Part shown: piece by piece, positions 1 through 38,081 of the stretch
How the letters are laid out: every line of letters begins with the position of its first letter
Numbering within the stretch: the stretch's first letter is position 1
Origin: a virus
Lineage: Duplodnaviria; Heunggongvirae; Uroviricota; Caudoviricetes
Reading direction: 5' to 3' (one strand)
DNA length: 38,081 nucleotides
Virus record (IMG/VR): IMGVR_UViG_2534681701_000006
Made by a program: the position numbers and the translations under genes
The notes under the pieces: generated by a model
What the model saw: the letters and a program-made list of their open reading frames with translations, nothing else
Told to the model about the DNA's origin: nothing
Databases searched by the model: none

Positions 1-297
1 ACAACATCTTCGGCATCAAGTGTTATCGGGAGCAGCTCAGGCTACGTTGTTTTCTGTTGTTGAAGGAGGACGTAGTTTTCCTTCGCGCCAGTACTGGCGC
101 CACTTGAACAGCAAATTATCGTTGATCCCATGCTCACGAGCGAGTTGCGCTACGGAGATCTCTGGTCGATGCGAGAGTTCCACCATTTTGATTTTGAACT
201 CAACGGGATAATTAGGGCTTTTTTTACGCACTGCGGTTAATGATTTCATGAATAGCGTCCACCATATTTGGTGTCCACTATTCTCTCAGGAATTTCA
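1..297 (-). mobile_element. IS3-family insertion sequence, partial (window starts inside it); terminus at 297
   Basis: Minus-strand end reads TGAAATTCCTGAGAGAATAGTGGACAC (plus 271..297), which resembles the IS3 left end as I recall it (TGA start, AATAGTGGACAC block); orfA start lies 48 bp inside. Confidence 0.55.
37..249 (-). CDS. IS3-family transposase OrfA (HTH), 70 aa
   Basis: Translation (…VEFKIKMVELSHRPEISVAQLAREHGINDNLLFKWRQYWREGKL…) has the pattern of IS3/IS2-group OrfA HTH proteins; sits directly inside the IS3-like terminus. Confidence 0.55.
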   Translation of the reverse strand: MKSLTAVRKKSPNYPVEFKIKMVELSHRPEISVAQLAREHGINDNLLFKWRQYWREGKLRPPSTTENNVA

Positions 298-475
298 GGA
301 TCTGCCAGACGGTGCTGAGACGACGCTTACGCACGCAGTTTAGTTGTGTGGTATCCATTCCTTTGGTTGAGGCTTTACCGGTCAGCCCCTGTAACATCTG
401 GCGGTAGGTGTCTTCATCCATACCCAGTTCATTACGGGCAATATGGATAAGCTGTATCAGGCGTTTTTTCTGCAT
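278..475 (-). pseudogene. GemA-like (Mu gp16 family) gene, 3' end truncated by the IS3-family insertion at 297/298
   Basis: N-terminus MQKKRLIQLIHIARNELGMDEDTYRQMLQGLTGKAS matches the GemA/DUF1018 N-terminal motif as I recall it; ORF is 65 aa against roughly 180 aa expected, and its last codons and stop lie inside the IS terminus. AGGAGA RBS upstream of the ATG at 475. Confidence 0.5.
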
Positions 476-476
476 A

Positions 477-682
477 TCATCTCCTTTTTTTCAGTCTGTC
501 GGCAACAATGTCGGTTGCAGCTGGCAGGGTGACTGGCCAGAACAACATGACGGCGGTCATGTACAGGATGTAATGCGCGGTGTCGTAGTGCCTGCCATAG
601 CCCAGGGAACGATGAAGTCTTGCGCTGCATGATCCTGCGTACATATACCAGAAAAGAAAACAGACAATGGTTTCAGTAGTCA
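477..682 (-). CDS. small hydrophobic early protein, 68 aa
   Basis: GGAGG RBS before ATG at 682; ATGA start/stop overlap with the upstream gene; hydrophobic translation (MTTETIVCFLFWYMYAG…). The longer 477..839 ORF overlaps a better-supported gene and is rejected. Confidence 0.4.
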
Positions 683-903
683 TTCTGAATACCTCCCCAT
701 TCGATATGAATATTACGGGCAGCAATGACAGGGTCGTTATTCCACCATGCACCTGACATGTATTTTTCAACCTGTTCGCGTCCGGCAATAACACCAATTG
801 TGATCCCCGGCCTGACGTTCTTAAAAAAGGCGCGGGCAAAAAGGTATCTGGCAGATATTCGGCAGGCTTTTAATTTCCGGCTTTTACCTGATAGCGTAAT
901 CAT
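673..903 (-). CDS. hypothetical early protein, 76 aa
   Basis: GGAGG RBS 8 nt before ATG at 903; ATGA overlap with the stop of the 900..1619 gene (translational coupling). Confidence 0.4.
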   Translation of the reverse strand: MITLSGKSRKLKACRISARYLFARAFFKNVRPGITIGVIAGREQVEKYMSGAWWNNDPVIAARNIHIEWGGIQNDY

Positions 904-1619
904 CTGGCCTCCAGTTTCTGTTGTTCCTGCCCACTGACCGGGCGGTGCAGTCTGACGTTCTGCCCTTCACGAAACCCCGCATAGCGCGAGGCGTCGCCAT
1001 TGCGGCTTCTTCCCGGTTTACGCGCCCTGGTGGTTTGCGTCTGCGGGTATTTATGTTCCAGCCACTGCTGCATCAATTCACGCTCATCATCGGTCAGGGC
1101 AAAGGACTGTATTTCACTGATAACGGCCAGCACCCAGCCTTCGGCAAACTGGTCTCCACGGCTGGTGCGGGTGGCGGTTTTTATTCTTTTGTTCTGTGCA
1201 CTGATATACTGCTGACGCGCCTTTTTCAGCTGACGGGCCAGCACTTCCCAGGTGTATGCAGCCAGTGCCGCACGTTCCCGGTTGCCGTAGAACCCCACAG
1301 ACGGATGCGTGCCGGGGTGAATGATGGAGTTAACACCAAATACCTCGCGGATGATGTTCATCAGGCCCAGCATGTAGCGCGGTGGACGGAGACTGCCTGT
1401 CGGCCAGTAGTGACTGATGGTTTCATCAATATCACTCATAGCAATGTCGGAATGTGTGATGCCGTGAACATCCATCAGTTTACGGGCTCGGCGCAGTGCC
1501 AGAGCGGCCTCGTGCGGGTTGCCGGATGCGGCCAGCGCCAGCAACTTTTTCAGTTTCTCAATGTGTTTATTCTGGTCTGTCATTGTTCTGTATCTCCGGT
1601 ATTTTTCTGCCGTTTCCAT
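900..1619 (-). CDS. hypothetical early protein with DUF2786-like N-terminal motif, 239 aa
   Basis: Motif KLLALAASGNPHEAALALRRARKLMDVHGI is typical of DUF2786-type phage proteins; long ORF in the early operon orientation. Confidence 0.55.
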   Translation of the reverse strand: METAEKYRRYRTMTDQNKHIEKLKKLLALAASGNPHEAALALRRARKLMDVHGITHSDIAMSDIDETISHYWPTGSLRPPRYMLGLMNIIREVFGVNSIIHPGTHPSVGFYGNRERAALAAYTWEVLARQLKKARQQYISAQNKRIKTATRTSRGDQFAEGWVLAVISEIQSFALTDDERELMQQWLEHKYPQTQTTRARKPGRSRNGDASRYAGFREGQNVRLHRPVSGQEQQKLEAR

Positions 1620-1795
1620 GCCCGGACAGCGTCGGACAGCTCTTTCAGGCTGTATGCTGCTTTAAGCTTTTCCCATAACCACTGTGTTGTTATGTGCATC
1701 AGCAGGGCAGCCAGGGCTGCCCCCGCACTGAGGCATGTCGCCAGGCCAGTAAGAATCAGTGTCCATGCGGTGATTTCCCTGAGTATGTCAGCCAT
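1580..1795 (-). CDS. small membrane protein, 71 aa
   Basis: Hydrophobic segment (ITAWTLILTGLATCLSAGAALAALLM); same strand as the early operon. Confidence 0.35.
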   Translation of the reverse strand: MADILREITAWTLILTGLATCLSAGAALAALLMHITTQWLWEKLKAAYSLKELSDAVRAWKRQKNTGDTEQ

Positions 1796-1809
1796 TGAAT
1801 GCCTCCCGG

Positions 1810-2106
1810 TTACTCGTTCGTGTAAATCACGCCCAGTCGTGCAGCCAGACGTTCCAGTTTTTTCTGTTTGTGGAAGTCAATCAGCCGGTCCATCCCCTGA
1901 AGGCGCAGTTGCTCTGTCATGATTTCCACGTCTGCCAGCTCTGCCGCGAGGTCACTTTCGCTGCCCTGTCCGTTCAGGTTGCGGGCGGCACTGGCCGCCA
2001 GTTCAGCGGCCTCTTCTGCCAGTTTCAGGGCCTGTGCGTCCGGCCCGAAACGCTGCAGGGCCAGACGGTAGAGGGCGGTGCGGGTGAGTTCGGTGTTTCG
2101 TGTCAT
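1810..2106 (-). CDS. MazG-like nucleotide pyrophosphohydrolase-domain protein, 98 aa
   Basis: Acidic EEAAELA … ELADVEIM motifs in a ~100-aa protein resemble small phage MazG-like proteins. Confidence 0.45.
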   Translation of the reverse strand: MTRNTELTRTALYRLALQRFGPDAQALKLAEEAAELAASAARNLNGQGSESDLAAELADVEIMTEQLRLQGMDRLIDFHKQKKLERLAARLGVIYTNE

Positions 2107-2115
2107 GCCGCGCCC

Positions 2116-2388
2116 TCAGTGCTTCCGGCTGACGGTGATGTGCAGGCCGCCTTCTGCAGTGGTTTCCATCCGGTACGGCACCTCATGCTCTGCCGTGTGG
2201 GTGAGTGTGTTCATCAGTACCTGCAGGGCAGCCTCCTTTCCGTTGGTCGCCACAATGGCCTGTGTGGCCATGCTGATTAGCGCCGTCAGGACGTGCTTCA
2301 CATCGGTGAGGTCGCGGCATTCACACTCGTTGACATAGTGTTCAACAAGAGTTCGGGTGCGCTGTCGTGCTTCCTGTGGGGTAATCAT
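2116..2388 (-). CDS. hypothetical early protein, 90 aa
   Basis: ORF tightly packed in the early operon (4-bp overlap with the upstream gene). Confidence 0.45.
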   Translation of the reverse strand: MITPQEARQRTRTLVEHYVNECECRDLTDVKHVLTALISMATQAIVATNGKEAALQVLMNTLTHTAEHEVPYRMETTAEGGLHITVSRKH

Positions 2389-2579
2389 TGCGCGTCCTCC
2401 CTGTCAGGGCGGGAGAATTCCATGACGGGCACGTCCGCCGAAAAATGCTGGCTGCAGTACGGGCAGACCAGGGTGACACGTACTGCAGGTATGTGATACT
2501 TACCGGACATCACGGCGATGGCGCTGTGAAAACGCAGGGCTGTTATATCCCTCTCGCACTGAATACATTTAAATATCAT
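2385..2579 (-). CDS. zinc-ribbon protein, 64 aa
   Basis: Two CxxC pairs (CIQC … CPYC); GAGGAGAA RBS upstream. Confidence 0.45.
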   Translation of the reverse strand: MIFKCIQCERDITALRFHSAIAVMSGKYHIPAVRVTLVCPYCSQHFSADVPVMEFSRPDREDAQ

Positions 2580-2676
2580 AATTTAATTCTCCTCTGTTTC
2601 CGGCGTGCAGAAGCCCGCGGCGCTGACGCCGGAATAAAAAAGAAAATGTTTTTATTAAATAATTAACGTGGTGTGT

Positions 2677-3207
2677 TTACTGCACATCCTGCTCAAAAGG
2701 AATTATTGAAAAATCCTCAATATCACTTTTTATGGTAATACCGGGAATATTTTTCACAGCCTCTTTTTCATTCAGAATGGCATCTTTATTTATTTCCTCC
2801 TTTACACGAATAAAGCGCTCAAGCCCCAGACGTCTCAGCAGTTCAATGACATTATCCGCCCCGCGAATGCTGACTGACGGCGGACGGTTTCGCCACTGCA
2901 CCTCGCCGGTGGTGAGGTTAGCGAACTTCACCTTCCCGTTGCCGGTCAGTTCATCACGGTGCGCCTCACACCATGTCTGGATACCGGACTGCAGTTCGGC
3001 CATGCGTTTTTTCAGGCTCTCGGTGAGCGGGGCATAACGTGCAGTGATGTCGCCAATGGTGTCATTCATTTCTGTTTCAGCCCTGACCAGTTCACGTTGC
3101 GCGTCACCAAGCAGTCTGATTCCCTCAATGACCTCTTCGCGTGTCCCCGGCACCCAGAGTGCTGCTGCGGCTTTGATACGTTTTGCCCCTTTTGTACTTT
3201 TTGCCAT
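2677..3207 (-). CDS. gam: host-nuclease inhibitor Gam (Mu Gam family), 176 aa
   Basis: Size and translation consistent with Mu Gam; GGAGGAG RBS before the ATG at 3207; located downstream of the transposition genes as in Mu. Confidence 0.75.
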   Translation of the reverse strand: MAKSTKGAKRIKAAAALWVPGTREEVIEGIRLLGDAQRELVRAETEMNDTIGDITARYAPLTESLKKRMAELQSGIQTWCEAHRDELTGNGKVKFANLTTGEVQWRNRPPSVSIRGADNVIELLRRLGLERFIRVKEEINKDAILNEKEAVKNIPGITIKSDIEDFSIIPFEQDVQ

Positions 3208-3234
3208 ATTTTATGACTCCTCCTGTTGTGCTGA

Positions 3235-3504
3235 TTACCACAAAGATTCCGGCCACACGACGCGACAGCCGTGCAGTTCGAAAACGCCCTGACGGAAATG
3301 TCCCCTGTGGTCATGACCGGTATACAGATAACAGGCCTTTCCCTGCTCAAGCATGCGCATGCAATGCGCACTCCGGGAAACGCGGATGACAGGTTTGTTA
3401 CCCCTGATGGTGATGCTTTGTACATCCGTGTTCGTCGCCTTAAGCGCCATAATGGCTGACTGCACTTTGCTGATTTGCTGGTTGATACCTGTGGTGGATT
3501 TCAT
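3235..3504 (-). CDS. hypothetical early protein, 89 aa
   Basis: ORF between the B-like ATPase and Gam, the position of Mu kil/cim-type small genes; no recognisable motif. Confidence 0.45.
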   Translation of the reverse strand: MKSTTGINQQISKVQSAIMALKATNTDVQSITIRGNKPVIRVSRSAHCMRMLEQGKACYLYTGHDHRGHFRQGVFELHGCRVVWPESLW

Positions 3505-3506
3505 TA

Positions 3507-4673
3507 TTAAACCCCTTTGACAACGTCAGCGTTGACCTGTGGAACCCCGATTTCAGCGGCCAGATTCATGGCGGCTATTACCAGGTTACTGACGGCCAGC
3601 GGATACAGCAGGCTGACCATATTTTTACGATGACTTCCCGGATTGCTCAGGCGGGCACGTATGGCATCCACTGCGCTGGCGTCCATAATGTCCGTCAGTT
3701 GTTTACCGGCCCGTTGCAGTTTGAACGTCAGAAACTCTTCAAGGTTATTGTCCAGAGGCAGAAGTTCGACCACCTCACAGCGCTGAACGACTTCACGGAC
3801 TTCCATATTGCGTTCAGACAGTTTTGTCGCCAGTTCCGGCTGGCCAATCAGCACGATGGACAGCAGTTTTTTGAAACCGGACTCCAGCTCAAAAAAGCGT
3901 TTGAGGTGTTTCAGTGTCGGAATGGGCAGACTGTGGGCCTCCTCAATCACCAGAACGTGGCTGAACCCCGCCTGGCTGCTGTCTTTCAGGACGCGATGCA
4001 ACTGGCGAAAGCGGGCGTCCTGACTGCGTCTGATGCTTTCCAGTGGTGCGATGGTACTGATAATGGCTTCGGCAATCGCTGCTGCCTTCAGGGTTTTCCC
4101 TTTCACATCGTTGTCTTCCATAGCGATGATGTATGGCTCGATAACAATTACCGGCGCATTCTCGCGGTTGATACGTTCAGTCAGGTCGCGGCGCAGCGTG
4201 GATTTACCCGCACCGGACTCACCGATGACGGCCATAAACCCACCATGACGGGCTGTCTGGTACAACGCCTCACGCACGTAGCGAATATCCGGGGTGGTGA
4301 ACACATCATCAGAACCCTGCATGGCTTCGTCGGCGAACGGGTCACGGAAAAGACCAAACGCTTTTTTGGTTGCTGGAAATAACACCTGTTTTTTGAGTAA
4401 CATATTCTCTTCCTCACTGAGGCTCGTTTTATCTGTGGTACCCGCTGTACGGGGCGTGGCCGCGCCCTGTACAGCATCAAAACTCTTCGTTGTATCAATC
4501 CCCTGACTTTCCAGCCAGGACGCAAGACGCCGGCGCACTTCTCCGGGGCTGGTGCGGGGCCACGCGTTATGATTCACAATCTGGGCCAGCGTGGCCTCAG
4601 AAACATCGACAGCTCTCGCCACCACCGCCTGTGGAATACGGGCCTCTTTCAGTTGCTGCTTCAGTACCAGCAT
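3507..4673 (-). CDS. transposition ATPase, MuB-like AAA+ protein
   Basis: Walker A GESGAGKST and Walker B-like HVLVIEEAH; N-terminal HTH-like segment; GGAGGG RBS directly after the transposase stop, ATG at 4673 (ORF track's 4712 start overlaps the transposase). Confidence 0.85.
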   Translation of the reverse strand: MLVLKQQLKEARIPQAVVARAVDVSEATLAQIVNHNAWPRTSPGEVRRRLASWLESQGIDTTKSFDAVQGAATPRTAGTTDKTSLSEEENMLLKKQVLFPATKKAFGLFRDPFADEAMQGSDDVFTTPDIRYVREALYQTARHGGFMAVIGESGAGKSTLRRDLTERINRENAPVIVIEPYIIAMEDNDVKGKTLKAAAIAEAIISTIAPLESIRRSQDARFRQLHRVLKDSSQAGFSHVLVIEEAHSLPIPTLKHLKRFFELESGFKKLLSIVLIGQPELATKLSERNMEVREVVQRCEVVELLPLDNNLEEFLTFKLQRAGKQLTDIMDASAVDAIRARLSNPGSHRKNMVSLLYPLAVSNLVIAAMNLAAEIGVPQVNADVVKGV

Positions 4674-4683
4674 GTTTCCCTCC

Positions 4684-6453
4684 TCAGTTGCCGTTAACAA
4701 TGCTGATAACACTGCTGCGGGCCGGTGTGGTCAGCGTGGCCATGACTTCATCCAGTGCGGCTTCCGGTACGCCGTCCGGGTACTGTGCCGTTAACTGGCG
4801 GTAATGTTCCGGCGTCCAGGTAAGGCCGTCGGCGCTGAACTTATCGCGCAGGGCTTTCGCGGCCTCCACATGAGTCATGGGACGTTGTTCAGTGCGCGGC
4901 CCGCGTACGTCAGAGGCCTGACCACGCTTCGGCATATAGGCCGGAAGTGTGGTGTCGTCGATATGTTTATACGGGTCAAGCCGCCCGCCGAACGGCAGCG
5001 CCTTCGCCTTGCGTGCGGCGGCTGCATCTGCGGCGTTGTCTGTACCGGTAACCAGCGCTTCGGTTTCTTTTGCCGCCATCTGTGCCGGGGTTTCCGGCAG
5101 GGCTTTGTAACTTTCGCCAAATACCGCCGCGCCTTCAGCAAAGCCAAACTTGTTCTTTCTGACCTCTTCGACCAGGAAGAACGTCTCGTGGCCGTCCTCA
5201 CCGGTCAGAACCACCTGTGCCACATCGCTGCGCCATGGGTTACGGGTAATCATCAGTTTTTCACCAACCAGTACGCCCGGTACCGTTGATACGTCAAATT
5301 CAGTGCCCCGGAACGAGACACGAAGTTTTGGCGTGACTTTGCGGAGTTCTGGTGCCGCCACAGCCAGTTCACGACATACCTCAACGGAAGGCGCTTTTTT
5401 CAGCTGCTCAGCAGTAATCTTCAGCCAGATATCCGTGCGGGTTTTACCGTGGCGGCTGTGAACAGCCGTGGCGTTAAAGTGGCTGCGCCATTTCGCGGCC
5501 AGCGCGTTGAGTTCTTCCAGACTGTGAACCGGCCGGAACTTCAGACCCGGCTCCAGCTTGCGTTCGATAATGTCACGCGCCTTTTCCACCTGTCCGGTGG
5601 CGCGGGCGTTATGCGGCTTGTGCGCTATCAGGTCGATGCCCAGTGAGCGGCACATGTTTTTCGTCATACCCGCGGTGTTTGCCGAGCCGGGGTCGAGATA
5701 GAGTATTTTCGGCACGCCGTGCAGCACGTCTGCGCCGCCACGCTCCTGCATGGCGTTGATAAGCACAGAACACAGGTTCTCACCTGATTCCGCGCCCGTC
5801 ACATACTCAACGTAAATCCAGCCGCTGGCATGGTCGGTAATCTCGTAACTCCACACGCGGTCACTGGCGATACGGGCAAGGTTAGCGGGCTTGTTCTTGT
5901 AGAACTTCGCGCTGTCCATCACCTGCAGCCCTTTATGTCCATTGCTCAGGTAGTAAAGCGTGCAGAGTGAGGCGTCAATCTGCCAGACATGATTGGGATG
6001 CAGACTGGCCACTTCGGTATGTGGTGCAGGGGCATCCAGTTGTTCCGGGTGCAGGCCATAGTTACGCAGAGCACGGCTGATGGCATCTTCAGACAACGGG
6101 AAAAACTCACCGGTGGTTTCATCTGTTCTGCCTGCGGTGATAAAGCCGTTAGCCCGCAGGGTTTCCACTGCATCTGCGATGGAATAGAGACGCTTACCGT
6201 TCTTGCGGGTGGCCTCACGCAGTGTGGCAGATATCAGCGCGGCTTCGTCGCGGGTCAGGGCGCTGCGCCCGGCATCGGCGCGTTTTTTGCGTTTATCAGT
6301 CACAGATACCTCCTTCAGCCTGCGCAGCAGAGTGGCGCGGGACATGCCAAGTTCAGCACAGGCAGCGTCGTATATTGCACCGCGTTTACCATGCCCCGCG
6401 TCACGTGCCGCGCGGGCTGTTTCAACCAGTTTTTCAGTCAGTGCCGGGGTCAT
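4684..6453 (-). CDS. DDE transposase, MuA/TnsB-type (Mu transposase family), 589 aa
   Basis: Integrase-core-like region (HVWQIDAS…) and size; immediately upstream of the AAA+ ATPase partner, as in Mu A-B. Confidence 0.85.
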   Translation of the reverse strand: MTPALTEKLVETARAARDAGHGKRGAIYDAACAELGMSRATLLRRLKEVSVTDKRKKRADAGRSALTRDEAALISATLREATRKNGKRLYSIADAVETLRANGFITAGRTDETTGEFFPLSEDAISRALRNYGLHPEQLDAPAPHTEVASLHPNHVWQIDASLCTLYYLSNGHKGLQVMDSAKFYKNKPANLARIASDRVWSYEITDHASGWIYVEYVTGAESGENLCSVLINAMQERGGADVLHGVPKILYLDPGSANTAGMTKNMCRSLGIDLIAHKPHNARATGQVEKARDIIERKLEPGLKFRPVHSLEELNALAAKWRSHFNATAVHSRHGKTRTDIWLKITAEQLKKAPSVEVCRELAVAAPELRKVTPKLRVSFRGTEFDVSTVPGVLVGEKLMITRNPWRSDVAQVVLTGEDGHETFFLVEEVRKNKFGFAEGAAVFGESYKALPETPAQMAAKETEALVTGTDNAADAAAARKAKALPFGGRLDPYKHIDDTTLPAYMPKRGQASDVRGPRTEQRPMTHVEAAKALRDKFSADGLTWTPEHYRQLTAQYPDGVPEAALDEVMATLTTPARSSVISIVNGN

Positions 6454-6468
6454 AGCTTGTCTTCCCTG

Positions 6469-6786
6469 TTATCCGATTCTGGCGGCAATTTTTCTGGCGA
6501 GGTCGCACAGTGTTTCGCCATCGCAGGTTTTCACCACGGTATTTACCGGTTGCGGTGCAACTACCGGGCGTAATGCTGACTGATTCTGCAGACGTCTTAT
6601 CTGCTGCATCAGCATCACCTCCATCGTCAGTACAAACGGGTGCGTCTCCTGTGCGGGTACGCAGATTTCACCGGAAGGGGTCACCACGCGGAAACCCTGC
6701 ACCATCTCCGGCAGCAGATTACACAGTGCGTGCCCCAGTGCCTCCGGGCTGTCCATCAGGGTATTTTGTGTGTTATTCGTATTCAT
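6469..6786 (-). CDS. hypothetical protein, 105 aa
   Basis: ORF between the regulators and the transposase; abuts the next gene. Confidence 0.45.
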   Translation of the reverse strand: MNTNNTQNTLMDSPEALGHALCNLLPEMVQGFRVVTPSGEICVPAQETHPFVLTMEVMLMQQIRRLQNQSALRPVVAPQPVNTVVKTCDGETLCDLARKIAARIG

Positions 6787-7706
6787 TACTGCATATCCTC
6801 CGGTCGGTTGATTTCAGGTTCCGGTTCGGTCAGCCAGGCGGGGGCATCGTTACCCGATGGAGCGGCCTCAAGGTCAAACGTCTCACGTAATGCATGAACA
6901 CTGCGTTCAATCTGGCAGACCAGACCGGCCATGAAATCTCTGGGGGTATCGATCATGTTTTTGGTGCAGTATTCACACAGGGTCTCAAAAACACTGGACA
7001 GCCGGACGGCGATAGCCGATTCGGCCTCAACCGCTAATGCCGTCACTTCCGCCCGCAATTTTTTCAGTTCTTCGTCTGGCGGCGGAGGTTGCAGGCGCGA
7101 TTTCTTCTCCAGTTTTGTGGCCAGTTCGTTGATTTTTTCGTCCTTTCCGGCAAGCACCTGTTGCTGAGCTGCGTTGGTTTCGCGCGCTTCACGCAGGGCG
7201 GCCTTCAGTTCGCGGCTGGTCATGCGATCAATATCATCAAGCGTTGCACCGGCGACGGTTCCACCATCAGCTAATGCGTCGAGTTCTTCGTCATCCAGAA
7301 CCATCAGTTCATATAACTTGGTTTTTCCCAAAACGCTCAGCGCTGAGCGTTTTGGCTGTTCATCTCCATTGCCGAGAAATTTCACGCTGGCCTGCATCAT
7401 GCGACGAGCTACCTGTGGTGCTAATCCGAGGTCGTTTTCCAGAATATTTGTGAAATCACCATGCGGTTCATTTTCTTTTAAGATGATCAGCCGCTTACCC
7501 GCTTCCAACATAGATTCAGCACTCTGCGCCATATAAAAACGTGCTTCGTGAACGATGCGTTCACGTTCATAAGGCAGTCCATCACCAAACTGCTGCATGA
7601 TCTCCATGCGATGCTGTGTCATGGCATTCAGGCTGACGTTGAGATCATCCGACAGCGGTACATCGGCGTTCAGTTCAGTGTTAATCGGTGATTTGGTACG
7701 TCCCAT
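6786..7706 (-). CDS. hypothetical protein with central coiled-coil, 306 aa
   Basis: Long ORF with charged, coiled-coil-like central region; family not recognised with certainty (possibly DUF3102-like). Confidence 0.55.
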   Translation of the reverse strand: MGRTKSPINTELNADVPLSDDLNVSLNAMTQHRMEIMQQFGDGLPYERERIVHEARFYMAQSAESMLEAGKRLIILKENEPHGDFTNILENDLGLAPQVARRMMQASVKFLGNGDEQPKRSALSVLGKTKLYELMVLDDEELDALADGGTVAGATLDDIDRMTSRELKAALREARETNAAQQQVLAGKDEKINELATKLEKKSRLQPPPPDEELKKLRAEVTALAVEAESAIAVRLSSVFETLCEYCTKNMIDTPRDFMAGLVCQIERSVHALRETFDLEAAPSGNDAPAWLTEPEPEINRPEDMQ

Positions 7707-7716
7707 TGATTACTCC

Positions 7717-8031
7717 TTACAAACGACTACCTGAAATGACACGTTGGTTAATTTCGTTAATACGATCCTGTGCACGTGCCATCTCGTTACTGTGGGCCAT
7801 GGCGATCTGCAGTAACTGGATGCCCGGTGCAAAACGTCCGTTCTCCAGTTTCAGAGCCAGCCCTTCTTCAATGAGGGTGTTGAGTGCCCGGTTGATGTTT
7901 GCCGGTGACTCGTGCAGTGCTGTCGCCAGTTCACCGTTAGAAATACCGTTCAGGGCATGACCGCGCAGCGCTTTGAGTACCCGGAGGATGCGACTGCCGG
8001 AGCTTGAAACATTCGTCTTACTCATCTGCAT
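7717..8031 (-). CDS. putative winged-helix DNA-binding regulator, 104 aa
   Basis: HTH-like segment ISNGELATALHESPANINRALNTLIEEGLAL; AGAGG RBS; start may be the ATG at 8025. Confidence 0.5.
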   Translation of the reverse strand: MQMSKTNVSSSGSRILRVLKALRGHALNGISNGELATALHESPANINRALNTLIEEGLALKLENGRFAPGIQLLQIAMAHSNEMARAQDRINEINQRVISGSRL

Positions 8032-8077
8032 ACCTCTTTTGCGATATGTGATAACCTTTTACAAAGACTCAAAATAT

Positions 8078-8266
8078 TTAGGCCGCCTGAGCTGTTGATT
8101 TCAGTCCCAACTTCACGGCGATTTCATGGGATTTACCGTAACGGGCTTTGGTCTGCCCGTTGAGAACGCGGTATACCTCATTGCGGTTGTAGCCGTTTTC
8201 TTCTGCCCAGCGGGTGAAAGTGATCCCGCGCTGGCGGAAGAGAGCTTTGACTTGTTCTGCAGTCAT
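8078..8266 (-). CDS. Cro/Ner-like small HTH regulator, 62 aa
   Basis: Small basic HTH protein, first gene of the early operon, divergent from the repressor; the position of Mu ner. Confidence 0.6.
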   Translation of the reverse strand: MTAEQVKALFRQRGITFTRWAEENGYNRNEVYRVLNGQTKARYGKSHEIAVKLGLKSTAQAA

Positions 8267-8319
8267 CGTTGTCTCCTTTGTTGATGCAATGATGTTTGCC
8301 TTATATGTGTTAGATTATT

Positions 8320-8335
8320 GCTCATAATTATGAGC
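8320..8335. promoter_or_regulatory. perfect 16-bp palindrome GCTCATAATTATGAGC in the divergent control region (candidate operator)
   Basis: Read directly; lies between divergently transcribed regulator genes, about 25 bp upstream of the repressor start. Confidence 0.45.
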
Positions 8336-8359
8336 ATATCAAGATAGAGATTCACTTTT

Positions 8360-8716
8360 ATGAGCAAAGATATAGGAGAGCGCGTTATTTCTGTGAGGAA
8401 GAAAGCAGGGTTGAACCAGAGAGAATTTGCAGCTCGTTTAGGTATTTCTAATGGTGGTATCAGTCAGATTGAAAATGGAAAGGCGATGCCTGGAGGGGAG
8501 TTTCTGTTAAAGATGCATCAAGAGTTTAATGTTGATGTAAATTGGTTGCTCACTGGAATGAGCACAGATGGTATGACTAGAAACCAGAATCAAATTTCCC
8601 CAGAAAAACAAAAACTAATAGATACTTTTGACGACATGACACCAGACCAACAACGCTCATTTCTTGAGATTGGGCGATTCTATACTCAGCCAAAACCAGG
8701 AAAAATCGCAGGCTGA
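8360..8716 (+). CDS. XRE-family (Cro/CI-type HTH) repressor, 118 aa
   Basis: N-terminal HTH signature (LNQREFAARLGISNGGISQIENGK); divergent from the early operon. Confidence 0.75.
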   Translation: MSKDIGERVISVRKKAGLNQREFAARLGISNGGISQIENGKAMPGGEFLLKMHQEFNVDVNWLLTGMSTDGMTRNQNQISPEKQKLIDTFDDMTPDQQRSFLEIGRFYTQPKPGKIAG

Positions 8717-8801
8717 TACTGACCCGGACACAAAGGACAGGTGGTTGATCTGGATGCTTTCAGAAAACATCGCCAGTGACATAGTGGAAGTTGTTTGGTT
8801 T

Positions 8802-8834
8802 ACCGGAAAGCATTGTGCTTTCCGGTTTTGTTTC
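8802..8834 (+). terminator. rho-independent terminator downstream of the repressor gene
   Basis: Stem ACCGGAAAGC / GCTTTCCGGT with loop ATTGT, followed by TTTTGTTTC. Confidence 0.5.
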
Positions 8835-9597
8835 AGAAGTTGCAGATTAGCAGTTCACGGCGCGGCGTGGGTTTACCCGCCAGACTGTAGTTGATATTCA
8901 CTGTCTGTATGTTCAGTCCAGTGAACACCTCGCGCATCTGCGGGATGTCGTTCACCGAAATTATCATTTTTCCTCTGATGCACCGGGCCAGCTCTGCCAG
9001 CCGCGAGTAGTTCCCTTCAGGAAAATCCACACCATAGCCTTCCGTACCCAGGTACGGTGGGTCGCAGTAGAACAGCGTGTGCGGACGATCATAACGCTCA
9101 ATGCACTGTTGCCAGTCCATGTGTTCTATGACTGTTCTGGAAAGCCGCAGGTGTGCCGCTGACAGTTCTTCTTCAATACGTAGCAGGTTGAAGCGTGGCG
9201 GGGATGTGGTGGAGGTACCGAAGCTGTGCTCTGCCACCTTGCCGCCAAACGCCTGCTTCTGAAGGTAGTAGAACCGTGCCGCACGCTGGATATCCGTCAG
9301 TGTTTCTTCCGGGGTGATCTGCAGCCATTTGTAGATCTGACGGCTGACCAGCGCCCATTTGAACTGGCGGACAAATTCTTCCAGGTGATGCTTTACCACC
9401 CGGTACAGATTCACCAGTTCACCGTTGATATCATTGATGACTTCGATCTTGCCGGGTGTCTTAAGAAAATAGAGCGCTGCTGCCCCACAAAACGGCTCCA
9501 CATAACATTCATGCGCCGGAAACAGCGGCAGAATGTGTTTTGCAAGGCGGCGTTTGCCACCAATCCACGGCACGATGGGTAATGTCTGCATTTTCAT
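8833..9597 (-). CDS. DNA N6-adenine methyltransferase, Dam/D12 class (orphan, no cognate endonuclease seen)
   Basis: PWIGGKRRL (Dam motif-I-like) near the N-terminus and catalytic DPPY; start most likely the ATG at 9597 rather than 9687. Confidence 0.8.
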   Translation of the reverse strand: MKMQTLPIVPWIGGKRRLAKHILPLFPAHECYVEPFCGAAALYFLKTPGKIEVINDINGELVNLYRVVKHHLEEFVRQFKWALVSRQIYKWLQITPEETLTDIQRAARFYYLQKQAFGGKVAEHSFGTSTTSPPRFNLLRIEEELSAAHLRLSRTVIEHMDWQQCIERYDRPHTLFYCDPPYLGTEGYGVDFPEGNYSRLAELARCIRGKMIISVNDIPQMREVFTGLNIQTVNINYSLAGKPTPRRELLICNF

Positions 9598-9787
9598 AAT
9601 CTGTAAGCCTTTTACAATTATTAAAAAATATGGCAGTCTGGTCAGGTCTCGCGAGACTGACTGAACCTTGGTCGGCTCACAGCGCATTCCTGTGGGGCGA
9701 TGACCAGCCCGGCTTTCGGGTGCCGGGCTGGTCGTTCTTTCATGATGCGGCAGGGATGGCGGGATTTCTGTTAATGTGGTTTAGGGA

Positions 9788-10003
9788 TTATCCGGGGCGA
9801 TTTTCTGACCTTATCCGGTCCAGGGCATAAGTAATACCTTCTGCAAAAACAGAAGTATCAAACTGCTTTTGTATTCCCTGAAAATGAAAAGCGGCACGAC
9901 AGACACTCAGTTCTCCGCGGTATAACCGGATAATATCTTCCAGAACATTGTTCACTGCTTCAGCACGGCGCTGATGTTCTGTTAACGTTAATCGGGGATT
10001 CAT
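9788..10003 (-). CDS. hypothetical protein, 71 aa
   Basis: ORF only; start overlaps the start of the divergent 10002..10406 ORF. Confidence 0.3.
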   Translation of the reverse strand: MNPRLTLTEHQRRAEAVNNVLEDIIRLYRGELSVCRAAFHFQGIQKQFDTSVFAEGITYALDRIRSENRPG

Positions 10004-10381
10004 GATGCACTCCTTAAATGATGATTTTTATGTACTCACCGGCAAAATATTCTGCCGATTACTGAACACGCATCCGGCACCTCAGGTTTTGATTTATTCT
10101 GGTTTTTTCGATATCCCGGACCAGGTTGATCACGACCAGAAAAAGTGCCGGTGTTTTATTGATACGCTGATATGGCTTCGGGATAACAGCTATATTCGTT
10201 ACTCTCAGTTGCTGGCTGTGGGAGCGGCTGATGTCGTCCTCACGGAAAAAACGCTCTGTCTGCTCAATGCCATGCCGACCTTTCTGCAGCCCCGGCCCGT
10301 ACCATTTAAAGAGTCACTTCTGGATGCAGTAAAAACCGGTGAAAATGCAGTCATCGCTGAATGCGTATCCCGGATTATGCG

Positions 10382-10406
<25 letters not shown>
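10002..10406 (+). CDS. hypothetical protein, 134 aa, lower-GC orphan
   Basis: ORF on the opposite strand to its neighbours, visibly more AT-rich than flanking phage DNA; convergent 25-bp overlap with the P-loop gene. Confidence 0.35.
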
Positions 10407-13100
<2,694 letters not shown>

Positions 13101-13199
13101 TTATCCTGCACATCCCGTATCCCCGGCTCTCTTAACGCGCTTTAAAATCCTTCGCGCCCTGTATTTGTGATGCTGTCTCCACCAGATAAGGAGACACAC

Positions 13200-13550
13200 A
13201 TGAAAAACCTGAAAAAATTCATTCCCCCTGTTAAAAAACCTCGCCTCAGCGGCTGGCTGCTGACCTCAGTGCTGTTGCTGGGCACCATCGCTCTGGTCTC
13301 ACCACAGCAGCTGCCTGTTGTGATCTACAAGCTGGCACTCATCACGCTGGCAGCAGTGCTGGGTTACTGGCTTGACCGTTCGCTCTTCCCCAAAGCCCGT
13401 CCCGGTCAGTACCTGAAACATGACGACAGGCTGATGGCTGAAGGGCGTTTCCCGGTACAGACCGGCCTTCACCTGGTGTTTTCTGCTGCGTTAATCCGCC
13501 GTGCACTGATTGTTGCAGCGGTCTGCCTGGCTGTTGCGATGGGGCTTTAA
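13200..13550 (+). CDS. membrane protein with three predicted TM segments, putative holin
   Basis: AAGGAGA RBS 5 nt before ATG at 13200; three hydrophobic helices; first gene of the lysis cassette. Confidence 0.45.
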   Translation: MKNLKKFIPPVKKPRLSGWLLTSVLLLGTIALVSPQQLPVVIYKLALITLAAVLGYWLDRSLFPKARPGQYLKHDDRLMAEGRFPVQTGLHLVFSAALIRRALIVAAVCLAVAMGL

Positions 13551-13552
13551 TC

Positions 13553-14293
13553 ATGAACTGGCCGCAGATCACCTGGATTGTATGCATGTCCCTGAAACTG
13601 GCTTTCGAAGCCTTTCGGGTCTTCATCAGAACCGAACGCCTGTCAGTCCGCGCCGGGACCTTTCTGGTTCATATGGCATGGGTATTCTTTGTCGCAATGT
13701 TGCTCTGGTGTGGCGGCTTTTTCAGCCAGGCATGCGCAGCACAACCTCCGCAGGCTGCGCTGCAGTATCGCGATGATGTGATCCGTAATGCCCGGCTTGA
13801 ATGGGGACTGTCTGCGCCGGTGGCCGATTTCGCCGCGCAACTGCATCAGGAAAGCGGCTGGCGACCTGATGCGATCTCGCCGGCTGGCGCTCAGGGACTG
13901 GCGCAGTTCATGCCTGCCACTGCCGACTGGATAAGCCAGTTGATACCGATGCTGAGCAGTCGTGAGCCGTTTAATCCGGCATGGGCTATCCGGGCGCTGG
14001 TCAGCTATGACCGCTGGCTGTGGCAGCGTGTCAGCGCCGCCAGTGACTGCGAGCGTATGGCCATGACACTGTCGGGCTATAACGGTGGTCTGGGCTGGGT
14101 ACAACGGGACAGGCGGCTTGCATCACAGAAAGGTCTGGACAGCACCCGCTGGTTCGGACATGTCGCCACGGTGAATGCCGGACGCAATGCGGCCAGCTGG
14201 CGGGAGAACCGCCATTATCCGCAGCGCATCCTGCACGAACTGGCACCGCGATATCTCACATGGGGAGGCAGCAGTTGTGTGGCATCTGGTTAA
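13553..14293 (+). CDS. endolysin, lytic transglycosylase (SLT domain), possible signal-anchor N-terminus
   Basis: SLT signature (…QLHQESGW … AQGLAQFMPAT …); hydrophobic stretch AWVFFVAMLLWCGGFF before the catalytic domain. Confidence 0.7.
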   Translation: MNWPQITWIVCMSLKLAFEAFRVFIRTERLSVRAGTFLVHMAWVFFVAMLLWCGGFFSQACAAQPPQAALQYRDDVIRNARLEWGLSAPVADFAAQLHQESGWRPDAISPAGAQGLAQFMPATADWISQLIPMLSSREPFNPAWAIRALVSYDRWLWQRVSAASDCERMAMTLSGYNGGLGWVQRDRRLASQKGLDSTRWFGHVATVNAGRNAASWRENRHYPQRILHELAPRYLTWGGSSCVASG

Positions 14294-14927
14294 AAAGCTG
14301 CCGTGGCGCGGCATTCTGCTGGCCATTCTTATCAATGCCTTTCTGGTCGGCCTGTATGCCATGGGATACAGAAGTGGTCATGACTCTGCAAAGCGTGACG
14401 GTGATACCGCGCTAAGTCAGTTGCAGTCAGCATTTGACGCGTACAAAACGGAGCAGGCAACGCTTGAGAATGCTGCGCTGCGGGCCTGGGCCAGACGGTA
14501 TCAGGAGCAGGTGGCCGCCGGGCAGCGGGCTGAAGCCGGTTATCTTGAGCAGATTGCTCAACTGGAGAGCCGGAACAAACAACTACAGGGGCAAATTAAC
14601 GATGTCACACAGCGCTGGATTGATGAAAAAGGTAAGAGTCATCCCATTGAGTGCGTGTTTACTCGCGGTTTCGTGCGCCAGTACAACGCCGCACTCGGAT
14701 ATGACAACGCATCCGTCGACACCGGTCATTCAGACTCAGTTGCCGCCACTGGCACCCGCTCTGGCACAGCGACCGGGCAACCTGAAACCACTGACACCCG
14801 GTTACGCGATTCGGGTGTCTCCCAGCGTGACGTTCTCGCCAACATCATCGACAACGCATGGCAATGTCGTCGCTGGCGGAACCAGATAAACGCGCTGCTG
14901 GATGAACGGGAAGGATTACAGAAATGA
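14277..14927 (+). CDS. i-spanin (Rz-like)
   Basis: GGAGG RBS then GTG at 14277; N-terminal TM (ILLAILINAFLVGLYAMG) followed by coiled-coil-rich periplasmic region; overlaps the endolysin 3' end. Confidence 0.55.
   Translation: MWHLVKKLPWRGILLAILINAFLVGLYAMGYRSGHDSAKRDGDTALSQLQSAFDAYKTEQATLENAALRAWARRYQEQVAAGQRAEAGYLEQIAQLESRNKQLQGQINDVTQRWIDEKGKSHPIECVFTRGFVRQYNAALGYDNASVDTGHSDSVAATGTRSGTATGQPETTDTRLRDSGVSQRDVLANIIDNAWQCRRWRNQINALLDEREGLQK
14623..14889 (+). CDS. o-spanin (Rz1-like lipoprotein) embedded in the +1 frame of the i-spanin gene
   Basis: MKKVRVIPLSACLLAVSCAS… has a signal peptide and lipobox cysteine followed by a proline-rich mature region; wholly inside the i-spanin. Confidence 0.6.
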   Translation: MKKVRVIPLSACLLAVSCASTTPHSDMTTHPSTPVIQTQLPPLAPALAQRPGNLKPLTPGYAIRVSPSVTFSPTSSTTHGNVVAGGTR

Positions 14928-15250
14928 CACTGCAGGTTGAATTCTGGACGGTGGTGAGTTTTCTGCTCACCTTCATGGGGTTTGTGGGAGGGCTCGCCAA
15001 ATGGTTGTTCAGTAAAACAGAAGAACGCCAGGCGGCACGATTCGCCTCCCTTGAACAGGCCCTGCAACAATCCGCCTCCAACTGGGGCGAGCTGGAAAAA
15101 GAATTTATGCGATTTAAAGCGGATTTACCGCTGAATTATGTCCGTCGAGAGGATTATATCCGTGGCCAGACAGTCATTGAGGCCAAACTGGACGCGCTTT
15201 ATAACAAACTGGAAGTGGTACAGCAGTACCGCAATACCGGAGGTCAATAA
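14924..15250 (+). CDS. small membrane protein, 108 aa
   Basis: ATGA overlap with the i-spanin stop; N-terminal TM helix. Confidence 0.45.
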   Translation: MTLQVEFWTVVSFLLTFMGFVGGLAKWLFSKTEERQAARFASLEQALQQSASNWGELEKEFMRFKADLPLNYVRREDYIRGQTVIEAKLDALYNKLEVVQQYRNTGGQ

Positions 15251-15561
15251 TGGTCGATATTACCCGGGTACGCCGCGAATCCCTGCGCTGGAGTCTGCTG
15301 GTTGCCCTGAACAAGACCCGCCCTTACACCGCCAGCGAGACGCTGCTGCTGGATGTGTCCCGTGCCATCTACCCGGACACCACACCGCTGGAACTGCGCC
15401 GCGAACTGGATTATCTGGCTGACCGTAAAATGGTTGAGCTGGAGAAAAAACCTTCTGGCGACTGGTTTGCTGACCTGACCCGCCTCGGCGTAGACCTGGT
15501 GGAATACACCGTGGAATGTGGTCCGGGTATTGCCCGCCCGGAAAAGTACTGGAGTGAATAA
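15250..15561 (+). CDS. hypothetical late protein, 103 aa
   Basis: Overlapping start/stop with neighbours in the late operon. Confidence 0.45.
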   Translation: MVDITRVRRESLRWSLLVALNKTRPYTASETLLLDVSRAIYPDTTPLELRRELDYLADRKMVELEKKPSGDWFADLTRLGVDLVEYTVECGPGIARPEKYWSE

Positions 15562-16106
15562 TGGCCAGACGCAGCACAATAGAAAAGCTGCCGGAAGACG
15601 TGCGCCGCTGGCTTGAACGGGCGCTGACTGAATCCGGCTTCAGCGGGTATAACGAGCTGGAGTCCCTGTTGCGTGAGCGGGGGTACGTCATCAGCAAATC
15701 CGCTATCCATCGCTATGGACAGAAGATTGAGCGCCGCTATGGTGCTATCCGTGCGGCAACAGAAGCGGCCCGCATGCTGACCGAAGGCGCAGCAGACGAT
15801 CAGGATGCGCGTTCGGAGGCTGTGATAGCCCTTATTCAGACCGAGCTGTTCGAGAGTATTGTCCAGTTGCAGGAGGCGGAAGAAGGCGAAGTCGATCCTA
15901 AAGAACGCGTGGCCCTGCTGTCGAAGGTGGCGAAGAATGTGGCTACGCTGTCCCGCGCGTCCGTCAACCTCAAAAAGTTCCAGTCTGAAGTACGGGCCAG
16001 AGCGCAGCAGGCAGCCAGCAACGCCGAGAAAATTGCCCGTAAGGGGGGACTGTCAAGCGACGCAGTACAGGCGCTTCGTCGCGAGATTCTGGGGATTGCC
16101 ACATGA
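15561..16106 (+). CDS. putative small terminase / DNA-binding protein (Mu gp27-like)
   Basis: Sits immediately upstream of, and overlaps, the large terminase gene; N-terminal basic region. Confidence 0.5.
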   Translation: MARRSTIEKLPEDVRRWLERALTESGFSGYNELESLLRERGYVISKSAIHRYGQKIERRYGAIRAATEAARMLTEGAADDQDARSEAVIALIQTELFESIVQLQEAEEGEVDPKERVALLSKVAKNVATLSRASVNLKKFQSEVRARAQQAASNAEKIARKGGLSSDAVQALRREILGIAT

Positions 16107-17698
16107 CAAAATCATCCGGAGTGATTTTAAACGCCGCTGGCGGCGGCCCCGAAGGGATGAGTCCCATGGACGGGAGGAATAACCTTGCTCCCGTTTTGCC
16201 TGATACCTCGGCGCTGGATGCCCCTCCCGTTCTGTTGCCTTACCAGCAGCGCTGGGTGGCAGACACCTCTCCGCTTAAGGTGATAGAAAAGAGCCGTCGT
16301 ACCGGTATTACATGGGCTGAGGCATCCGATAACGTACTGACCGCCGCCTCTTCTGCGCCAGCAGGCGGGATGAATGTGTATTACATCGCTTATAACCAGG
16401 ACATGACCGTCGAATACATTCAGGCGTGTGCGATGTGGGCACGGGCATTCAACTATGCGGCCAGTGAAATTGAAGAAGGATTCTGGGAAGAGGACGACGA
16501 CGACAAACACATCAAGACTTACACCATCAAATTTCCTGACTCCGGCTTTCGTATTGTTGCGCTCTCCAGCCGCCCGTCTAACCTGCGTGGCCGTCAGGGT
16601 ATTATTGTTATCGACGAAGCGGCGTTCCATGAGCAACTGGACGAACTGCTGAAAGCGGCGCTGGCGATGCTTATCTGGGGGGGAAAGGTACGCGTTATCT
16701 CCACCCATGACGGTGACGACAATCCGTTCAATACGCTTATCGGGGATATCCGTGCCGGACGTCAGGGAGGCAGCATACATCGCATCACTTTCCGGGAAGC
16801 CGTATCTGAGGGGCTGTTCCGGCGCGTCTGTCTGCGCACCGGGAAGGAATGGTCGGAGGCATCCGAGCAGGCCTGGATGGCATCGGTGTACAAATTCTAC
16901 GGTGCCGGCGCATCCGAAGAGCTTGACTGTATTCCGGCCAACGGTGGCGGTGCCTGGCTGTCCCGTGCCCTGATAGAGTCCCGCATGTCCGCTGATACGC
17001 CGGTATTGCGTCTGACCTGCAAGGAAGGTTATGAACTGCTGTCTGATGAGGTTCGCTTCCGCGAGACGCAGGACTGGCTTGATGAGTATCTGAAACCATT
17101 GCTGGAGGCACTCCCCACTGATGCCCGCTCTTTCCTGGGGCGCGACTTTGGCCGTAGCGGTGATTTGTCGGTGGACTATCCCCTGCTGCAGGAGAAGAAC
17201 CTGGTACGACGCGTGCCATTCGTACTGGAGCTGCGTAACGTGCCGTTCAGACAGCAGGAGCAAATCACCTGGTATCTGATGGATGGCCTGCCCGGTCTGC
17301 TGGGTGCAGCGTTTGATGCCCGTGGTAATGGTGCCTATCTGGCTGAATACGCCATGCAGCGCTACGGCTCCGGCCGGGTTCAGCAGGTGATGCCAACCGA
17401 AGGCTGGTACCGGGAGCATATGCCTCCGGTCAAAGCTGCACTGGAAGACGGCAACCTGGTGGACTTACCAAAGGATGAAGACACACTGGATGACCTGCGG
17501 GCCGTTCAGGTGGTGAACGGTGTCCCCCGCGTACCGGAGCAACGCTCAAAAGCAAAGGCTGACGGTGGTAAACGCCACGGGGATTCAGCCATCGCACTGG
17601 CGCTGGCGTATTTCGCCAGCCGTGAAATTAACAAAGGGCCGGTGAAGGCAAGCTCACGCCGTCGTCGTCAGGCGGCCCGTATGCTGGGGGGATTCTGA
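16103..17698 (+). CDS. terminase large subunit (Mu gp28-like), 531 aa
   Basis: Size, position before the portal gene, and ATPase-like IIVIDEAAF block. Confidence 0.75.
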   Translation: MTKSSGVILNAAGGGPEGMSPMDGRNNLAPVLPDTSALDAPPVLLPYQQRWVADTSPLKVIEKSRRTGITWAEASDNVLTAASSAPAGGMNVYYIAYNQDMTVEYIQACAMWARAFNYAASEIEEGFWEEDDDDKHIKTYTIKFPDSGFRIVALSSRPSNLRGRQGIIVIDEAAFHEQLDELLKAALAMLIWGGKVRVISTHDGDDNPFNTLIGDIRAGRQGGSIHRITFREAVSEGLFRRVCLRTGKEWSEASEQAWMASVYKFYGAGASEELDCIPANGGGAWLSRALIESRMSADTPVLRLTCKEGYELLSDEVRFRETQDWLDEYLKPLLEALPTDARSFLGRDFGRSGDLSVDYPLLQEKNLVRRVPFVLELRNVPFRQQEQITWYLMDGLPGLLGAAFDARGNGAYLAEYAMQRYGSGRVQQVMPTEGWYREHMPPVKAALEDGNLVDLPKDEDTLDDLRAVQVVNGVPRVPEQRSKAKADGGKRHGDSAIALALAYFASREINKGPVKASSRRRRQAARMLGGF

Positions 17699-19194
17699 TG
17701 GCGAGGGGTATCTGGGTTTCACCCGATGAATTTGTTGCTTTTTCTGAGCCTCAGAAATCACTGACCGCGCAGATTGCCTCCCGCAGCCGCGCGATCGACT
17801 TTTACGGACTGGGCATGTATCTGCCCAATCCTGATCCCATTCTCAAGGCTCAGGGACGGGATATCCGTATCTACCGCGAACTGCGCACCGACCCGCTGGT
17901 CGGGGGCTGTATCCGCAGACGTAAAGCAGCGCTCAAATCGCTGGAGCGTGGACTGGAGCGTGGTCACGCCTCTGCCCGGGTCTTCCGTTTCATCCGCGAC
18001 ATGCTCGACGATCTGGATCTGTCCCGCATCATCGGTGAAATGAGCGATGCCGTGCTCTACGGGTATCAGCCCTGTGAAATCATGTGGGGCCGTTCGGTCA
18101 GGTCGTGGGCGGTGACGGATATTGTCGGCAAACCGCCTGAGTGGTTTCAGTTTGATACGGACAACTGCCTGCGCTTTCGGGCGCGTGATGCGGGTGTGGA
18201 GGGTGAGCTGCTGTCACCGTCAAAATTCGTGGTGCCGGCACAGGATGCCTCGTATGACAATCCTTACGGTTTCCCGGACCTGTCCATGTGCTTCTGGCCG
18301 GTCGCCTTCAAGAAAGGCGGGATGAAATTCTGGCTCCGCTTTGCCGAAAAGTTTGGCTCCCCGTGGGTGATCGGTAAGCACCCGAGGGGCGCAAATGATG
18401 CAGAGATTGAAAAACTGCTGGACTCCATGGAGCAGATGGTGGAGGAAGCGGTGGCCGCCATCCCCGATGACAGCAGTATTGAGCTCAGGGCAGCGGATGG
18501 CAAGGCAGACAGCAGCGAGGTATTTCGCGAGCTGATCACACTGTCACGCAGTAAGATCTCCATTGCATTACTCGGTCAGAATCAGACCACGGAAGCGAAC
18601 AGTAACAAGGCCTCTGCACAGGCCGGGCTGGAGGTAACGGCTGATATCCGCGATGCGGATGCGGACATCATTCAGGCGGCAGTGAATCAGGTCATCAGAA
18701 CGGTGGTCACCCTGAACTTCGGCGATGTGCCGTGTCCGGTCTGGGCCATGTGGGAACAGGAGGCCATTGATGACACCCGTGCCACCCGCGACGAAAAACT
18801 CACCCGGGCGGGTCTGCGTCTGACCCCGCAGTACTTCAAGCGTGAGTACCAACTGCAGGACGGCGATATTGACGAGACACCACCGTCGGAACGCCAGAAT
18901 AACATGCTGCCGCTGTCATTTGCCGAGGCGATTGATGCTGATATTCAGGCTCAGCAGCAGCTTGACGACGCGCTGGACATTCTGATGAACGGAGGCGCGT
19001 TAAATGGCACGCTGGAACCCGTCCTGGCACCTCTGTTCAGGCGGGTCGAAAACGGGGTTAACCCGTCTGAGCTGCTGGGCGAACTGGCGGAGCTCTACCC
19101 TCAGATGAACACGGACGATCTGCAGGAGCGGCTGGCCCGCATTCTCTTTGTGGCAAATATCTGGGGGCGTCTGCATGAGCGTGACAACGGCTGA
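17698..19194 (+). CDS. portal protein (Mu gp29-like), 498 aa
   Basis: Size and position between terminase and the Mu F-like gene. Confidence 0.75.
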   Translation: MARGIWVSPDEFVAFSEPQKSLTAQIASRSRAIDFYGLGMYLPNPDPILKAQGRDIRIYRELRTDPLVGGCIRRRKAALKSLERGLERGHASARVFRFIRDMLDDLDLSRIIGEMSDAVLYGYQPCEIMWGRSVRSWAVTDIVGKPPEWFQFDTDNCLRFRARDAGVEGELLSPSKFVVPAQDASYDNPYGFPDLSMCFWPVAFKKGGMKFWLRFAEKFGSPWVIGKHPRGANDAEIEKLLDSMEQMVEEAVAAIPDDSSIELRAADGKADSSEVFRELITLSRSKISIALLGQNQTTEANSNKASAQAGLEVTADIRDADADIIQAAVNQVIRTVVTLNFGDVPCPVWAMWEQEAIDDTRATRDEKLTRAGLRLTPQYFKREYQLQDGDIDETPPSERQNNMLPLSFAEAIDADIQAQQQLDDALDILMNGGALNGTLEPVLAPLFRRVENGVNPSELLGELAELYPQMNTDDLQERLARILFVANIWGRLHERDNG

Positions 19195-19996
19195 ACTGGC
19201 GTACTGCATGACGCTTCCCCCGAAGCGGGCAATCAACTACCTGAAGTCCAAAGGATATCAGATTACCTGGGACTGGGAAGAAATGTGGCAGGAGGCCCAT
19301 GCCCACGCCTTTACCGTTGCTAAAGTGACCCGCCTGGATATCCTGGAAGATATTCGCGGGGCACTGCAGCAGGCTGTCGATGAAGGAAAAACCGATCGCT
19401 GGTTCCGGCAGGAGCTGGAGCCGGTGCTGAAGCGTAAGGGATGGTGGGGACCACGTGACACGACTGACCCGGTAACGGGTGAGCCGGTCACCATTCAGCA
19501 GGGCAGTCCGTGGCGGCTCGATACCATCTTTCGCACCAATATGTCCGTACTCTACAGCGCCGGTCGTTGGGCGGAACAGATGGAAAACGTCGACGACAGG
19601 CCGTACTGGATGTATACCGGCATCAACGACAGCCATACCCGCAGGAGCCATCTGGCGCTGCATGGTCTGGTGCTGCGCTGGGATGACCCGTTCTGGCAGG
19701 CATTTTACCCGCCGAACGGCTGGCGCTGCCGCTGTAGTGTGATTGCCCTGAGTGCGGCGGATGTACGTGCCCGTGGCCTGAAGGTTATCAGCTCCGGCTC
19801 TGCCATGGGCCAGGAACTGAAACTGGTCTCAGAGAAAACCGGCGAAATGCGGAACGTGGCCACCTTTAATACCGGCACCACGAAGGTGACCACCGACGTC
19901 GGCTGGTCTTATGCTCCGGGGGCAGCATACCGTCCCGACCTGGCCCGCTATCAGGGTACGCTTCAGCCACTGGCACAACAGGAACTGAGAGGATAA
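19175..19996 (+). CDS. head morphogenesis protein, Mu F-like (gp30 family)
   Basis: Conserved C-terminal NGWRCRCSV motif typical of Mu F domain proteins; ATG at 19175 overlaps the portal 3' end. Confidence 0.7.
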   Translation: MSVTTAELAYCMTLPPKRAINYLKSKGYQITWDWEEMWQEAHAHAFTVAKVTRLDILEDIRGALQQAVDEGKTDRWFRQELEPVLKRKGWWGPRDTTDPVTGEPVTIQQGSPWRLDTIFRTNMSVLYSAGRWAEQMENVDDRPYWMYTGINDSHTRRSHLALHGLVLRWDDPFWQAFYPPNGWRCRCSVIALSAADVRARGLKVISSGSAMGQELKLVSEKTGEMRNVATFNTGTTKVTTDVGWSYAPGAAYRPDLARYQGTLQPLAQQELRG

Positions 19997-19998
19997 CA

Positions 19999-20457
19999 AT
20001 GGCTTCCGATAACCTGGTCAGTATCACCATTAACGATAAGTCCCTGCGCCGGAGCCTCCGTGCGCTGGATCTTGCTGCCACAGACCTGGAGCCCGCGATG
20101 CGCAAAATCGCCGGAACCCTGCTGGCGGAAACACAGTTTAACTTTCTTGATGAGGGGCGTCCGGGGTGGATGCCCTCGCTGGCAGCGGAAGAACGTGACG
20201 GGCAGACACTGCAGGATACCGGGCGTCTGATGGGGTCAGTATCAACCGACCATGACGACCGGCAGGCTGTTGTGGGGACCAACGTTGTTTACGGTGCCAT
20301 TCACCAGTTCGGGGGTAAAACGGGGCGTAATGAGTCTGTTGAACTTCCGGCCCGCCCGTTCCTGCCGGTGACGGGGGATGGAGAACTACAGCTTGAAGTG
20401 GTAATCCCCATCCTCGATACCATTGTCCGCCATCTTGAATCAGCGGCCCGTCGCTGA
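19999..20457 (+). CDS. virion morphogenesis protein, Mu G-like, 152 aa
   Basis: Position and size between the F-like gene and the protease/scaffold gene. Confidence 0.55.
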   Translation: MASDNLVSITINDKSLRRSLRALDLAATDLEPAMRKIAGTLLAETQFNFLDEGRPGWMPSLAAEERDGQTLQDTGRLMGSVSTDHDDRQAVVGTNVVYGAIHQFGGKTGRNESVELPARPFLPVTGDGELQLEVVIPILDTIVRHLESAARR

Positions 20458-20503
20458 GTTTTCTCTCTTCAGGCGGGTGATTTATCATTGCCAGCGAATG
20501 AGG

Positions 20504-20547
20504 GGCTGTATTACCTTTATAAAGGCTTTACAGCCTCTGTTTTATAA
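20504..20547 (+). terminator. hairpin terminator after the G-like gene
   Basis: GGCTGTA … TACAGCC stem enclosing CCTTTATAAAGG palindrome, followed by TCTGTTTTATAA. Confidence 0.4.
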
Positions 20548-20671
20548 CCGCCTCCGGTTCACCGCATTGCTTTCCCTGTCCTTCTCCCCTGATGTTTTCT
20601 AAAGCAGATTAAAATCGCCGGGCCTGCATTTCTCACAAACTGTCTCCGACAACATAACGCGGGACAGCAAA

Positions 20672-21787
20672 ATGTCAGCCATTCACATTTTTAAAGCCGG
20701 TACTCATACCGATATGCACGGCAAAAAACTGCCGTTCACGCCAGACGATCTTGCCGCCTGCGTGAAAGCCTATGACCCGTCCGTCCATGAAGCACCACTC
20801 GTGATTGGTCATCCCAGAACGGAAGACCCGGCGTGGGGCTGGGTGAAAGCCCTGTCGCTCAGCGGCGTCGATCTGATGGCAGAGCCTGCCCAGCTGGACC
20901 CGCAGTTTGCTGAGATGGTCACCGACGGACGATTCAAAAAAGTGTCCGCCTCTTTCTACCTCCCGGATTCACCGTCCAATCCGAAGCCCGGCGTGCTCTA
21001 CCTTCGCCATGTGGGCTTTCTCGGGGCACAGCCACCTTCCGTCAAGGGGCTGAAACAGGTGTCCTTCAGTGAGCAGGAAGAAGGTGTGGTGGAGTTCGCC
21101 GACTGGCAGGCCATCACGAATGCCTCCCTGTGGGGAAAGCTGCGCGATTTTCTGATCGCCCGCTTCAGTCTGGACGAGGCAGAAAAAGTCCTGCCGGAAT
21201 GGCAGCTCAACAGTCTGCGCGAAGAGGCGTACCGCGACACACTGTCGCAGGATGCAGCAGGTGCACAATTCAGTGAGACAGGCCCGGGGCCGTCTTCCGC
21301 AAGTAACGAGGAATCATCGATGACAAAAGAAGAGATTGAAGCCCTTCAGGAGGAGAACCGCCGCCTGAAGCAGCAGGCTGCTGATCGCGATGCGCGTGAT
21401 GCACAGGTCAGACAGGAGCAACTGCATAAGGACAATGTGGCCTTTGCAGAAAAACTGGTCGCAGAGGGCCGTCTGGCTCCCCGCGCCTCCTCCGTGGTGG
21501 TTGCCCTGCTGGATGCCGTCGCCGGTGGCGACAAGCCGGTGGAGTTTGCTGAGGGGGAAAGCCGCACACCGCTGGCCACCGCCTTTCGTTCATTGCTCTC
21601 CGACGGGGAGCCGGTGATGAATTTCGCCGAACAGGCCACAAAAGAGCGTGTCGGCGACACGGTGAAGGTGGATGTGGCAGAGTTTGCGGAAGCCGATCCT
21701 GAGCGTCTGGCCCTGCATCAGAAAGCAGTGGCCCTGTCCAAAAAAGAAGGCATCAGCTATGAGGCTGCTGTCGCACGCTGCCTGTAA
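20672..21787 (+). CDS. head maturation protease/scaffold, Mu I-like, 371 aa
   Basis: Position directly upstream of the major head gene; size and composition consistent with Mu I (with Z-like scaffold C-terminus). Confidence 0.65.
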   Translation: MSAIHIFKAGTHTDMHGKKLPFTPDDLAACVKAYDPSVHEAPLVIGHPRTEDPAWGWVKALSLSGVDLMAEPAQLDPQFAEMVTDGRFKKVSASFYLPDSPSNPKPGVLYLRHVGFLGAQPPSVKGLKQVSFSEQEEGVVEFADWQAITNASLWGKLRDFLIARFSLDEAEKVLPEWQLNSLREEAYRDTLSQDAAGAQFSETGPGPSSASNEESSMTKEEIEALQEENRRLKQQAADRDARDAQVRQEQLHKDNVAFAEKLVAEGRLAPRASSVVVALLDAVAGGDKPVEFAEGESRTPLATAFRSLLSDGEPVMNFAEQATKERVGDTVKVDVAEFAEADPERLALHQKAVALSKKEGISYEAAVARCL

Positions 21788-21801
21788 TTTAAGGAGAGAG
21801 C

Positions 21802-22755
21802 ATGTCTGATTACTTAAAAGGTAAACGTGTCGTTGATCCGGTACTGACCAGTATCGCCCGTGGCTATAAAAATGCCGCATTCATCGGCGAACGTATTTTC
21901 CCCGTCGTGCTGACGGACAAGGAAGGCGTGCGTGTACCGACCTTCGGGAAAACCGCCTTTGTGGAATATGACACCGAGCGTGCCGTCGGGGCGGACAGCA
22001 ATGTTCTGGTCCGTGAAAAAACAGGCACGCTGGACCTGGTGCTGGGTGAACACGATCTGGCTGCGCCGGTGGACTATCGCGAGCAGGCGGAGTCCATGTT
22101 TAACGAAGAGAGCAAGGCCATCCGTCGCGCCACGAATGGCGTGAACCTGCGCCGTGAACTTATCGCTGCCCGTCTGGCTCAGGATGAAAAGGTCTACCGT
22201 ACCGGGCACGTCAAAAAACTGACAGCCAGTGATCGCTGGGCCGGTGGTAAGGGGGACCCCATCGGGGTGATTGAAGCCGGTATGGAAGCGGTCCGTACGG
22301 CCACGGGGCTGCGTCCTAACCTGATGACCATGGGGGCCGGCGTGATGGCGCTGCTGAAGTTCCACCCGGCGATTCAGGCCGCCATCGGAGCCAACGAACG
22401 CAAGCGCATCACCACAGAAATCCTGCAGGACCTCTTTCAGATCGAAGAGATCGTCATCGGTGCCCCAGTCTCCCTGCCGTCCATGAAAGCGGCAATGGAT
22501 AAGAACAGCGTGCCGGCGGATATCTGGGGAGACAATCTGATGCTGCACTATGTCGGCAAACCGCAGCCGGGGGCGGACAGCGCGGACGAGAACGAGCCGT
22601 CCTTCGGCTACACCCTGCGTCGTAAGGGGATGCCTGTTGCCGACAAATACGACGGAGCCGGTGGCAAGGTGAAGTACTGCCGTTATACCGATATCTACAA
22701 AGTCGCCGTGGTTGGTGGCGATGCCGGGTATCTCATTACCGGTATCAGTAAATAA
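21802..22755 (+). CDS. major head subunit, Mu T-like, 317 aa
   Basis: GGAGAG RBS; size and position consistent with Mu T. Confidence 0.7.
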   Translation: MSDYLKGKRVVDPVLTSIARGYKNAAFIGERIFPVVLTDKEGVRVPTFGKTAFVEYDTERAVGADSNVLVREKTGTLDLVLGEHDLAAPVDYREQAESMFNEESKAIRRATNGVNLRRELIAARLAQDEKVYRTGHVKKLTASDRWAGGKGDPIGVIEAGMEAVRTATGLRPNLMTMGAGVMALLKFHPAIQAAIGANERKRITTEILQDLFQIEEIVIGAPVSLPSMKAAMDKNSVPADIWGDNLMLHYVGKPQPGADSADENEPSFGYTLRRKGMPVADKYDGAGGKVKYCRYTDIYKVAVVGGDAGYLITGISK

Positions 22756-22764
22756 GGAGGCGTT

Positions 22765-23103
22765 ATGGGAACCACTCAGCAGGTCATTCTGATCACAACC
22801 GTAACGGCAGGGGCAGCACTGGCACAGCAGCGTTTTGTCGGGGCAGATAATACCCCCTGTAAAGCCGGTGCCGCAGCGCTCGGGGTTGCCGAAGTGGATG
22901 CTGTTACCGGCGACAGCACGCCGGTGAGCGTTCTGGGCATTATTGCTGTCGAGGCCGGGGCCGCTGTCAGCCGTGGTGTGGCTGTTCAGTCAGATGCTCA
23001 GGCCAGAGCCGTGCCGCAGTCCGGCGACGGTAAATCCTGTGGTATTGCACTTGATGAAGCCGGGGGTGAAGGCGACGTCATTCGTATCCTGCGCGGGGTG
23101 TGA
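22765..23103 (+). CDS. hypothetical head protein, Gly/Ala-rich, 112 aa
   Basis: AGGAGG RBS; small ORF just after the capsid gene. Confidence 0.45.
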   Translation: MGTTQQVILITTVTAGAALAQQRFVGADNTPCKAGAAALGVAEVDAVTGDSTPVSVLGIIAVEAGAAVSRGVAVQSDAQARAVPQSGDGKSCGIALDEAGGEGDVIRILRGV

Positions 23104-23104
23104 C

Positions 23105-23551
23105 ATGTACTGCACCCTGGAGGATTTGCTTGCGCAGGTGCCGGAGCGGACGCTTATCGAGCTCACCAGTGAAGAGATGGACTTCGACTCACCTGCAACA
23201 GTGAATACCCGTGTGGTGGACAGCTGTATCCGCTATGCCGACGAGCTGATTGATGCCCATCTGCGCGGACGCTATATCCTGCCACTGGCAGAGATACCGA
23301 CTGTTCTGCGGGACATTGCCATCACGCTGGTCCGTTACCGGCTCTACGCCCGCCGCCCGGAAGGTGACCTCCCGGATACGGTGAAGGATGACCACAAAGA
23401 AGCGCTGCGGCAACTCAGGGAGTTACGTGATAACAGGCTCACGCTGGGGCTGCCGTCCACTCAGAAAGATGTGCCTGAGCCTGGCGAGTTTCGTGTACGC
23501 AGTCGCCCGGCTACTTTCGGCGGTCGTGACGGTTTACTGGAGAAATACTGA
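23105..23551 (+). CDS. hypothetical head-tail joining region protein, 148 aa
   Basis: ATG at 23105 right after the preceding stop; the 22943 ORF-track start is an overlapping artefact. Confidence 0.5.
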   Translation: MYCTLEDLLAQVPERTLIELTSEEMDFDSPATVNTRVVDSCIRYADELIDAHLRGRYILPLAEIPTVLRDIAITLVRYRLYARRPEGDLPDTVKDDHKEALRQLRELRDNRLTLGLPSTQKDVPEPGEFRVRSRPATFGGRDGLLEKY

Positions 23552-24015
23552 TGAACGTTCTGCCCGTCCTTGATGCGGTACTGGCCCGGTTACGCGAGAA
23601 GCTGCCGCAACTGCAGGTGGAGTACTTCCCGGAGAAACCGGCTGAATATCGCCTGAACCATCCGGTTGGCGCGTTGCTGTTGAGCTATGCCGGTTCGCGC
23701 TTTGACAGGCCGGATGATACCGGTGCGGTGATCCAGTCTCAGACTATCCAGCTCTGCGTCACGGTGGTCTTCCGCCAGCTCAACGGTAAAAAAGGGGCGA
23801 TTAATGTCCTGGATGCTGTCCGCCGCATTCTCGGTGGCCACACCCCGCCCGGCTGCCGCCGCCGTATCTGGCTGACCCGCGAGGTGTTTATCGGTGAAGT
23901 CAGGGGGCTGTGGCAGTACGCCCTCGACTTCGCGACTGAAAGCGTCTTTATCGAAGACAGCGATTTACCGTCCGGCCCGCTGTTAACCGAAGTGAACTAT
24001 GAGGAAAGCGAGTGA
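23551..24015 (+). CDS. hypothetical head-tail protein, 154 aa
   Basis: Overlapping stop/start with neighbours in the late operon. Confidence 0.5.
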   Translation: MNVLPVLDAVLARLREKLPQLQVEYFPEKPAEYRLNHPVGALLLSYAGSRFDRPDDTGAVIQSQTIQLCVTVVFRQLNGKKGAINVLDAVRRILGGHTPPGCRRRIWLTREVFIGEVRGLWQYALDFATESVFIEDSDLPSGPLLTEVNYEESE

Positions 24016-24266
24016 TGAAAGAATACCGCTATTCCGGCCCGGCCAGCGGCGTCACGCTGTCGGACGGAACCGAAATCCTGCTCTGGCCGGGGAAGACGGT
24101 TTCCCTGCCGGAGGAGCATGACTACGTGAAGGTACTGGTGGCGCTGAAACATCTGACGCCGGTACCTGAAGAGACTAAACCCGCCGGCACACCGGCTGTG
24201 CAGTCACCAAAGCGCAGAAGCAGCAGTGACAGCGAAGTGAAAACGGAGGACACCCATGGCAGCTAA
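24012..24266 (+). CDS. hypothetical protein, 84 aa
   Basis: Small coupled ORF upstream of the sheath gene. Confidence 0.4.
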   Translation: MMKEYRYSGPASGVTLSDGTEILLWPGKTVSLPEEHDYVKVLVALKHLTPVPEETKPAGTPAVQSPKRRSSSDSEVKTEDTHGS

Positions 24267-25683
24267 CTATCTGCATGGTCCCGAAACCATTGAGGTGGAA
24301 AACGGTGCCCGCCCGGTTAAAACGGTGAAATCTGCCGTTATTGGCCTGATTGGTACCGCCCCGATGGGGGATGTCAATACGCTGGTACAGTGCCTGTCTG
24401 AGAAAGACGCAGCGGCATTTGGCAGCCAGTTCACCGGCTTTACCATTCCGCAGGCGCTGGATGCGATTTATGACCATGGTGCAGGCACCGTTCTGGTCAT
24501 TAACGTCCTCGACCCGGCGAAACATAAAACGGCGATCGAGGATGAGGTGGTTACCTTTGACAAATCGACAGGGCAGGCCAGACTGGCGCATCCGGTTGTC
24601 GCTAATGTGGTGGTGAAAAACAGTGAAGGCAGCACCACCCACACGGCGAACACGGACTACCGTGTTGATGCGCAGGCGGGTGTGCTCACGAACCTGGGCA
24701 AGGCTATTGAGGCCGGTGGCAGCGTGAAGGTGAGCTATGAGTACGCGGACCCGTCGAAGGTGACTGCGGCGGACATCATCGGCGGGGTGAACAGCGCCGG
24801 AAACCGAACCGGCATGAAGCTGCTTAACGACAGCTTCAACCTGTACGGCTATTTCGCCAAAATTCTGATTGCGCCGGTGTTCTGCACCCAGAAGAGTGTC
24901 GCAGTTGAGCTTATCGCCATGGCAGAGAAGCTGGGCGCGGTAACCTACATTGATGCGCCTGTCGGTACCACCTTTGCACAGGCTCTGGCAGGTCGTGGCC
25001 CGGAAGGCACCATCAACTTCAATACCAGCTCCGACCGCGTCCGTCTGTGCTATCCGCATGTGAAGGTATATGACCCGGTGACAAACACAGAGCGTCTGGA
25101 GCCGCTCAGCCAGCGTGCAGCAGGTCTGCGTGCCAGAGTCGATCTGGACAAGGGCTACTGGTGGTCATCCTCCAATCAGGAGATTCTGGGGATCACCGGC
25201 GTGGAGCGCCAGCTGTCCGCGATGATTGATGACCCGCAGAGTGAGGTGAACCTGCTTAACGAACAGGGGATCACCACGGTATTCAGCAGTTACGGCAGCG
25301 GCCTTCGTCTGTGGGGTAACCGGACGGCAGCATGGCCAACGGTCACCCATATGCGTAACTTTGAGAACGTTCGCCGCACCGGTGATGTGATCAACGAGTC
25401 CATTCGTTATTTCAGCCAGCAGTACATCGACATGCCGATTACTCAGGCGCTGATTGATGCACTGACGGAGTCGGTCAACGCCTACGGTCGCAAAATGACT
25501 GGTGATGGTGCGGTACTGGGCTTCCGTTGCTGGTTTGATCCGGCCCGCAATCCGGAGACGGAGCTGGCCGCCGGGCACCTGTTGCTGAGCTACAAATATA
25601 CGCCACCACCGCCGCTGGAGCGACTGACGTTTGAGACTGAGATCACCTCGGAATACCTGTTAACCCTGAAAGGGGGCAACTGA
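24256..25683 (+). CDS. contractile tail sheath protein (Mu L-like), 475 aa
   Basis: Size and position immediately upstream of the tube gene. Confidence 0.75.
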   Translation: MAANYLHGPETIEVENGARPVKTVKSAVIGLIGTAPMGDVNTLVQCLSEKDAAAFGSQFTGFTIPQALDAIYDHGAGTVLVINVLDPAKHKTAIEDEVVTFDKSTGQARLAHPVVANVVVKNSEGSTTHTANTDYRVDAQAGVLTNLGKAIEAGGSVKVSYEYADPSKVTAADIIGGVNSAGNRTGMKLLNDSFNLYGYFAKILIAPVFCTQKSVAVELIAMAEKLGAVTYIDAPVGTTFAQALAGRGPEGTINFNTSSDRVRLCYPHVKVYDPVTNTERLEPLSQRAAGLRARVDLDKGYWWSSSNQEILGITGVERQLSAMIDDPQSEVNLLNEQGITTVFSSYGSGLRLWGNRTAAWPTVTHMRNFENVRRTGDVINESIRYFSQQYIDMPITQALIDALTESVNAYGRKMTGDGAVLGFRCWFDPARNPETELAAGHLLLSYKYTPPPPLERLTFETEITSEYLLTLKGGN

Positions 25684-26204
25684 TGTCAAAGATTGAGATA
25701 AACCGCATCACGAATGCCAACATCTATCTGGATGGTACTAACCTGCTGGGACGGGCTGAGGAAGTTAAACTCCCCGATGTCTCCATGATTATGCAGGAAC
25801 ACAAGGCGCTGGGGATGGTGGGTAAGGTGGAACTCCCGGCTGGTTTTGACAAACTGGAAGGCGAAATCAAATGGAACAGCTTTTACCGCGATGCGATGCT
25901 GTCTGCCGCGAACCCGTACAGGTCGCTGGCACTGCAGTGTCGTTCCAGCGTCCAGCGCTACAGCTCGCAGGGGCTGATTGACGAAATCCCGCTGGTCACC
26001 TTCCTGACGATTATGTTCAAGAAGAACCCGCTGGGGACGTTCAAACAGCACGAGAACGCCGAGTTCTCCAGTAGCTTCACCTGCACGTATATCAGACAGG
26101 TACTGGATGGTGAAGAGCTGCTGCAACTGGACTATCTGGCCAACATCTTCCGGGTCGGCGGTGTTGATCAACTGACTGACTACCGTATCAATATCGGGGG
26201 CTGA
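25683..26204 (+). CDS. tail tube protein (Mu M / P2 FII-like), 173 aa
   Basis: Size and position after the sheath gene. Confidence 0.7.
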   Translation: MSKIEINRITNANIYLDGTNLLGRAEEVKLPDVSMIMQEHKALGMVGKVELPAGFDKLEGEIKWNSFYRDAMLSAANPYRSLALQCRSSVQRYSSQGLIDEIPLVTFLTIMFKKNPLGTFKQHENAEFSSSFTCTYIRQVLDGEELLQLDYLANIFRVGGVDQLTDYRINIGG

Positions 26205-26254
26205 CGGTGAGTGTTGAACTGACGGATAAAGGAGGACGATGTGCGGCACTGGGC

Positions 26255-26488
26255 ATGTCAAATGGTACGTGGTTTACCCTCCTTGATATTCCGGGGGTGG
26301 AAACCCTTTTTAATACCCGTAAAACCAATGACCCGATTGACTGCACACGTTCAAAGGCCCGCAAACTGGCGGATTTGATTGAAGCATGGGAGCCTCCCGA
26401 CCACTGGTTCTCCGGCATCGGCAAATCTGAGGGAAAGACGCTTCTCATCGCTTTCCTGCGTAACTGCAAGGGGTTTCGCACTTGCTGA
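26255..26488 (+). CDS. hypothetical protein, ~77 aa
   Basis: GGAGGA upstream of ATG at 26255 (an alternative GTG start at 26207 gives 93 aa); followed by a GC hairpin at about 26495..26510. Confidence 0.3.
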   Translation: MSNGTWFTLLDIPGVETLFNTRKTNDPIDCTRSKARKLADLIEAWEPPDHWFSGIGKSEGKTLLIAFLRNCKGFRTC

Positions 26489-26585
26489 CATCACAGGGGC
26501 TCCGGCCCCTTCTTCTTAATCTCCTTTAATATCCGTCACGCGCTTCTCCCGACATACTGCCCTGAACTTACACAGGAGCACAATC

Positions 26586-26921
26586 ATGTCACAGACCCCA
26601 TCCGATACTTTTAAATTGTCTTATCCCTTCACCACTGCTGCAGGCACCAGAATTGAGCTGGTTGAACTGAAACGCCTGACGGTAAAAGACCTGAAGCAGG
26701 TGCGCAAAATCAGCAAAAACCCGGCAGACTGGGACGAACCGCTGATTGCCCGCAGTACTGGTCTTCTCCCGGAGGATCTCGACAATATGGATCTGGCTGA
26801 TTACCTGCAGTTACAGAAACGATTTCAGCTCATCACGGGGATGGGTGAGAGCAACCAGGGCGCTGACGCAGGCGCAGGGGCTGCTGGCGAGATGGTTCCG
26901 GTTTCAGCCGGGGGAGATTGA
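26586..26921 (+). CDS. tail assembly chaperone (P2 gpE-like), 111 aa
   Basis: Position directly upstream of the tape measure gene; acidic C-terminal half. Confidence 0.55.
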   Translation: MSQTPSDTFKLSYPFTTAAGTRIELVELKRLTVKDLKQVRKISKNPADWDEPLIARSTGLLPEDLDNMDLADYLQLQKRFQLITGMGESNQGADAGAGAAGEMVPVSAGGD

Positions 26922-27003
26922 TGCCCTCGATACTGACGATCTGGAGATGTGGCTGGAGCAGGCTGAAGAGCAAATCAAAAGCGAGTACGGCGACAAATCA
27001 TAG
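26746..27003 (+). CDS. +1-frame extension of the tail assembly chaperone (gpE+E'-like frameshift product, C-terminal part)
   Basis: Overlaps the end of the chaperone ORF in the +1 frame; a shift at the G5 run (26906..26910) joins …VSAGG to EIDALDTDDLEMWLEQAEEQIKSEYGDKS. Confidence 0.45.
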   Translation: MPAVLVFSRRISTIWIWLITCSYRNDFSSSRGWVRATRALTQAQGLLARWFRFQPGEIDALDTDDLEMWLEQAEEQIKSEYGDKS

Positions 27004-27078
27004 TACAGACAGCCGCCAGTAGCGGCTGTTCTGCGTTATCCCCTCACGTCTTTTCACCTTCCCCGGAGGTTAACCACT

Positions 27079-30030
27079 ATGTCGGGACAGTTTTCAGTCG
27101 GCGTTGTTATCGGCGGGATGATTGGCAGCACATTCCGTTCTGCAATGAGCGGTACCCGCCGTGCGCTTGATTCCCTGAGCGATACCTCACGCCGCCTGCA
27201 GGAACGTCAGAACGCTTTAACCCGTGCAACAGAACGTTATGGTCAACTGGGTTCTTCCCGGATGCAGCATCTCAACAGCGAGCTGCTGCGGGTAAGCCGC
27301 ACCATGGAGCAAATTGAGCGCCAGCAGCGCCGTCTGTCAGCGGCATCCGCTACCAGTGATGCGCTGAAAGCTAACCGCATGGCGCTGTATGGTCAGGGGA
27401 TTGAAGCGTATGGCATGGCACAGACTGTTTATCATACGGTTTCCCCTGCCGTTCAGCAGTCCATGTCTTTTCAGGACAAAATGATTGATATGTCGATCAC
27501 CGCAAAATATGACAATAAAACGCGGGATGCACTTGCCGGACAGATAAAAGGCTGGGCGCTTAAATACAATCAGTATCAGGATGAGCTGCAGGAGGCGGTG
27601 GGTTCACTCATCAGCGACAATATTGATAATGTGTCAGATATCGGTTTTCTGATGCCGGATATTGCCCGCGCGGCAACGGCAACACGCACGTCTGCTCAGG
27701 ACTGGGCAAAAGTGGCCGCAGTCTGGCAAAACTCCCTGAAAGGTGCGGCCAGAGATTTTGGTGCCGTTCAGAATATTATGGCTTATGCCGGTGACCAGGG
27801 GTCATTTGAAATCCCGGATCAGGTCAAGTGGATGCAGTCCCTGGCCCCAATGATGGCGGGTATTGCCAGTGGAAAAGAGGCTGTTGCTGAAATCGGGGCC
27901 AGTCTCCAGATAGCAAAAATCGGTGCAGGTTCCACCGACGAAGCAGCCAATAATTTTAAAAACTTTCTTACCAAAATTTTTGCCCGCGATACTCAGAAAC
28001 AGTTTGCTGATCTGGGTATTGATTTGCAGGGATCTATTGCGAGTTATAAGGCTGCGGGGATCTCTCCGATTGAAGGGATGTTGAGTGTTATAGAACGTTA
28101 CCTCAATGCCAAAAGCCCCGAAGCGCTGGCCGGCTTCAAATCCGCCATGAAAATAAAGAATGATACGGCAAGAGATGAGGCACTTCAGGCTCTGGCGAAA
28201 AACTTTGGTCTGGGTGATATGTTCGCGGATATGCAGGTCATGGCATTTATCCGCCCGATGCTGGCCAACATGGACAGATATCGAGAGATCCGTGCCGGTG
28301 CTCTCAGGGCTGCGGATAACGATTTGCTTGCCAGTGCTTACGATCAGCGACTGAAATCTCCCCTTGAAGCCACTAAAACACTTATGGTCAGCAGTCGCGA
28401 TCTGGCAATTACGCTGGGCGATCAATTAGCTCCATCTTTTATTTCTTTGACTCAGGAACTGCTTCCACTCATTCAGGGGGCAAAACACTGGGTAGCGACT
28501 CACCCGCAATTTGTCAGTGGGGCTTTTAAGCTCATCAGTGCGCTCCTTGCGATTAAGATAGCGACTGTTGGTCTCAAACTGGGGCTGAATCTCCTTATTT
28601 CCCCCTTTGTAAGTGTCTGGAAAAATGCTGTTTTACTCCGGACCAACTGGCATCGACTGACTACCGCACTCGGAGAAGGTGGCAAATTACGCTGGCTTGT
28701 CACTGGATTCAGCCGACTGACCAGCGGAGGACTGAAACTCAGCAAAGTTCTGGCGGGCAGCCTCGTTCGCGGTTTTATGAGCGCTGCACGTGCCGTTCTC
28801 TGGATTGGGCGAGCGCTGATGATGAATCCCATCGGTCTCGTTATCACCGCTGTCGCGGCAGCAGCTTACCTTATCTACCGCAACTGGGGGGCTGTCAGTG
28901 GTTGGTTTAAACAGCGCTGGGCTGACATTCAGGAAGCCTTTAACGGCGGCATTGTGGGAACTGGTAAGTTGCTGATTAACTGGTCGCCGGCAGGCCTGCT
29001 CTATAAAGCCTTTGCGGCTGCGCTGAAATATTTCGGCGTTGCTCTGCCGGCAAAGTTCACCGACTTCGGTGGCCATCTTATCGACGGTCTGATTAACGGT
29101 ATCAAAAACAAATGGGGGTCGCTCAAATCCAGTGTAACCGGAATGGGTGACAGCATCAGTAGCTGGTTTAAACAGCGCTGGGCTGACATTCAGGAAGCCT
29201 TTAACGGCGGCATTGTGGGAACTGGTAAGTTGCTGATTAACTGGTCGCCGGCAGGCCTGCTCTATAAAGCCTTTGCGGCTGCGCTGAAATATTTCGGCGT
29301 TACTCTGCCGGCAAAGTTCACCGACTTCGGTGGCCATCTTATCGACGGTCTGATTAACGGTATCAAAAACAAATGGGAGTCGCTCAAATCCAGTGTAACC
29401 GGAATGGGCGACAGCATCAGTGGCTGGTTCAGCGAAAAGCTGGGCATTCATTCGCCGAGCCGCGTGTTTATGGGCTTTGGTGACAATATCGCGCAGGGGG
29501 CCGCCATTGGCCTGCAGCGGACCACTCCGCTTGCAGCTCTGGCCGGGCAGCGAATGGCCAGTGAACTGCTCCCCAAAATGCCCGTGAGCATTCAGGGGCC
29601 AGAAATACGGGATAACACTTCAGGTGTTCGCTTCAGTATGCCGTTGCCCGATATCAATGGGTTTATGTCGTCTGCTAAAAATGCGATCGGAGCCGTAATC
29701 AATAGTTTGTCTTCCATGCCCGCTATTCCGCTCTCCACCCGGGCATCGATTTTACCAGGGCAACGTCTGGCAAATGAGATGACACCGGATGTTCCCCGTA
29801 TCCCCTCGCCTGAAATCCTGGCTGCCGGATATTCAGGCCGTGGTGCAGCTGCAACCGGCGGTGGAACGTCTGGTGGTATCCAGGTCAGCTTTAATCCTCA
29901 GTTTTTCCTCAATGGCAGGGAAACCACAGCGCCTGCAGGACTGACTGGTGCCCTGAATATGAGTCTGCATGAGCTGGAAAAAATGCTGGAGCGTCTGCTT
30001 GCTCAGAAACAACGTAAGGAGTACCGCTGA
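27079..30030 (+). CDS. tail tape measure protein, 983 aa, containing an internal tandem duplication
   Basis: Largest ORF in the tail module; GGAGG RBS; Ala/Gly-rich hydrophobic central region. Confidence 0.85.
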   Translation: MSGQFSVGVVIGGMIGSTFRSAMSGTRRALDSLSDTSRRLQERQNALTRATERYGQLGSSRMQHLNSELLRVSRTMEQIERQQRRLSAASATSDALKANRMALYGQGIEAYGMAQTVYHTVSPAVQQSMSFQDKMIDMSITAKYDNKTRDALAGQIKGWALKYNQYQDELQEAVGSLISDNIDNVSDIGFLMPDIARAATATRTSAQDWAKVAAVWQNSLKGAARDFGAVQNIMAYAGDQGSFEIPDQVKWMQSLAPMMAGIASGKEAVAEIGASLQIAKIGAGSTDEAANNFKNFLTKIFARDTQKQFADLGIDLQGSIASYKAAGISPIEGMLSVIERYLNAKSPEALAGFKSAMKIKNDTARDEALQALAKNFGLGDMFADMQVMAFIRPMLANMDRYREIRAGALRAADNDLLASAYDQRLKSPLEATKTLMVSSRDLAITLGDQLAPSFISLTQELLPLIQGAKHWVATHPQFVSGAFKLISALLAIKIATVGLKLGLNLLISPFVSVWKNAVLLRTNWHRLTTALGEGGKLRWLVTGFSRLTSGGLKLSKVLAGSLVRGFMSAARAVLWIGRALMMNPIGLVITAVAAAAYLIYRNWGAVSGWFKQRWADIQEAFNGGIVGTGKLLINWSPAGLLYKAFAAALKYFGVALPAKFTDFGGHLIDGLINGIKNKWGSLKSSVTGMGDSISSWFKQRWADIQEAFNGGIVGTGKLLINWSPAGLLYKAFAAALKYFGVTLPAKFTDFGGHLIDGLINGIKNKWESLKSSVTGMGDSISGWFSEKLGIHSPSRVFMGFGDNIAQGAAIGLQRTTPLAALAGQRMASELLPKMPVSIQGPEIRDNTSGVRFSMPLPDINGFMSSAKNAIGAVINSLSSMPAIPLSTRASILPGQRLANEMTPDVPRIPSPEILAAGYSGRGAAATGGGTSGGIQVSFNPQFFLNGRETTAPAGLTGALNMSLHELEKMLERLLAQKQRKEYR
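28903..29424. repeat. near-perfect tandem duplication, 2 x 261 bp (87 codons), inside the tape measure gene
   Basis: TGGTTTAAACAGCGCTGGGCTGACATTCAGG… recurs at 28903 and 29164 with only a few mismatches across the unit. Confidence 0.9.
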
Positions 30031-30914
30031 TGTTTGCCGTACTGGGTGATATTGAGTTTGAGCTGATTACCTACTGGGACGGCTTCGAGGCCACGTTCGG
30101 CGTCGATTATGCGGAGCATGCCCGCATCGGGGGTAAGCCTGGCCTGCAGTTCGTCGGCGACAGGCTGGACGAAATCCAGATAACTCTGGTTTTCCATCAG
30201 CATTATTGTGTACCCGATGTGGAGCTGGCGAGACTGCGAACAGCCATGAAAGCCCATCAGGCACTGGCGCTGGTCTTCGGCAACGGTGACTATCGCGGCT
30301 GGTTCGTGATTACCGATGTGACTGCAACCAGCGAGCAGACTGACAGTATCGGCAACGTGCTGGCTGTCAGTGCCACCGTGTCTCTCCGGGAATACACCGG
30401 TGACCCGAAAAATCCTCTGCAACCACCGGCAATACGCACGAAGCTCCCGGGTGTCGGGGCGGTCTCCGGTGCCATTCCTTCACCTTCCGGGGTGGCGCAG
30501 TTCATCCGCAACGGCGTCAACTATGCGAAACAGGCGCAGTCTGTACTCCAGACCACTATCAGCGCCGTTCGGGTGACACAGAAAATGAAGGATAACCCCG
30601 TTGTCGCACTGACCCGTGTGCCGGGGCTGATGAGCGGACTGGGTAATATCTCCGGGGCTCTGGGGAAAAGTGTTCCGGCGTTTAACGCACTCTCTGAATC
30701 CATGCCCGATGCCATCAGTCTGGCCAGAACAGCCAGCGAAGCAGCCACGTATGTACAGCAGGCACAGTCTGCGCTGAGTGGTGTGGACAAAAGAAATATT
30801 GCAGGTGCTCTGGATACCGTTTCCGGGCAGCTTAACGCCGTCGGAACAGCATTCAACCGCATGTCTCCGGGATTAAGTGCAATGGCCGCCAGAATACTGA
30901 CGAGGAGTGTGTGA
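30030..30914 (+). CDS. tail protein (P2 gpU / Mu N-like), 294 aa
   Basis: Directly follows the tape measure gene; N-terminal half resembles gpU-type proteins, C-terminal half Ala/Ser-rich. Confidence 0.55.
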   Translation: MFAVLGDIEFELITYWDGFEATFGVDYAEHARIGGKPGLQFVGDRLDEIQITLVFHQHYCVPDVELARLRTAMKAHQALALVFGNGDYRGWFVITDVTATSEQTDSIGNVLAVSATVSLREYTGDPKNPLQPPAIRTKLPGVGAVSGAIPSPSGVAQFIRNGVNYAKQAQSVLQTTISAVRVTQKMKDNPVVALTRVPGLMSGLGNISGALGKSVPAFNALSESMPDAISLARTASEAATYVQQAQSALSGVDKRNIAGALDTVSGQLNAVGTAFNRMSPGLSAMAARILTRSV

Positions 30915-31126
30915 TGTTTCTTGAACATGTTACCCGTGACGGAGAGCGCTGGGATTCGCTGGCATGGCAGTACTACGGTGACCCGCTGGGCTATCCCCGG
31001 ATTATTGCCGCCAATCCGCACGTGGCCATCACGCCGGTGCTGCCCTCCGGGCTGTTGTTACTGATCCCGGTGATTGAGGCTGAAGAAGCCCGTACAGAAG
31101 AGGATATTGCCCCATGGCTGAGATAA
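30911..31126 (+). CDS. tail protein X-like (LysM-like fold), 71 aa
   Basis: Small protein with a gpX-like pattern (…WDSLAWQYYGDP…AANPHVA…); overlaps its neighbours. Confidence 0.5.
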   Translation: MMFLEHVTRDGERWDSLAWQYYGDPLGYPRIIAANPHVAITPVLPSGLLLLIPVIEAEEARTEEDIAPWLR

Positions 31127-32270
31127 ACAGCACTGCGCAAGTCACATCAGCGTTAACCGGCGTCAGCGATGTGCTGACACCGGTGTTCACTCTGTGGTAT
31201 CTGCAGAAAAACATCACCTCTGATATCGCGCCTTATGTCACCCGTGTGACCTGGAGCGATAACATCAAAAATGAGTCCGATACCATTGAGGTGGAGCTGG
31301 ACGACACCGATGGCCGCTGGCTGGATAAGTGGTATCCGGGCAAGGGTGACACGCTGACGCTGAAAATGGGCTATCAGGGCGAGAAGCTGCTGTCCTGCGG
31401 TACGTTCTCTATAGACGAGATCGAAGTGAGTTCGCCCGCTTCCGTTGTTTCTATCCGTGGGGTGGCCACCTCGGTTAACAGTGCCCTGCGGACTAAAACC
31501 AAGTCGTGGTTTTGAGAACACCACGCTGGCAGCTGTTGCGGGGCGGATTGCCAGAAAGCACCGACTGAAACTGGTGGGCAGCATTGAGTCCATCAGAATC
31601 GACCGGGTGACCCAGTATGCTGAAACCGACGTGGGTTTTCTGCGCCGGCTGGCCAGCGAGTATGGTTATGCAGTGAAAGTGGTCAGTGACCAGCTGATTT
31701 TTTCTCATCTGGCCACACTGCGCAGTCAGGAGCCGGTCAGGCAGTTAAAACCGCAGGATGTGGCCCGCTTTTCCCTGCGTGACACCATCAACCGGGTCTA
31801 TAAATCTGCAAAGGTAAAACACCAGAAAAGCAGCAGTAAAAAACTGATCGTCTACGAAGCTGATGGTGGTACCCGTGAAAGCGACAAAAAAGCTCAAAGG
31901 TGGTAAGGTTACCAGCGCTGACTCACTTAAAGTTAACAGCCGCGTCAGCGACCCGGACAGTGCCCGGATTAAAGCGGATTCAGCACTGGCCAGACATAAC
32001 GAATACCAGCAGAACGGCTCCCTGACGCTGACGGGAACACCTCAACTGACAGCAGGCAACAAAATTGAACTGGTGGGTTTTGGGCAGTTATCCGGGCCAT
32101 GGCTCATAACCACTGCCCGCCATGCGTTTGACCGTAACAGCGGCTACACCACAGAGCTGGAAGTGGCACGGGGGCCAGTCACAAGAGGGAAAAAACAAAA
32201 AACTCAGAAACTCACGGTTTATCACCCGGATGGCAGTACATCGACGGTGATTAAGGAGAAGAAAAAATGA
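31114..32270 (+). pseudogene. baseplate hub gene (P2 gpD / Mu P-like) split into three ORFs by two frameshifts
   Basis: ORFs 31114..31515, 31445..31906 and 31863..32270 occupy three frames and together span 1157 bp (~385 codons); shifts fall near a T4 run (31509..31512) and an A6 run (about 31886..31891). Confidence 0.55.
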
Positions 32271-32863
32271 CTGGTGTCACTCGTCAGGTCGGTACGGTCA
32301 GTGCCGTTGATGCCGACAGGGTTCAGGCCCGCGTTCGTCTGCCTGAATGCGATAACCTGCGCACAAACTGGCTTAACGTGCTGCAGCGCAATACCCAGGA
32401 TAACAAAGATTACTGGCTCCCTGACGTGGGGGAGCAGGTTGAGGTGCTGCTCGATGCCAACGGCGAGGATGGTGTTATTCTGGGCGCGGTGTATTCAGAC
32501 GTCGATAAACCACCGTTCAGTGACAAAAATATCCGGGGAACCCGGTTTGCTGATGGTGCAGAGTACAGCTACAACCGGAAGACGCACACTCTGACCATCC
32601 GGGGCGGCATTGAGCATATTGTCATTGAGTGTGGTGCTGATGTGGTATTGAAAACACAGAAAGCCACGATTGACGCACCGGAAACCGAACTTACCGGAGA
32701 TCTGCGTGTCAGGGGTAAGCTGATTTACGAAGGAGGCATGGCGGGTTCTGGTGGTGAAGGTGTTACCGCGACCATCCATGGCAATATCGAGATTAAAGGG
32801 AATGCCCATGCCACGGGCAGTATGTTGTCTGATGGCGAAAACTCCAGCCACCACTCCCACTGA
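32267..32863 (+). CDS. baseplate spike/assembly protein (P2 gpV-like), 198 aa
   Basis: gpV-like N-terminal OB-fold pattern (GTVSAVDADRVQARVRLPECDNL…); Gly-rich C-terminus. Confidence 0.65.
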   Translation: MTGVTRQVGTVSAVDADRVQARVRLPECDNLRTNWLNVLQRNTQDNKDYWLPDVGEQVEVLLDANGEDGVILGAVYSDVDKPPFSDKNIRGTRFADGAEYSYNRKTHTLTIRGGIEHIVIECGADVVLKTQKATIDAPETELTGDLRVRGKLIYEGGMAGSGGEGVTATIHGNIEIKGNAHATGSMLSDGENSSHHSH

Positions 32864-32917
32864 GCTTTTTAAACGCCTTTAATATCAGCGTTCCCGCACG
32901 GGGGCAATACTGCCCCC

Positions 32918-33265
32918 ATGAAAACAACCTCAGTATTCTGGCAACCAGCCCTGCAGGCTCCCGGCGAAATTGTCCGGGGGCTGGATGATATCCGGCAGGC
33001 GATTCAAATTATCCTGCGGACTCCCCGCGGCAGCGACCCGCATCGCCCGGAGTTCGGCAGCAATCTGCATCTTTATATCGACTGGCCTGTAGACCGGGCC
33101 ATTCCGCATGTGGTGCGCGAATCCGTCGATGCCATCCGGCGCTGGGAGCCCCGCTGCCAGCTTATGTCAGTTAAACCCGCCGTCGACGGCGAACATCTTA
33201 CGCTCCGGGTGAGCTGGAAAGGCTCAGACGGACAGACCCGGACTCAGGAGCTGCTATGGCGCTGA
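32918..33265 (+). CDS. baseplate wedge protein (GPW/gp25 family), 115 aa
   Basis: Size and GPW-like sequence pattern; position between the V-like and J-like genes. Confidence 0.6.
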   Translation: MKTTSVFWQPALQAPGEIVRGLDDIRQAIQIILRTPRGSDPHRPEFGSNLHLYIDWPVDRAIPHVVRESVDAIRRWEPRCQLMSVKPAVDGEHLTLRVSWKGSDGQTRTQELLWR

Positions 33266-34359
33266 CAGAACCCGATTTTATTGAACGCGATGCCGACAAA
33301 ATTACGGCAGAAATGATTGCGAAGTATGAAGCGGATACCGGCAAAACGCTGTACCCGGCACAGGCAGAACGTCTGCTGATTGATCTGTGGGCCTATCGCG
33401 AAATGCTGGTCAGGGTTGCGGTACAGGAGGCAGCAAAGCAGAATCTGGTCGCCTTTGCCCGTGAGCCGATGATTGATTACCTCGGTGAACTGGTTGGTGT
33501 ATACCGTCTTGCCGCGCAGCCTGCCACCACCACGCTCCAGTTCTCCGTAGATGAGGCACTGGCCATTGATGTGCTGATCCCGGCAGGCACCCGCGTCAGC
33601 GCTTCCGACAGCGTTATTTTTGCCACCGATACAGATGTGGTACTGAAGGCCGGATTGCTGCTGGTCAATGTCACGTCCACCTGTACCGAACCCGGTACCG
33701 CTGGTAACGGCTGGCAACCTGCGCAGGTCAGTCAGTTACTCGATGAGATTGATAACGTCGACCTGCTGGTGAGCAATCTGACGGCCAGTTCCGGCGGTTC
33801 AGAACAGGAAGACGATGACAGGCTCCGGGAGCGTATCAGGCTGGCCCCGGAGTCATTCACCAATGCCGGAAGCCGTGGCGCATACCGCTTTCATGCCATG
33901 CAGGCCCATCCCAACATTGTCGATGTTGCTGTGCTTTCCCCGGTTCCCGGGACCGTAGATCTGTATCCGCTGCTCAGTACCGGTCTGCCGGACGGCGGTG
34001 TTCTCACGCTGGTAGAGAGTTTCTGCTCTGATGAGAAAGTCAGGCCACTCACTGATACAGTGCGGGCTAAAACACCAGTGAAGGTGGATTACACCATTGA
34101 AGCCAGGATTACGATCTATCGTGATCAGGATGCCAGGTCTGTAAAAGATGCCGCTAACAGCGCCATACAGAACTGGGTGGCATCACGTGCCGCCACGCTG
34201 GGGCGCGATATTGTCCCCAGCCAGATTATCAGTGCATTGTCCGTTTCCGGGGTGTACCAGGTTGAACTGGTGACACCGGCACTGCGGGTGGTGGCAGAAA
34301 ACGAATGGGCAAACTGTACGGCAATCACTCTTAACATGACTGGAGTGTCTGATGACTGA
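33256..34359 (+). CDS. baseplate protein J-like, 367 aa
   Basis: Size and position in the conserved V-W-J-I order. Confidence 0.7.
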   Translation: MALTEPDFIERDADKITAEMIAKYEADTGKTLYPAQAERLLIDLWAYREMLVRVAVQEAAKQNLVAFAREPMIDYLGELVGVYRLAAQPATTTLQFSVDEALAIDVLIPAGTRVSASDSVIFATDTDVVLKAGLLLVNVTSTCTEPGTAGNGWQPAQVSQLLDEIDNVDLLVSNLTASSGGSEQEDDDRLRERIRLAPESFTNAGSRGAYRFHAMQAHPNIVDVAVLSPVPGTVDLYPLLSTGLPDGGVLTLVESFCSDEKVRPLTDTVRAKTPVKVDYTIEARITIYRDQDARSVKDAANSAIQNWVASRAATLGRDIVPSQIISALSVSGVYQVELVTPALRVVAENEWANCTAITLNMTGVSDD

Positions 34360-34930
34360 GCCATTACAACTCCCGCCACCGCTTGAGGGTGATATCAGTC
34401 TCAGGACGCTGGGAAGACTGGCAGGACGGCTGGATAACATCGACCTGAGCGTACTGATGGTCTTTCTCGTCGATATCGTCGACAGTTCCGCGCTGCCATG
34501 GCTGGGCGAGCAGTTCTCACTGTCTGGCGATGGCTGGGAGCTGGCGGAATCGGACGATGTTCGCCGCATGCTTATAAAAGCAGCCATCGAACTGCACCGG
34601 TATAAAGGGACGCCGTGGTCAATCCGGGAAGTTATCCGCCGTTTTGGCTTTGGTGAAGTGGATCTGATTGAAGGCACAGGTCGTCTCAGTTACGACGGCA
34701 ATCGCAGCTATAACGGACTGTTTGTTCATGGAGATGCAGCCGCCTGGGCAGTTTATCGCGTTATTCTGAAACAGCCCATTACTAACGATCAGGCCGCGAT
34801 GCTGCGTCAGACGCTGGCTGCATTTGCACCGGCCCGCTGCCATCTGGCCAGCCTGGAGTATCAGTCTGTGGCCATTCGCTATAACAATACCGCCATCCAT
34901 GATGGCAGTTATAACCACGGGAGCAGTTGA
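34352..34930 (+). CDS. tail protein I-like (baseplate), 192 aa
   Basis: Position after the J-like gene and before the tail fibre gene. Confidence 0.6.
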   Translation: MTEPLQLPPPLEGDISLRTLGRLAGRLDNIDLSVLMVFLVDIVDSSALPWLGEQFSLSGDGWELAESDDVRRMLIKAAIELHRYKGTPWSIREVIRRFGFGEVDLIEGTGRLSYDGNRSYNGLFVHGDAAAWAVYRVILKQPITNDQAAMLRQTLAAFAPARCHLASLEYQSVAIRYNNTAIHDGSYNHGSS

Positions 34931-34932
34931 TT

Positions 34933-36224
34933 ATGGGAAACCTGAATGAAACAGAAAAGTGGGAAGAAAATATCTATCAACTGGAGACATCAGATCCGGT
35001 TCTGGGTGGTGCAGACGGGATATCAAATCGAGCCCCCGGCAACTGGCAAACAGGACGAAATGGCTGAAGAAGAAAACGGAGGAAGCCGCACAGTCACTGG
35101 CTGAACACGTACGTTCCCGTAACCACCCGGACGCGACACTGACAGCTAAGGGGTTCACCCAACTGAGCAGTGCCACCAACAGCACCTCTGAAACGCTGGC
35201 CGCCACACCAAAAGCGGTCAAGGCTGCATACGACCTGGCAGCCGGCAAGGCGCCTGCCAGCCACACTCACCCGTGGAGTCAGATAACGGGAGTGCCTGCG
35301 GCTTCACTGACGGCAAAAGGCACCGTACAACTGAGCAGCGCCACGGACAGTCAATCAGAAACTGAGGCTGCCACGCCGAAGGCGGTCAAGGCTGCATACG
35401 ACCTTGCAGCCGGCAAGGCGCCCGTCAGCCACACTCACCCGTGGAGTCAGATAACGGGAGTGCCTGCTGCCTCGCTGACGGCAAAAGGCACCGTACAACT
35501 GAGCAGTGCCATCAACAGCACGTCTGAAATACTGGCCGCCACACCGAAAGCGGTCAAGGCTGCATACGATCTGGCAAACGGAAAACAACCGGCAGATGCC
35601 ACGCTCACTGCTCTGGCAGGACTTGCCACTGCAGCAGATCGGTTGCCTTATTTTACCGGAGCAGACCGCGCAGCGCTGGCAACCCTTACAGCTATTGGTC
35701 GCGCTATTATCGCTAAGGGCAGTATAAAAGATGTCCTCAATTACCTTGGTTTGGGGGAAGGCTCTGCATTGCCTGTTGGTGTACCGGTTCCATGGCCCAC
35801 CGCCACACCGCCAGCAGGCTGGTTAAAGTGCGACGGGCGCGCCTTTACAAAAGAACAATATCCTGTTCTGGCCAGAGTCTACCCGACCCTCCGTCTTCCC
35901 GATTTACGCGGTGAGTTTATCCGTGGATGGGACGACGGGCGCAAGATTGACGAGGGGCGTAAGTTGCTTTCATGGCAGAAAGGTACACTGGTCGGCGGTC
36001 ATGACGATAACGATTCTTCGCTTGATATCTCGTACATGAGTAACGGAAATAATATTGACTATGGCGGCGATAAGGTGTTTGCGGGGAATTACCGTAGCGA
36101 TTATTTGTGGTACGTAATTCTGGGTGGAACAAACAGTCGCGCAAAAGCCGAATTAAACGGAGCATTCTTTAACATAACCCGCCCCCGCAATATCGCGTTT
36201 AACTATATCGTGAGGGCGGCGTGA
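34933..36224 (+). CDS. tail fibre protein with an apparent frameshift in a C5 tract (35034..35038) and phage tail-fibre repeats
   Basis: ATG at 34933 encodes MGNLNETEKWEENIYQLETSDPVLGGADGISNRAP, which resembles tail-fibre N-termini as I recall them, then hits a stop; the long ORF continues in another frame from 34959. Three ~56-aa repeats; conserved C-terminal NYIVRA. Confidence 0.7.
35745..35944. repeat. left arm of ~200-bp perfect inverted repeat flanking the invertible tail-fibre cassette
   Basis: Identical in reverse complement to 37166..37362; invertase half-site-like sequence (GGTTTGGGGGAA) at its outer edge. Confidence 0.8.
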
Positions 36225-36230
36225 TACCGT

Positions 36231-36845
36231 TCAACTGGCAAGTGCCAGTGGCGCTTCCGGCCAGCTGATTTCAGGTGCCGTGCTGATATCCAGTGCGTTC
36301 AGCTCGTCGATATAATCCAGCACGGCGTTCAGTTTTGCCGTTTCTTCTGGTGTCAGACTGCGACCAGCACGCAGTTTGAGGTTGATAAGATCGACTGACG
36401 CCATCGCCTGTTTCACCCGTTGCTGGCGTTGCTGTCTGGCAACCTCCAGTTCTGCGGCTCGCTGCCGTTCAGTATCGGTTACCCACGCCTCACCGTTCCA
36501 GGTATCCCATGGCGTGGCTGGCTGTTTTGTGGTGGTGTCCGCCGGGTAATCACCCGGTTGGGTAATCAGAACAGGGTTACCGTTCTCCGTGCTGTATACC
36601 GTCTCGCCGCGGTGATCAGGCACATGCTCCCACCCGTTCAGCGTGGCAGTCCGGCAAACCACGTAACCCGAAATTGCCTCCGGCGGTGCATCGGCGCACG
36701 AATGTGCCGGAGTACCCACCCCAAGGGCGAGATACTCCACAGAGGATGAGGTGTATTCCCGGGTTTCCTCGTCATAGTGATATACAGTGATATCGCCCGC
36801 TACAGTGGCGATACCGTTTTCATCCAGAACTGCAGTGTTACTCAT
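36231..36845 (-). CDS. tail fibre assembly protein (Tfa, Mu U-like), 204 aa
   Basis: Tfa-like size and sequence; immediately downstream of the alternative fibre C-terminus on the minus strand. Confidence 0.7.
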   Translation of the reverse strand: MSNTAVLDENGIATVAGDITVYHYDEETREYTSSSVEYLALGVGTPAHSCADAPPEAISGYVVCRTATLNGWEHVPDHRGETVYSTENGNPVLITQPGDYPADTTTKQPATPWDTWNGEAWVTDTERQRAAELEVARQQRQQRVKQAMASVDLINLKLRAGRSLTPEETAKLNAVLDYIDELNALDISTAPEISWPEAPLALAS

Positions 36846-37357
36846 TAAACTGCCCTCACAATGTAATTAAGTGCAATGCTACGGGGTCTGACAGTGATAC
36901 CCTTCGCATACCCGCTTCTGATAGAGGTCAGAATAGTAGCCTGCATACCATTGTCTGACATTGCCACGACAGGATCGCTGAATGTTGTCCCGTCCGGCAT
37001 TTTAAAGCTGCCCTCACGAAGGTCTGTAATGGAATCTTCATTGTTGAATCCCATGCCGACTATCCCCGAGGTTCCCGTAGTGTCCTGGTTATAATAATCC
37101 AGCATTGCTGTTCTTAACAGCGTTGCCCCTTGTGCGGACAGCAACTTACGTCCTGTATCAACTTTGCGCCCGTCGTCCCATCCACGGATAAACTCACCGC
37201 GTAAATCGGGAAGACGGAGGGTCGGGTAGACTCTGGCCAGAACAGGATATTGTTCTTTTGTAAAGGCGCGCCCGTCGCACTTTAACCAGCCTGCTGGCGG
37301 TGTGGCGGTGGGCCATGGAACCGGTACACCAACAGGCAATGCAGAGCCTTCCCCCAA
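36845..37357 (-). CDS. alternative tail fibre C-terminal cassette (S'v-like), with no start codon of its own
   Basis: First ~64 aa are identical to an internal segment of the plus-strand fibre (inverted repeat), then diverge; ends in NYIVRAV, paralleling the expressed fibre. Confidence 0.6.
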   Translation of the reverse strand: MGEGSALPVGVPVPWPTATPPAGWLKCDGRAFTKEQYPVLARVYPTLRLPDLRGEFIRGWDDGRKVDTGRKLLSAQGATLLRTAMLDYYNQDTTGTSGIVGMGFNNEDSITDLREGSFKMPDGTTFSDPVVAMSDNGMQATILTSIRSGYAKGITVRPRSIALNYIVRAV

Positions 37358-37362
37358 ACCAA
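37166..37362. repeat. right arm of the inverted repeat flanking the invertible tail-fibre cassette
   Basis: Reverse complement is identical to 35745..35944. Confidence 0.8.
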
Positions 37363-37428
37363 CGTTTATCTCTCAAATCCTCCCCACATTATCTCAGTAC
37401 TTTAACCACTCAAAAGGGAGTATTTTTA

Positions 37429-38001
37429 ATGCTGATTGGCTACATACGTGTGTCAACAAATGACCAAAACATAGATTTGCAACGCAATGCATTAATGTGC
37501 GCAGGATGTGAACAGATTTTTGAGGACAAAATGAGCGGAACCAAGTCGGAACGACCAGGCCTGAAACGCGCTTTAAAGTGCCTTAAAAGAGGGGATACAT
37601 TGGTGGTCTGGAAGCTGGATCGGTTGGGTAGAAGAATGAAACACCTCATTGCTCTCACAGAAGAGCTACGCGCAAAAGGTGTCAATTTTCGCAGTCTGAC
37701 GGATTCAATCGATACCAGCACTCCGATGGGAAGGTTCTTTTTTCATATGATGGGTGCACTGGCAGAAATGGAGCGTGAACTGATAGTTGAGCGCACGCTG
37801 GCAGGACTGGCTGCTGCGCGAGCACAAGGAAGAGTTGGAGGACGTCGCCCGAAACTGACGAAGGAGCAGCATGAGCAGATCGCAAGATTGCTCCAGAAAG
37901 GGTATGACAGAAAGCGGCTGGCAATTATCTATGATATTGGACTGTCAACGATCTACCGCTATCACCCTGTTGGGACTGTCATAACGCAACCTGAAATGTA
38001 A
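37429..38001 (+). CDS. serine recombinase, DNA invertase of the Gin/Pin/Cin/Hin family, 190 aa
   Basis: N-terminal MLIGYIRVSTNDQ catalytic-serine motif and C-terminal HTH; GGGAG RBS; adjacent to the invertible fibre cassette. The ORF-track start at 37300 is an upstream extension. Confidence 0.9.
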   Translation: MLIGYIRVSTNDQNIDLQRNALMCAGCEQIFEDKMSGTKSERPGLKRALKCLKRGDTLVVWKLDRLGRRMKHLIALTEELRAKGVNFRSLTDSIDTSTPMGRFFFHMMGALAEMERELIVERTLAGLAAARAQGRVGGRRPKLTKEQHEQIARLLQKGYDRKRLAIIYDIGLSTIYRYHPVGTVITQPEM

Positions 38002-38032
38002 TTCTTTTTCAAATAATGAAACGCCGCGTGGA

Positions 38033-38079
38033 TGCCATTTATCGCACAAGATAGAGTGCATTTATCGCGCGGCGCATCA
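38033..38079. other. putative prophage right end: two direct repeats (CATTTATCGC) ending in …GCGCATCA, resembling Mu attR transposase-binding sites
   Basis: GCCATTTATCGCACA and GCATTTATCGCGCGG about 25 bp apart; resembles the Mu right-end R sites as I recall them, and Mu-type ends terminate in CA. Confidence 0.3.
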
Positions 38080-38081
38080 CC

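Follow-up and report, generated by a model that had tools for sequence, protein, structure and literature searches.

In a Mu-like prophage of Escherichia coli P0298942.1, gemA is split beside an ISEc22 end at a draft contig edge

The draft genome of E. coli P0298942.1 (GCA_000356165.2) contains a Mu-like prophage on contig AQET01000047.1, 38081 bp in length, which was analysed in its entirety and is referred to as the window. At the left edge of the window, an insertion sequence (IS) abuts a truncated gemA gene; the rest of gemA, the Mor-type middle regulator and the left phage end are out of sight. Is this a simple insertion, or does the IS mark the breakpoint of a deletion or rearrangement that cost the prophage its regulator? 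The initial annotation held that the window alone is unable to separate the two, and we agree.

The prophage and its intact relatives

The left edge of AQET01000047.1 falls within ISEc22, which is present in multiple copies, and its right edge lies two bases past the right terminus of the phage. The window ends inside ISEc22 because the short-read assembler failed to span this multi-copy repeat. Outside the interrupted gene, the following prophage features were located:

477–6453, minus strand: early operon upstream of gemA, from ORF calls and domain matches, all transcribed toward the IS
900–1619, minus strand: DUF2786/DUF7168 protein, from domain search
2677–3207, minus strand: Gam (Pfam Phage_Mu_Gam, 139.5 bits)
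3507–4712, minus strand: MuB-like ATPase, from domain search (AAA_22)
4684–6453, minus strand: DDE transposase, from domain search (rve)
37429–38001, plus strand: Gin/Hin-type recombinase, which follows the tail-fibre region
38058–38079, plus strand: right end of the prophage, ...GCATTTATCGCGCGGCGCATCA; the same end borders host DNA in ECKH-100 and FDAARGOS_1267

The early operon also contains several small ORFs, and in the window it ends in a 65-residue ORF (278–475, minus strand). The set expected of a transposable phage is present, with rve, AAA_22, Phage_Mu_Gam, GemA and Mor in one early operon aimed at the phage end. An early operon directed toward the phage end is the layout of the B3/BcepMu type (PMC8705779). 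The proposal that gemA and mor come last in this operon is borne out by the intact relatives, in which gp16 and Mor are followed by ∼190 bp and then by the phage end.

Intact relatives were identified by megablast of window 1–2500 against 5426 complete E. coli genomes; 459 of these genomes carry intact copies, at 99.6–100% identity over window 331–2500. The intact prophage of ECKH-100 is 99.5% identical over window 331–6441. In ECKH-100, FDAARGOS_1267 and the ST131 strains EC958 and JJ1886, gp16 (149 residues) is uninterrupted, Mor is present, and the prophage occupies other chromosomal sites. Three insertion sites of the phage were found, beside yibQ, beside paeA and within rihA. The prophage of the P0298942 lineage sits in rihA, where a 48-residue IU_nuc_hydro fragment (3280–3426 of sibling locus L009) adjoins gltLKJI; such differing host sites (rihA versus yibQ or paeA) are as expected for near-random transposition. 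The FDAARGOS_1267 copy is flanked by a 6-bp target duplication, AATAAT. The flanks of the ECKH-100 copy differ by one G (GTTGGGC versus GTTGGC), compatible with the same duplication length.

The late region is colinear with that of the intact relative at ∼99% identity, and the ORFs for terminase, portal, capsid, sheath and tape-measure proteins are all full-length; the prophage therefore looks otherwise complete. The tape-measure ORF (window 27079–30030) encodes 983 residues, compared to 896 in ECKH-100, and the BLAST segments between the two overlap, offset by 261 nt, suggesting that an internal stretch was duplicated or deleted in frame. Between the two arms lies an immunity/accessory region (window ∼6.4–13.7 kb), which is mosaic relative to ECKH-100; window ∼6440–13700 shows either 80–94% identity or no match, with other gene content. 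A D12-class DNA methyltransferase was called in this region of the sibling loci. The tail-fibre region (35160–38001) contains internally repeated and inverted matches to the relative, and judged by this pattern it looks like an invertible host-range switch in the style of the Mu G segment. At the right end, the contig finishes two bases (CC) beyond the phage terminus ...GCGCGGCGCATCA (window 38058–38081). The left flank of the P0298942 lineage predicts CTTACG at the right, and only the first of the two terminal bases fits.

The break in gemA and the identity of the element

The features at the left edge of the window are as follows:

1–330, minus strand: left end of ISEc22, 330 bp (2454 bp when complete), with the left inverted repeat GTAAGCGTCGTCTCAGCACC... 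running from 330 leftwards
1–249, minus strand: 5' part of ISEc22 tnpA (134 residues when complete), cut by the contig end; ORF 37–249, HTH_Tnp_1 at 47 bits
278–475, minus strand: chimeric ORF of 65 residues, 48 from GemA and 17 (RKRRLSTVWQILKFLRE) from the left end of the IS; stop at 278–280
331–338, minus strand: left copy of the target-site duplication CTGCGTGC, the gemA bases that abut the IS
331–475, minus strand: 5' fragment of gemA/gp16, codons 1–48 plus the first base of codon 49

That an IS truncates a GemA-like ORF at this edge had been proposed from the sequence, and it is confirmed by the ISEc22 left end and by the partial Pfam GemA match. The position of the break requires correction; it had been put at codon ∼59, and the actual cut lies after codon 48 plus one base, with the boundary between IS and phage at 330/331. 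Counted from the ATG, 145 bases are identical to those of intact gp16 (WP_001170114.1, 149 residues), after which the window reads GTAAGCGTCGTCTC...; on the minus strand, the inverted repeat of the IS (GTAAGCG...) begins at window 330. In every one of the 459 genomes, the homology to the intact prophage starts at window 331.

Against the Pfam GemA profile (PF06252), the ORF at 278–475 (minus strand) scores 31.6 bits, with residues 19–48 matching profile positions 1–30 of 119 only. Intact gp16 matches positions 1–119 with 140 bits, and the separated tail matches positions 34–119 with 92 bits. Judged by these profile matches, the gemA of the window is a split gene and not an intact member of the GemA family. 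The exact 65-residue fusion protein was found on 14–16 contigs, which belong to sibling assemblies, one metagenome and one Logan assembly. The left junction between gemA and ISEc22 is also present in Logan run SRR18173990 (locus L005) and in ENA metagenome ERZ28646590 (locus L006); since the run is an unrelated one, the interrupted allele exists beyond the P0298942 isolate series. Megablast of window 1–600 found no junction-spanning record among the 5426 complete E. coli genomes, and an exact 30-mer across the junction gave 0 matches in a contig collection with one genome per species.

To which family does the element belong? In complete E. coli genomes, thousands of IS copies align to window 1–330 by megablast with 97–99.4% identity, and these copies carry the annotation 'IS66-like element accessory protein TnpA'. 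One extra base aside, window 1–330 is identical to the left end of the 2454-bp ISEc22. The complete IS from a sibling contig is identical at 2454 of 2454 bases to copies labelled by PGAP as 'IS66-like element ISEc22 family transposase'; on complete copies, the PGAP labels are ISEc22 family transposase, TnpA and TnpB (IS66-like element).

Among the ISEc22 genes, the window itself contains only the 5' part of tnpA. The complete element at sibling locus L009 has tnpA, tnpB and tnpC. Its TnpA contains HTH_Tnp_1, TnpB matches TnpB_IS66 with 131 bits, and TnpC matches DDE_Tnp_IS66 with 354.5 bits, together with zf-IS66, LZ and C-terminal domains. The NCBIfam models of IS66 TnpA (ISRel24 type), TnpB and transposase all pass their cut-offs with the L009 proteins. 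The element ends GTAAGCG...CGCTTAC; its terminal inverted repeats, GTAAGCGTCGTCTCAGCACCGT on the left and GTAAGCGTGCAGCAAGAACCGT on the right (reverse complement), are imperfect and begin GTAAGCG.

IS66-family elements are characterized by the gene set tnpA-tnpB-tnpC, by a TnpC transposase of DDE_Tnp_IS66 type and by an 8-bp target-site duplication; their terminal inverted repeats are imperfect and start with GTAAGCG. In gene set, domains, ends and 8-bp duplication, the ISEc22 described here agrees with the IS66 family (IS66, IS679, ISEc8). Compared to the named ISEc22, there is no difference of substance; the copy in the window is partial (330 bp) and has one extra base in tnpA.

The initial annotation had placed the element in the IS3 family. 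IS3 elements encode OrfA and OrfB, produce an rve-type DDE transposase via frameshifting, have TG...CA ends and generate 3–4-bp duplications. This assignment cannot be maintained, as the IS66 models pass and the NCBIfam IS3 transposase model gives 27.4 bits against a cut-off of 160. An IS3 identity was also rejected on its own terms, with the rve domain absent from all proteins of the IS, no TG...CA ends and a duplication of 8 bp. IS3 OrfA and the N-terminus of ISEc22 TnpA both carry the HTH_Tnp_1 (PF01527) helix-turn-helix, and the earlier call probably stemmed from this generic domain.

The extra base lies at window 43 (T on the plus strand, A in the reading direction of tnpA) and is absent from four sibling contigs and from ISEc22 elsewhere. 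It shifts the frame of tnpA, giving a stop at 37–39 and a 70-residue product, in this record only. Owing to its position 43 bases from the contig end and its presence in a single record, it is probably an assembly error. In sibling assembly GCA_000356465.2 (loci L010 and L031), tnpB was called at 111 residues and tnpC was split into 366 and 143 residues; these calls suggest indel errors typical of drafts, not genuine decay of the IS.

The right junction, mor and the left phage end

We modelled a simple IS66-type insertion as the right repeat, the 8-bp duplicate CTGCGTGC and the remaining gemA, and derived the resulting ORFs. The predicted gemA-tail ORFs are 102 residues (GTG start) and 98 residues (ATG start) in size; both proteins have exact matches in the public collection, from the same strain series as the 65-residue fusion. 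In a homologue search with intact gp16, an IS-adjacent C-terminal gemA fragment was not among the best 120 matches.

The reciprocal junction is present in the window's own assembly. Contig AQET01000024.1 begins inside ISEc22 tnpC and continues with the right IS end (...CACGCTTAC), the 8-bp duplicate (CTGCGTGC) and the resumed gemA (TGGAATCC...); read further on both sides, the junction is ...TTGCTGCACGCTTAC, CTGCGTGC and TGGAATCCATGAAAAAG.... In gene terms, the order is the 3' end of tnpC (...GCACGCTTAC), CTGCGTGC, gemA from codon 49 onwards (TGGAATCCATG...) and mor. The gemA reading restarts at the exact base of the interruption. The duplication CTGCGTGC is thus found on either side of the IS, at window 331–338 and at 251–258 of locus L029. 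Strain 510016 carries an independent copy of ISEc22, likewise flanked by an 8-bp duplication, TCTTTACG.

The junctions are uniform; the 20 loci fetched for the right junction share one sequence there, and the 11 left junctions, of which 10 come from fetched loci and one from the window, are likewise identical. The tail-side contigs contain a partial or complete ISEc22, the gemA tail, Mor (129 residues), the 48-residue rihA fragment and gltLKJI. In sibling GCA_000357405.2, a contig coming from the phage side crosses the complete element; a second starts 5 bp inside the left repeat and runs through the whole IS, gemA', mor, the phage end and rihA'-gltLKJI. On the latter, the left phage end reads ...CTCAAGTCTAATCA, followed by host DNA.

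The mor gene lies directly after gemA, outside the window. On AQET01000024.1 it was called at 129 residues; 119 residues could be read, all identical to those of the sibling Mor. The 129-residue protein matches the Mor family (PF08765) with 147.8 bits over profile positions 1–107 of 107, above the cut-off. Six nucleotides upstream of its ATG, mor has its own Shine-Dalgarno sequence, GGGAG. A search of the genome for a Mor/C-family activator, as the initial annotation had advised, thus leads to this intact mor. A phmmer search with Mor against the window ORFs of at least 40 residues, which cover 37.7 kb of phage, found no second Mor/C paralogue (best E 0.76); on this result, mor is probably the sole late-transcription activator of the prophage.

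These observations bear on the explanation with which the locus was first read, namely that the IS is a deletion or rearrangement breakpoint, that the gemA remainder, mor and the left end are gone and that the late switch is impossible. Nothing is visible beyond the IS in the window, and the phmmer search detected no second Mor/C gene there. However, the same assembly has the exact continuation of gemA, the right IS end, the matching 8-bp duplication and mor, and the siblings keep the phage end and the host flank; a deletion would leave neither a matching duplication nor base-perfect continuity. We therefore regard a deletion as highly improbable. The rest of gemA, mor and the left phage end are absent from the window, as had been stated, but they are present on AQET01000024.1, and the middle regulator was not lost. 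It had been set out beforehand that the remainder of gemA beyond a complete IS with a target duplication would speak for a simple insertion, and this is what was found. As for the completeness of the IS, a sibling assembly shows it complete, whereas the window's own assembly lacks one continuous IS.

Could the junction instead be an assembly chimera, with IS reads misjoined to the phage and gemA truly intact? The ends of these draft contigs are noisy, as seen from the extra base at window 43 and from odd terminal bases. However, the same left junction is present in 14 NCBI assemblies, one Logan run and one ENA metagenome, and the reciprocal right junction with the expected 8-bp duplication is present in 16 NCBI assemblies. 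A chimera would not generate a reciprocal junction with a duplication, and this explanation is scarcely credible.

A third explanation accepts a simple insertion as the first step, after which homologous recombination with another ISEc22 copy would have inverted or translocated DNA and parted the gemA head and the late genes from the gemA tail and mor; the prophage would then be physically split, although each junction has the look of a simple insertion. The genome contains several ISEc22 copies, hence the contig breaks, and no assembly reaches unique sequence at both ends of the IS. Moreover, two sibling contigs that cross the IS from the side of the gemA head end TC and G after the right repeat, where CT is expected (locus L002 at 12600–12601 and L031 at 5298). 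The TC and G ends match the first flanking bases of ISEc22 copies in strain 510016, the chromosomal copy inside a tape-measure gene (TCTTTACG) and a plasmid copy (GTTTTTAT), which suggests from flank sequence that the P0298942 lineage holds ISEc22 at the same sites as strain 510016. We read these bases as assembler bleed from other ISEc22 copies, which would explain the contig breaks too; they could also mark a recombinant junction. On the other hand, a difference of one or two bases carries very little weight, two siblings conflict (TC versus G) as contig-end noise would, and both GCA_000357405.2 contigs cross the full IS with identical sequence. We consider that such a recombination is unlikely to have taken place. 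In each assembly, the left and right junctions fall on different contigs, and their linkage through one IS copy is therefore inferred rather than read.

Taken together, these observations make it very probable that a complete ISEc22 transposed simply into gemA of the Mu-like prophage in the P0298942 lineage, with nothing deleted. The regulator and the phage end only seem to be lost, owing to a break in the draft assembly.

Predicted consequences and comparison with known systems

With a simple insertion, the following course of events is proposed. ISEc22 (2454 bp; tnpA, tnpB and tnpC) would have transposed into gemA (gp16) and duplicated the 8-bp target CTGCGTGC. The gene would thereby have been split into a 48-codon head, fused to 17 IS-encoded codons and present in the window, and a 101-codon tail; this tail, mor, the ∼190-bp left phage end and the disrupted host rihA would have ended up on another contig. 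The predicted outcome is an inactivated GemA and a mor gene located ∼2.5 kb further from the early promoter. With 89 of the 119 Pfam profile positions cut off from the head, GemA is almost certainly inactive.

Transcription of mor would depend on read-through of the IS, which is plausible, probably at a lowered level, because the IS genes are co-directional with the early operon and no terminator is predicted. No intrinsic terminator-like site was predicted on the early-operon strand within the IS. A promoter and terminator scan of the IS and the gemA'-mor region gave nothing above shuffle expectation, a result that carries little weight in either direction. In Mu, the middle promoter is activated by Mor and drives production of C, which in turn switches on the late promoters. 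As mor is intact and read-through is plausible though probably reduced, the early-to-late switch of this prophage may be weakened rather than abolished.

The insertion could also be a selected state, in which the loss of GemA and the 2.45 kb placed before mor damp or lock the switch, or in which a costly GemA activity was removed. If so, the lysogen would retain immunity and its late genes and escape lethal induction; alternatively, the lost GemA activity would have been costly to the host or would have sensitised DNA to a defence system. GemA occurs in nearly all transposable phages, yet it has no characterised function (PMC8705779, PMC9239132); for a homologue from phage JBD30, licensing of Gabija restriction and sensitisation of DNA to Gabija have been reported (PMC12407980). 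With a later Logan run and a metagenome among its sources, the interrupted allele persists outside the original isolate series. Selection of this kind seems to us a distant prospect. The inducibility of a gemA-null, possibly mor-polar prophage bears on the function of GemA (PMC8705779).

For annotation, the P0298942.1 prophage is best recorded as full-length and Mu-like, with one ISEc22 in gemA and at least two contigs needed to hold it; it should not be listed as a remnant that lacks Mor and its left end. Where sequence is lacking at the border of a contig next to an IS, the usual cause is a repeat that collapsed during short-read assembly; such gaps can be closed if the reciprocal junction is predicted and then sought in the same assembly.

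The IS is catalogued, the insertion is of textbook form and the prophage is common in E. coli. Like in phage Mu, gemA (PF06252) and an overlapping mor (PF08765) close the early operon, and a DDE transposase, a MuB-like ATPase and Gam are encoded upstream of gemA. Different from Mu, mor here precedes ∼190 bp and the phage terminus, with no middle operon after it. The two phages also differ in their own target duplication, which is 5 bp in Mu and apparently 6 bp in the phage described here.

Follow-up and report, generated by a model that had tools for sequence, protein, structure and literature searches.

What are the genes that lie between the early regulator and the transposase of a BcepMu-like transposable prophage, and what could they contribute to the phage? 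In phage Mu, as the initial annotation rightly stated, ner is directly followed by A (Mup02, 1099-1326; Mup03, 1328-3319) and there are no genes between the two, whereas in the DNA studied here three genes intervene. The window, that is the whole stretch of 38,081 nucleotides that was analysed, is a BcepMu-like E. coli prophage, and over the studied region it matches phage PhiKM (genus Bcepmuvirus) with 100% identity. Of 5426 complete E. coli genomes, 621 (~11%) carry this region, at differing chromosomal positions, and the three genes are an annotated, functionally uncharacterised part of a known prophage and no new kind of system. In the literature searched no functional study of any homologue of the three was found, and mentions of DUF3102 were incidental only. 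B3/BcepMu-type phages commonly occur as prophages in E. coli, Salmonella, Klebsiella, Pseudomonas and Burkholderia, and their transposition has so far been deduced nearly entirely by analogy with Mu. The early operon runs on the minus strand in the order BcepMu gp16-type HTH gene, winged-helix (wHTH) gene, DUF3102 gene, 105-aa gene (p105), rve transposase and AAA+ TnpB, opposite a divergent repressor:

8360..8716, plus strand: XRE/CI-type repressor of 118 aa, divergent (PF01381, 4.6e-15, and PF07022; an HTH protein in RefSeq)
8314..8342, minus strand: early promoter-like site TTGATA-17-AATAAT, the sole sigma70-like match upstream of the operon
8319-8336, minus strand: perfect 18-bp palindrome TGCTCATAATTATGAGCA, overlapping the early promoter-like site, a likely (putative) operator
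8078..8266, minus strand: first early gene, a 62-aa HTH protein of the BcepMu gp16 family (TIGR04111, 3.2e-28; phrog_925)
7717..8025, minus strand: wHTH protein of 102 aa, stand-alone IclR/MarR type with a C-terminal helix (PF09339, phrog_1368)
6786..7706, minus strand: DUF3102 protein of 306 aa (PF11300, phrog_1748)
6469..6786, minus strand: p105, the translationally coupled 105-aa accessory protein, in a variable slot that separates the DUF3102 gene from the transposase (phrog_5446)
4684..6453, minus strand: rve (DDE) transposase of the B3/BcepMu type, 589 aa, without PF02316 (Pfam and PHROG matches)
3507..4712, minus strand: AAA+ (AAA_22, ExeA-like) transposition ATPase, analogue of TnpB/MuB (start at 4673 in RefSeq)

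The proposal that three genes of one early operon separate the regulator from the transposase was upheld, as the open reading frames were found at these positions, all on the minus strand and tightly spaced. The stop of the upstream regulator (8078) is followed by a gap of 52 nt before the wHTH start, the wHTH stop (7717) and the DUF3102 start (7706) are 10 nt apart with an AGGAG inside the gap, the stop of the DUF3102 gene and the start of p105 overlap in TAATG at 6786, and 15 nt lie between the p105 stop (6469) and the transposase ATG (6453). This spacing is operon-like, and no convincing internal promoter or terminator was found within the three-gene block. The start of the wHTH gene is most likely the second ATG (8025, 102 aa), as in RefSeq and GenBank; an alternative ATG at 8031 would give a protein of 104 aa. 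A half-site of the operator palindrome is seen again at 8358-8369, and a search for parS-like or operator-like repeats across the window gave only the early operator palindrome and unrelated repeats. Nor are the three reading frames due to chance, as each has a full-length PHROG match (wHTH to phrog_1368, 5e-45; the DUF3102 protein to phrog_1748, 9.6e-144; p105 to phrog_5446, 1e-73) and shows dN/dS values against orthologues that speak for coding. The upstream regulator had been described as Cro/Ner-like; its position agrees with this and its family does not, for it belongs to TIGR04111 (BcepMu_gp16 family; 97.4 bits against a cut-off of 34), and membership of the Ner family, to which the regulator of Mu belongs, was rejected (PF13693, HTH_35; 17.9 bits, below the cut-off of 25). 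For the three genes nothing was gained from scans with PADLOC, NCBIfam and Rfam or for tRNAs; PADLOC gave marginal HTH/coiled-coil matches only (2.5e-5 to a wHTH-containing model and 6e-3 to LmuB) and none for p105.

The first of the three proteins had been called winged-helix-like, and this was supported by a match to PF09339 (HTH_IclR; 26 bits against a cut-off of 22) and by profile matches to PDB structures. The family profile matched the DNA-binding domains of IclR/MarR/KdgR/TtgV proteins in PDB at 1e-5 to 1e-6, the KdgR, TtgV and IclR matches being at 1.5e-5 to 8.6e-5, and the search of PDB gave nothing beyond such generic MarR/IclR matches. The protein shares with IclR regulators the N-terminal winged HTH and the helix that follows it, while the C-terminal effector-binding domain is present only in full IclR proteins and was not detected by Pfam in the 102 aa of wHTH. 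Thus, the wHTH protein is predicted to be a stand-alone DNA-binding module, and its PHROG family carries the label 'transcriptional regulator'. Its homologues include BcepMu gp12 (34% identity, 2e-16), B3 ORF14 (57% identity by tblastn), which also matches PF09339, JBD25 gp16 and phiSHP3 orf18.

The 306-aa protein, named 'DUF3102 domain-containing protein' in RefSeq, matches PF11300 over residues 65-173 (27.0 bits against a cut-off of 24.4) and belongs to a family of about 1,600 clusters, with homologues in BcepMu gp10 (39% identity, 3e-52), B3 ORF13 (48%) and KS10 gp15. In the structure model an N-terminal helical HTH-like domain (about 20-111) is predicted, followed by a long helix (164-202) and a confidently predicted C-terminal helical hairpin (210-276); the long predicted helices at 164-202 and 210-249 make the earlier description as a coiled-coil protein plausible. 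Neither single-sequence nor profile searches of PDB with this protein gave a match. With regard to the HTH domains of ParB, KorB, SopB and VirB, there was no sequence similarity, Foldseek returned no match and the window holds no parS-like repeats; the ParB N-terminal (Srx, CTP-binding) domain was not detected, and Pfam gave only DUF3102 and weak coiled-coil families. The E. coli alleles of the gene are mosaic at residues 86-145, which correspond to HTH helices 2-3 and the following linker, and fall into discrete allelic types, while in JBD25 gp15 the C-terminal half alone is retained (hhalign 98.9%) and follows another HTH-like N-terminus. In this family the N-terminal half, which bears the HTH, is variable, and the helical C-terminal half is conserved. 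Two further leads on this protein were given up: the longer DUF3102 proteins (434-545 aa), considered as Rosetta-stone fusions, have N-terminal extensions without any Pfam domain and were uninformative, and a C-terminal PxW, considered as a universal docking motif, occurs in the enterobacterial, BcepMu and B3 proteins and is missing from phiSHP3 and KS10.

We surveyed the neighbourhood of these genes in 160 related loci from IMG/VR and GTDB species genomes. The wHTH, DUF3102 and TnpA genes were all detected in 142 of the 160, and in every one of these complete loci (142/142) the three were collinear on one strand with wHTH upstream of DUF3102; the window shows the same order and strand, with wHTH and DUF3102 on the 5' side of the transposase. 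The same gene order and orientation is seen in BcepMu gp12-gp11-gp10-gp09-gp08 and B3 ORF14-ORF13-ORF12-ORF11, the order is annotated also in phiSHP3, JBD25 and Klebsiella KP12, and the cassette is present in a Neisseria prophage. The transposase of the window is of the same rve type as its counterparts, with 68% identity in BcepMu and 56% in B3, and the AAA+ partner is alike. BcepMu differs in that a 70-aa gene, gp11, separates wHTH from DUF3102 and no gene lies between gp10 and the transposase, where the window carries its 105-aa gene. Thus, wHTH-DUF3102-TnpA(rve)-TnpB(AAA_22) is a fixed cassette in B3/BcepMu-type phages and prophages of gamma- and betaproteobacteria, and the pair is conserved in hosts from Enterobacterales to Burkholderiales, Neisseriales and Pseudomonadales. 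The suggestion that all three genes are lineage-specific consequently fails for wHTH and DUF3102 and stands for p105, found in 8 of the 160 loci and in E. coli and Salmonella only; conservation in close relatives, named beforehand as a check, supports the pair and speaks against p105 as a core transposition factor.

Purifying selection on wHTH and DUF3102 is as strong as on the transposase, the dN/dS values against orthologues being 0.02-0.07 and 0.09-0.19, respectively, compared with 0.07-0.23 for the transposase. The identities of wHTH and DUF3102 also track that of the transposase (Spearman 0.88 and 0.91), whereas the repressor reaches only 0.44. Where prophages have TnpA proteins that are at least 97% identical, the repressors range from 22 to 100% identity while wHTH stays at 92-100%, which argues that the pair is not immunity-specific; the HTH allele type of DUF3102 likewise showed no consistent association with the immunity region. 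On the other hand, DUF3102 alleles of down to 74% identity adjoin transposases at least 97% identical, which argues against tight protein-protein co-adaptation of the two. Expression, which had also been named as a check, has indirect support for the pair. In E. coli CCUG 73778, consecutively numbered DUF3102, HTH and Gam proteins have been quantified by MS, and QGA32870/32871 are tentatively tied to the prophage by product names and by the accession spacing to be expected from it. Furthermore, in the B3-like phage Fc02, RNA-seq on induction revealed that transcription of the homologous pE operon extends from ner across the transposase genes, and most ORFs of this operon besides A, B, gemA and mor are described in the Fc02 paper as having no assigned function.

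How the pair might serve the phage is best approached through the comparison with Mu. Mu and the prophage of the window share their lifestyle and the logic of the early operon, with a divergent repressor, a small HTH regulator, the transposase with its ATPase and then gam, gemA and mor. MuA carries PF02316 and PF09039 in cis and the transposase of the window has neither. Domain I-alpha of MuA provides extra DNA binding at the enhancer/operator and thereby assists or regulates transposition. Among the transposases tested, PF02316 (HTH_Tnp_Mu_1) was found in MuA and D3112 A only, and none of the 24 Mu/D3112-type IMG/VR loci has wHTH or DUF3102 upstream (0/24). The rve-type transposases lack PF02316 and have a DUF3102 gene upstream, and so does the KS10-type transposase, which is unrelated to the rve type, also lacks PF02316 and has a DUF3102 gene directly upstream in 13 of 13 loci, counting those with upstream DNA only. 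This complementary distribution could be a phylogenetic coincidence, as it involves few independent lineages (B3/BcepMu and KS10 against Mu/D3112). In KS10-type phages DUF3102 occurs in the absence of wHTH, so that the pairing of the two proteins is not obligate. The idea that wHTH is a detached MuA I-alpha domain was also pursued, and homology was rejected when a 20-sequence wHTH profile was aligned with MuA residues 1-151 (hhalign probability 0.2%); any substitution of wHTH for the MuA domain would therefore be an analogy only, as there is no homology to the MuA N-terminus. The rve transposase keeps about 150 N-terminal residues with an HTH (Pfam search), and because of this it probably binds the phage ends by itself.

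The initial annotation had named transposition accessory factors, regulators and host-takeover functions as candidate roles; taken together, the comparative data favour a transposition-linked DNA-binding role for wHTH and DUF3102 and an accessory, host-directed role for p105. We tentatively propose, from sequence comparison, that the pair serve the transposition module in trans, as DNA-binding factors of an accessory or regulatory kind, and that p105 is a host-directed accessory gene, a reading that we regard as quite possible, if still short of probable. The three-gene block belongs to the early (lytic) operon of the prophage, and wHTH, DUF3102, the rve transposase and its AAA+ partner form a four-gene module throughout the B3/BcepMu-type phages. 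In this proposal the putative DNA-binding proteins wHTH and DUF3102 would work in trans on the DNA of the phage, with an accessory, architectural or regulatory part in transposition-replication, and may functionally replace the additional N-terminal domain for DNA binding that is present in cis in MuA and D3112 A. If the pair assists or regulates transposition in this manner, there would be a second phage transpososome architecture and a role for a large DUF. A more specific version, which we consider unlikely though worth stating, is that B3/BcepMu- and KS10-type phages use a split design in which the recognition of enhancer/operator DNA, or of DNA in synapsis, for which MuA uses its own N-terminal domain, is delegated to separate early proteins. 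Here, DUF3102 would combine an exchangeable HTH 'specificity' half with a helical half that is constant and docks to the transposition machinery, and in rve-type phages it would be joined by a small IclR-like winged-helix dimer. Were this true, wHTH and DUF3102 would represent an unrecognised class of trans-acting factors for transpososome assembly or regulation, and DUF3102 would gain its first function.

It may be argued that wHTH and DUF3102 are transcription factors of the phage developmental programme with no direct part in transposition, acting on phage or host promoters much as KorB/VirB or IclR/MarR proteins do, be it as early regulators of a second tier, as anti-silencers or as co-repressors, and adjoining the transposase only since both belong to the early genes. 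The predicted folds of both proteins are classical DNA-binding folds of transcription factors, the PHROG label of wHTH points the same way, and CII-like activators occur among the early neighbours in relatives (BcepMu gp13, B3 ORF15, D3112 orf3). Moreover, DUF3102 domains are found in non-transposing elements, on an Enterobacter phage-plasmid, where a Mor-family activator directly follows, and on Lactobacillus plasmids, where the neighbour is a primase, which fits a generic regulator, and DUF3102 alleles are exchanged independently of the transposase. However, the pair does not follow the immunity region, as the wHTH and repressor identities given above make clear; its position 5' of tnpA is invariant in the complete loci and likewise in the KS10 type with its different transposase family; and the Mu/D3112-type phages, which have the same early-middle-late cascade (Mor/C), do without both proteins. 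We regard this explanation as rather doubtful, albeit a serious one; if it holds and the pair are ordinary early transcription factors, the result would be one of routine annotation.

It is improbable, in our estimate, that the three proteins, or some of them, serve in host takeover, anti-defence or superinfection exclusion, and the evidence here divides between the pair and p105. For the pair, the discrete allelic types of the DUF3102 HTH segment look like those expected under an arms race, but both genes are under very strong purifying selection and are almost universal in the different hosts, unlike host-specific takeover genes, and PADLOC gave no meaningful match. For p105, the restriction to one lineage, the fast evolution and a slot that holds unrelated ORFs in other lineages suit such a function, as does gene 10 of Fc02, located just after ner in the same early operon of a B3-like phage, which confers exclusion. 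Like p105, Fc02 gene 10 is a small, lineage-variable ORF in the interval between regulator and transposase; the two have no sequence similarity. Against this, p105 has neither homology nor a confident fold. Small variable early genes between regulator and transposase are found elsewhere in transposable Pseudomonas phages, as with D3112 Tip and DMS3 Aqs1. With these p105 shares the type of position and no sequence similarity.

Returning to the proposal that p105 is an accessory gene, its sporadic presence among otherwise collinear relatives is what is seen in accessory early genes. Its proteins make up 11 clusters only, all from E. coli or Salmonella, and its dN/dS of 0.31-0.56 is the weakest constraint in the block. 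A 55%-identical homologue sits in the same slot and reading frame (dS 0.55, dN 0.25), and in two other loci, L070 and L073, the slot holds unrelated small ORFs, one DUF551-like and one of 73 aa. As for the classical hallmarks of a moron, no promoter or terminator of its own flanks p105, which is thus no moron in the classical sense. No match was found in Pfam, NCBIfam or PDB, and its structure was predicted at low confidence (pLDDT 58.8 from a 7-sequence alignment). That p105 has no function, as a spacer or decaying remnant between its two neighbours, is very improbable, for although it is missing from 152 of the 160 related loci, is the least constrained gene of the block and lacks database matches and a confident structure, every carrier has an intact ORF, a GGAGG lies 10 nt before its start, this start overlaps the preceding stop, dN/dS stays below 1 even against the 55%-identical homologue, the N-terminal 65 residues are well conserved and the PHROG match is full-length. 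Thus, by its sequence record p105 is a lineage-restricted, fast-evolving early gene outside the core cassette. Judged by what other small early genes do in transposable phages, its target is most likely the host or a competing phage, and it is a candidate host- or phage-directed accessory factor. The prophage that carries the 105-aa gene is ST131-associated.

The window is an E. coli prophage of the transposable, BcepMu-like kind (genus Bcepmuvirus); Escherichia phage PhiKM is 100% identical to it over 4600-8800. Of 5426 complete E. coli genomes, 621 contain the 1.56-kb block of three genes at 6469-8031, at differing chromosomal sites and never on the plasmids of that collection. The early region is arranged as follows.

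8833-9687, D12-class (Dam-like) adenine methyltransferase gene
8360-8716, plus strand, CI/XRE-type repressor, divergent from the early operon
8342->8314, sigma70-like promoter-like site between the repressor and the 62-aa HTH gene
8078-8266, minus strand, 62-aa HTH protein of the BcepMu gp16 family
7717-8025, minus strand, winged-helix protein (wHTH), PHROG match end to end
6786-7706, minus strand, 306-aa DUF3102 protein, PHROG match end to end
6469-6786, minus strand, 105-aa protein (p105), PHROG match end to end
4684-6453, minus strand, 589-aa rve transposase (TnpA)
start 4712 or 4673, end 3507, minus strand, AAA_22/ExeA-like ATPase (TnpB)

The initial annotation had placed three genes between a regulator and the transposase, and this was confirmed by their minus-strand order, operon-like gaps (52, 10, -1 and 15 nt from the 62-aa HTH gene to the transposase), recognisable Shine-Dalgarno sequences and the single promoter-like site at 8342->8314, beyond which neither another promoter nor a credible terminator was found in the early block. 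The upstream regulator, described there as Ner-like, is so by position only, as it belongs to the BcepMu gp16 family, and for wHTH the second ATG (8025) makes a better start codon than the first. A perfect 18-bp palindrome, TGCTCATAATTATGAGCA, lies at 8319-8336 over the -10 region of the sole early promoter-like site, with a related half-site at 8358-8369 where the repressor gene begins, and is likely the operator of the lysis-lysogeny switch. The methyltransferase gene directly past the repressor, as in related prophages, has a longest ORF of 284 aa, where RefSeq gives 254 aa. Rfam families and tRNAs were absent.

The gene block itself is already known and ordinary for the B3/BcepMu phage group, since its genes are annotated in public records ('IclR family transcriptional regulator', 'DUF3102 domain-containing protein', 'hypothetical protein') and their counterparts are listed as conserved hypotheticals in the BcepMu and B3 genome records; no functional assignment was found for them in the literature searched. 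BcepMu gp12 and gp10 are homologues of wHTH (34%, 2e-16) and the DUF3102 protein (39%, 3e-52), respectively, and in Klebsiella KP12 the two (89% and 74% identity) are directly followed by the transposase. The order wHTH-DUF3102-TnpA-TnpB corresponds to ORF14-ORF13-ORF12-ORF11 in B3, orf18-17-16-15 in phiSHP3 and gp16-gp15-gp14-gp13 in JBD25, while in a Neisseria prophage wHTH and an rve transposase accompany a DUF3102 gene that has decayed. We compared 160 loci, 80 from IMG/VR and 80 from GTDB species-representative genomes, covering Enterobacterales, Burkholderiales, Neisseriales, Pseudomonadales and others. wHTH, DUF3102 and TnpA were all detected in 142 of them, and in 142/142 they were collinear on one strand; most of the others lie at contig ends, belong to decayed prophages of symbionts or have orthologues that have diverged beyond the reach of tblastn, and an HMM scan recovered wHTH in two loci that tblastn had missed. 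The suggestion that the genes are lineage-specific thus fails for wHTH and DUF3102 and holds for p105, found in 8/160 loci (E. coli/Salmonella). The DUF3102 family is a large one, with 1620 clusters when grouped at 90% identity and 1585 representatives at the 50% level. What is secure is a four-gene module conserved in transposable phages of the B3/BcepMu type, together with one accessory gene restricted to a lineage. Identity across loci correlated with that of TnpA (Spearman) at 0.88 for wHTH, 0.91 for DUF3102, 0.94 for TnpB and 0.44 for the repressor, and among prophages with TnpA at least 97% identical wHTH was 92-100% and the repressor 22-100% identical. These comparisons indicate that wHTH and DUF3102, hereafter the pair, track the transposition genes and not the immunity genes.

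Pairwise Nei-Gojobori dN/dS against orthologues was 0.02-0.07 for wHTH, 0.09-0.19 for DUF3102 and 0.07-0.23 for the transposase. Evidence of expression is indirect. Proteomics of E. coli CCUG 73778 quantified QGA32870 (DUF3102 domain-containing), QGA32871 (HTH domain-containing) and QGA32865 (Gam), and we infer that the spacing of these accessions is exactly that predicted by the prophage gene order, p105 included. Furthermore, strand-specific RNA-seq of the B3-like phage Fc02 showed that, once the phage is induced, the pE operon is transcribed from ner across the early genes; its authors left most pE-operon ORFs besides A, B, gemA and mor without an assigned function.

wHTH is a stand-alone IclR/MarR-type winged helix plus one helix (PF09339 above cut-off), has no effector domain, and its family profile matches KdgR, TtgV and IclR in PDB. 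In the AlphaFold model of the DUF3102 protein, built on a 51-sequence alignment (32-90% identity), residues 20-111 form a helical N-terminal domain (pLDDT about 80) with an HTH-like pair of helices, 84-92 and 97-111. After an ill-defined middle come a long helix (164-202) and then a helical hairpin modelled with confidence (210-276, pLDDT about 90). Within the gene the sequence is a mosaic: conservation is about 90% at residues 59-85 and 146-175, and residues 86-145, covering putative HTH helices 2-3 and the next linker, fall into discrete allelic types of about 40-50% or 83-100% identity, which recombine independently of their nearly invariant flanks, the flanking genes and the transposase. 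At one locus (L011) TnpA is 99% and DUF3102 83% identical. In JBD25-like phages recognisable conservation is confined to the C-terminal half (hhalign 98.9%), and the N-terminus is a different, HTH-like one. DUF3102 is thus a modular protein.

In Mu and D3112 the transposases (MuA and A) carry PF02316, the DNA-binding domain at the N-terminus of MuA, and genes of wHTH/DUF3102 type are missing upstream; the initial annotation was right that in Mu A comes directly after ner, and among Mu/D3112-type IMG/VR loci 0/24 gave a DUF3102 or wHTH match. The rve-type transposases of B3/BcepMu, in contrast, lack PF02316 and are always accompanied by the pair. The KS10-type transposase, unrelated to the rve type, has Mu-transpos_C and lacks PF02316; a phrog_1748/DUF3102 gene lies directly upstream in 13/13 loci with upstream sequence, without wHTH. 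The wHTH/DUF3102 distribution is therefore complementary to the Mu-type N-terminal domain, with few independent lineages behind it. We favour the pair as DNA-binding factors that assist or regulate transposition-replication in trans, which would be the analogue of MuA's extra N-terminal domain acting in cis, because of their invariant position, their co-divergence with TnpA/TnpB and this complementarity. Against it count the few lineages behind the pattern, the lack of homology between wHTH and MuA, the missing wHTH in KS10, the exchange of DUF3102 alleles beside nearly identical transposases, the failure to find candidate binding sites for the pair in the window, and the occurrence of the DUF3102 domain in non-transposing elements. 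Outside transposable phages this domain is encoded on NZ_AP025814 (8965-10572), an IncFIB phage-plasmid of Enterobacter hormaechei with RecA and tail genes, where a Mor-family activator lies two genes downstream, and beside a primase-type replication gene on a Lactiplantibacillus plasmid, among Lactobacillus plasmids. That the pair are plain early transcription regulators is almost as likely as the accessory role. Only the comparative pattern is new, namely the universal cassette, the modular DUF3102 protein and a distribution complementary to that of the Mu N-terminal domain; with it, 'unknown genes' yield a hypothesis that can be tested.

p105 falls into 11 clusters among 5.8 billion proteins, every one from E. 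coli or Salmonella; its dN/dS was 0.31-0.56 (pairwise Nei-Gojobori; one comparison, at dS 0.55, is with a 55%-identical homologue), and its structure model is unreliable (pLDDT 58.8). The DUF3102/transposase junction is a hot spot of unrelated small ORFs, empty in most loci; translationally coupled occupants include a DUF551-like 99-aa ORF in one lineage (L073, 6933-7232) and an unrelated 73-aa ORF in another (L070, 6888-7109). As p105 occurs sporadically and under relaxed constraint, in a slot that unrelated ORFs also use, it would by analogy resemble early genes that vary among other transposable phages; some of these genes keep superinfecting phages out. Photorhabdus/Xenorhabdus prophages (L120-L127) have gaps of 100-220 nt between the DUF3102 gene and the transposase.

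Relative to the E. coli 4/1-1 prophage, otherwise 99.5-99.9% identical, the window carries a 1954-bp IS21-family insertion at 11093-13046 (istA 11179-12201, istB 12198-12980) with a 5-bp target duplication. It lies within a hypothetical gene of 729 bp, about 20 nt in from the 5' end and shortly before the holin/lysis genes, and may affect that gene or late expression. Alignment with the 4/1-1 copy begins at 331, leaving 1-330 unaligned, and so the gemA-proximal end differs between the two copies. A 983-aa tape-measure-sized gene (27079-30030) contains a 261-nt tandem duplication (28895-29416, copies 98% identical), and a tail-fibre gene three 168-nt tandem repeats (35137-35640, Phage_fiber_2 repeats). 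At 35743-38001 there is a Mu G-segment-like invertible tail-fibre region, in which 229-nt inverted repeats (96%; 35743-35971 and 37137-37365) enclose 1165 nt; the opposite strand of this segment encodes an alternative fibre tip (Collar domain) as well as a tail-fibre assembly protein. A serine invertase gene adjoins the region at 37300-38001 (Resolvase 8.6e-51 and HTH_7).

Follow-up and report, generated by a model that had tools for sequence, protein, structure and literature searches.

In the switch of the transposable phage Mu, a winged-helix repressor that shares homology with the N-terminus of MuA binds many non-palindromic repeats in the operators O1-O3. The O1-O2 part of this operator region also serves as the internal activation sequence; the transposase binds it with a domain that is homologous to the repressor's DNA-binding domain. 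Outside the phages, SinR of Bacillus subtilis oligomerises through its C-terminal region. A phage with a layout like that of the locus described here is the B3-like Pseudomonas phage Fc02, with a short intergenic region in which divergent promoters overlap, in the order repc / pC2-pE / ner; RNA-seq showed that pE, in front of ner, is switched on once the repressor is inactivated, and in lysogens the repressor is transcribed from pC1, a distal promoter that lies antisense to the early genes (PMC9936078). The Fc02 paper defines no operators, the word 'operator' being present in its reference list only (PMC9936078), and in the literature searched we found no study that defines the operators of BcepMu-like phages.

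We analysed a stretch of 38,081 nucleotides (the window), which constitutes a BcepMu-like prophage of E. coli. Over the 1.2 kb compared, it is a 100% match to Escherichia phage PhiKM, a Bcepmuvirus from uropathogenic E. coli, in whose GenBank record the repressor gene is not called. Of 5,426 complete E. coli genomes, about 390 (~7%) carry the control region, nearly always once, and many strains named ST131/O25b:H4 are among the matches listed. As in Mu, the repressor gene is divergent from an early operon that opens with a small Ner-like HTH gene and goes on to the transposition genes. Two divergent genes, one leftward for a 62-aa protein (start at 8266) and one rightward for a 118-aa XRE protein (start at 8360), are separated by a 93-bp intergenic gap with a G+C content of 32%, which contains a perfect palindrome that we call O1. 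We estimate at roughly four in five the probability that O1 is the main operator of the repressor, through which the early promoter Pe is shut, with two further sites, O2 and O3, being auxiliary and the Ner-like protein acting elsewhere. The features of the region are the following.

8078..8266, minus strand: Ner-like small HTH gene of the BcepMu gp16 family, 62 aa, first in the early operon
8281..8309, no strand: conserved block TTGATGCAATGATGTTTGCCTTATATGTG, with the Pe -10 on one side and the gp16 ribosome-binding site on the other
8314..8319, minus strand: Pe -10 AATAAT, 1-bp overlap with O1, from the promoter scan
8319..8336, no strand: O1, primary operator candidate, TGCTCA-TAATTA-TGAGCA, an 18-bp perfect palindrome
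8337..8342, minus strand: Pe -35 TTGATA, directly right of O1, from the promoter scan
8349..8366, no strand: O2, GATTCA-CTTTTA-TGAGCA, a weaker site resembling an operator, over the start codon of the repressor gene
8360..8716, plus strand: putative immunity repressor gene, 118 aa, with an N-terminal XRE/434-like HTH and a C-terminal part resembling the SinR oligomerisation region
8547..8564, no strand: O3, intragenic operator candidate TGCTCA-CTGGAA-TGAGCA, exact arms
8910..8927, no strand: possible fourth site TGTTCA-GTCCAG-TGAACA, a symmetric variant in the 3'-terminal part of dam, of low confidence

The original prediction had placed a 16-bp palindrome between an XRE-type repressor and a small HTH gene and had taken it for the operator of the lysogeny/lysis switch. 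[quoted passage not shown] The predicted GCTCATAATTATGAGC is present at 8320-8335, but the palindrome is longer by one base on each side, being the 18-bp TGCTCATAATTATGAGCA at 8319-8336. As a palindrome alone, O1 is statistically unremarkable and not compelling, since perfect palindromes with arms of at least 9 bp occur in 46 of 300 Markov-1 random 38-kb windows (15%) and since the window holds a longer one, of 28 bp, its longest, at 7328-7355 inside the DUF3102 gene. The significance of O1 comes instead from its position in a promoter spacer, from the recurrence of its arms and from the comparative data. While the whole palindrome is single-copy in the window even when up to three mismatches are allowed (0.19 expected), TGCTCA-N6-TGAGCA with at most one mismatch is matched three times against 0.13 expected, exactly at 8319 and 8547 and with one mismatch at 24683. 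The looser TGNTCA-N6-TGANCA also has three matches in 38 kb, all of them inside 8319-8927 (0.05 expected). The palindrome had been described as a single one; the search of the window gave in addition a copy with exact arms at 8547-8564 and a degenerate copy at 8349-8366. A generic repeat scattered through the genome, which would have argued against an operator, does not fit either, as O1 is unique in the window and the 1.2 kb around it is found at a median of one place per E. coli genome. The exact 18-mer was present on 10 IMG/VR contigs, eight of them in the same prophage context (six encode an identical repressor and two more were confirmed by direct reading) and two consisting of unrelated giant-virus MAG sequence.

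The frequency of such palindromes in random windows, together with the low G+C content of the intergenic region, is what could be said for O1 having arisen by chance, as an AT-rich palindrome without its own function. We regard this as barely credible, because it leaves unexplained the exact position in the promoter spacer, the two further occurrences of the arms within 250 bp, the retention of the arms around a drifting centre in diverged relatives, and the presence of such repeats in 25 of 49 control regions of the family, against 1.4% expected.

Pe reads TTGATA-17-AATAAT, with 10 of 12 consensus matches, and was the only sigma70-like promoter that a scan of both strands returned between 6400 and 8900. 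Promoter elements overlapping the palindrome had been suggested as a check on the operator, and the scan returned them in that arrangement, the -35 (8342..8337) flanking O1 and the -10 (8319..8314) overlapping it, so that the 17-nt spacer of Pe is O1. Pe points leftward, toward the Ner-like gene and the operon of the transposase; after gp16, the minus strand carries in order a small winged-helix gene, the DUF3102 gene, a 105-aa gene that matched no family, and the gene of a 589-aa transposase of the rve type. The same register of inverted repeat and predicted promoter is found in 40 of 49 related control regions. An [A/C]ATAAT is kept family-wide at the position of the Pe -10, and the equivalents of the -35 in other immunity types are TTTACA, TTGACT, TTGACA and TTGAAA. 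From this anatomy, a repressor dimer on O1 is predicted to bar RNA polymerase from Pe, because O1 fills the whole spacer between the -35 and the -10. With Pe shut, the Ner-like gene, the transposase and the remaining early operon would be silent, and the silenced operon would in turn maintain lysogeny and confer superinfection immunity.

The phage Fc02 offers a parallel for this layout. It carries a homologue of the Ner-like gene of the window, and in the equivalent spacer a palindrome, TGGGACATCAAAGTCCCA (positions 1776-1793 of our locus L097), with the same layout as O1 when the leftward promoter is read by eye (-35 TTGACT, -10 CAATAT); there, the only site given by the consensus scan is a rightward one, TTGATA-17-CATAGT, and the palindrome lies within it. 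Fc02 differs in host and in repressor specificity, and no counterpart of its distal promoter pC1 was found in the window by the scan of 6400-8900.

The 118-aa protein belongs to the XRE/HTH_3 class, with 55.8 bits against Pfam HTH_3 (PF01381; cut-off 23) and 25.4 bits against Phage_CI_repr (PF07022; cut-off 22). Among named PDB entries, its top matches are the 434 repressor (1per, E 3e-8) and P22 C2 DNA-binding domains, and it is 41% identical over 63 aa to a 434 repressor sequence entered by hand. Its residues 5-106 align to residues 2-103 of SinR (PDB 1b0n), and the identity to SinR, whose sequence was likewise entered by hand, is 31% over 108 aa. The Pfam scan of this short protein detected no Peptidase_S24 domain, and self-cleavage mediated by RecA, as in lambda, is therefore not expected. 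The same scan gave no Sin domain. On O1, one HTH of a repressor dimer would contact each outer hexamer (TGCTCA / TGAGCA), and the central 6 bp would not be read base by base. In this sense, O1 and O3 have the appearance of predicted operators of the 434/P22 type, with conserved outer bases and a variable centre in six lineages.

The kinship with Mu raises another explanation, namely that the operator region doubles as, or primarily is, a transposition enhancer bound by the transposase. The prophage is indeed a Mu-like transposable element. BLASTP of the repressor against the 589-aa transposase detected no similarity (best E 21), however, and the transposase contains only the rve core domain in Pfam; moreover, the operator is swapped together with the repressor cassette, while the DNA on the transposase side stays homologous. 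An enhancer of the Mu kind is thus a very improbable account of O1, even if a secondary enhancer role of the operator region is possible. The repressor proposed here differs from that of Mu in being of the XRE type, in having no detectable relation to the transposase and in the palindromes that it is predicted to read.

Four comparisons agree in assigning O1 to the divergent XRE repressor. The first concerns the repressors with the same recognition helix (GISNGGISQIE), which come from IMG/VR and from one Symbiopectobacterium genome and are 64-67% identical to that of the window. All of them keep TGCTCA-N6-TGAGCA at O1, with TAATTA, TTATTT or CAATAA in the centre and with diverged flanks. Fixed arms around a drifting centre are the pattern to be predicted for a 434-type dimer site.

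The second comparison is with five other immunity types of E. coli. They have unrelated HTH domains and unrelated palindromes, inserted in the same slot after the conserved TAGATTAT, and each palindrome is followed by a minus-strand -35-like hexamer:

O1 slot, other immunity type: palindrome TATCCCAAAAATGGGATA, then a minus-strand -35-like hexamer
O1 slot, other immunity type: palindrome GGTGCAGATTATCTCACC, then a minus-strand -35-like hexamer
O1 slot, other immunity type: palindrome ATGAGAACTATTGTTCTCAT, then a minus-strand -35-like hexamer
O1 slot, other immunity type: palindrome GGTAGAAAATTTTCAACC, then a minus-strand -35-like hexamer
O1 slot, other immunity type: palindrome TGTCTAAAAAATTAGACA, then a minus-strand -35-like hexamer

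The gp16 gene and the left half of the intergenic region are near-identical to those of the window in these types. Homology ends at 8318-8320 and restarts at 8549-8602, inside the repressor gene, and the repressors across the E. coli immunity types share 29-34% identity in the N-terminal part and 56-77% in the C-terminal part. These limits delineate a further feature:

8319..8600, no strand: exchangeable immunity cassette, comprising O1, the Pe -35, O2, the HTH coding region and O3

The third comparison was family-wide. With gp16 as the anchor, 64 loci from Gamma- and Betaproteobacteria were collected and yielded 49 distinct control regions, which represent about 20 different specificities. 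When the best promoter directed at gp16 was taken in each, its spacer proved to hold an inverted repeat whose 6-bp arms match perfectly in 25 of the 49 (null 1.3-1.5%) and at 5/6 positions in a further 15 (null 13-15%). The fourth relates protein to site: where recognition helices are identical or near-identical, the half-sites are identical, even in distant hosts, as in these examples.

Helix VSREMWGKYE: half-site TGAGAAC, in E. coli and Pasteurellaceae
Helix KRT[FL]IDWE: half-site GGTGC[AG]G, in E. coli and Pigmentiphaga
Helix SQ[IL]RWE: half-site TCCCA, in E. coli, Photorhabdus/Xenorhabdus and Pseudomonas
Helix SQIGWE: half-site TGCCA, in Pseudomonas

The other DNA-binding candidates do not vary in this manner. 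Proteins of the gp16 family are 74-98% identical across immunity types that have unrelated operators; for example, gp16 of the window and that of the locus L002 are 98% identical, over sites that begin TGCTCA and GGTGCAG respectively. Similarly, one accession of the winged-helix protein is found in three prophages with different palindromes. As both proteins are constant while the palindrome changes, neither is expected to read O1. This bears on the possibility that the palindrome is the site of the Ner/Cro-like protein of the gp16 family, alone or shared with the repressor, which was to be anticipated from the lambdoid analogy of the original prediction and from the position of the palindrome directly upstream of gp16, Cro-type proteins being known to bind palindromes at such places. 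We consider it highly unlikely: a protein that is near-constant across unrelated operators cannot share the operator of the repressor as Cro does, the palindrome tracks the repressor helix, and the boundary of the cassette at 8318/8319 leaves gp16 outside.

A more natural target for gp16 is the separate block at 8281-8309, which is conserved across Gamma- and Betaproteobacteria (alignment A2) and which we regard as a candidate gp16 binding site and/or repressor promoter. The Ner-like protein would thus spare O1-O3 and would most likely act on this block, which is reminiscent of Mu, where the small protein probably also has its own site, apart from the repressor operators. In its family assignment, the 62-aa protein is a member of the BcepMu gp16 family (TIGR04111, 97.4 bits, NCBIfam cut-off 34), and this differs from Mu: the score against the Pfam Ner family HTH_35 (PF13693) is 17.9 bits, under the cut-off of 25, so gp16 is Ner-like by position and size only.

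Returning to the repressor as the reader of O1, the two auxiliary sites would be part of the same system. O2 (GATTCACTTTTATGAGCA) differs from O1 at three of 12 arm positions; its centre lies 30 bp from that of O1, with a 12-bp gap between the sites. Both GATTCA and TGAGCA are kept in all relatives with the same helix, whereas the gap between O1 and O2 diverges, although the left arm of O2 could be a promoter element instead of an operator arm. O3 covers codons 63-68 of the repressor (LLTGMS) and is found at +187 in six lineages with exact arms and a variable centre. In all six, O2 and O3 are at fixed positions relative to the repressor start codon. At the DNA level the repressor genes share 66-94% identity, and among five aligned lineages only 13 of the 65 conserved degenerate codons (20%) are identical throughout; those under the arms of O2 and O3 are all invariant (Ser2 AGC, Leu64 CTC, Ser68 AGC and the TG of Leu63). 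Another immunity type encodes nearly the same peptide (ILTGMS), and its left O3 arm is degraded (TTCTTA...TGAGCA). The frozen arm codons and this degradation indicate that O2 and O3 are selected as DNA, in a manner linked to specificity.

Beyond these lineages, extra sites for a type's own motif (at most two mismatches) were detected in seven of 20 specificity types, against 6% in a cross-type control, and mostly lie 27-35 bp right of O1. That such sites are detectable in only about one third of the other specificity types counts against the model. So does the spacing between O1 and O3, 227-228 bp, a non-integral number of helical turns, although that between O2 and O3 is fixed at 198 bp, about 19 turns. 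Relatives do not keep the possible fourth site at 8910-8927; some have a different one immediately after the repressor stop codon. We propose that O2 and O3 are auxiliary operators, probably acting through cooperative binding or DNA looping via the conserved C-terminal domain, and/or limiting the repressor's own transcription. The latter may occur because the repressor transcript must cross O2 and O3, and O1 as well if it starts left of 8337.

Where the repressor transcript starts is less clear from the sequence, as no consensus rightward promoter was found between 6400 and 8900. A relaxed family-wide scan returned only weak recurrent plus-strand -10 candidates, at offsets -3/-1 and -26/-24 from the Pe -10; an element at offset -3 or -1 is the best plus-strand -10 candidate in 23 of 49 control regions. 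The elements of the window and the terminator at the other end of the gene are:

8285-8293, plus strand: extended -10-like TGcAATGAT, inside the block 8281-8309, candidate at offset -26/-24
8308..8318, plus strand: candidate rightward -10 elements TGtTAGATT (8308-8316) or GATTAT (8313-8318), sharing the Pe -10 region
8802..8826, no strand: terminator made of a hairpin and a T-run, where the repressor and dam genes converge, 88-92% conserved in relatives

Bidirectional promoters with one symmetric -10 shared by divergent starts about 18 bp apart were described by Warman et al. (PMC12825309). The sequence of the window would permit such a shared -10, with the top strand reading GATTAT and the bottom strand AATAAT, and with TGtTAGATT in addition. 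A leaderless repressor mRNA with its -10 at GAGATT was also considered, and was dropped as a general model because many relatives have a ribosome-binding site of the AAGG(A/G) type right of O1, overlapping the Pe -35, that needs a start further left.

A transcript starting left of 8319 would carry the palindrome in its leader, and O1 might then act as RNA, either as a hairpin in the repressor leader or by pairing of its left half with the right half of O2 so as to hide the start codon, with effects on translation or stability. The minimum-free-energy fold of 8305-8375 does pair UUGCUCAUAA with UUAUGAGCAA, AUG included. Such a role is nonetheless very unlikely in our view. This fold is no better than those of shuffled sequences (z = -1.69, 13/200), and transcripts from the leading promoter candidates would start inside O1 and lack its left arm. 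Nor would a hairpin explain the fixed -35/-10 register over about 20 specificities, the co-variation with the recognition helix, or the same arms in O3, 228 nt away in a coding region. An Rfam scan of the whole window detected no known RNA family.

Taken as a DNA site for the repressor, O1 invites comparison with several known switches. The repressor/operator pair appears to be 434/P22-like, set in a Mu/B3-like gene layout. The N-terminal domain is akin to that of the 434 repressor, and the operator has conserved outer bases and about six variable central ones; the arms are of 6 bp (TGCTCA), as opposed to the ACAA of 434. Instead of a tripartite OR there are a strong site in the spacer, a weak site 30 bp off and an intragenic site, the repressor has no S24 self-cleavage domain, and the protein in the position of Cro is not expected to share the operator. 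The original prediction is thus right about the operator, and its reading as a single palindrome in a lambdoid CI/Cro-type switch is right only in part. Of what defines such a switch, adjacent OR1-3 sites are missing, with a 12-bp gap after the first site and the third one 228 bp off and intragenic, and so are the operator shared with a Cro protein, given a gp16 that is constant across immunity types, and the S24 domain. The likeness to SinR consists of an XRE HTH followed by a short C-terminal helical region, and by analogy oligomerisation of the SinR kind could couple the spaced sites. The system differs from SinR in the absence of a Pfam Sin domain from the repressor and of a SinI-like partner from the window, where tblastn with the C-terminal 48 aa of the repressor returned the self-match only. 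As to the intragenic site, the lac O2 in lacZ and the gal OI in galE are also second operators with the same half-sites a few hundred bp off, here with selection at synonymous sites. Unlike in lac and gal, O3 is in the repressor's own gene, and thus may serve autoregulation as well as the inferred looping.

A broader interpretation, which we offer tentatively and hold at somewhat less than even odds, is that a modular hybrid switch is spread across the BcepMu/B3-related transposable prophages of Gamma- and Betaproteobacteria. A fixed scaffold (gp16, its conserved target block and the Pe -10) would be joined at the border of -10 and spacer to a swappable cassette (spacer operator, -35, 434-like HTH domain and intragenic auxiliary operator), giving at least 20 orthogonal repressor/operator pairs in which SinR-like C-terminal oligomers would bridge O1/O2 and O3. 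Such a family-wide cassette architecture would be a useful, if unsurprising, generalisation, and the general understanding of phage switches is unchanged by what is an ordinary, clean example. In practical terms, the location of the operator and of Pe shows where to mutate in order to obtain an inducible or a locked prophage, and the operator data indicate which prophages should be co-immune. Furthermore, some 20 palindromes in one fixed spacer, each with its own HTH, provide a testable set for the study and engineering of XRE-type specificity.

A separate observation concerns the 28-bp palindrome at 7328-7355. At the equivalent position in Fc02, which has different genes there, no counterpart was found. 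In relatives it is kept at the same position of the gene as a palindrome and not as a sequence: 10 of the 14 symmetric pairs have compensatory changes, 94.6% of cells are paired, and the covariation score is 0.562, against 0.165 for shuffles and at most 0.105 for slid registers (alignment A3). An outer A-tract and T-tract are retained while the encoded peptide changes. The pair adjoining the centre also co-varies (A-T versus G-C, 11:9), which an RNA hairpin loop would not require. The element may be a bidirectional attenuator/terminator hairpin, or a hairpin or cruciform site at the DNA level, and as a palindrome it is arguably more unusual than the operator O1.

At least 19 other distinct relatives retain a palindrome at the equivalent place in the DUF3102 gene, the element of the window being the following:

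7328-7355, inside the minus-strand DUF3102 gene (6786..7706): 28-bp perfect palindrome, CCAAAACGCTCAGC GCTGAGCGTTTTGG

The aligned relatives, which include Enterobacterales together with Lysobacter, Pseudoxanthomonas and Rubrivivax, differ from the window in the inner 5-8 bp of this element with perfect compensation. We found compensatory changes at 10 of the 14 pairs, paired cells amounting to 94.6% of the alignment, and a covariation score of 0.562 vs 0.165 in shuffles. The outer CAAA[AT]...[AT]TTTG is kept among relatives, and the peptide encoded there varies. Folded as RNA, the palindrome forms a stem of 12 bp (-19 kcal/mol); an Rfam search of the window matched no family. A possible explanation may be a bidirectional attenuator or terminator, or else a DNA hairpin site. 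We also considered a specific site of the winged-helix protein, encoded on the minus strand by a small early-operon gene downstream of gp16. This protein remains unchanged while the inner sequences differ, and therefore the palindrome is not its specific site.

Closer to the predicted repressor operator O1, an 18-bp palindrome in the spacer of the early promoter, three elements were found:

8281-8309, with the -10 of the early promoter on one side and the ribosome-binding site of gp16 on the other: block TTGATGCAATGATGTTTG...TATGTG
8910-8927, inside the minus-strand dam gene (8833..9687), at its 3' end: operator variant TGTTCAGTCCAGTGAACA
7932-7947 and 8441-8456, on either side of the control region: inverted repeat of 16 nt, 15/16 matched, CACCGTTAGAAATACC / GGTATTTCTAATGGTG

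The core of the first one, GCAAWGATGTTTG, is common to E. coli, Pseudomonas, Neisseriaceae and Burkholderiales (alignment A2), and it stays constant where the adjoining operator varies. The block is a candidate binding site of the conserved Ner-like protein gp16 and/or a candidate extended -10 promoter (TGcAATGAT) of the repressor gene. The site within dam departs from the operator by one change in each arm, placed symmetrically, and it is one of just 3 matches of TGNTCA-N6-TGANCA in 38 kb, which all fall within 610 bp. Its conservation was looked for in relatives and was absent; two of them carry instead a near-site directly past the repressor stop codon. Regarding the 16-nt inverted repeat, the peptide encoded by each arm is G-I-S-N-G; one arm belongs to the winged-helix gene, the other, on the opposite strand, to the recognition helix of the repressor. 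The repeat is probably a coincidence or of recent origin, because relatives write this peptide of the repressor with different codons.

The C-terminal part of the repressor (residues about 71-118, window 8570-8716) shows 56-85% identity across immunity types, that is, prophages in which the HTH domain is exchanged, and every variant ends in ...KPxK[ILF][AVT][GS]. This part aligns to the C-terminal oligomerisation region of SinR; a SinI-like partner is not encoded within the window. The gene is called in RefSeq E. coli genomes. The GenBank record of phage PhiKM (PQ738613.1), which is identical to the window over the 1.2 kb compared, leaves this 118-aa repressor gene unannotated and gives in its place a 41-aa antisense 'hypothetical protein' (PhiKM 6958-7083, window about 8657-8782). 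Downstream, the following hairpin was found:

8802-8826, in the gap separating the repressor gene from the convergent dam gene: hairpin with an 11-bp stem, then a T-run

Its conservation reaches 88-92% among relatives and it matches in either orientation, probably being a bidirectional terminator shared by both genes.

Two minor features complete the list:

8126-8284, plus strand, antisense to the gp16 gene: putative 52-aa ORF with the hydrophobic stretch LIAVVAVFFC
85-100, close to the left edge of the window: G+C-rich perfect palindrome of 16 bp, GCGCCAGTACTGGCGC

Lysogens of the B3-like Pseudomonas phage Fc02, which has a homologous Ner-like gene, express small genes that run antisense to ner and to gene 10, and these genes keep other phages out (PMC9936078).

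Follow-up and report, generated by a model that had tools for sequence, protein, structure and literature searches.

In prfB, +1 slippage takes place on CUU_U. Slippage in the same direction is reported for influenza A PA-X on UUU_C, within the sequence UCC_UUU_CGU (PMC3498833), and shifts of −1, −2 and +1 are on record for phage tail assembly chaperones (PMC5009743). The gpE and gpE+E′ proteins of phage P2 depend on a programmed −1 frameshift at G_GTT_TTT_TG, with the site annotated at 19685 (AF063097). For the tail chaperone of Mu, a −2 frameshift on GG_GGG_CGA has been described (Xu, Hendrix and Duda 2004, cited in PMC3458567 and PMC5009743).

The stretch of DNA analysed here (the window, 38,081 nucleotides) corresponds in full to AQET01000047.1, a contig in the draft assembly of E. 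coli P0298942.1 (GCA_000356165). The prophage on it is BcepMu/Mu-like and belongs to a family found in about 450 to 620 of the 5426 complete E. coli genomes searched. The sequence at the right end of the phage is ...GCGCGGCGCATCA and the contig stops 2 nt beyond this end. All features described below lie on the + strand, except for a terminal IS66-family fragment that was given no strand. A first-pass annotation had reported four frame breaks clustered in the tail genes, one in the chaperone, two in the baseplate hub and one in the tail fibre. All four exist, but the coordinates or the attributions had to be changed for three of them. In our view they probably have three unrelated origins: a programmed +1 shift in the chaperone, consensus errors restricted to this contig in gpD, and a clonal deletion in the fibre. 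Because the causes are separate, the four breaks are not a shared mark of tail decay.

Over about 34 kb, the prophage differs from an intact relative by only three uncompensated indels, two in gpD and one in the fibre, each of them a length change in a run of identical bases. All three fall within 3.5 kb (P ~0.03 under uniform placement, our own calculation); the proposed group of four also mixed events of differing origin. Other intact relatives include the ST131 prophage and phage PhiKM. Among the 142 homopolymer runs of at least 5 bases, 140 agree with the relatives and two deviate, and there is therefore no general homopolymer problem in the contig. Comparison with orthologues, as had been advised, placed the gpD insertions in no relative and the fibre deletion also in sibling isolates; the chaperone region contained no indel relative to any relative. 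Carriers of each indel were counted with 101-nt probes from the identity of the best match together with the span of the record; counting by identity bands of these probes was dropped, as a single gap still gives 99.0%.

Two overlapping frames in the tail assembly chaperone

As in P2, the chaperone gene follows the tube gene (25683-26204), here after a small ORF (26207-26488), and comes ahead of the tape-measure gene (27079-30030). Its zero-frame product (26586..26921) is a gpE-like protein of 111 aa, assigned from gene position and from a match to PF10109 (Phage_TAC_7) over residues 8-81 (E=5.5e-21; 74.8-79.2 bits for a cut-off of 25); the domain ends at residue 82. In the +1 frame, an E′-like extension (26827..27003) was recognised from codon-level conservation and from a weak, near full-length match to PF06528 (Phage_P2_GpE), whose score of 18.4 bits (E=0.0015) is below the cut-off of 23. 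The long product that would join the two frames is predicted at 138 aa.

It had been suggested from the sequence that the chaperone represents a conserved programmed frameshift into the +1 frame, and a codon-level comparison of 56 unique homologues supports this. The zero frame is under constraint only to about position 26838; 30 of the 56 homologues carry a zero-frame stop at 26898, and in two the stop comes at 26856, where the responsible change leaves the +1-frame residue unaltered. From 26839 to 27001, the +1-frame amino acids are retained despite multiple codon changes. Invariant or near-invariant residues are thus written with six different codons at Gly 26839, five at Ala 26872, and four each at Leu 26881, Arg 26899 and Pro 26908. 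Within 26839-26909, none of the variation alters the +1-frame protein, whereas in the zero frame it is all non-synonymous or nonsense. The second overlapping frame, together with its extension, is under purifying selection, and the 0-to-+1 arrangement with the extension is kept in E. coli, Ralstonia and Pseudomonas homologues.

These comparisons suggest that the chaperone gene uses programmed +1 frameshifting, a mechanism already known. The majority of ribosomes would stay in the zero frame to 26921, and a minority would slip by +1 at CGA_UUU_C, the tRNA-Phe moving from UUU (26823-25) to UUC (26824-26). The slipped ribosomes would then continue through the E′-like extension to 27003 and yield the 138-aa form. 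In the records examined only the short form is annotated. The predicted 138-aa form was not found in a collection of about 15 billion proteins; a G4 in-frame fusion was found there instead, which is explained by homopolymer errors. Annotation pipelines give only the 111-aa chaperone; a +1 junction at codon 80, for which the predicted junction peptide is ...LQLQKRF|SSSRGW..., would allow them to include the long form as well.

Position of the frame change

In the 56 homologues, 26797-26842 is the only interval where the change of frame can occur, and the sole invariant nucleotide block of this interval, identical in 56/56, is CGATTTCA (26820-26827). On the strength of this invariance, CGA_UUU_CAG (26820..26828) is the predicted programmed +1 site. 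The X_UUU_C motif is retained in Ralstonia and Pseudomonas, with a +1-frame TGA just three codons upstream. The conserved slippery sequence is a single-codon +1 motif and not a canonical −1 heptamer. It precedes the G5 run, which is close to the end of the zero frame, by about 90 nt and matches the position of the annotated E/E+E′ site of P2. Comparative analysis therefore points to UUU_C as the probable site of the shift, both products being predicted ones.

Nothing that would stimulate slippage was found: the zero-frame codon that follows UUU (CAG) is not rare, no Shine-Dalgarno-like element is found upstream in the E. coli sequences, and no structure is backed by covariation. RNAalifold applied to 16 diverse sequences gave −10.6 kcal/mol, with a single compensatory pair and +0.28 for the covariation term, which leaves a stimulatory RNA structure unsupported. 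A slip within GCT_GCT_GGC_GAG (26880-91), a block invariant among close relatives, was also considered; it was rejected as no tRNA re-pairing is possible there, and wider sampling put the start of the +1-frame constraint further upstream.

The first-pass annotation had located the shift at the G5 run and had given this run as 26906-26910. The run is in fact at 26910..26914, where it forms part of a Pro-Gly-Glu sequence in the +1 frame, and it is not the shift site. A Mu-like G-run mechanism was also our initial assumption, and several observations speak for a shift at that place, either by +1 on GGG_G or by a Mu-like −2: the −2 shift documented for Mu also uses a run of G (GG_GGG_CGA; PMC3458567), the zero-frame stop comes 5 nt after the G5 run, and in one viral contig (L092) a 1-nt deletion at the run fuses the two frames. 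However, a zero-frame TAG precedes the run in KP12 and Phi06_2974, and the census of the 56 sequences then extended this to the 30 homologues that stop upstream of it. The run itself is missing from three homologues (Salmonella, L093 and L095), and the Ralstonia and Pseudomonas homologues are without a G-run at this position. The one-sided variation across 26839-26909, with the +1 frame constrained from about 26839, likewise speaks against this site, and selection on the +1 frame is evident about 70 nt upstream of the run where a Mu-type −2 shift would have to occur. We therefore regard a shift at the G5 run as very improbable. Hardly more credible is an independent small gene with its own start codon in the +1 frame: a TTG-started ORF of 85 aa (26746-27003) does appear in the ORF list, but no ATG, GTG or TTG is conserved in the +1 frame across 26797-26842, a +1-frame stop occurs at 26794 in 8 of the 56 homologues, the +1 frame of Ralstonia and Pseudomonas opens just three codons ahead of UUU_C without a start codon, and the homologous extension of P2 arises via frameshifting.

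A programmed +1 shift at UUU_C brings the chaperone close to the E/E+E′ system of P2, within the class of frameshifting tail assembly chaperones that also includes lambda G/GT and Mu gp41. The N-terminal PF10109 domain is common to both, and the E′ family (PF06528) is matched weakly here. UUU_C aligns with the annotated −1 site of P2, GGT_TTT_TTG, both being placed at the Phe codon that ends the chaperone domain. In both cases the shift is 30-33 codons ahead of a conserved PP/QP-[SG]-E...L..W.E.A motif, and both extensions carry [HR][WF]PPSE/QPGE..L..W.E.A. The two systems differ in direction, −1 in P2 and +1 here, and in the slippery sequence, a T7 run in P2 and a single UUU_C here. In contrast to P2, the zero-frame tail past the site is long (31 codons) and unconstrained. 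Like Mu, the prophage is a transposable myovirus, has its extension in the +1/−2 frame and shows a run of G (G5) towards the end of the ORF; however, the comparative evidence puts the shift at UUU_C, some 90 nt before that run, and tandem −2 re-pairing is impossible at UUU_C. As in PA-X and prfB, a move of one base downstream leaves the P-site tRNA perfectly paired (here from UUU to UUC), and the Pseudomonas homologue even has UUU_CGG. The difference from these two systems is that in the E. coli sequences UUU is followed in the zero frame by CAG, a codon that is not rare and not a stop, and that no stimulatory element was found.

On balance, these data favour a conserved +1 shift at X_UUU_C in the BcepMu-like gpE-type chaperones of Enterobacteria, Ralstonia and Pseudomonas, at the place where P2 shifts by −1. 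If this is true, the direction of frameshifting has switched within one protein family without loss of homology at the site or in the extension domain, and a P2-type family with −1 and +1 members would be a tidy system for the evolution of frameshift direction. The +1 shift of the chaperone would in itself be an incremental addition to a well-known phenomenon.

The gpD-like hub gene and a probably redundant contig

The choice between sequencing error and pseudogenisation offered for the remaining breaks was the right one for gpD and the fibre, all three defects being private or near-private. A single explanation does not fit all three: the gpD insertions are found in this contig only and the fibre deletion is common to the siblings. 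The gpD-like baseplate hub gene (31114..32270) is divided by two 1-nt insertions into three ORFs of 133, 153 and 135 aa, for a length of 1157 nt compared with 1155 nt in the relatives, and a full-length ORF of about 384 aa is not present. The first break had been ascribed to a T4 run. Alignment with 17 relatives and with the siblings showed that it results instead from an extra A at 31501..31502 (AA where the relatives have A); the T4 run (31509-31512) is merely ahead of the resulting stop codon. A change of A to AA is not a classic homopolymer error. The second break had been correctly assigned, being due to an extra A in an A6 run (31886..31891) that is A5 in the same 17 relatives and in the siblings. 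Once A31501 and A31886 are removed, the gene encodes 384 aa and its protein does not differ from that of the copy on another contig of the assembly, AQET01000023.1, and the repaired protein matches PF05954 (Phage_GPD) with 41.7 bits.

Neither extra A occurs in any of the 17 aligned relatives or in any sibling contig, and among complete E. coli genomes the gene is present in 617, none of which gave an exact match to a 101-nt probe for either insertion. The frameshifted fragments are restricted to this contig. The gene is intact at 384 aa on AQET01000023.1 and in three sibling assemblies, and the lesions are reproduced neither on the second contig nor in any of the sibling assemblies.

Overlap alignment showed that the segment 29113..38080 is duplicated at the end of AQET01000023.1, where it is joined to chromosomal genes, the flank past the right end of the phage being rihA-like. 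Over the 8966-bp overlap the two contigs differ only by 15 SNPs in a repeat of the tape-measure gene and by the two gpD insertions, and there is no substitution over 29347-38080 (8.7 kb). The left 29 kb of the prophage occur once in the assembly. The tape-measure gene contains two tandem 261-bp repeat units (28895..29429), and comparison of the units showed that in this contig only, unit 2 has been overwritten with unit-1 bases. The units are alike at 97.8% here compared with 93.1% in a sibling, the window has the unit-1 base at 14 of the 15 SNPs private to it, and in a set of 153 billion gene positions its tape-measure allele occurs nowhere else. A mis-threaded repeat would thus be placed at the start of the 9-kb overlap between the contigs.

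These features resemble a redundant-contig artefact, with 9 kb present twice in one assembly and a tandem repeat collapsed onto itself. There is also a likeness to homopolymer errors, as the C6 and G5 runs of this prophage family are mis-called in many noisy public assemblies. Unlike an ordinary draft artefact, the remaining contig is clean, the runs of at least 5 bases agreeing with the relatives at 140 of 142, and one of the three indels, the fibre C5, is reproducible across isolates. Because the same assembly has an intact copy, the two gpD insertions look like errors of this contig: most likely they are consensus errors confined to a redundant and partly mis-assembled contig, and the real prophage of the clone would most likely carry an intact gpD.

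Mu-like phages replicate by transposition. The insertions might then be real and belong to a second, recently transposed Mu-like copy, or to a subpopulation, in which the hub was knocked out twice and of which the window is the sequence. Besides this mode of replication, such a copy would explain that the assembly holds two versions of the right 9 kb, that the contig stops 2 nt past the right end of the phage, as expected where repeat copies diverge, and that the insertion at 31501/2 is outside any long homopolymer. However, two frameshifts and 14 repeat 'conversions' with no ordinary substitution in 8.7 kb make an implausible mutational spectrum, and no selection would act for a second frameshift in a dead gene. 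The single left 29 kb does not fit two copies either. Moreover, the sibling contigs pass unbroken from the phage end into the chromosome with the intact gpD only, and the frameshifted fragments are on no other contig. We consider a second copy unlikely. With consensus errors as the favoured explanation, the contig is not evidence for a doubly disrupted baseplate hub, and intactness or pseudogene scoring from this draft would over-count the lesions.

The tail fibre C-run and the state of the prophage

The tail fibre gene (34927..36224) is separated by a 1-nt deletion into an N-terminal piece of 44/46 aa and the remainder, as deduced from an intact relative and from repair of the reading frame. 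The ORF is intact in that relative (L005; 445 aa), and the addition of one C in the window gives an ORF of 432 aa. The break had been linked to a C5 run with a missing C, which proved right, but the run had been placed one base off, at 35034-35038 instead of 35033..35037; most relatives have C6. The deletion would cut the first 36 residues of the fibre off from the rest. The C-run is prone to indels and is a common error site in noisy long-read assemblies.

The same C5 is found on AQET01000023.1 and in at least three sibling assemblies (L008-L010), so that it is reproducible within the clone in both contigs and in three siblings, which probably come from the same platform. Only one of 589 complete RefSeq genomes has an exact match to C5. 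The 44-aa fragment occurs on 265 contigs, and 8 of 10 places sampled were error-ridden long-read assemblies and 2 of 10 were clean; the two clean complete genomes with C5 belong to another lineage. Because of the 8 error-ridden places, the 265 contigs were dropped as a proof that C5 is real. We conclude that the P0298942 clone has probably fixed a genuine mutation from C6 to C5.

Alternatively, C6 may have been under-called systematically across the siblings, as their assemblies probably originate from one centre and one platform; the fibre would then be intact in vivo. This is consistent with the rarity of exact C5 in complete RefSeq genomes, and with the 7-23 homopolymer deletions per 5.3 kb in the 8 noisy places among the 10 sampled, several of which also have broken housekeeping genes. 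The neighbouring G5 run behaves alike, its G4 in-frame fusion being found on 242 contigs. Nevertheless, C5 is present in two contigs and recurs in three or more sibling isolates that were sequenced independently, all of them otherwise indel-free, the remaining runs of at least 5 bases are correct at 140 of 142, and the two clean genomes of the other lineage also have C5. A sequencing artefact is thus a real alternative, and clearly a less probable one than a clonal mutation. There is very little to recommend a switch at the C-run, by C6/C5 phase variation or by a −1 P-site slip of tRNA-Pro on C_CCC before a rare CGG: C5 occurs in at least two prophage lineages, and if the tRNA moved back from CCC 35035-37 to 35034-36 and CGG were read next, the wild-type ...RAPRQL... 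would, as read from the sequence, be restored, but C5 is found in fewer than 1% of high-quality genomes, 5-6 C make a short run for phase variation, error can be demonstrated for the majority of the C5 calls in the places sampled, and the run is without a canonical heptamer.

Two insertion sequences also interrupt the prophage. An IS21-family element (11093..13046; istA 11179-12201, istB 12198-12980) lies inside a hypothetical phage gene. It is not in L005, and the flanking alignments overlap by 5 bp at the insertion point. The IS21-fusion ORF occurs on 10 contigs; each of the four places listed for it is an assembly of the P0298942 series. At the left, the contig terminates in an IS66-family repeat (1..330), recognised from IS66-like tnpA matches in many genomes, which interrupts a gp16/GemA-like gene; homology to the intact prophage starts at window position 331, within the gp16-family CDS of L005. 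The sibling assemblies have the same IS-fusion ORF, or contigs that end in IS elements, and the prophage is therefore decaying across the whole clone. Because of the fibre break and the two IS insertions, the prophage of the clone is probably defective whatever the state of gpD. Inducibility had been tied to the explanation of the frame breaks; the fibre frameshift and the two IS insertions are the point relevant to it, and they answer the question better than gpD does.

Frame breaks in the prophage

The window is one entire draft contig, AQET01000047.1 (assembly GCA_000356165.2, Escherichia coli P0298942.1), and carries a transposable BcepMu/Mu-like myovirus. The minus strand carries the early genes, a DDE transposase among them; on the plus strand are the lysis, head and tail genes, followed by a fibre segment capable of inversion and a Gin-like invertase. 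Among 5426 complete E. coli genomes, about 450-620 carry close relatives (~99% identity), and the identity to phage PhiKM is likewise 99%. The right end of the prophage (window 38040-38081) reads ...CATTTATCGCGCGGCGCATCA and resembles that of phage Mu.

The first-pass annotation had described one cluster of four frame breaks in tail genes. ORF and sequence inspection confirmed all four, but they split into three kinds of event. The window was aligned to five relatives (complete genomes and a phage record), four contigs of the P0298942 series (from sibling isolates, plus the second contig of the window's assembly) and other public contigs. This comparison with orthologous genes, already proposed as a check, located only three uncompensated indels in the ~34 kb prophage: one additional A at 31501/31502, another within the run 31886-31891, and one C too few in the run 35033-35037. 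No indel relative to the aligned relatives was detected in the chaperone region. Since 140 of the 142 homopolymer runs of at least 5 bases match the relatives, there is no general homopolymer problem. We read the breaks as a programmed frameshift of a known kind, two probable assembly errors and one clonal homopolymer deletion.

Probable programmed frameshifting in the tail chaperone

The zero-frame chaperone ORF (26586-26921) contains the PF10109 tail-chaperone domain at residues 8-82; the extension corresponds to a +1-frame ORF ending at 27003. Homologues from 79 viral loci, KP12 and a Salmonella prophage gave 56 unique sequences. Codon counts in this set indicate that zero-frame constraint extends only to about 26838; Thr 26835, for example, is kept in 55 of 56 sequences with five codons used. 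From 26839 onward, the +1-frame amino acids are kept despite many codon changes (Gly, six codons; Ala 26872, five; Leu 26881, four; Pro 26908, four; Arg 26899, CGG/AGA/AGG/CGC). Two homologues have a zero-frame stop at 26856, the change being synonymous in the +1 frame, and eight have a +1-frame stop at 26794. This stop and the limits of the two constraints place the frame change within 26797-26842, where the sole invariant nucleotide block is CGATTTCA (26820-26827). Homologues of Ralstonia and Pseudomonas (43% and 38% identity, respectively) retain X_UUU_C, both with a +1-frame TGA three codons upstream, which pins the frameshift site.

We conclude from these sequence comparisons that the chaperone undergoes a programmed +1 frameshift, at whose predicted site the ribosome would slip as tRNA-Phe re-pairs from UUU to UUC. 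Codon counts and distant homologues thus bear out the earlier suggestion of a conserved programmed shift in the +1 direction, and move its site into the 26820-26827 block. The G5 run, where the shift had been placed (at 26906-26910; the run is actually at 26910-26914), was rejected because it forms the Pro-Gly-Glu codons of the extension and because in 30 of 56 homologues the zero frame stops upstream of it, at the position equivalent to 26898. No RNA structure with covariation support was found at the shift, and no stimulatory element is evident. In published reports, UUU_C is a known motif for +1 shifts (PMC3498833; PMC10885494), chaperone shifts of tailed phages are -1, -2 or +1, and phage Mu uses a -2 shift at GG_GGG_CGA (PMC5009743, PMC3458567).

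The extension gave a weak, nearly full-length match to PF06528 Phage_P2_GpE (E=0.0015, which falls short of the family threshold). For phage P2 and a Pasteurella homologue, the frame of the homologous extension is -1, whereas it is +1 in the window. In the alignment, the annotated P2 site (GGT_TTT_TTG) falls on Phe80 of the window protein; the motif [HR][WF]PPSE/QPGE..L..W.E.A is common to the P2 and window extensions. A conserved +1 shift at X_UUU_C within the gpE family, switched in direction relative to P2 at the homologous codon, appears rather likely from these alignments; this switch would be the modest novelty here.

The long form is without annotation in public records: the predicted 138-aa product is absent from the protein collection and never annotated in the RefSeq records of four relatives (L001-L003, L005). 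On 242 public contigs a G5-to-G4 variant joins chaperone and extension in frame (138 aa, ...VSAG-EIDAL...); these include the noisy 5.44-Mb assembly that has the fibre C5, and a 1-nt deletion like it is present at the G-run of the viral contig L092. These variants are probably homopolymer errors, not alleles.

The tail fibre gene

Relatives have an intact fibre ORF of ~445 aa beginning directly after gene I, and one added C restores a 432-aa ORF in the window. The break does lie at a C-run, one position away from the 35034-35038 first annotated. The C5 is common to contig 23 (AQET01000023.1, the second contig of the window's assembly) and the sibling assemblies, and is thus reproducible within the clone. 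It was found in only 1 of 589 complete RefSeq genomes, and the 44-aa N-terminal fragment is on 265 contigs. Ten places with this fragment were sampled. Two of these are clean genomes with another prophage lineage; the other eight are assemblies that have 7-23 homopolymer deletions per 5.3 kb, and in several of these eight, housekeeping genes are broken as well. The C6 run therefore is a hot spot for both mutation and error. A sequencing error at this run is a possible, if doubtful, origin of the clone's C5; a true mutation in the P0298942 clone is more likely.

PGAP omits the intact fibre gene in L001-L003 and L005: its fibre entries there are fragments marked 'partial in the middle of a contig', or the N-terminus has no entry at all; L005 (E. 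coli 4/1-1) has a continuous 445-aa ORF at 46136-47473. Three near-identical ~56-aa repeats in the shaft (window 35100-35700; ...ATPKAVKAAYDLAAGKAP.SHTHPWSQITGVPAASLTAKGTVQLSSA...; PF03406 Phage_fiber_2) account for secondary BLAST alignments. At window 36180-37365 and 37429-38001 lie the C-terminal part of the fibre, an invertible segment of multiple cassettes with several alternative 'Collar'-domain C-termini, and a Gin-like resolvase/invertase; compared with E. coli 4/1-1, 36180-37365 stands in the opposite orientation. The single tail-fibre-assembly gene (36231-36845) is on the minus strand in the window orientation, which leaves the in-frame cassette without a co-oriented assembly gene behind it.

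The gpD-like gene and IS insertions

The gpD-like gene is broken twice in the window contig, as first annotated, with the second break in the 31886-31891 A run; the first, however, comes from an A-to-AA change; it had been assigned to the T4 run, which lies 8 nt further downstream. Once A31501 and one A of 31886-31891 are removed, the gene encodes a 384-aa PF05954 protein. With 101-nt probes, neither insertion had an exact match in 617 gene-carrying complete genomes, and among 15 billion proteins the frameshifted fragments were found on the window contig only. Contig 23 overlaps the window over 29113-38080 and continues beyond the right end of the phage into chromosomal genes (leuS, lptE, an IS1 and a truncated nucleoside hydrolase gene). 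Its gpD is intact and identical to the repaired gene; gpD is also intact in three sibling assemblies. The two extra A's are the sole differences between the window and contig 23 over 29347-38080. The rest of the differences, 15 SNPs, fall within 29176-29346, and at 14 of these positions the window matches the adjacent 261-bp repeat unit of the tape-measure gene; the resulting allele was seen nowhere else. Only one copy of the prophage's left 29 kb is present in the assembly.

The simplest reading of the insertions is that the window would be a redundant contig with poor consensus in the overlap region, the two insertions being probable assembly errors. A real second, transposed prophage copy with a broken gpD would fit a contig that breaks off only 2 nt beyond the phage sequence, but it is unlikely, as it would need two frameshifts in one gene and a repeat conversion without any ordinary substitution.

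The tape-measure gene has tandem 261-bp units (window 28895-29429), of which window unit 2 is homogenised to unit 1. Copy number varies among sibling assemblies (983 aa versus 1070 aa; L008, L010), and the repeat seems to confound assemblies. On contig 23 the phage right end is flanked by the truncated nucleoside-hydrolase (rihA-like) gene and then IS1, unlike ST131-type relatives, in which the prophage adjoins ycaL.

The contig begins inside an IS66-family element, whose end (1-330) interrupts a gp16/GemA-like gene, upstream of mor within the early transcript. A 1954-bp IS21-family element (11093-13046; istA 340 aa, istB 260 aa) lies ahead of the lysis genes, with the Dam methylase gene on one side and the holin gene on the other; it entered ~20 nt into a hypothetical phage gene, with a 5-bp overlap of the flanking alignments, and created a 246-aa fusion ORF (10382-11122, minus strand) that marks the P0298942 clone. 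Sibling assemblies have the same fusion ORF or contigs terminating in IS elements, and so the clone's prophage has both insertions and the broken fibre. It is probably defective regardless of the gpD state, the effect of the IS insertions being one that we infer. The remainder of the gp16/GemA-like gene and mor must be on a different contig.

Follow-up and report, generated by a model that had tools for sequence, protein, structure and literature searches.

The window, by which we mean the whole stretch of 38,081 bp that was analysed, is the entire contig AQET01000047.1 of the draft assembly GCA_000356165.2, and the element it carries is a BcepMu-like transposable (Mu-like) myovirus prophage of a kind common in E. 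coli ST131. Out of 5,426 complete E. coli genomes, 636 have genes related to its tail tape measure protein (TMP) gene, with O25b:H4-ST131 well represented among them, and the nearest phage record is that of Escherichia phage PhiKM (PQ738613), with a TMP gene that is 97.9% identical. The TMP itself was recognized by matches to PF10145 [PhageMin_Tail; aa 159-340, E 2e-20, 74 bits against a curated cut-off of 33.2], to TIGR01760 [tape_meas_TP901; aa 119-493, E 5.6e-16, 58.5 bits against a curated cut-off of 28.8] and to phrog_28, "tail length tape measure protein" (E 3.7e-136), and by its place in a tail gene order (gene tables of the window contig and of the complete prophage USVAST219) in which sheath, tube and a chaperone pair precede it and homologues of gpU, X, D, V and W follow. 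The features of the locus are given below, where A and B designate two diverged types of repeat unit.

26586 to 27003, + strand: tail assembly chaperone pair, a Phage_TAC_7 ORF (26586-26921) and an overlapping GpE-type ORF (from the ORFs and the annotation of homologous loci)
27079 to 30030, + strand: TMP gene, 983 aa, which holds the repeat (ORF, PF10145, TIGR01760, phrog_28, synteny)
28510 to 28878, + strand: hydrophobic segments of the TMP, aa 478-508 and 579-600, directly 5' of the repeat (Kyte-Doolittle scan)
28895 to 29155, + strand: repeat unit 1, A type, 261 nt or 87 codons (repeat finders, alignment)
29156 to 29416, + strand: repeat unit 2, a hybrid with the start of an internal junction, an A-type body and a B-type tail (variable-site tables)
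29176 to 29346, + strand: homogenised A-type tract of unit 2, with 15 mismatches to the A-B allele of USVAST219 (alignment)
29417 to 29429, + strand: 13-nt start of a further unit (TCAGTGGCTGGTT), which matches the start of each unit and encodes S-G-W-F (sequence)

Tandem Repeats Finder returned one array, at 28895-29429 (period 261, 2.0 copies, 97% matches, 0 indels, score 1035), and the two units placed by the repeat finders (28895-29155 and 29156-29416) share 98% identity. Pairwise alignment of unit 1 with unit 2 gives mismatches at 5 of the 261 positions (6, 8, 147, 223 and 254), while in the codon-aligned register, 28903-29163 against 29164-29424, there are 4 nt changes and 3 aa changes (A to T, G to E and S to G). 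The register of the array is ambiguous by 13 nt, as TCAGTGGCTGGTT recurs right after unit 2, and the 8-nt shift between the two registers (28895 versus 28903) is immaterial because it is the first 13 nt of the unit that recur there. Both units lie in frame within the single ORF of 983 aa, and an adjacent 261-nt repeat at 98% identity cannot have originated by chance. The near-perfect two-unit duplication of 261 bp (87 codons) inside the TMP gene, which a sequence-only reading of this DNA had reported, is thus confirmed by Tandem Repeats Finder, by alignment, by the ORF and by the TMP family profiles. Minus-strand open reading frames that span the repeat (e.g., 28687-29451) were considered as genes and set aside, as the repetition of the sequence produces them mechanically.

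In its C-terminal half the unit has a match to a region that is conserved in several TMP PHROG families, and most of a single-sequence AF2 model of aa 561-830 was assigned to helix by DSSP, at low confidence (mean pLDDT 43). Searching the unit against the remainder of the protein with blastp gave no degenerate older copy below E 0.5, and an 11-residue aromatic periodicity was not found inside the 87 residues, the aromatic residues being irregularly spaced (positions 3, 4, 8, 15, 29, 36, 39, 45, 46, 54, 57 and 73). The 13-nt sequence TCAGTGGCTGGTT forms a short direct repeat that flanks the module, and an imperfect version of it flanks the single unit of the outgroup allele L007, where it is a plausible seed of the original duplication.

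The number of units varies among relatives of the window. Across the 5,426 complete E. coli genomes, a stringent query for the unit found 1473 units in 629 genomes and a stringent query for the internal junction between units found 780 junctions in 572 genomes, and subtracting junctions from units yields 693 arrays. On the assumption that no array exceeds three units, ∼9% of these are single, ∼70% double and ∼21% triple, proportions with which evenly spaced samples of the matches agree. Two genomes with 5 and 6 units each hold a three-unit array, and their surplus units must therefore sit in a second prophage. In complete genomes, three-unit alleles have intact ORFs of 1070 aa (L002-L005, L021 and L022) and one-unit alleles have 896 aa (L006, L019 and L020), while more distant single-unit TMPs, those of L007 and of Klebsiella phage KP12, have 821 aa and are 87-90% identical. 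The same length classes of 896, 983 and 1070 aa recur among the matches listed from a large protein collection, examples being P0025 (983 aa, 1995 member sequences) and P0115 (896 aa, 435 contigs), and the best 120 protein matches included no array of more than three units, the longest protein, of 1084 aa, having two. One, two and three units thus occur among closely related alleles, as in coding VNTRs, and the polymorphism is one of a natural population. Several of the intact three-unit TMP genes are called pseudogenes by PGAP (NCBI).

This comparison of TMP length with related prophages was one that the sequence-only reading had proposed, and its view that the repeat lends itself to changes of copy number finds strong support both in the natural one-, two- and three-unit alleles and in many hybrid units. 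The hybrids are understood from the two-unit alleles of complete genomes (L008-L012), in all five of which a type A unit 1 is followed by a type B unit 2 that is separated from it by 16-20 differences in 261 sites, with dS of 0.15-0.21 and dN/dS of 0.19-0.31, and the latter values show that both units are under purifying selection. In three-unit alleles the middle unit starts as B and ends as A, as misaligned exchange between A and B predicts, the switch falling at positions 8-21 in L002 and L021 and at 61-75 in L004, and the array of L022 is A-B-B. The single unit of L006 and of L019 is A type to position 101 and B type from position 122, and that of L020 switches from A to B elsewhere; these hybrid single units are therefore products of deletion and not ancestors. 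At the protein level there are at least four patterns for middle units and at least five for single units. The two reciprocal products, middle units with a B start and an A end and single units with an A start and a B end, are accordingly both present, each with several breakpoints, and so many A/B hybrids with differing breakpoints point to recurrent unequal crossing-over, a mechanism that we infer from the patterns of variable sites, although some of the hybrid units, where they come from drafts or from metagenomes, could be chimeras made in assembly.

These alleles also bear on the age of the duplication. The sequence-only reading had called it recent and in-frame and had named, as the finding that would speak for an ancient event, relatives that all carry the same two units in diverged form. 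The frame is correct (ORF 27079-30030), but the recent date is not upheld, as most relatives carry diverged A and B units, so that what it had named is largely what is found. The single-copy ancestor that it had assumed does not hold up either, the three close single-copy alleles being A/B hybrids at the nucleotide level and hence derived by deletion. The two-unit layout is thus old, and the array of the window is one state of a long-standing variable repeat.

How the two units of the window came to be nearly identical can be followed in the alleles closest to it. Its unit 1 is identical to unit 1 of L017 and is 1 nt from unit 1 of L012 and of L002. Its unit 2 carries AC at positions 6 and 8, is of A type through its body and has the B-type base at 223 and at 254. 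The A at position 147 within that body is also found in L002 (unit 2) and in L012 (unit 1). When the window is compared with the A-B allele of USVAST219 between 20.4 and 33.3 kb, 15 mismatches are concentrated in the 171-bp tract listed above and only 9 are spread across the other ∼13 kb, one of them in unit 1, at 29041; the breakpoints of the tract lie at unit positions 9-20 and 192-222. Four states of the array share one background, in which the TMP flanks are at most 3 nt in 2430 from those of the window, and they are A-B in L012, A-A'-B in L002, A-A'/b in the window and A-A'-A'/b in L017. Another homogenised two-unit allele, L018, is found in a different background. A hybrid unit 2 within a background that is otherwise close to an A-B allele means that the near-identity of the two units reflects homogenisation by recombination.

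Another explanation, that of the sequence-only reading, is that a single-copy ancestor underwent a de novo tandem duplication not long ago and that the copies have acquired a few differences since. It would account directly for the separation of the two units by just 5 of 261 sites, single-copy TMPs do occur, and the direct repeat TCAGTRRCTGGTT, which flanks the module even in single-copy outgroups, could seed such a duplication. At two of the five sites, however, positions 223 and 254, unit 2 has precisely the B-type bases seen in the nearest A-B and A-A'-B relatives, and another of the differences, 147A, is shared with L002 (unit 2) and L012 (unit 1). In addition, the flanks of the array are nearly identical to those of alleles that already bear diverged A and B units, the close single-copy alleles examined (three) are derived, and the truly divergent single-copy forms of 821 aa are only 87-90% identical. 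We regard a recent duplication as very unlikely. Instead, it is likely that the window holds a two-unit array of an 87-codon length module that arose by an old duplication, has diverged A and B units, is reshaped by unequal recombination and conversion, and has been homogenised in this allele. According to this model, the module was duplicated long ago and its copies diverged into units A and B, which would then have served as the substrate for unequal homologous recombination and gene conversion, generating in-frame TMPs of 896, 983 and 1070 aa together with the hybrid units. Most simply, the window allele would have come from an L002-like A-A'-B array whose units 2 and 3 underwent a single unequal crossover, with a breakpoint at positions 192-222; alternatively, unit 1 may have converted unit 2 in an L012-like A-B allele.

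The homogenised array could also be a product of assembly, against which the sequence-only reading had warned, and the caution was justified since the contig is a draft, contains homopolymer indels and has an allele that is unique. The window is 99.4% identical to the complete USVAST219 prophage over the aligned 19 kb and differs from it by three 1-nt indels, all in homopolymer runs (31501, 31886 and 35033). The first two split gpD into three ORFs and the third splits the tail fibre gene; they look like errors of the draft sequence, although real pseudogenes are possible. With frameshifts in gpD and in the tail fibre gene, the prophage as assembled may make no tails. The exact 983-aa TMP was found on the contig of the window and in no other assembly, and the exact allele was found in none of the complete genomes, where the best match is 98.5% over 28600-29700.

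The true array might therefore have, for example, at least three near-identical units, or be a plain A-B array, and have been collapsed or assembled along a chimeric path. The breaks in gpD and in the tail fibre gene and the uniqueness of the protein are consistent with this explanation, as are the collapse to two copies that would befall units identical beyond short-read length, the existence of a three-unit homogenised array (L017) in the background of the window and the gap in the assembly of PhiKM at exactly this repeat. On the other hand, the assembled units can be told apart at position 147 and by their junction bases, which speaks against a simple merging of reads, and the differences in an A-B array, spaced at most 35 nt apart, would keep an assembler from turning it into A-A. 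Moreover, the hybrid terminal unit (in L017) and a second homogenised two-unit allele (L018) occur in independent assemblies. An artefact is therefore improbable, if less so than a recent duplication, and homogenisation of an old array is the reading that we retain, with the provision that two units are a minimum for the strain of the window, as the three-unit homogenised L017 shares its background. More generally, this repeat interrupts assemblies of short reads or may be collapsed in them, and the length of the TMP in a draft genome is not to be trusted as it stands.

Tape measure length sets tail length, internal duplications lengthen tails, and the rings of contractile tails are spaced near 4 nm apart. 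The tube and the sheath would polymerise along the TMP ruler to its end, so that each unit, by adding 87 residues, is predicted to extend the tail by ∼13 nm, or about three tube and sheath rings, where the value of 0.15 nm per residue (helical) is an assumption for the repeat region, in which the AF2 model has a pLDDT of 43. A value of ∼0.15 nm per residue fits phage phiCbK (PMC3556154). Taken along the full length of the E. coli protein, it would predict tails of roughly 134, 147 and 160 nm for one, two and three units. In phage TP901-1, tails become proportionally shorter as residues are deleted from either the repeat or the hydrophobic region of the TMP, and longer when an N-terminal part of it is duplicated (PMC5099701). 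The TMP of T4 (gp29) likewise sets tail length, as is cited in that paper and in PMC13585406, so the rule covers contractile tails.

It is conceivable that the repeat is real and the number of its units is without effect on tail length, the module being folded, ejected or associated with the membrane and its variation neutral. The units directly follow hydrophobic segments, the conserved region matched by their C-terminal half suggests more than a spacer, and a 2026 survey found that TMPs of myoviruses are mostly without tandem repeats (PMC13585406). The deletions in TP901-1, however, shortened tails proportionally both in the repeat and in the hydrophobic regions (PMC5099701), and all three length classes of the E. 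coli TMPs have intact ORFs with dN/dS below 1, and we consider the absence of an effect on length to be unlikely. A more ambitious interpretation of the length effect is that the array is a contingency-type locus, by which the prophage shifts among three tail lengths that are kept as classes by selection, such as for reach through capsule or O-antigen layers that differ in thickness. This is speculative and we doubt that it holds; if it were true, it would be the first natural adaptive polymorphism of tail length in a contractile-tail phage.

The TMP ruler principle and the turnover of internal units are already known, and the locus is a natural example of a known principle. What the locus adds is the within-species polymorphism of one, two and three units of an 87-residue TMP module in a contractile-tail phage, of which no prior description was found in the literature searched. 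It provides a natural allelic series (896, 983 and 1070 aa) in near-identical backgrounds of a very common prophage of clinical E. coli, which would allow the ruler rule to be put to the test in a contractile tail of Mu type and any effect of tail length on host range or fitness to be examined.

Several systems are available for comparison. Among phage records the closest is PhiKM (PQ738613), filed under Bcepmuvirus, which has the same order of late genes and a TMP gene that is 97.9% identical, although its record, unlike the window, has a sequencing gap inside the repeat. It is known that TMPs evolve as internal units are duplicated and lost (Belcaid, Bergeron & Poisson 2011, PMC3271669), and repeats in TMPs have been proposed to ease the duplication and deletion of domains, thereby adjusting tail length (Mahony et al., PMC5099701). 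With the TMPs that have 11-residue aromatic repeats (those of Belcaid and that of TP901-1) the window shares this duplication and loss of internal units, but their units are of 11 or 18 residues with Trp or Phe at fixed spacing, while that of the window has 87 residues with irregular aromatics, and older copies of it were not detected in the rest of the protein. The phage of the window is also contractile-tailed, a class reported to be mostly without tandem repeats in the TMP (PMC13585406).

The VNTR or minisatellite repeats in bacterial coding sequences show the same polymorphism of copy number in near-identical backgrounds, the same hybrids with varied breakpoints and the same homogenised neighbours, and the E. 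coli TMP array differs from them in its long unit of 261 nt, of which only 1-3 copies are seen. Finally, the TMPs of lambda (gpH), T4 (gp29) and TP901-1 resemble that of the window in the in-frame internal duplication or deletion, from which a proportional change of the tail would be expected here as well. The changes of length in lambda, T4 and TP901-1 were mostly laboratory constructs, whereas the E. coli series of one, two and three units, known from sequence, is natural and extends over hundreds of genomes.

The TMP repeat locus evidently defeats short-read assembly, as seen in the sole close phage record, that of Escherichia phage PhiKM, in which a sequencing gap falls within the repeat (PQ738613, 13434-13760) and divides the TMP gene into two CDSs. 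The repeat also appears to mislead annotation. In RefSeq, the three-unit TMP genes of three complete E. coli genomes [L002, L003 and L005 (NZ_OZ039818, NZ_OZ547143 and NZ_CP015159)] are labelled as pseudogenes, given either as "incomplete; missing C-terminus" or as split in two. Since each of these genes has an open reading frame of 1070 aa with no interruption, the label appears to be an annotation artefact due to the repeat.

The 87-codon module is probably not the only source of length variation in this protein. The TMP of another E. coli locus, L011 (NZ_OZ547152), contains two units and yet, at 961 aa, is 22 codons below the usual length, and from the positions of its units the responsible 66-nt deletion is placed upstream of the repeat. 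The protein collection also includes several variants of 956-979 aa, some of them partial sequences, which suggests additional variation in TMP length beyond the module.

Single-nucleotide indels and a second in-frame tandem repeat are found downstream of the TMP gene in the window, as follows.

31114-32270, late control D (gpD) gene, broken, with indels at 31501 and 31886
34933-36224, tail fibre gene with a frameshift, indel at 35033
35160-35576, second in-frame tandem repeat of the window, within the tail fibre gene

In related complete genomes, gpD is one CDS of 1155 nt. In the window, two A-runs each hold one nucleotide more than in a prophage closely related to it (99.4% identity across the 19 kb aligned), and these 1-nt insertions break the gene into three ORFs. 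Either these insertions are errors of draft sequencing or the prophage is defective. Compared with the prophage of E. coli strain USVAST219, the tail fibre gene lacks one nucleotide of a C-run. This 1-nt deletion shifts the reading frame ∼33 codons past the start, and the remainder of the gene is open in a different frame. The repeat within this gene has a period of 168 nt (56 codons), with 2.5 copies and 85% matches, and BLAST coordinate offsets imply a fibre gene ∼300 bp shorter in the window than in USVAST219.

The window (1-38081) is one entire contig, and the alignment with USVAST219 extends to position 38079, where a truncated ssuB gene begins in the annotation of that strain. The contig therefore appears to stop at the prophage end, and this would fit a transposable phage having variable or repeated flanks. 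Near this end lies an inverted repeat with arms of 229 nt that are 96% complementary.

35743-35971, first arm of the inverted repeat
37137-37365, second arm of the inverted repeat

The arms enclose 1165 nt containing tail-fibre and fibre-assembly ORFs and are adjoined by a recombinase-family gene (∼37.3-38.0 kb, placed from homologous annotation). This segment looks like a candidate invertible host-range switch of the Mu G-segment type.

Follow-up and report, generated by a model that had tools for sequence, protein, structure and literature searches.

The closest described counterparts of the locus analyzed here are invertible tail-fiber segments of phages and prophages. In the G segment of phage Mu, a serine invertase encoded just outside the segment acts on 34-bp repeats; the crossover lies within the fiber ORF, a constant N-terminal part receives alternative C-termini, and the segment holds two full S-U / S'-U' pairs (U vs U' 57% identical). 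The e14 P segment of Escherichia coli K-12, inverted by PinE and also by PinQ and PinR (PMC12529663), likewise holds a pair of tfa genes (tfaE and tfaP), which lie between the two fiber ends. Multiple-inversion systems, in which a Din-family invertase joins a constant part to several promoterless C-terminal cassettes, include the three-repeat P2-like prophage of EPEC E2348/69 (PMC4272514) and the FRphi tail-fiber shufflon with gin (PMC13418256); the number of tfa genes is not addressed in these two accounts.

The window, by which we mean the whole 38,081-nucleotide stretch of DNA analyzed (IMG/VR record IMGVR_UViG_2534681701_000006), very probably contains a switch of the Gin/Pin/Min type (Din family) at the right end of a BcepMu-like E. 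coli prophage, one that swaps fiber tips and relies on one apparently generalist tail-fiber assembly protein (Tfa). The features of the locus are as follows:

34933-36224, plus strand: tail-fiber gene, constant part fused to tip A, equivalent of P2 H / Mu S
35137-35640, plus strand: three tandem shaft repeats of 168 bp each, coding for Phage_fiber_2 repeats (repeat search, Pfam)
35734-35759, plus strand: left crossover site, 26 bp, TCCTCAATTACC-TT-GGTTTGGGGGAA
35746-35944, plus strand: left repeat arm, 199 bp perfect, coding for the shared collar domain
35945-36224, plus strand: unique part of tip A, ~93 aa and stop, the present in-frame fiber end
36231-36845, minus strand: tfa, tail-fiber assembly gene, 204 aa, TfaE / HK97 gp29-like (Pfam Caudo_TAP, 3.5e-28)
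36845-37163, minus strand: unique part of tip B, silent, ~106-107 aa and stop
37164-37362, minus strand: right repeat arm, 199 bp perfect, collar domain of the silent cassette
37349-37374, minus strand: right crossover site, 26 bp, reverse complement GAGAGATAAACG-TT-GGTTTGGGGGAA
37375-37428, no strand: fixed spacer from the right site to the invertase start; site core to ATG, 67 bp
37429-38001, plus strand: serine DNA invertase, 190 aa, Resolvase and HTH_7 (Pfam)

An initial annotation of this DNA had described a perfect inverted repeat of ~200 bp shared by the fiber gene and a minus-strand cassette. Compared base by base, the tail-fiber gene and the silent cassette share an uninterrupted 199-bp match (35746-35944 vs 37164-37362), inside arms of 229 nt with 96% complementarity that were located by repeat search (35743-35971 / 37137-37365); the half-sites quoted at the outer repeat edges were also correct. 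The arms become identical precisely at the TT core of a pair of inverted 26-bp crossover sites, the left of which falls within the codons of a conserved GLGE motif. Both cores are TT and the half-sites are of the AAACC / GGTTT type, as in Din-family sites. The 16-mer TTGGTTTGGGRGAAGG occurs in exactly two copies in the window vs 0.02 expected by chance, and the inner half-site GGTTTGGGGGAA shares 9 of its 12 bases with Mu gix (GGTTTACAGGAA). An even closer likeness is seen with e14, where the inner arm of the site reads TTGGTTTGGGAGAAGG vs TTGGTTTGGGGGAAGG in the window, with 15 of 16 bases identical (e14 repeat: PMC12529663). The repeats differ from the 34-bp repeats of Mu in being 199 to 229 bp long, a length that stems from the collar domain common to both tips. 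Unlike multi-inversion arrays, with at least three crossover sites, the window has exactly two, which makes it a simple flip-flop; close relatives have three sites and three cassettes (L002, L006 and L171), and distant ones carry up to nine, with one tfa.

The invertase gene is intact. Its product belongs to the Din-family recombinases (Resolvase, 5.7e-51; HTH_7, 1.3e-12; Pfam), is 72% identical to Mu Gin in a global alignment, matches the Gin structures 4M6F and 3UJ3 at E ~1e-92 (4M6F: 1.3e-92) and retains the catalytic Ser9. As in Mu, the gene lies just outside the segment with a core-to-ATG spacing of 67 bp, and the whole arrangement occupies the right end of a transposable phage. Din-family systems have a recombinational enhancer bound by Fis, within or near the 5' portion of the invertase gene. 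One match to the Fis consensus, at 37499-37513, lies in a stretch conserved with Mu gin; the consensus is degenerate and shows no enrichment in the window, with 71 matches vs 85 expected.

In the mechanism we propose, the serine invertase would recombine the inverted pair of 26-bp sites at the TT cores and thereby flip a 1.6-kb segment, placing the constant part of the fiber in frame with either tip A (~93 unique aa, the present state) or tip B (~106 aa). A simulated inversion does produce an in-frame fusion of the constant part to the alternative end, and the exchange of an expressed 93-aa C-terminus for an alternative one of 107 aa, as previously suggested, agrees with the unique ends of ~93 and ~106-107 aa found here. 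The Collar domain (PF07484) is present in both tips (2.5e-15 and 9.8e-16; Pfam), and the tip matches the T4 gp37 structure (PDB 2XGF; E=1.4e-15) in an alignment that takes in the C-terminal motif, tip A ending in the T4 gp37-like NIAFNYIVRAA. Tips of this type consist of Collar, a variable tip and then a returning strand (...NIAFNYIVR...), with columns that are invariant in an alignment of eight tips. The likeness to T4 includes the collar and the C-terminal NIAFNYIVR strand. On the other hand, the needle and head of gp37 are far longer than the window tips, the chaperones of T4 are gp38 and gp57A rather than a Caudo_TAP Tfa, and T4 has no inversion system. Since A and B both belong to the small, collar-type receptor-binding tips that resemble T4 gp37, their exchange should alter phage host range.

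The fiber gene product comprises three Phage_fiber_2 repeats and Collar (Pfam). Its ORF is frameshifted near 35033, a feature absent from the initial annotation: alignment with four relatives reveals a 1-bp deletion (C5 in the window vs C6), owing to which the long ORF reads only from 34959 and a 421-aa, N-terminally truncated ORF is left. Three homopolymer indels (31501, 31886 and 35033) shift the reading frame in gpD and the fiber gene of the window. They may be sequencing errors; genuine frameshifts in gpD and the fiber gene would make the prophage defective. The tail and baseplate operon of the window is present in full and syntenic. Relatives have full-length fiber genes, and in IAI39 the intact fiber ORF carries tip A.

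Although the window itself captures a single orientation, both are found across other genomes. Among complete E. coli genomes, 327 have the constant part followed by tip B and tfa, and 103 have it followed by tip A. Two loci (L006, L007) carry the flipped state vs two others (L001, L008) that share their cassettes and invertase protein, and within the ST131 lineage both states occur at the aroA insertion site (L002 vs L004). A preprint also describes PCR-confirmed switching of prophage fiber segments in ST131 isolates. The proposal that an invertase swaps the fiber C-terminus is thus upheld by the sites, by an intact Gin-like invertase and by the occurrence of both orientations in nature.

The locus departs from the G and P segments in its chaperone gene. 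The tfa product scores 98.8 bits vs a cut-off of 22.1 for Caudo_TAP (PF02413), adjoins the fiber gene, and shares 60-62% identity with HK97 gp29 and Tfa proteins of P2-like phages. The tfaE gene of e14 is a detectable homologue (64% nucleotide identity), and the Tfa of the window shares no more than 23-25% identity with the U and U' proteins of Mu, whose tips, unlike those of the window, are not of the gp37/collar type. Only 6 bp separate the stop of tip A (36224) from that of tfa (36231), while the tfa ATG overlaps the stop of tip B (TAATG). The gene is thus physically locked to tip B, and under the proposed mechanism it would be co-transcribed with the fiber in state B only. As previously noted, tfa runs in the direction of the silent cassette and hence antisense to the fiber gene in the present state. 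It is the only tfa between the repeats and also in the whole 38-kb window, as tblastn with four Tfa queries recovered no second copy; the claim of a single tfa thus withstands the homology check. A second tfa hidden in the segment was rejected on this result and on the lack of a conserved ORF antisense to tfa in diverged relatives. The segment therefore has one tfa in place of the symmetrical arrangement, with a tfa behind each fiber end, of the Mu G and P1 C type. A sigma-70 scan of both strands of 34800-38081, which misses activator-dependent or weak promoters, returned no promoter-like sequence, and an alignment of 37 distinct sequences revealed no conserved inward-facing promoter in the stretch from the right site to the start of the invertase gene. 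A promoter belonging to tfa itself was rejected on these two results, both of which activator-dependent promoters escape.

A survey of 159 related loci places this asymmetry in context. Their arrays contain 2 to 9 T4-gp37-like collar tips and usually one 200-aa tfa, with a constant tip-tfa-opposed-tip core. Invertase-linked architectures with one tfa comprise two cassettes (n=7 loci), three (n=6) or four to eight (n=~16). A tip lies tail-to-tail with tfa in 29 cases from many genera and three phage types, and the opposed-tip ORF is intact in 28 of the 29; symmetrical versions with two 200-aa tfa genes were found at 5 loci, their two tfa copies having diverged. Judged from these sequences, the single-tfa layout is the norm for a widespread module and no peculiarity of the window locus. 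The contrast with the Mu G segment drawn in the initial annotation is accordingly sound as an asymmetry, but not as an oddity of this locus, since one tfa per 2 to 9 collar tips is standard in the module. The locus is a two-cassette member of a mobile host-range module that spans Mu-like and P2-like prophages and phage-like plasmids with phage genes (a holin adjoining the invertase). The module of the window is 96% nucleotide-identical to one on a 95-kb phage-like plasmid, located between a fiber gene and a holin gene. We take the multiple-inversion system Min of plasmid p15B to be a match for modules of this type.

The survey also bears on the range of the chaperone. The same tip types recur in three settings: upstream of tfa, in the opposed position and within arrays; one locus (L094), for example, has an A-type tip immediately upstream of tfa. 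Since the same clusters occupy all these positions, a separate Tfa-independent class made up of opposed tips was rejected. One cluster of Tfa N-domains (at least 90% identical, n=32) stands behind 12 different tip clusters, and for this reason Tfa looks like a generalist rather than a tip-specific chaperone. Co-variation of the Tfa N-domain with the adjacent tip was mostly rejected at the family level, with the exception of the window's own variant, which stands behind tip B in 14 of 14 occurrences and never elsewhere; a chaperone specific to tip B would show this restriction as well. T4 gp37 can be assembled with the Tfa of phage lambda in place of gp38, a precedent for a non-specific Tfa.

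For tip A in state A, three possibilities appear about equally likely: Tfa could be supplied by an orientation-independent transcript or in trans, the tip could fold Tfa-free, or the particles could be poorly infective. Homologues of Tfa are detectable in about half of the complete E. coli genomes, and as the median is one copy per genome having any, supply in trans by other prophages cannot be assumed.

An elaboration that we consider unlikely is that one promiscuous Tfa serves up to nine tips and that inversion to an opposed tip removes the chaperone from cis, so that each flip would set both the tip and the presence of Tfa, yielding fibers with or without a Tfa cap. If true, this would add an extra receptor-specificity state or a deliberately non-infective OFF state absent from the Mu and P1 models. 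Given the site geometry, expression of the opposed tip always leaves tfa antisense, the sigma-70 scan detected no independent tfa promoter, and published work indicates that Mu Tfa remains on the virion and contributes to host recognition. However, tip types move freely between array positions, which argues against specialization for a Tfa-free state, and the scan would have missed activator-dependent or weak promoters.

It is more doubtful still that the asymmetry is a functionless product of decay, in which an ancestral tip-tfa / tfa-tip segment lost one tfa and state A became a dead end. The three frameshifting indels in gpD and the fiber gene, the flagging of fiber pieces in relatives as pseudogenes by NCBI PGAP, and the five symmetrical loci with diverged tfa copies are compatible with such a history. 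The 29 cases of the tip-tfa-opposed-tip core, spread over many genera and three phage types with nearly all opposed ORFs intact, point the other way, as does the intact fiber ORF with tip A in relatives such as IAI39; the indels of the window, being homopolymeric, may not be biological at all.

By analogy with what is reported for StfE2 of e14, a fiber fragment made by inversion might instead serve the host, for instance by blocking the adsorption of other phages. The crossover site is nearly identical to that of e14, on which Pin invertases act in trans (PMC12529663), and the frameshift does leave a truncated fiber ORF of 421 aa. Such domestication is nonetheless very improbable, given the complete, syntenic tail and baseplate operon and the full-length fiber genes of relatives. 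A static inverted duplication or assembly artifact with no working switch, to which the single orientation visible in the window and its error-like homopolymer indels might point, is hardly credible in view of an identity that begins exactly at the core of two canonical sites, an intact invertase, both orientations across hundreds of finished genomes (including one lineage) and the PCR confirmation of prophage fiber-segment flipping in the preprint.

The preferred reading thus remains a Din-family switch between two collar tips with one generalist Tfa. Invertase-driven fiber switching is textbook knowledge and the element is present in hundreds of sequenced E. coli genomes, so the locus in itself adds little. 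The survey, in turn, indicates that the one-chaperone-per-tip pairing of Mu is not general for collar-type tips, for which many tips share one Tfa, and it raises the testable question of how tips fold when the orientation leaves tfa antisense. Should one generalist Tfa suffice, the engineering of phage and tailocin host range would become simpler, as tips could be swapped and the chaperone kept.

Repeat search placed inverted arms of 229 nt and 96% complementarity at 35743-35971 and 37137-37365, and base-by-base comparison of the arms delimited a perfect 199-bp run (35746-35944 against 37164-37362), in agreement with the ~200-bp inverted repeats described in the initial annotation. Arm identity starts exactly at a TT dinucleotide, and the same TT forms the centre of two 26-bp sequences. 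The 16-mer TTGGTTTGGGRGAAGG occurs in exactly two copies in the 38-kb window (chance expectation, 0.02).

Sites and genes of the module, with Pfam domains
35734-35759, left 26-bp site, TCCTCAATTACC-TT-GGTTTGGGGGAA
37349-37374, right 26-bp site, reverse complement GAGAGATAAACG-TT-GGTTTGGGGGAA
ending at 36224, plus strand, tail fibre ORF (three Phage_fiber_2 repeats and a Collar domain)
36231-36845, minus strand, tail-fibre assembly protein, tfa (Caudo_TAP)
36845-37357, minus strand, Collar-domain fragment ORF, the silent cassette
37429-38001, plus strand, serine recombinase (Resolvase and HTH_7)

In a simulated inversion, the silent cassette joins the constant part of the fibre in frame, exchanging a unique end of about 93 aa (tip A) for one of about 106-107 aa (tip B), as had been proposed. 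The stop codons of the fibre gene and tfa are just 6 bp apart. At the other end of tfa, its ATG overlaps the stop of tip B (TAATG; 36843-36862, minus strand), and a GAGGG Shine-Dalgarno-like sequence lies there within the conserved IVRA codons of the tip, which implies a potential ribosome-binding site at the 3' end of every tip in the family. The Phage_fiber_2 shaft repeats are encoded by three tandem 168-bp repeats (35137-35640; 100%, 83% and 65% identical to the first), whose copy number probably varies, given that annotated fibre genes of relatives range from 2004 to 2436 nt.

Upstream of the fibre gene lie the P2/Mu-type baseplate genes V, W, J and I, and among phage records the closest match is a Bcepmuvirus, whose early genes are Mu-like. 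The element ends just past the invertase, where the host neighbours are unrelated from one E. coli genome to another (aroA, paaJ, irp2, a lateral-flagellar cluster), the behavior of a transposable prophage. The window differs from phage PhiKM (99.5% identity over 5.9 kb) by three single-base indels, each in a homopolymer: one A is inserted near 31501 and another near 31886, both in A runs of gpD, and a C is missing near 35033 (35033-35039) in the fibre gene, C5 here versus C6 in four relatives. The two insertions split gpD (late control D, 31114-32270) into three overlapping ORFs. The fibre gene is frameshifted about 100 nt after its start, so that the frame of the start codon at 34933 ends at a stop at 35067, and only from 34959 is there a long ORF. 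The three indels may be sequencing errors or real decay, and the fibre gene, likewise, may reflect a sequencing error or be a real pseudogene.

The locus belongs to the well-known tail-fibre switches driven by Din invertases. Its invertase shares 72% identity with Mu Gin and retains Ser9, and the 67 bp between site core and invertase start exactly equal the distance in Mu. Mu G/Gin is nearest in layout; the e14 P segment is nearest in site sequence, the inner arm differing from its repeat at 1 of 16 bases (PMC12529663), and multiple-inversion arrays are nearest in cassette type. Several Pin invertases act in trans on e14-type sites (PMC12529663). In seven related arrays (L105, L126, L103, L104, L112, L013 and L107), tblastn also gave a short 27-nt hit to the invertase, on the opposite strand and ~280 bp past the full gene.

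Both orientations are found in other genomes. A query built from the constant part, tip B and the start of tfa detected the inverted junction at a coverage of at least 80% in 327 complete E. coli genomes, and the window-type junction was present in 103. Two related loci (L006 and L007) are in the flipped state, with tip A silent and the same tip B, tfa and invertase protein as the window, while L001 and E. coli IAI39 (L008) share the window's state. Two ST131 records, both with the prophage inserted at the aroA site, are in different states: the stretch from the first to the second crossover site is inverted in L002 relative to L004. A preprint on ST131 isolates reported reversible inversion of prophage tail-fibre segments, confirmed by PCR, and one of its phage records has 98.7% nucleotide identity to the window's invertase and silent-cassette end. 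Phase variation was shown earlier for an EPEC Mu prophage (PMC4272514).

The symmetrical Mu/P1 layout is defined by a tfa for each tip, a feature absent here: tblastn with four different Tfa proteins found no second tfa anywhere in the 38-kb window. An alignment of eight tips was used to retrieve 79 bacterial-genome loci and 80 viral-contig loci, in all of which collar cassettes, tfa genes and invertases were located by tblastn.

Surroundings of collar tips and arrangement of invertase-adjacent loci
Downstream of a collar tip, a 200-aa tfa in sense: 154 cases
Downstream of a collar tip, another cassette in sense: 54 cases
Downstream of a collar tip, a tail-to-tail tfa (the situation of tip A): 29 cases
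One collar tip and its tfa, paired with another type of tip that has a separate, shorter tfa: 45 loci
Two collar cassettes, one tfa: 7 loci, including the window
Three collar cassettes, one tfa: 6 loci
Four to eight collar cassettes, one tfa: about 16 loci
Two collar cassettes, two diverged 200-aa tfa genes: 5 loci

The 45 loci have the classical symmetrical arrangement, examples being Klebsiella phage Kp4845-2 and Citrobacter phage Omnitron. Every array shares a core in which one tip lies directly upstream of tfa and a second is opposed, 5-7 bp from the tfa stop. The asymmetry relative to Mu is real, yet the survey shows it to be how this module is normally built; the initial observation is confirmed and its interpretation supported. 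One viral contig (L115, 5004-9133) holds two identical tip-tfa-tip units in mirror arrangement, which might stem from mixed orientations assembled together and not from a true duplication. A 95-kb phage-like plasmid (L171, NZ_MN101855.1) also carries the module, at 96% nucleotide identity and with one tfa for three cassettes, flanked there by a tail-fibre gene and a holin gene. The module is shared by this phage-like plasmid, P2-like prophages and the Mu-like prophage of the window (loci L009, L010 and L105 besides L171), and it acts like a host-range cassette that is exchanged horizontally.

The tips align with the T4 gp37 tip structure 2XGF (E=1.4e-15), and the match extends to the C-terminal NIAFNYIVR strand. 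T4 gp37 requires gp38, for which phage lambda Tfa can stand in, a precedent for low Tfa specificity. Among 267 tips clustered at 60% identity, the same types were found upstream of tfa, opposed to it and within arrays, and in L094 an A-type tip lies directly upstream of tfa. One cluster of Tfa N-terminal domains, described as the fibre-binding part, follows 12 different tip clusters (at least 90% identity, n=32), and at 80% identity one cluster (n=53) follows about 20. These sequence associations support Tfa as a generalist chaperone. The window's own variant was found behind tip B only (14/14), so in this lineage Tfa may instead be B-specific.

Because no crossover site separates tip B, tfa and tip A, expression of tip A always leaves tfa antisense to the late operon. 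No sigma-70-like promoter was found on either strand of the region, the spacer next to the invertase showed no conserved motif facing inward, and no conserved ORF lies antisense to tfa. Related tfa genes occur in other prophages of about half of E. coli genomes, but with a median of one copy per genome with any. Three readings of this state are about equally probable: Tfa could come from an undetected transcript or in trans, tip A may fold without Tfa, or this orientation may give poorly infective particles. A terminator-like hairpin with a trailing T run (36322-36341, plus strand), within the antisense of tfa and ~100 nt downstream of the tip A stop, is predicted and could end the late transcript in the present orientation, with terminator-like matches in the region no higher than chance (4 found versus 3.2 expected).

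The lack of a tfa for each tip is a trait common to the window and a large, previously sequenced family.

What the first reader, a model, noticed from the sequence alone, without database searches (positions are those of the whole stretch)
38033..38081. Candidate prophage right end about 80 bp after the invertase gene
Two copies of a GCATTTATCGC-type motif, followed by …GCGCATCA, resemble the arrangement of MuA-binding R sites at the Mu right end (as I recall it), and the terminal CA matches Mu-type transposon ends. If correct, the prophage-host junction is at about 38079/38080 and only 2 bp of host DNA are in the window.
Basis: partly seen in the sequence, partly recalled or inferred. Interest (0 to 1): 0.45.

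Follow-up and report, generated by a model that had tools for sequence, protein, structure and literature searches.

The report
Right end of a BcepMu-like prophage
The last bases of the window are the true right-hand end of a transposing, Mu-style prophage found in about one in nine complete E. coli genomes.

Summary
Confirmed. Window 38034-38079 holds two imperfect 23-bp direct repeats (cores ATTTATCGC at 38037-38045 and 38060-38068) and ends in ...GCGCATCA. In 599 of 5426 complete E. coli genomes the same sequence is present, and homology stops at window 38079. Beyond it lie unrelated host genes (irp2, yehY, dmsC, gspL, phnP, fdrA, aroA). A rebuilt empty irp2 site matches 2239 genomes at 143/143 nt.

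Intact copies (37,566 bp) begin TGATTAGACTTGAGATAAATG..., the imperfect inverted partner of this end. They are flanked by exact 6-bp target duplications (6 of 6 in E. coli, 4 of 5 in other genera), not Mu's 5 bp.

The element is a BcepMu-type transposable prophage (ST131 EC958 'Phi2' type, phage PhiKM). Its rve-type transposase is 68% identical to BcepMu TnpA and cannot be aligned to MuA. BcepMu shares the same two-site end layout, and a pattern built from it found at least 120 ends in beta- and gamma-proteobacteria. The Mu resemblance is real (16 of 21 terminal bases), but this is not a Mu attR.

The left end is not in the window: an IS66-family element (1-330) cuts the prophage about 828 bp from its left terminus. 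That TnpA binds the repeats is inferred. Known kind, low interest.

The parts
38078..38079 (+). Terminal 5'-CA-3' of the prophage right end (the inferred transposase cleavage and joining point). The prophage-host junction is 38079/38080.
   Evidence: Eight aligned junctions are invariant up to A38079 and diverge after it. In 52 of 60 evenly sampled E. coli hits the alignment stops at query 680, which is 38079. The empty-site reconstruction agrees.
38057..38079 (+). R1: the terminal 23-bp repeat unit, core ATTTATCGCG at 38060-38069. Read inward the end is TGATGCGCCGCGCGATAAATG. Inferred transposase (TnpA) binding site.
   Evidence: The same register and core (YGMGATAWWT at 11-20 nt from the terminus) occur at both ends of BcepMu and at the E. 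coli left end. They also occur in at least 120 ends from other genomes. 23-bp imperfect repeats are described for BcepMu and phiE255 (PMC2920897).
38034..38056 (+). R2: the second 23-bp repeat unit, core ATTTATCGCAC at 38037-38047. Inferred second TnpA binding site, in direct orientation with R1.
   Evidence: The core GYGMGATAWWT lies 33-43 nt from the terminus across the family.
38017..38028 (-). CGCGGCGTTTCA block. The TTTC(A) about 58-62 nt from the terminus is conserved in at least half of right-end-class sequences. Role unknown; a third site is possible.
   Evidence: Right-class consensus. GTTTCA lies on the - strand ending at 38022. Not tested further.
38080..38081 (.). Two bases (CC) of host DNA, presumably the first 2 bp of the 6-bp target duplication. 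The insertion site of this particular copy cannot be identified from 2 bp.
   Evidence: Flanks differ between genomes from this position on.
37429..38001 (+). Gin/Cin-type serine DNA invertase, the last gene of the prophage. No mom-like gene lies between it and the end.
   Evidence: Pfam Resolvase (5.7e-51) plus HTH_7. Annotated as a recombinase family protein in all copies.
35743..37365 (.). Invertible tail-fibre segment bounded by 229-nt inverted repeats (35743-35971 and 37137-37365). The invertase crossover site is at 37349-37374, so it is not the terminal repeats.
   Evidence: repeat I1, 96% complementary. There is an exact match to the EC958 Phi2_3prime crossover site (PMC4134206).
4684..6453 (-). 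Transposase TnpA (589 aa, DDE/rve core), the protein inferred to bind R1/R2 and cut at the CA.
   Evidence: Pfam rve only. It is 68% identical to BcepMu TnpA, 56% to phage B3 transposase A and 99.7% to phage PhiKM. No significant BLASTP match to MuA.
3507..4712 (-). AAA+ transposition ATPase (ExeA/Eha-like), in the position that MuB occupies in Mu.
   Evidence: Pfam AAA_22, 3.8e-20. The BcepMu gp08 'DNA transposition protein' sits at the same place.
1..330 (-). End of an IS66-family insertion sequence (TnpA accessory gene; terminal inverted repeat GTAAGCG... ending at 330). It interrupts the prophage inside the gp16/gemA-like gene. The prophage's left terminus and Mor gene (about 828 bp) are therefore not in the window.
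   Evidence: Compared with the intact copy in strain Eco889.

Best explanation
Window 38034-38079 is the right terminus (attR) of a BcepMu-type (genus Bcepmuvirus) transposable prophage of E. coli. It consists of two imperfect 23-bp direct repeats (R1 terminal, R2 internal), each with a (G)YGMGATAWWT core when read inward, and a terminal 5'-CA-3'. The left end of intact copies carries the same two sites in inverted orientation.

Inferred mechanism: the phage's rve-type DDE transposase (window 4684-6453) binds the four sites and pairs the ends with help from the AAA+ ATPase (3507-4712). It nicks at the 3' CA and joins the ends to target DNA with a 6-bp stagger, which gives the 6-bp duplications.

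Shown here: the exact junction, the inverted partner, the 6-bp duplications, an empty site, the many insertion sites, and family-wide conservation of the site layout.

Inferred: that TnpA binds these repeats, the chemistry, and replicative transposition. In this window the copy is disrupted by an IS66-family element and its left end is not visible, so this copy may no longer be mobile.
For: Junction:
- 599 of 5426 complete E. coli genomes carry the region at 99% identity or more. In 52 of 60 evenly sampled hits the alignment stops at 38079.
- Eight junctions are identical up to A38079 and then run into different host genes.

Other end and duplication:
- Intact copies are 37,566 bp and start TGATTAGACTTGAGATAAATG.
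- 6 of 6 E. coli insertions have exact 6-bp duplications: CCTGAG, CCCTGC, CCATCG, CCTGGG, CCAGTT, CCTCGC.
- Left flank plus one CCTGAG plus right flank equals intact irp2 at 143/143 nt in 2239 genomes.

Family:
- The transposase is 68% identical to BcepMu TnpA. Gene order matches BcepMu, with Mor next to the left end and the early operon leftward.
- BcepMu's left and right ends have the same TGAW-N6-YGMGATAWWT-N12-GYGMGATAWWT layout.
- That pattern hit at least 120 loci in the species-representative genome collection, where I calculate about 0.5 by chance.
- The hits fall into a left class with Mor, gp16, TnpA and ATPase homologues inside, and a right class with invertase and tail-fibre assembly genes inside.
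- 4 of 5 paired ends in other genera have 6-bp duplications.

Literature:
- TG...CA termini are characteristic of BcepMu relatives (PMC2628397).
Against: - No binding or transposition experiment exists for this E. coli element. Calling the repeats TnpA sites rests on position and conservation.
- In the window itself only 2 bp of flank are visible, so the junction is established from other copies, not from this genome.
- The left end is missing from the window (IS66-family element at 1-330), so this copy's integrity is unknown.
- The BcepMu prophage in B. cenocepacia NCTC13227 has both ends 36,748 bp apart but no matching duplication.
- The family pattern was derived from only four ends. The conservation it reports at the specified positions is therefore partly circular. 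Only the hit count, the gene content inside the ends and the duplications are independent evidence.
Confidence: 0.93

Rival explanations
1. It is the attR of a true Mu-family (Muvirus) prophage, and the repeats are MuA R1/R2 sites.
For: The terminal 21 nt are 16/21 identical to the real Mu right end in fixed register. Mu's second site also contains CGATAAATG, offset by 1 nt. The TG...CA termini and the invertase-plus-invertible-tail-fibre module resemble Mu's G/gin region.
Against: - The transposase has only an rve domain and none of the Mu-specific Pfam domains.
- BLASTP against MuA gives E = 0.47. Mu is absent from the 69 phage records that tblastn hit.
- The duplication is 6 bp, not 5.
- The CGAAA half-site, as I recall the MuA consensus, is absent from the last 79 nt.
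- The early operon is inverted relative to Mu, and there is no mom gene.
Confidence: 0.02
2. The two repeats are a chance or non-transposition feature of the invertase gene's 3' flank (terminator, invertase crossover or enhancer site), and the apparent end is a recombination breakpoint.
For: The repeats lie only 33-78 bp after the invertase stop codon. A window-wide count of two near-matches is not by itself significant.
Against: - No terminator-like or promoter-like site lies in 37300-38081.
- The invertase crossover sites are elsewhere, at 37349-37374 and inside the 229-nt repeats.
- 0 of 1500 simulations give such a close pair.
- The same sites occur at left ends that have no invertase nearby, and in BcepMu, whose right end follows an acyltransferase gene.
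- The breakpoint is the same base at many independent insertion sites, each with a 6-bp duplication.
Confidence: 0.02
3. It is the attR of a site-specifically integrating prophage (integrase-mediated), and the repeats are arm-type integrase sites.
For: Directly repeated short sites next to a prophage boundary also occur at lambda-type attachment sites.
Against: - No integrase gene is annotated in a complete copy.
- Insertions lie in at least seven unrelated genes, with no shared core sequence, only a different 6-bp duplication each time.
- A DDE transposase and a transposition ATPase are present.
Confidence: 0.01

Closest known systems
Burkholderia phages BcepMu and phiE255 (genus Bcepmuvirus): genome termini with 23-bp imperfect direct repeats
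   Same: TG...CA termini. Two directly repeated sites per end in the same register (cores at 11-20 and 33-43 nt from the terminus). An rve/Tn552-like TnpA (68% identity) plus an Eha/ExeA-like ATPase. Mor and GemA next to the left end with a leftward early operon, and P2-like tail genes.
   Different: The host is E. coli. The right arm ends with a Gin-type invertase and invertible tail-fibre segment, where BcepMu has an acyltransferase gene. The terminal bases are TGAT rather than TGAA. The BcepMu prophage copy examined (NCTC13227) shows no 6-bp duplication, whereas the E. coli copies do.
E. coli ST131 EC958 prophage 'Phi2' and Escherichia phage PhiKM (PQ738613, classified as Bcepmuvirus)
   Same: It is the same element. 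The window carries an exact match to the published Phi2 invertase crossover site and a comparable inverted repeat (229 nt at 96% here, 227 bp at 96% in Phi2). The PhiKM transposase is 99.7% identical.
   Different: In the passages I read, the EC958 paper did not describe Phi2 as transposable and did not define its ends. PhiKM is a partial, permuted record without defined ends. The window copy additionally carries an IS66-family insertion.
Bacteriophage Mu attR (MuA sites R1, R2, R3)
   Same: A terminal CA. Two direct sites next to the terminus (22-bp spacing in Mu, 23 bp here). 16/21 identity over the terminal 21 nt, and a shared CGATAAATG in the second site. The right arm carries an invertase/G-segment-like module.
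   Different: MuA and this TnpA cannot be aligned by BLASTP. The duplication is 5 bp in Mu (established knowledge) and 6 bp here. Mu's CGAAA half-site, as I recall the consensus, is absent. Mu has mom between gin and the end, and its left end (TGTATTGATTC...) is in a different register.
Tn552- and Tn7-type transposon ends (rve transposase plus AAA+ partner, several repeated transposase sites per end)
   Same: An rve-type DDE transposase paired with an AAA+ ATPase, several directly repeated binding sites in each end, and TG...CA-type termini. BcepMu TnpA is annotated as 'Tn552/IS1604 rve transposase'. From my own knowledge, not tested here, Tn552 makes 6-7 bp duplications.
   Different: This is a 37.6-kb phage genome, not a small transposon. 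No sequence comparison with Tn552 or TnsB was made here. NCBIfam gives only weak, below-cut-off similarity to IS481 and IS21 transposases.

Membership tests
BcepMu-like transposable phages (Bcepmuvirus) | 5'-TG...CA-3' termini at the prophage-host junctions | tested here: met
   The left end starts TGATT and the right end finishes ...CATCA in 6 E. coli copies. The literature describes this as characteristic of BcepMu relatives (PMC2628397).
BcepMu-like transposable phages (Bcepmuvirus) | Imperfect 23-bp direct repeats at each end, inverted between the ends, similar to those of BcepMu | tested here: met
   The four ends of BcepMu and the E. coli element fit TGAW-N6-YGMGATAWWT-N12-GYGMGATAWWT. 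At least 120 further ends fit it. The repeats are described for BcepMu and phiE255 in PMC2920897.
BcepMu-like transposable phages (Bcepmuvirus) | rve-type (Tn552-like) transposase homologous to BcepMu TnpA, with an adjacent AAA+ transposition protein | tested here: met
   68% identity over 98% of the protein. Pfam rve and AAA_22. Same gene positions as BcepMu gp09 and gp08.
BcepMu-like transposable phages (Bcepmuvirus) | Early/transposition operon transcribed leftward, with Mor and GemA next to the left end (inverted relative to Mu) | tested here: met
   Annotated maps of intact E. coli copies and of BcepMu.
BcepMu-like transposable phages (Bcepmuvirus) | Insertion at many sites by transposition, with a short target duplication | tested here: met
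   At least 7 different host genes are interrupted. Exact 6-bp duplications occur in 6 of 6 E. coli and 4 of 5 other-genus pairs. An empty site was found.
BcepMu-like transposable phages (Bcepmuvirus) | Replicative transposition and packaging of flanking host DNA into virions | not testable with these tools
   This needs induction and sequencing of virion DNA. It is reported for BcepMu and phiE255 (PMC2920897).
Mu (Muvirus) attR / MuA system | MuA-type transposase | tested here: not met
   Pfam finds only rve. BLASTP against MuA gives E = 0.47. Mu is not among the 69 tblastn hits. No PDB MuA match at E <= 0.01. Fold-level similarity was not tested.
Mu (Muvirus) attR / MuA system | 5-bp target site duplication | tested here: not met
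   The duplication is 6 bp in 10 of 11 complete copies examined.
Mu (Muvirus) attR / MuA system | Three 22-bp MuA sites (R1 and R2 direct, R3 inverted) with the GTTTCA...CGAAA consensus (consensus recalled from memory) | tested here: not met
   There are two sites at 23-bp spacing. CGAAA is absent from the last 79 nt, and a single GTTTCA lies about 58-63 nt in. The terminal 21 nt are nevertheless 16/21 identical to Mu R1.
Mu (Muvirus) attR / MuA system | Terminal 5'-CA-3' | tested here: met
Integrase-type prophage attachment site | A tyrosine or serine integrase gene and a fixed attB with a shared core at both junctions | tested here: not met
   No integrase is annotated in a complete copy. 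Insertion sites differ and share no core.

The most novel reading that the evidence does not exclude
The right end may be older and more mobile than the transposase that uses it.

- The Mu and BcepMu-type right termini are about as similar to each other (16/21 over the terminal 21 nt) as the E. coli and Burkholderia BcepMu-type ends are. Yet MuA and TnpA cannot be aligned by BLASTP.
- The same end, still adjoining the invertase and tail-fibre cassette, sits as a fossil in P1-like phage-plasmids, with homology stopping exactly at the CA.

The reading is that the invertase/tail-fibre cassette plus right end is a module. It would have been exchanged between transposable phage lineages, and captured by P1-like plasmids after a transposition event followed by deletion. 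It would also mean that the end-binding specificity of the two transposase families shares an origin.
Probability: 0.35. Interest if true: 0.4.

Novelty: already known. Interest (0 to 1): 0.15.

Why it matters
Mainly as annotation. It fixes the exact right boundary (38079) of a prophage carried by about 11% of complete E. coli genomes, many of them human clinical isolates such as ST131. Pipelines label this prophage loosely; one GenBank record names it after the unrelated phage P88.

It also identifies the prophage as a transposable BcepMu-type phage that inserts almost anywhere with a 6-bp duplication. Such insertions disrupt genes, including irp2 for yersiniabactin synthesis, yehY, dmsC and gspL.

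It adds no new biology about the end itself. The two-site, TG...CA architecture was already described for BcepMu and phiE255.

Tried and rejected
- **Inverted partner inside the window.** None was found. The left terminus is not in the window because an IS66-family element cuts the prophage at 330/331.
- **5-bp duplication.** A 5-bp model (CCTGA with the left end starting GTGATT) fitted the first case only. It was rejected because the base before TGATT differs between insertions, and all six fit 6 bp.
- **Source genome.** No complete E. coli genome has the IS66-prophage junction, so the source genome and its insertion site could not be identified.
- **Terminator or promoter reading of the last 780 bp.** Nothing was found.
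- **Solved structures for TnpA and the ATPase.** The PDB sequence search gave nothing useful. NCBIfam gave only sub-threshold IS481 and IS21 similarity.
- **The original BcepMu paper** (J Mol Biol 2004) is not in the library. What it says about ends and duplications is known to me only through citing papers.
- **A misleading end pair.** A Pectobacterium colocasium left/right pair had matching 6-bp flanks, but the ends lie 491 kb apart and face the same way. I did not count it.
- **Not done.** I did not run the large protein searches or structure prediction, because they would not change the verdict on this DNA feature.

Full report
**The observation**

The last 49 bases of the window read ...GGATGCCATTTATCGCACAAGATAGAGTGCATTTATCGCGCGGCGCATCA|CC.
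- GCATTTATCGC occurs exactly at 38058-38068 and with one mismatch at 38035-38045. Both copies are on the + strand, 23 bp apart, and there is no other copy on either strand of the window.
- Two near-matches anywhere in 38 kb are unremarkable: 18 of 100 shuffles reach that.
- A same-strand pair within 40 bp never arose in 1500 first-order Markov simulations. The real window has only two places with an exact 10-mer direct repeat inside 50 nt, and this is one of them.
- The invertase ORF (Pfam Resolvase plus HTH_7) is 37429-38001, so the proposed end lies 78 bp after it.

**Is 38079/38080 a real junction?**

The region 37400-38081 is present at 99% identity or more in 599 of 5426 complete E. coli genomes.
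- In an even sample of 60 hits down the ranking, the alignment stops at query position 680 (window 38079) in 52. It stops at 681 in 4 and at 682 in 4, about what random flanking bases would give.
- Eight junctions aligned base by base are invariant up to A38079 and unrelated afterwards.
- The flanks are ordinary host genes: irp2, yehY, dmsC, gspL, phnP, fdrA and aroA.
- The 'CC' seen after the end in my first six loci is a ranking artefact, because full-length matches to a query that includes the CC rank first.

No phage genes continue past the end in any copy.

**The other end, the duplication and the empty site**

In strain Eco889 the N-terminal part of irp2 stops at ...GCGCCTGAG and is followed by TGATTAGACTTGAGATAAATGACAGGG..., then Mor, gp16 and further genes on the minus strand. 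The element from that TG to the CA is 37,566 bp.

Six independent insertions all show an exact 6-bp direct duplication. A 5-bp model fails because the base before TGATT varies.

| Interrupted gene | Duplication |
|---|---|
| irp2 | CCTGAG |
| yehY | CCCTGC |
| dmsC | CCATCG |
| gspL | CCTGGG |
| fdrA | CCAGTT |
| phnP | CCTCGC |

Joining the Eco889 left flank, one CCTGAG and the right flank gives a 143-nt sequence. It is found at 143/143 identity inside intact irp2 in many genomes (at least 80% of it matches in 2239).

**What the element is**

A complete copy encodes, from left to right:
- Mor, gp16/GemA-like, Gam, an ExeA-like AAA+ ATPase, an 'integrase catalytic domain' protein, DUF3102 and helix-turn-helix regulators, all transcribed leftward;
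- then lysis genes, Mu-like head genes, P2-like tail genes, an invertible tail-fibre segment and the invertase.

In the window:
- The transposase (4684-6453, minus strand, 589 aa) has only an rve domain.
- It is 99.7% identical to that of Escherichia phage PhiKM (GenBank taxonomy Bcepmuvirus), 68% to BcepMu and phiE255 TnpA, and 56% to Pseudomonas phage B3 transposase A. Mu is not among the 69 phage records hit.
- BLASTP against MuA gives E = 0.47, and the PDB sequence search finds no MuA match.
- The 229-nt inverted repeats at 35743-35971 and 37137-37365, and an exact copy of the published 'Phi2_3prime' crossover site at 37349-37374, identify the prophage with Phi2 of the ST131 reference strain EC958 (PMC4134206).

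**The end architecture is a family trait**

Read inward from the terminus, four ends compare as follows:

| End | Sequence read inward |
|---|---|
| E. coli right | TGATGCGCCGCGCGATAAATGCACTCTATCTTGTGCGATAAATGG |
| E. coli left | TGATTAGACTTGAGATAAATGACAGGGAATAAGTGAGATATTTAT |
| BcepMu right | TGAAGCGCGGCGCGATATTTCAGCACGTCGACGCGCGATAAATTC |
| BcepMu left | TGAAGAGAGGTGAGATATTTCCAAGGGAGAACGCGCGATATTTCC |

All four fit TGAW-N6-YGMGATAWWT-N12-GYGMGATAWWT.
- I calculate about 41 bits of specification, so about 0.5 chance matches would be expected in the 596-Gb species-representative genome collection. That figure assumes equal base frequencies and is my calculation, not a tool result.
- The hits fall into two classes. 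The right-type is TGAWGCGSSGCGCGATAWWT. The left-type is TGAW.AGA.GTGAGATAWWT followed by GGGA-rich repeats.
- Homologues of Mor, gp16, TnpA and the ATPase occur only in left-class loci. Invertase and tail-fibre assembly homologues occur only in right-class loci.
- Five contigs hold a convergent left/right pair. Four have exact 6-bp duplications: Serratia nevei (35,846 bp), Brenneria sp. (37,570 bp), Apirhabdus apintestini (36,761 bp) and Erwinia tracheiphila (63,793 bp). The BcepMu prophage of B. cenocepacia NCTC13227 (36,748 bp) has none.

Published work already states two things. TG...CA termini characterise BcepMu relatives with an rve transposase (PMC2628397). [quoted passage not shown]

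**Mechanism**

Shown here: the exact ends, the inverted two-site layout, the 6-bp staggered target joins, near-random target choice and family-wide conservation.

Inferred from the general chemistry of DDE transposases and from the BcepMu literature:
- TnpA binds R1 (38057-38079) and R2 (38034-38056) and their left-end counterparts.
- It forms a paired-end complex with the AAA+ ATPase (3507-4712).
- It nicks 3' of the terminal CA and transfers the ends into target DNA 6 bp apart.
- During lytic growth the phage replicates by repeated transposition.

No terminator- or promoter-like signal competes for the region.

The real Mu right end, read inward, is TGAAGCGGCGCACGAAAAACGCGAAAGCGTTTCACGATAAATGCG.
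- It is 16/21 identical to the window's end in fixed register. That equals the E. coli-to-BcepMu right-end similarity.
- Only one other position among about 76,000 in the window reaches that score.
- Mu's second site holds the same CGATAAATG one base closer to the terminus.

So the recalled resemblance is genuine.

**This particular copy**

- Window 1-330 is the end of an IS66-family element: the TnpA accessory gene plus a terminal inverted repeat GTAAGCG... ending at 330.
- Prophage homology begins at 331, inside the gp16/gemA-like gene and 828 bp from the left terminus of intact copies.
- No complete E. coli genome in the collection has this IS-prophage junction.
Whether this copy still has a left end is unknown, and its insertion site cannot be read from 2 bp.

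**Verdict**

The finding is correct and precisely placed. It is the right terminus of a known kind of element, indeed of an already catalogued E. coli prophage. Novelty: already known. Interest: low.

Two side observations are more interesting than the finding itself. The first is the Mu and BcepMu end similarity despite transposases that cannot be aligned. The second is the fossil copy of this end in P1-like phage-plasmids.

Noticed in passing
L138 3100-3190 (E. coli plasmid NZ_CP022228.3, 92.5 kb); L140 1290-1365 (Punavirus phage vB_EcoM-673R5): P1-like phage-plasmids carry this right end as a fossil. The plasmid's tail-fibre/invertase cassette is 98-99% identical to window 35743-38079, and homology stops exactly at ...GCGCATCA|TCATTTG, next to holin and head-protein genes. 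Two Punavirus phages have a diverged copy (...ACATTTATCGCGCGGCACATCA|ATTCG) between a split hin/cin gene and lydC. Canonical P1 was not among the hits. This suggests the cassette was captured after a transposition event.
   Followed up: partly
L136 1-50 and L137 369-418 (phage Mu ends) compared with window 38030-38079: The Mu right end and the BcepMu-type right end share 16 of 21 terminal bases and a CGATAAATG second-site core, although MuA and TnpA cannot be aligned by BLASTP (E = 0.47). The Mu left end is in a different register.
   Followed up: partly
L008 5023-5028 and L002 2181-2186 (E. coli Eco889, irp2): Most of the best-matching E. coli genomes have the prophage inside irp2, the yersiniabactin synthetase HMWP2 gene, at the same site (duplication CCTGAG). 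This presumably inactivates yersiniabactin synthesis in a widespread lineage. Intact irp2 is present in many other genomes.
   Followed up: partly
window 1-330: An IS66-family element (TnpA accessory gene; terminal repeat GTAAGCGTCGTCTCAGCACCG on the minus strand ending at 330) is inserted in the prophage's gp16/gemA-like gene. This junction is absent from all 5426 complete E. coli genomes searched.
   Followed up: yes
L017 6179 and L076 2926 (B. cenocepacia NCTC13227): The BcepMu prophage has both canonical ends exactly 36,748 bp apart, but its flanks (CGAGCATG / AATTGGAC) show no target duplication. This differs from 10 other complete copies examined. A rearrangement between copies, or a replicative-transposition product, is possible.
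   Followed up: no
L016-L135, the 12 nt outside each end: The 6 bp next to 113 ends show a weak palindromic target preference of roughly N-C-W-W-G-N. Counts are C in 53/113 at position 2, A or T in 85/113 at position 3, T in 53/113 at position 4 and G in 53/113 at position 5.
   Followed up: partly
L008 5070-5110 and left-class loci; window 38017-38028: Left ends carry short GGGA(A/T)-type repeats every 11-12 nt inward of the second site. Right ends carry a conserved TTTC(A) about 58-62 nt from the terminus. Either could be a further protein-binding site; the function is unknown.
   Followed up: no
window 17945-17970: A tandem-like exact 10-mer repeat (CTGGAGCGTGGACTGGAGCGTGGTC) lies inside the 498-aa DUF935/portal-like ORF. 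It is the only other place in the window with a 10-mer direct repeat within 50 nt.
   Followed up: no
window 8833-9687 (minus strand): A D12-class N6-adenine DNA methyltransferase gene (Pfam 8.7e-29) sits in the prophage's accessory region between the regulators and the lysis genes. It is absent from the BcepMu map.
   Followed up: no
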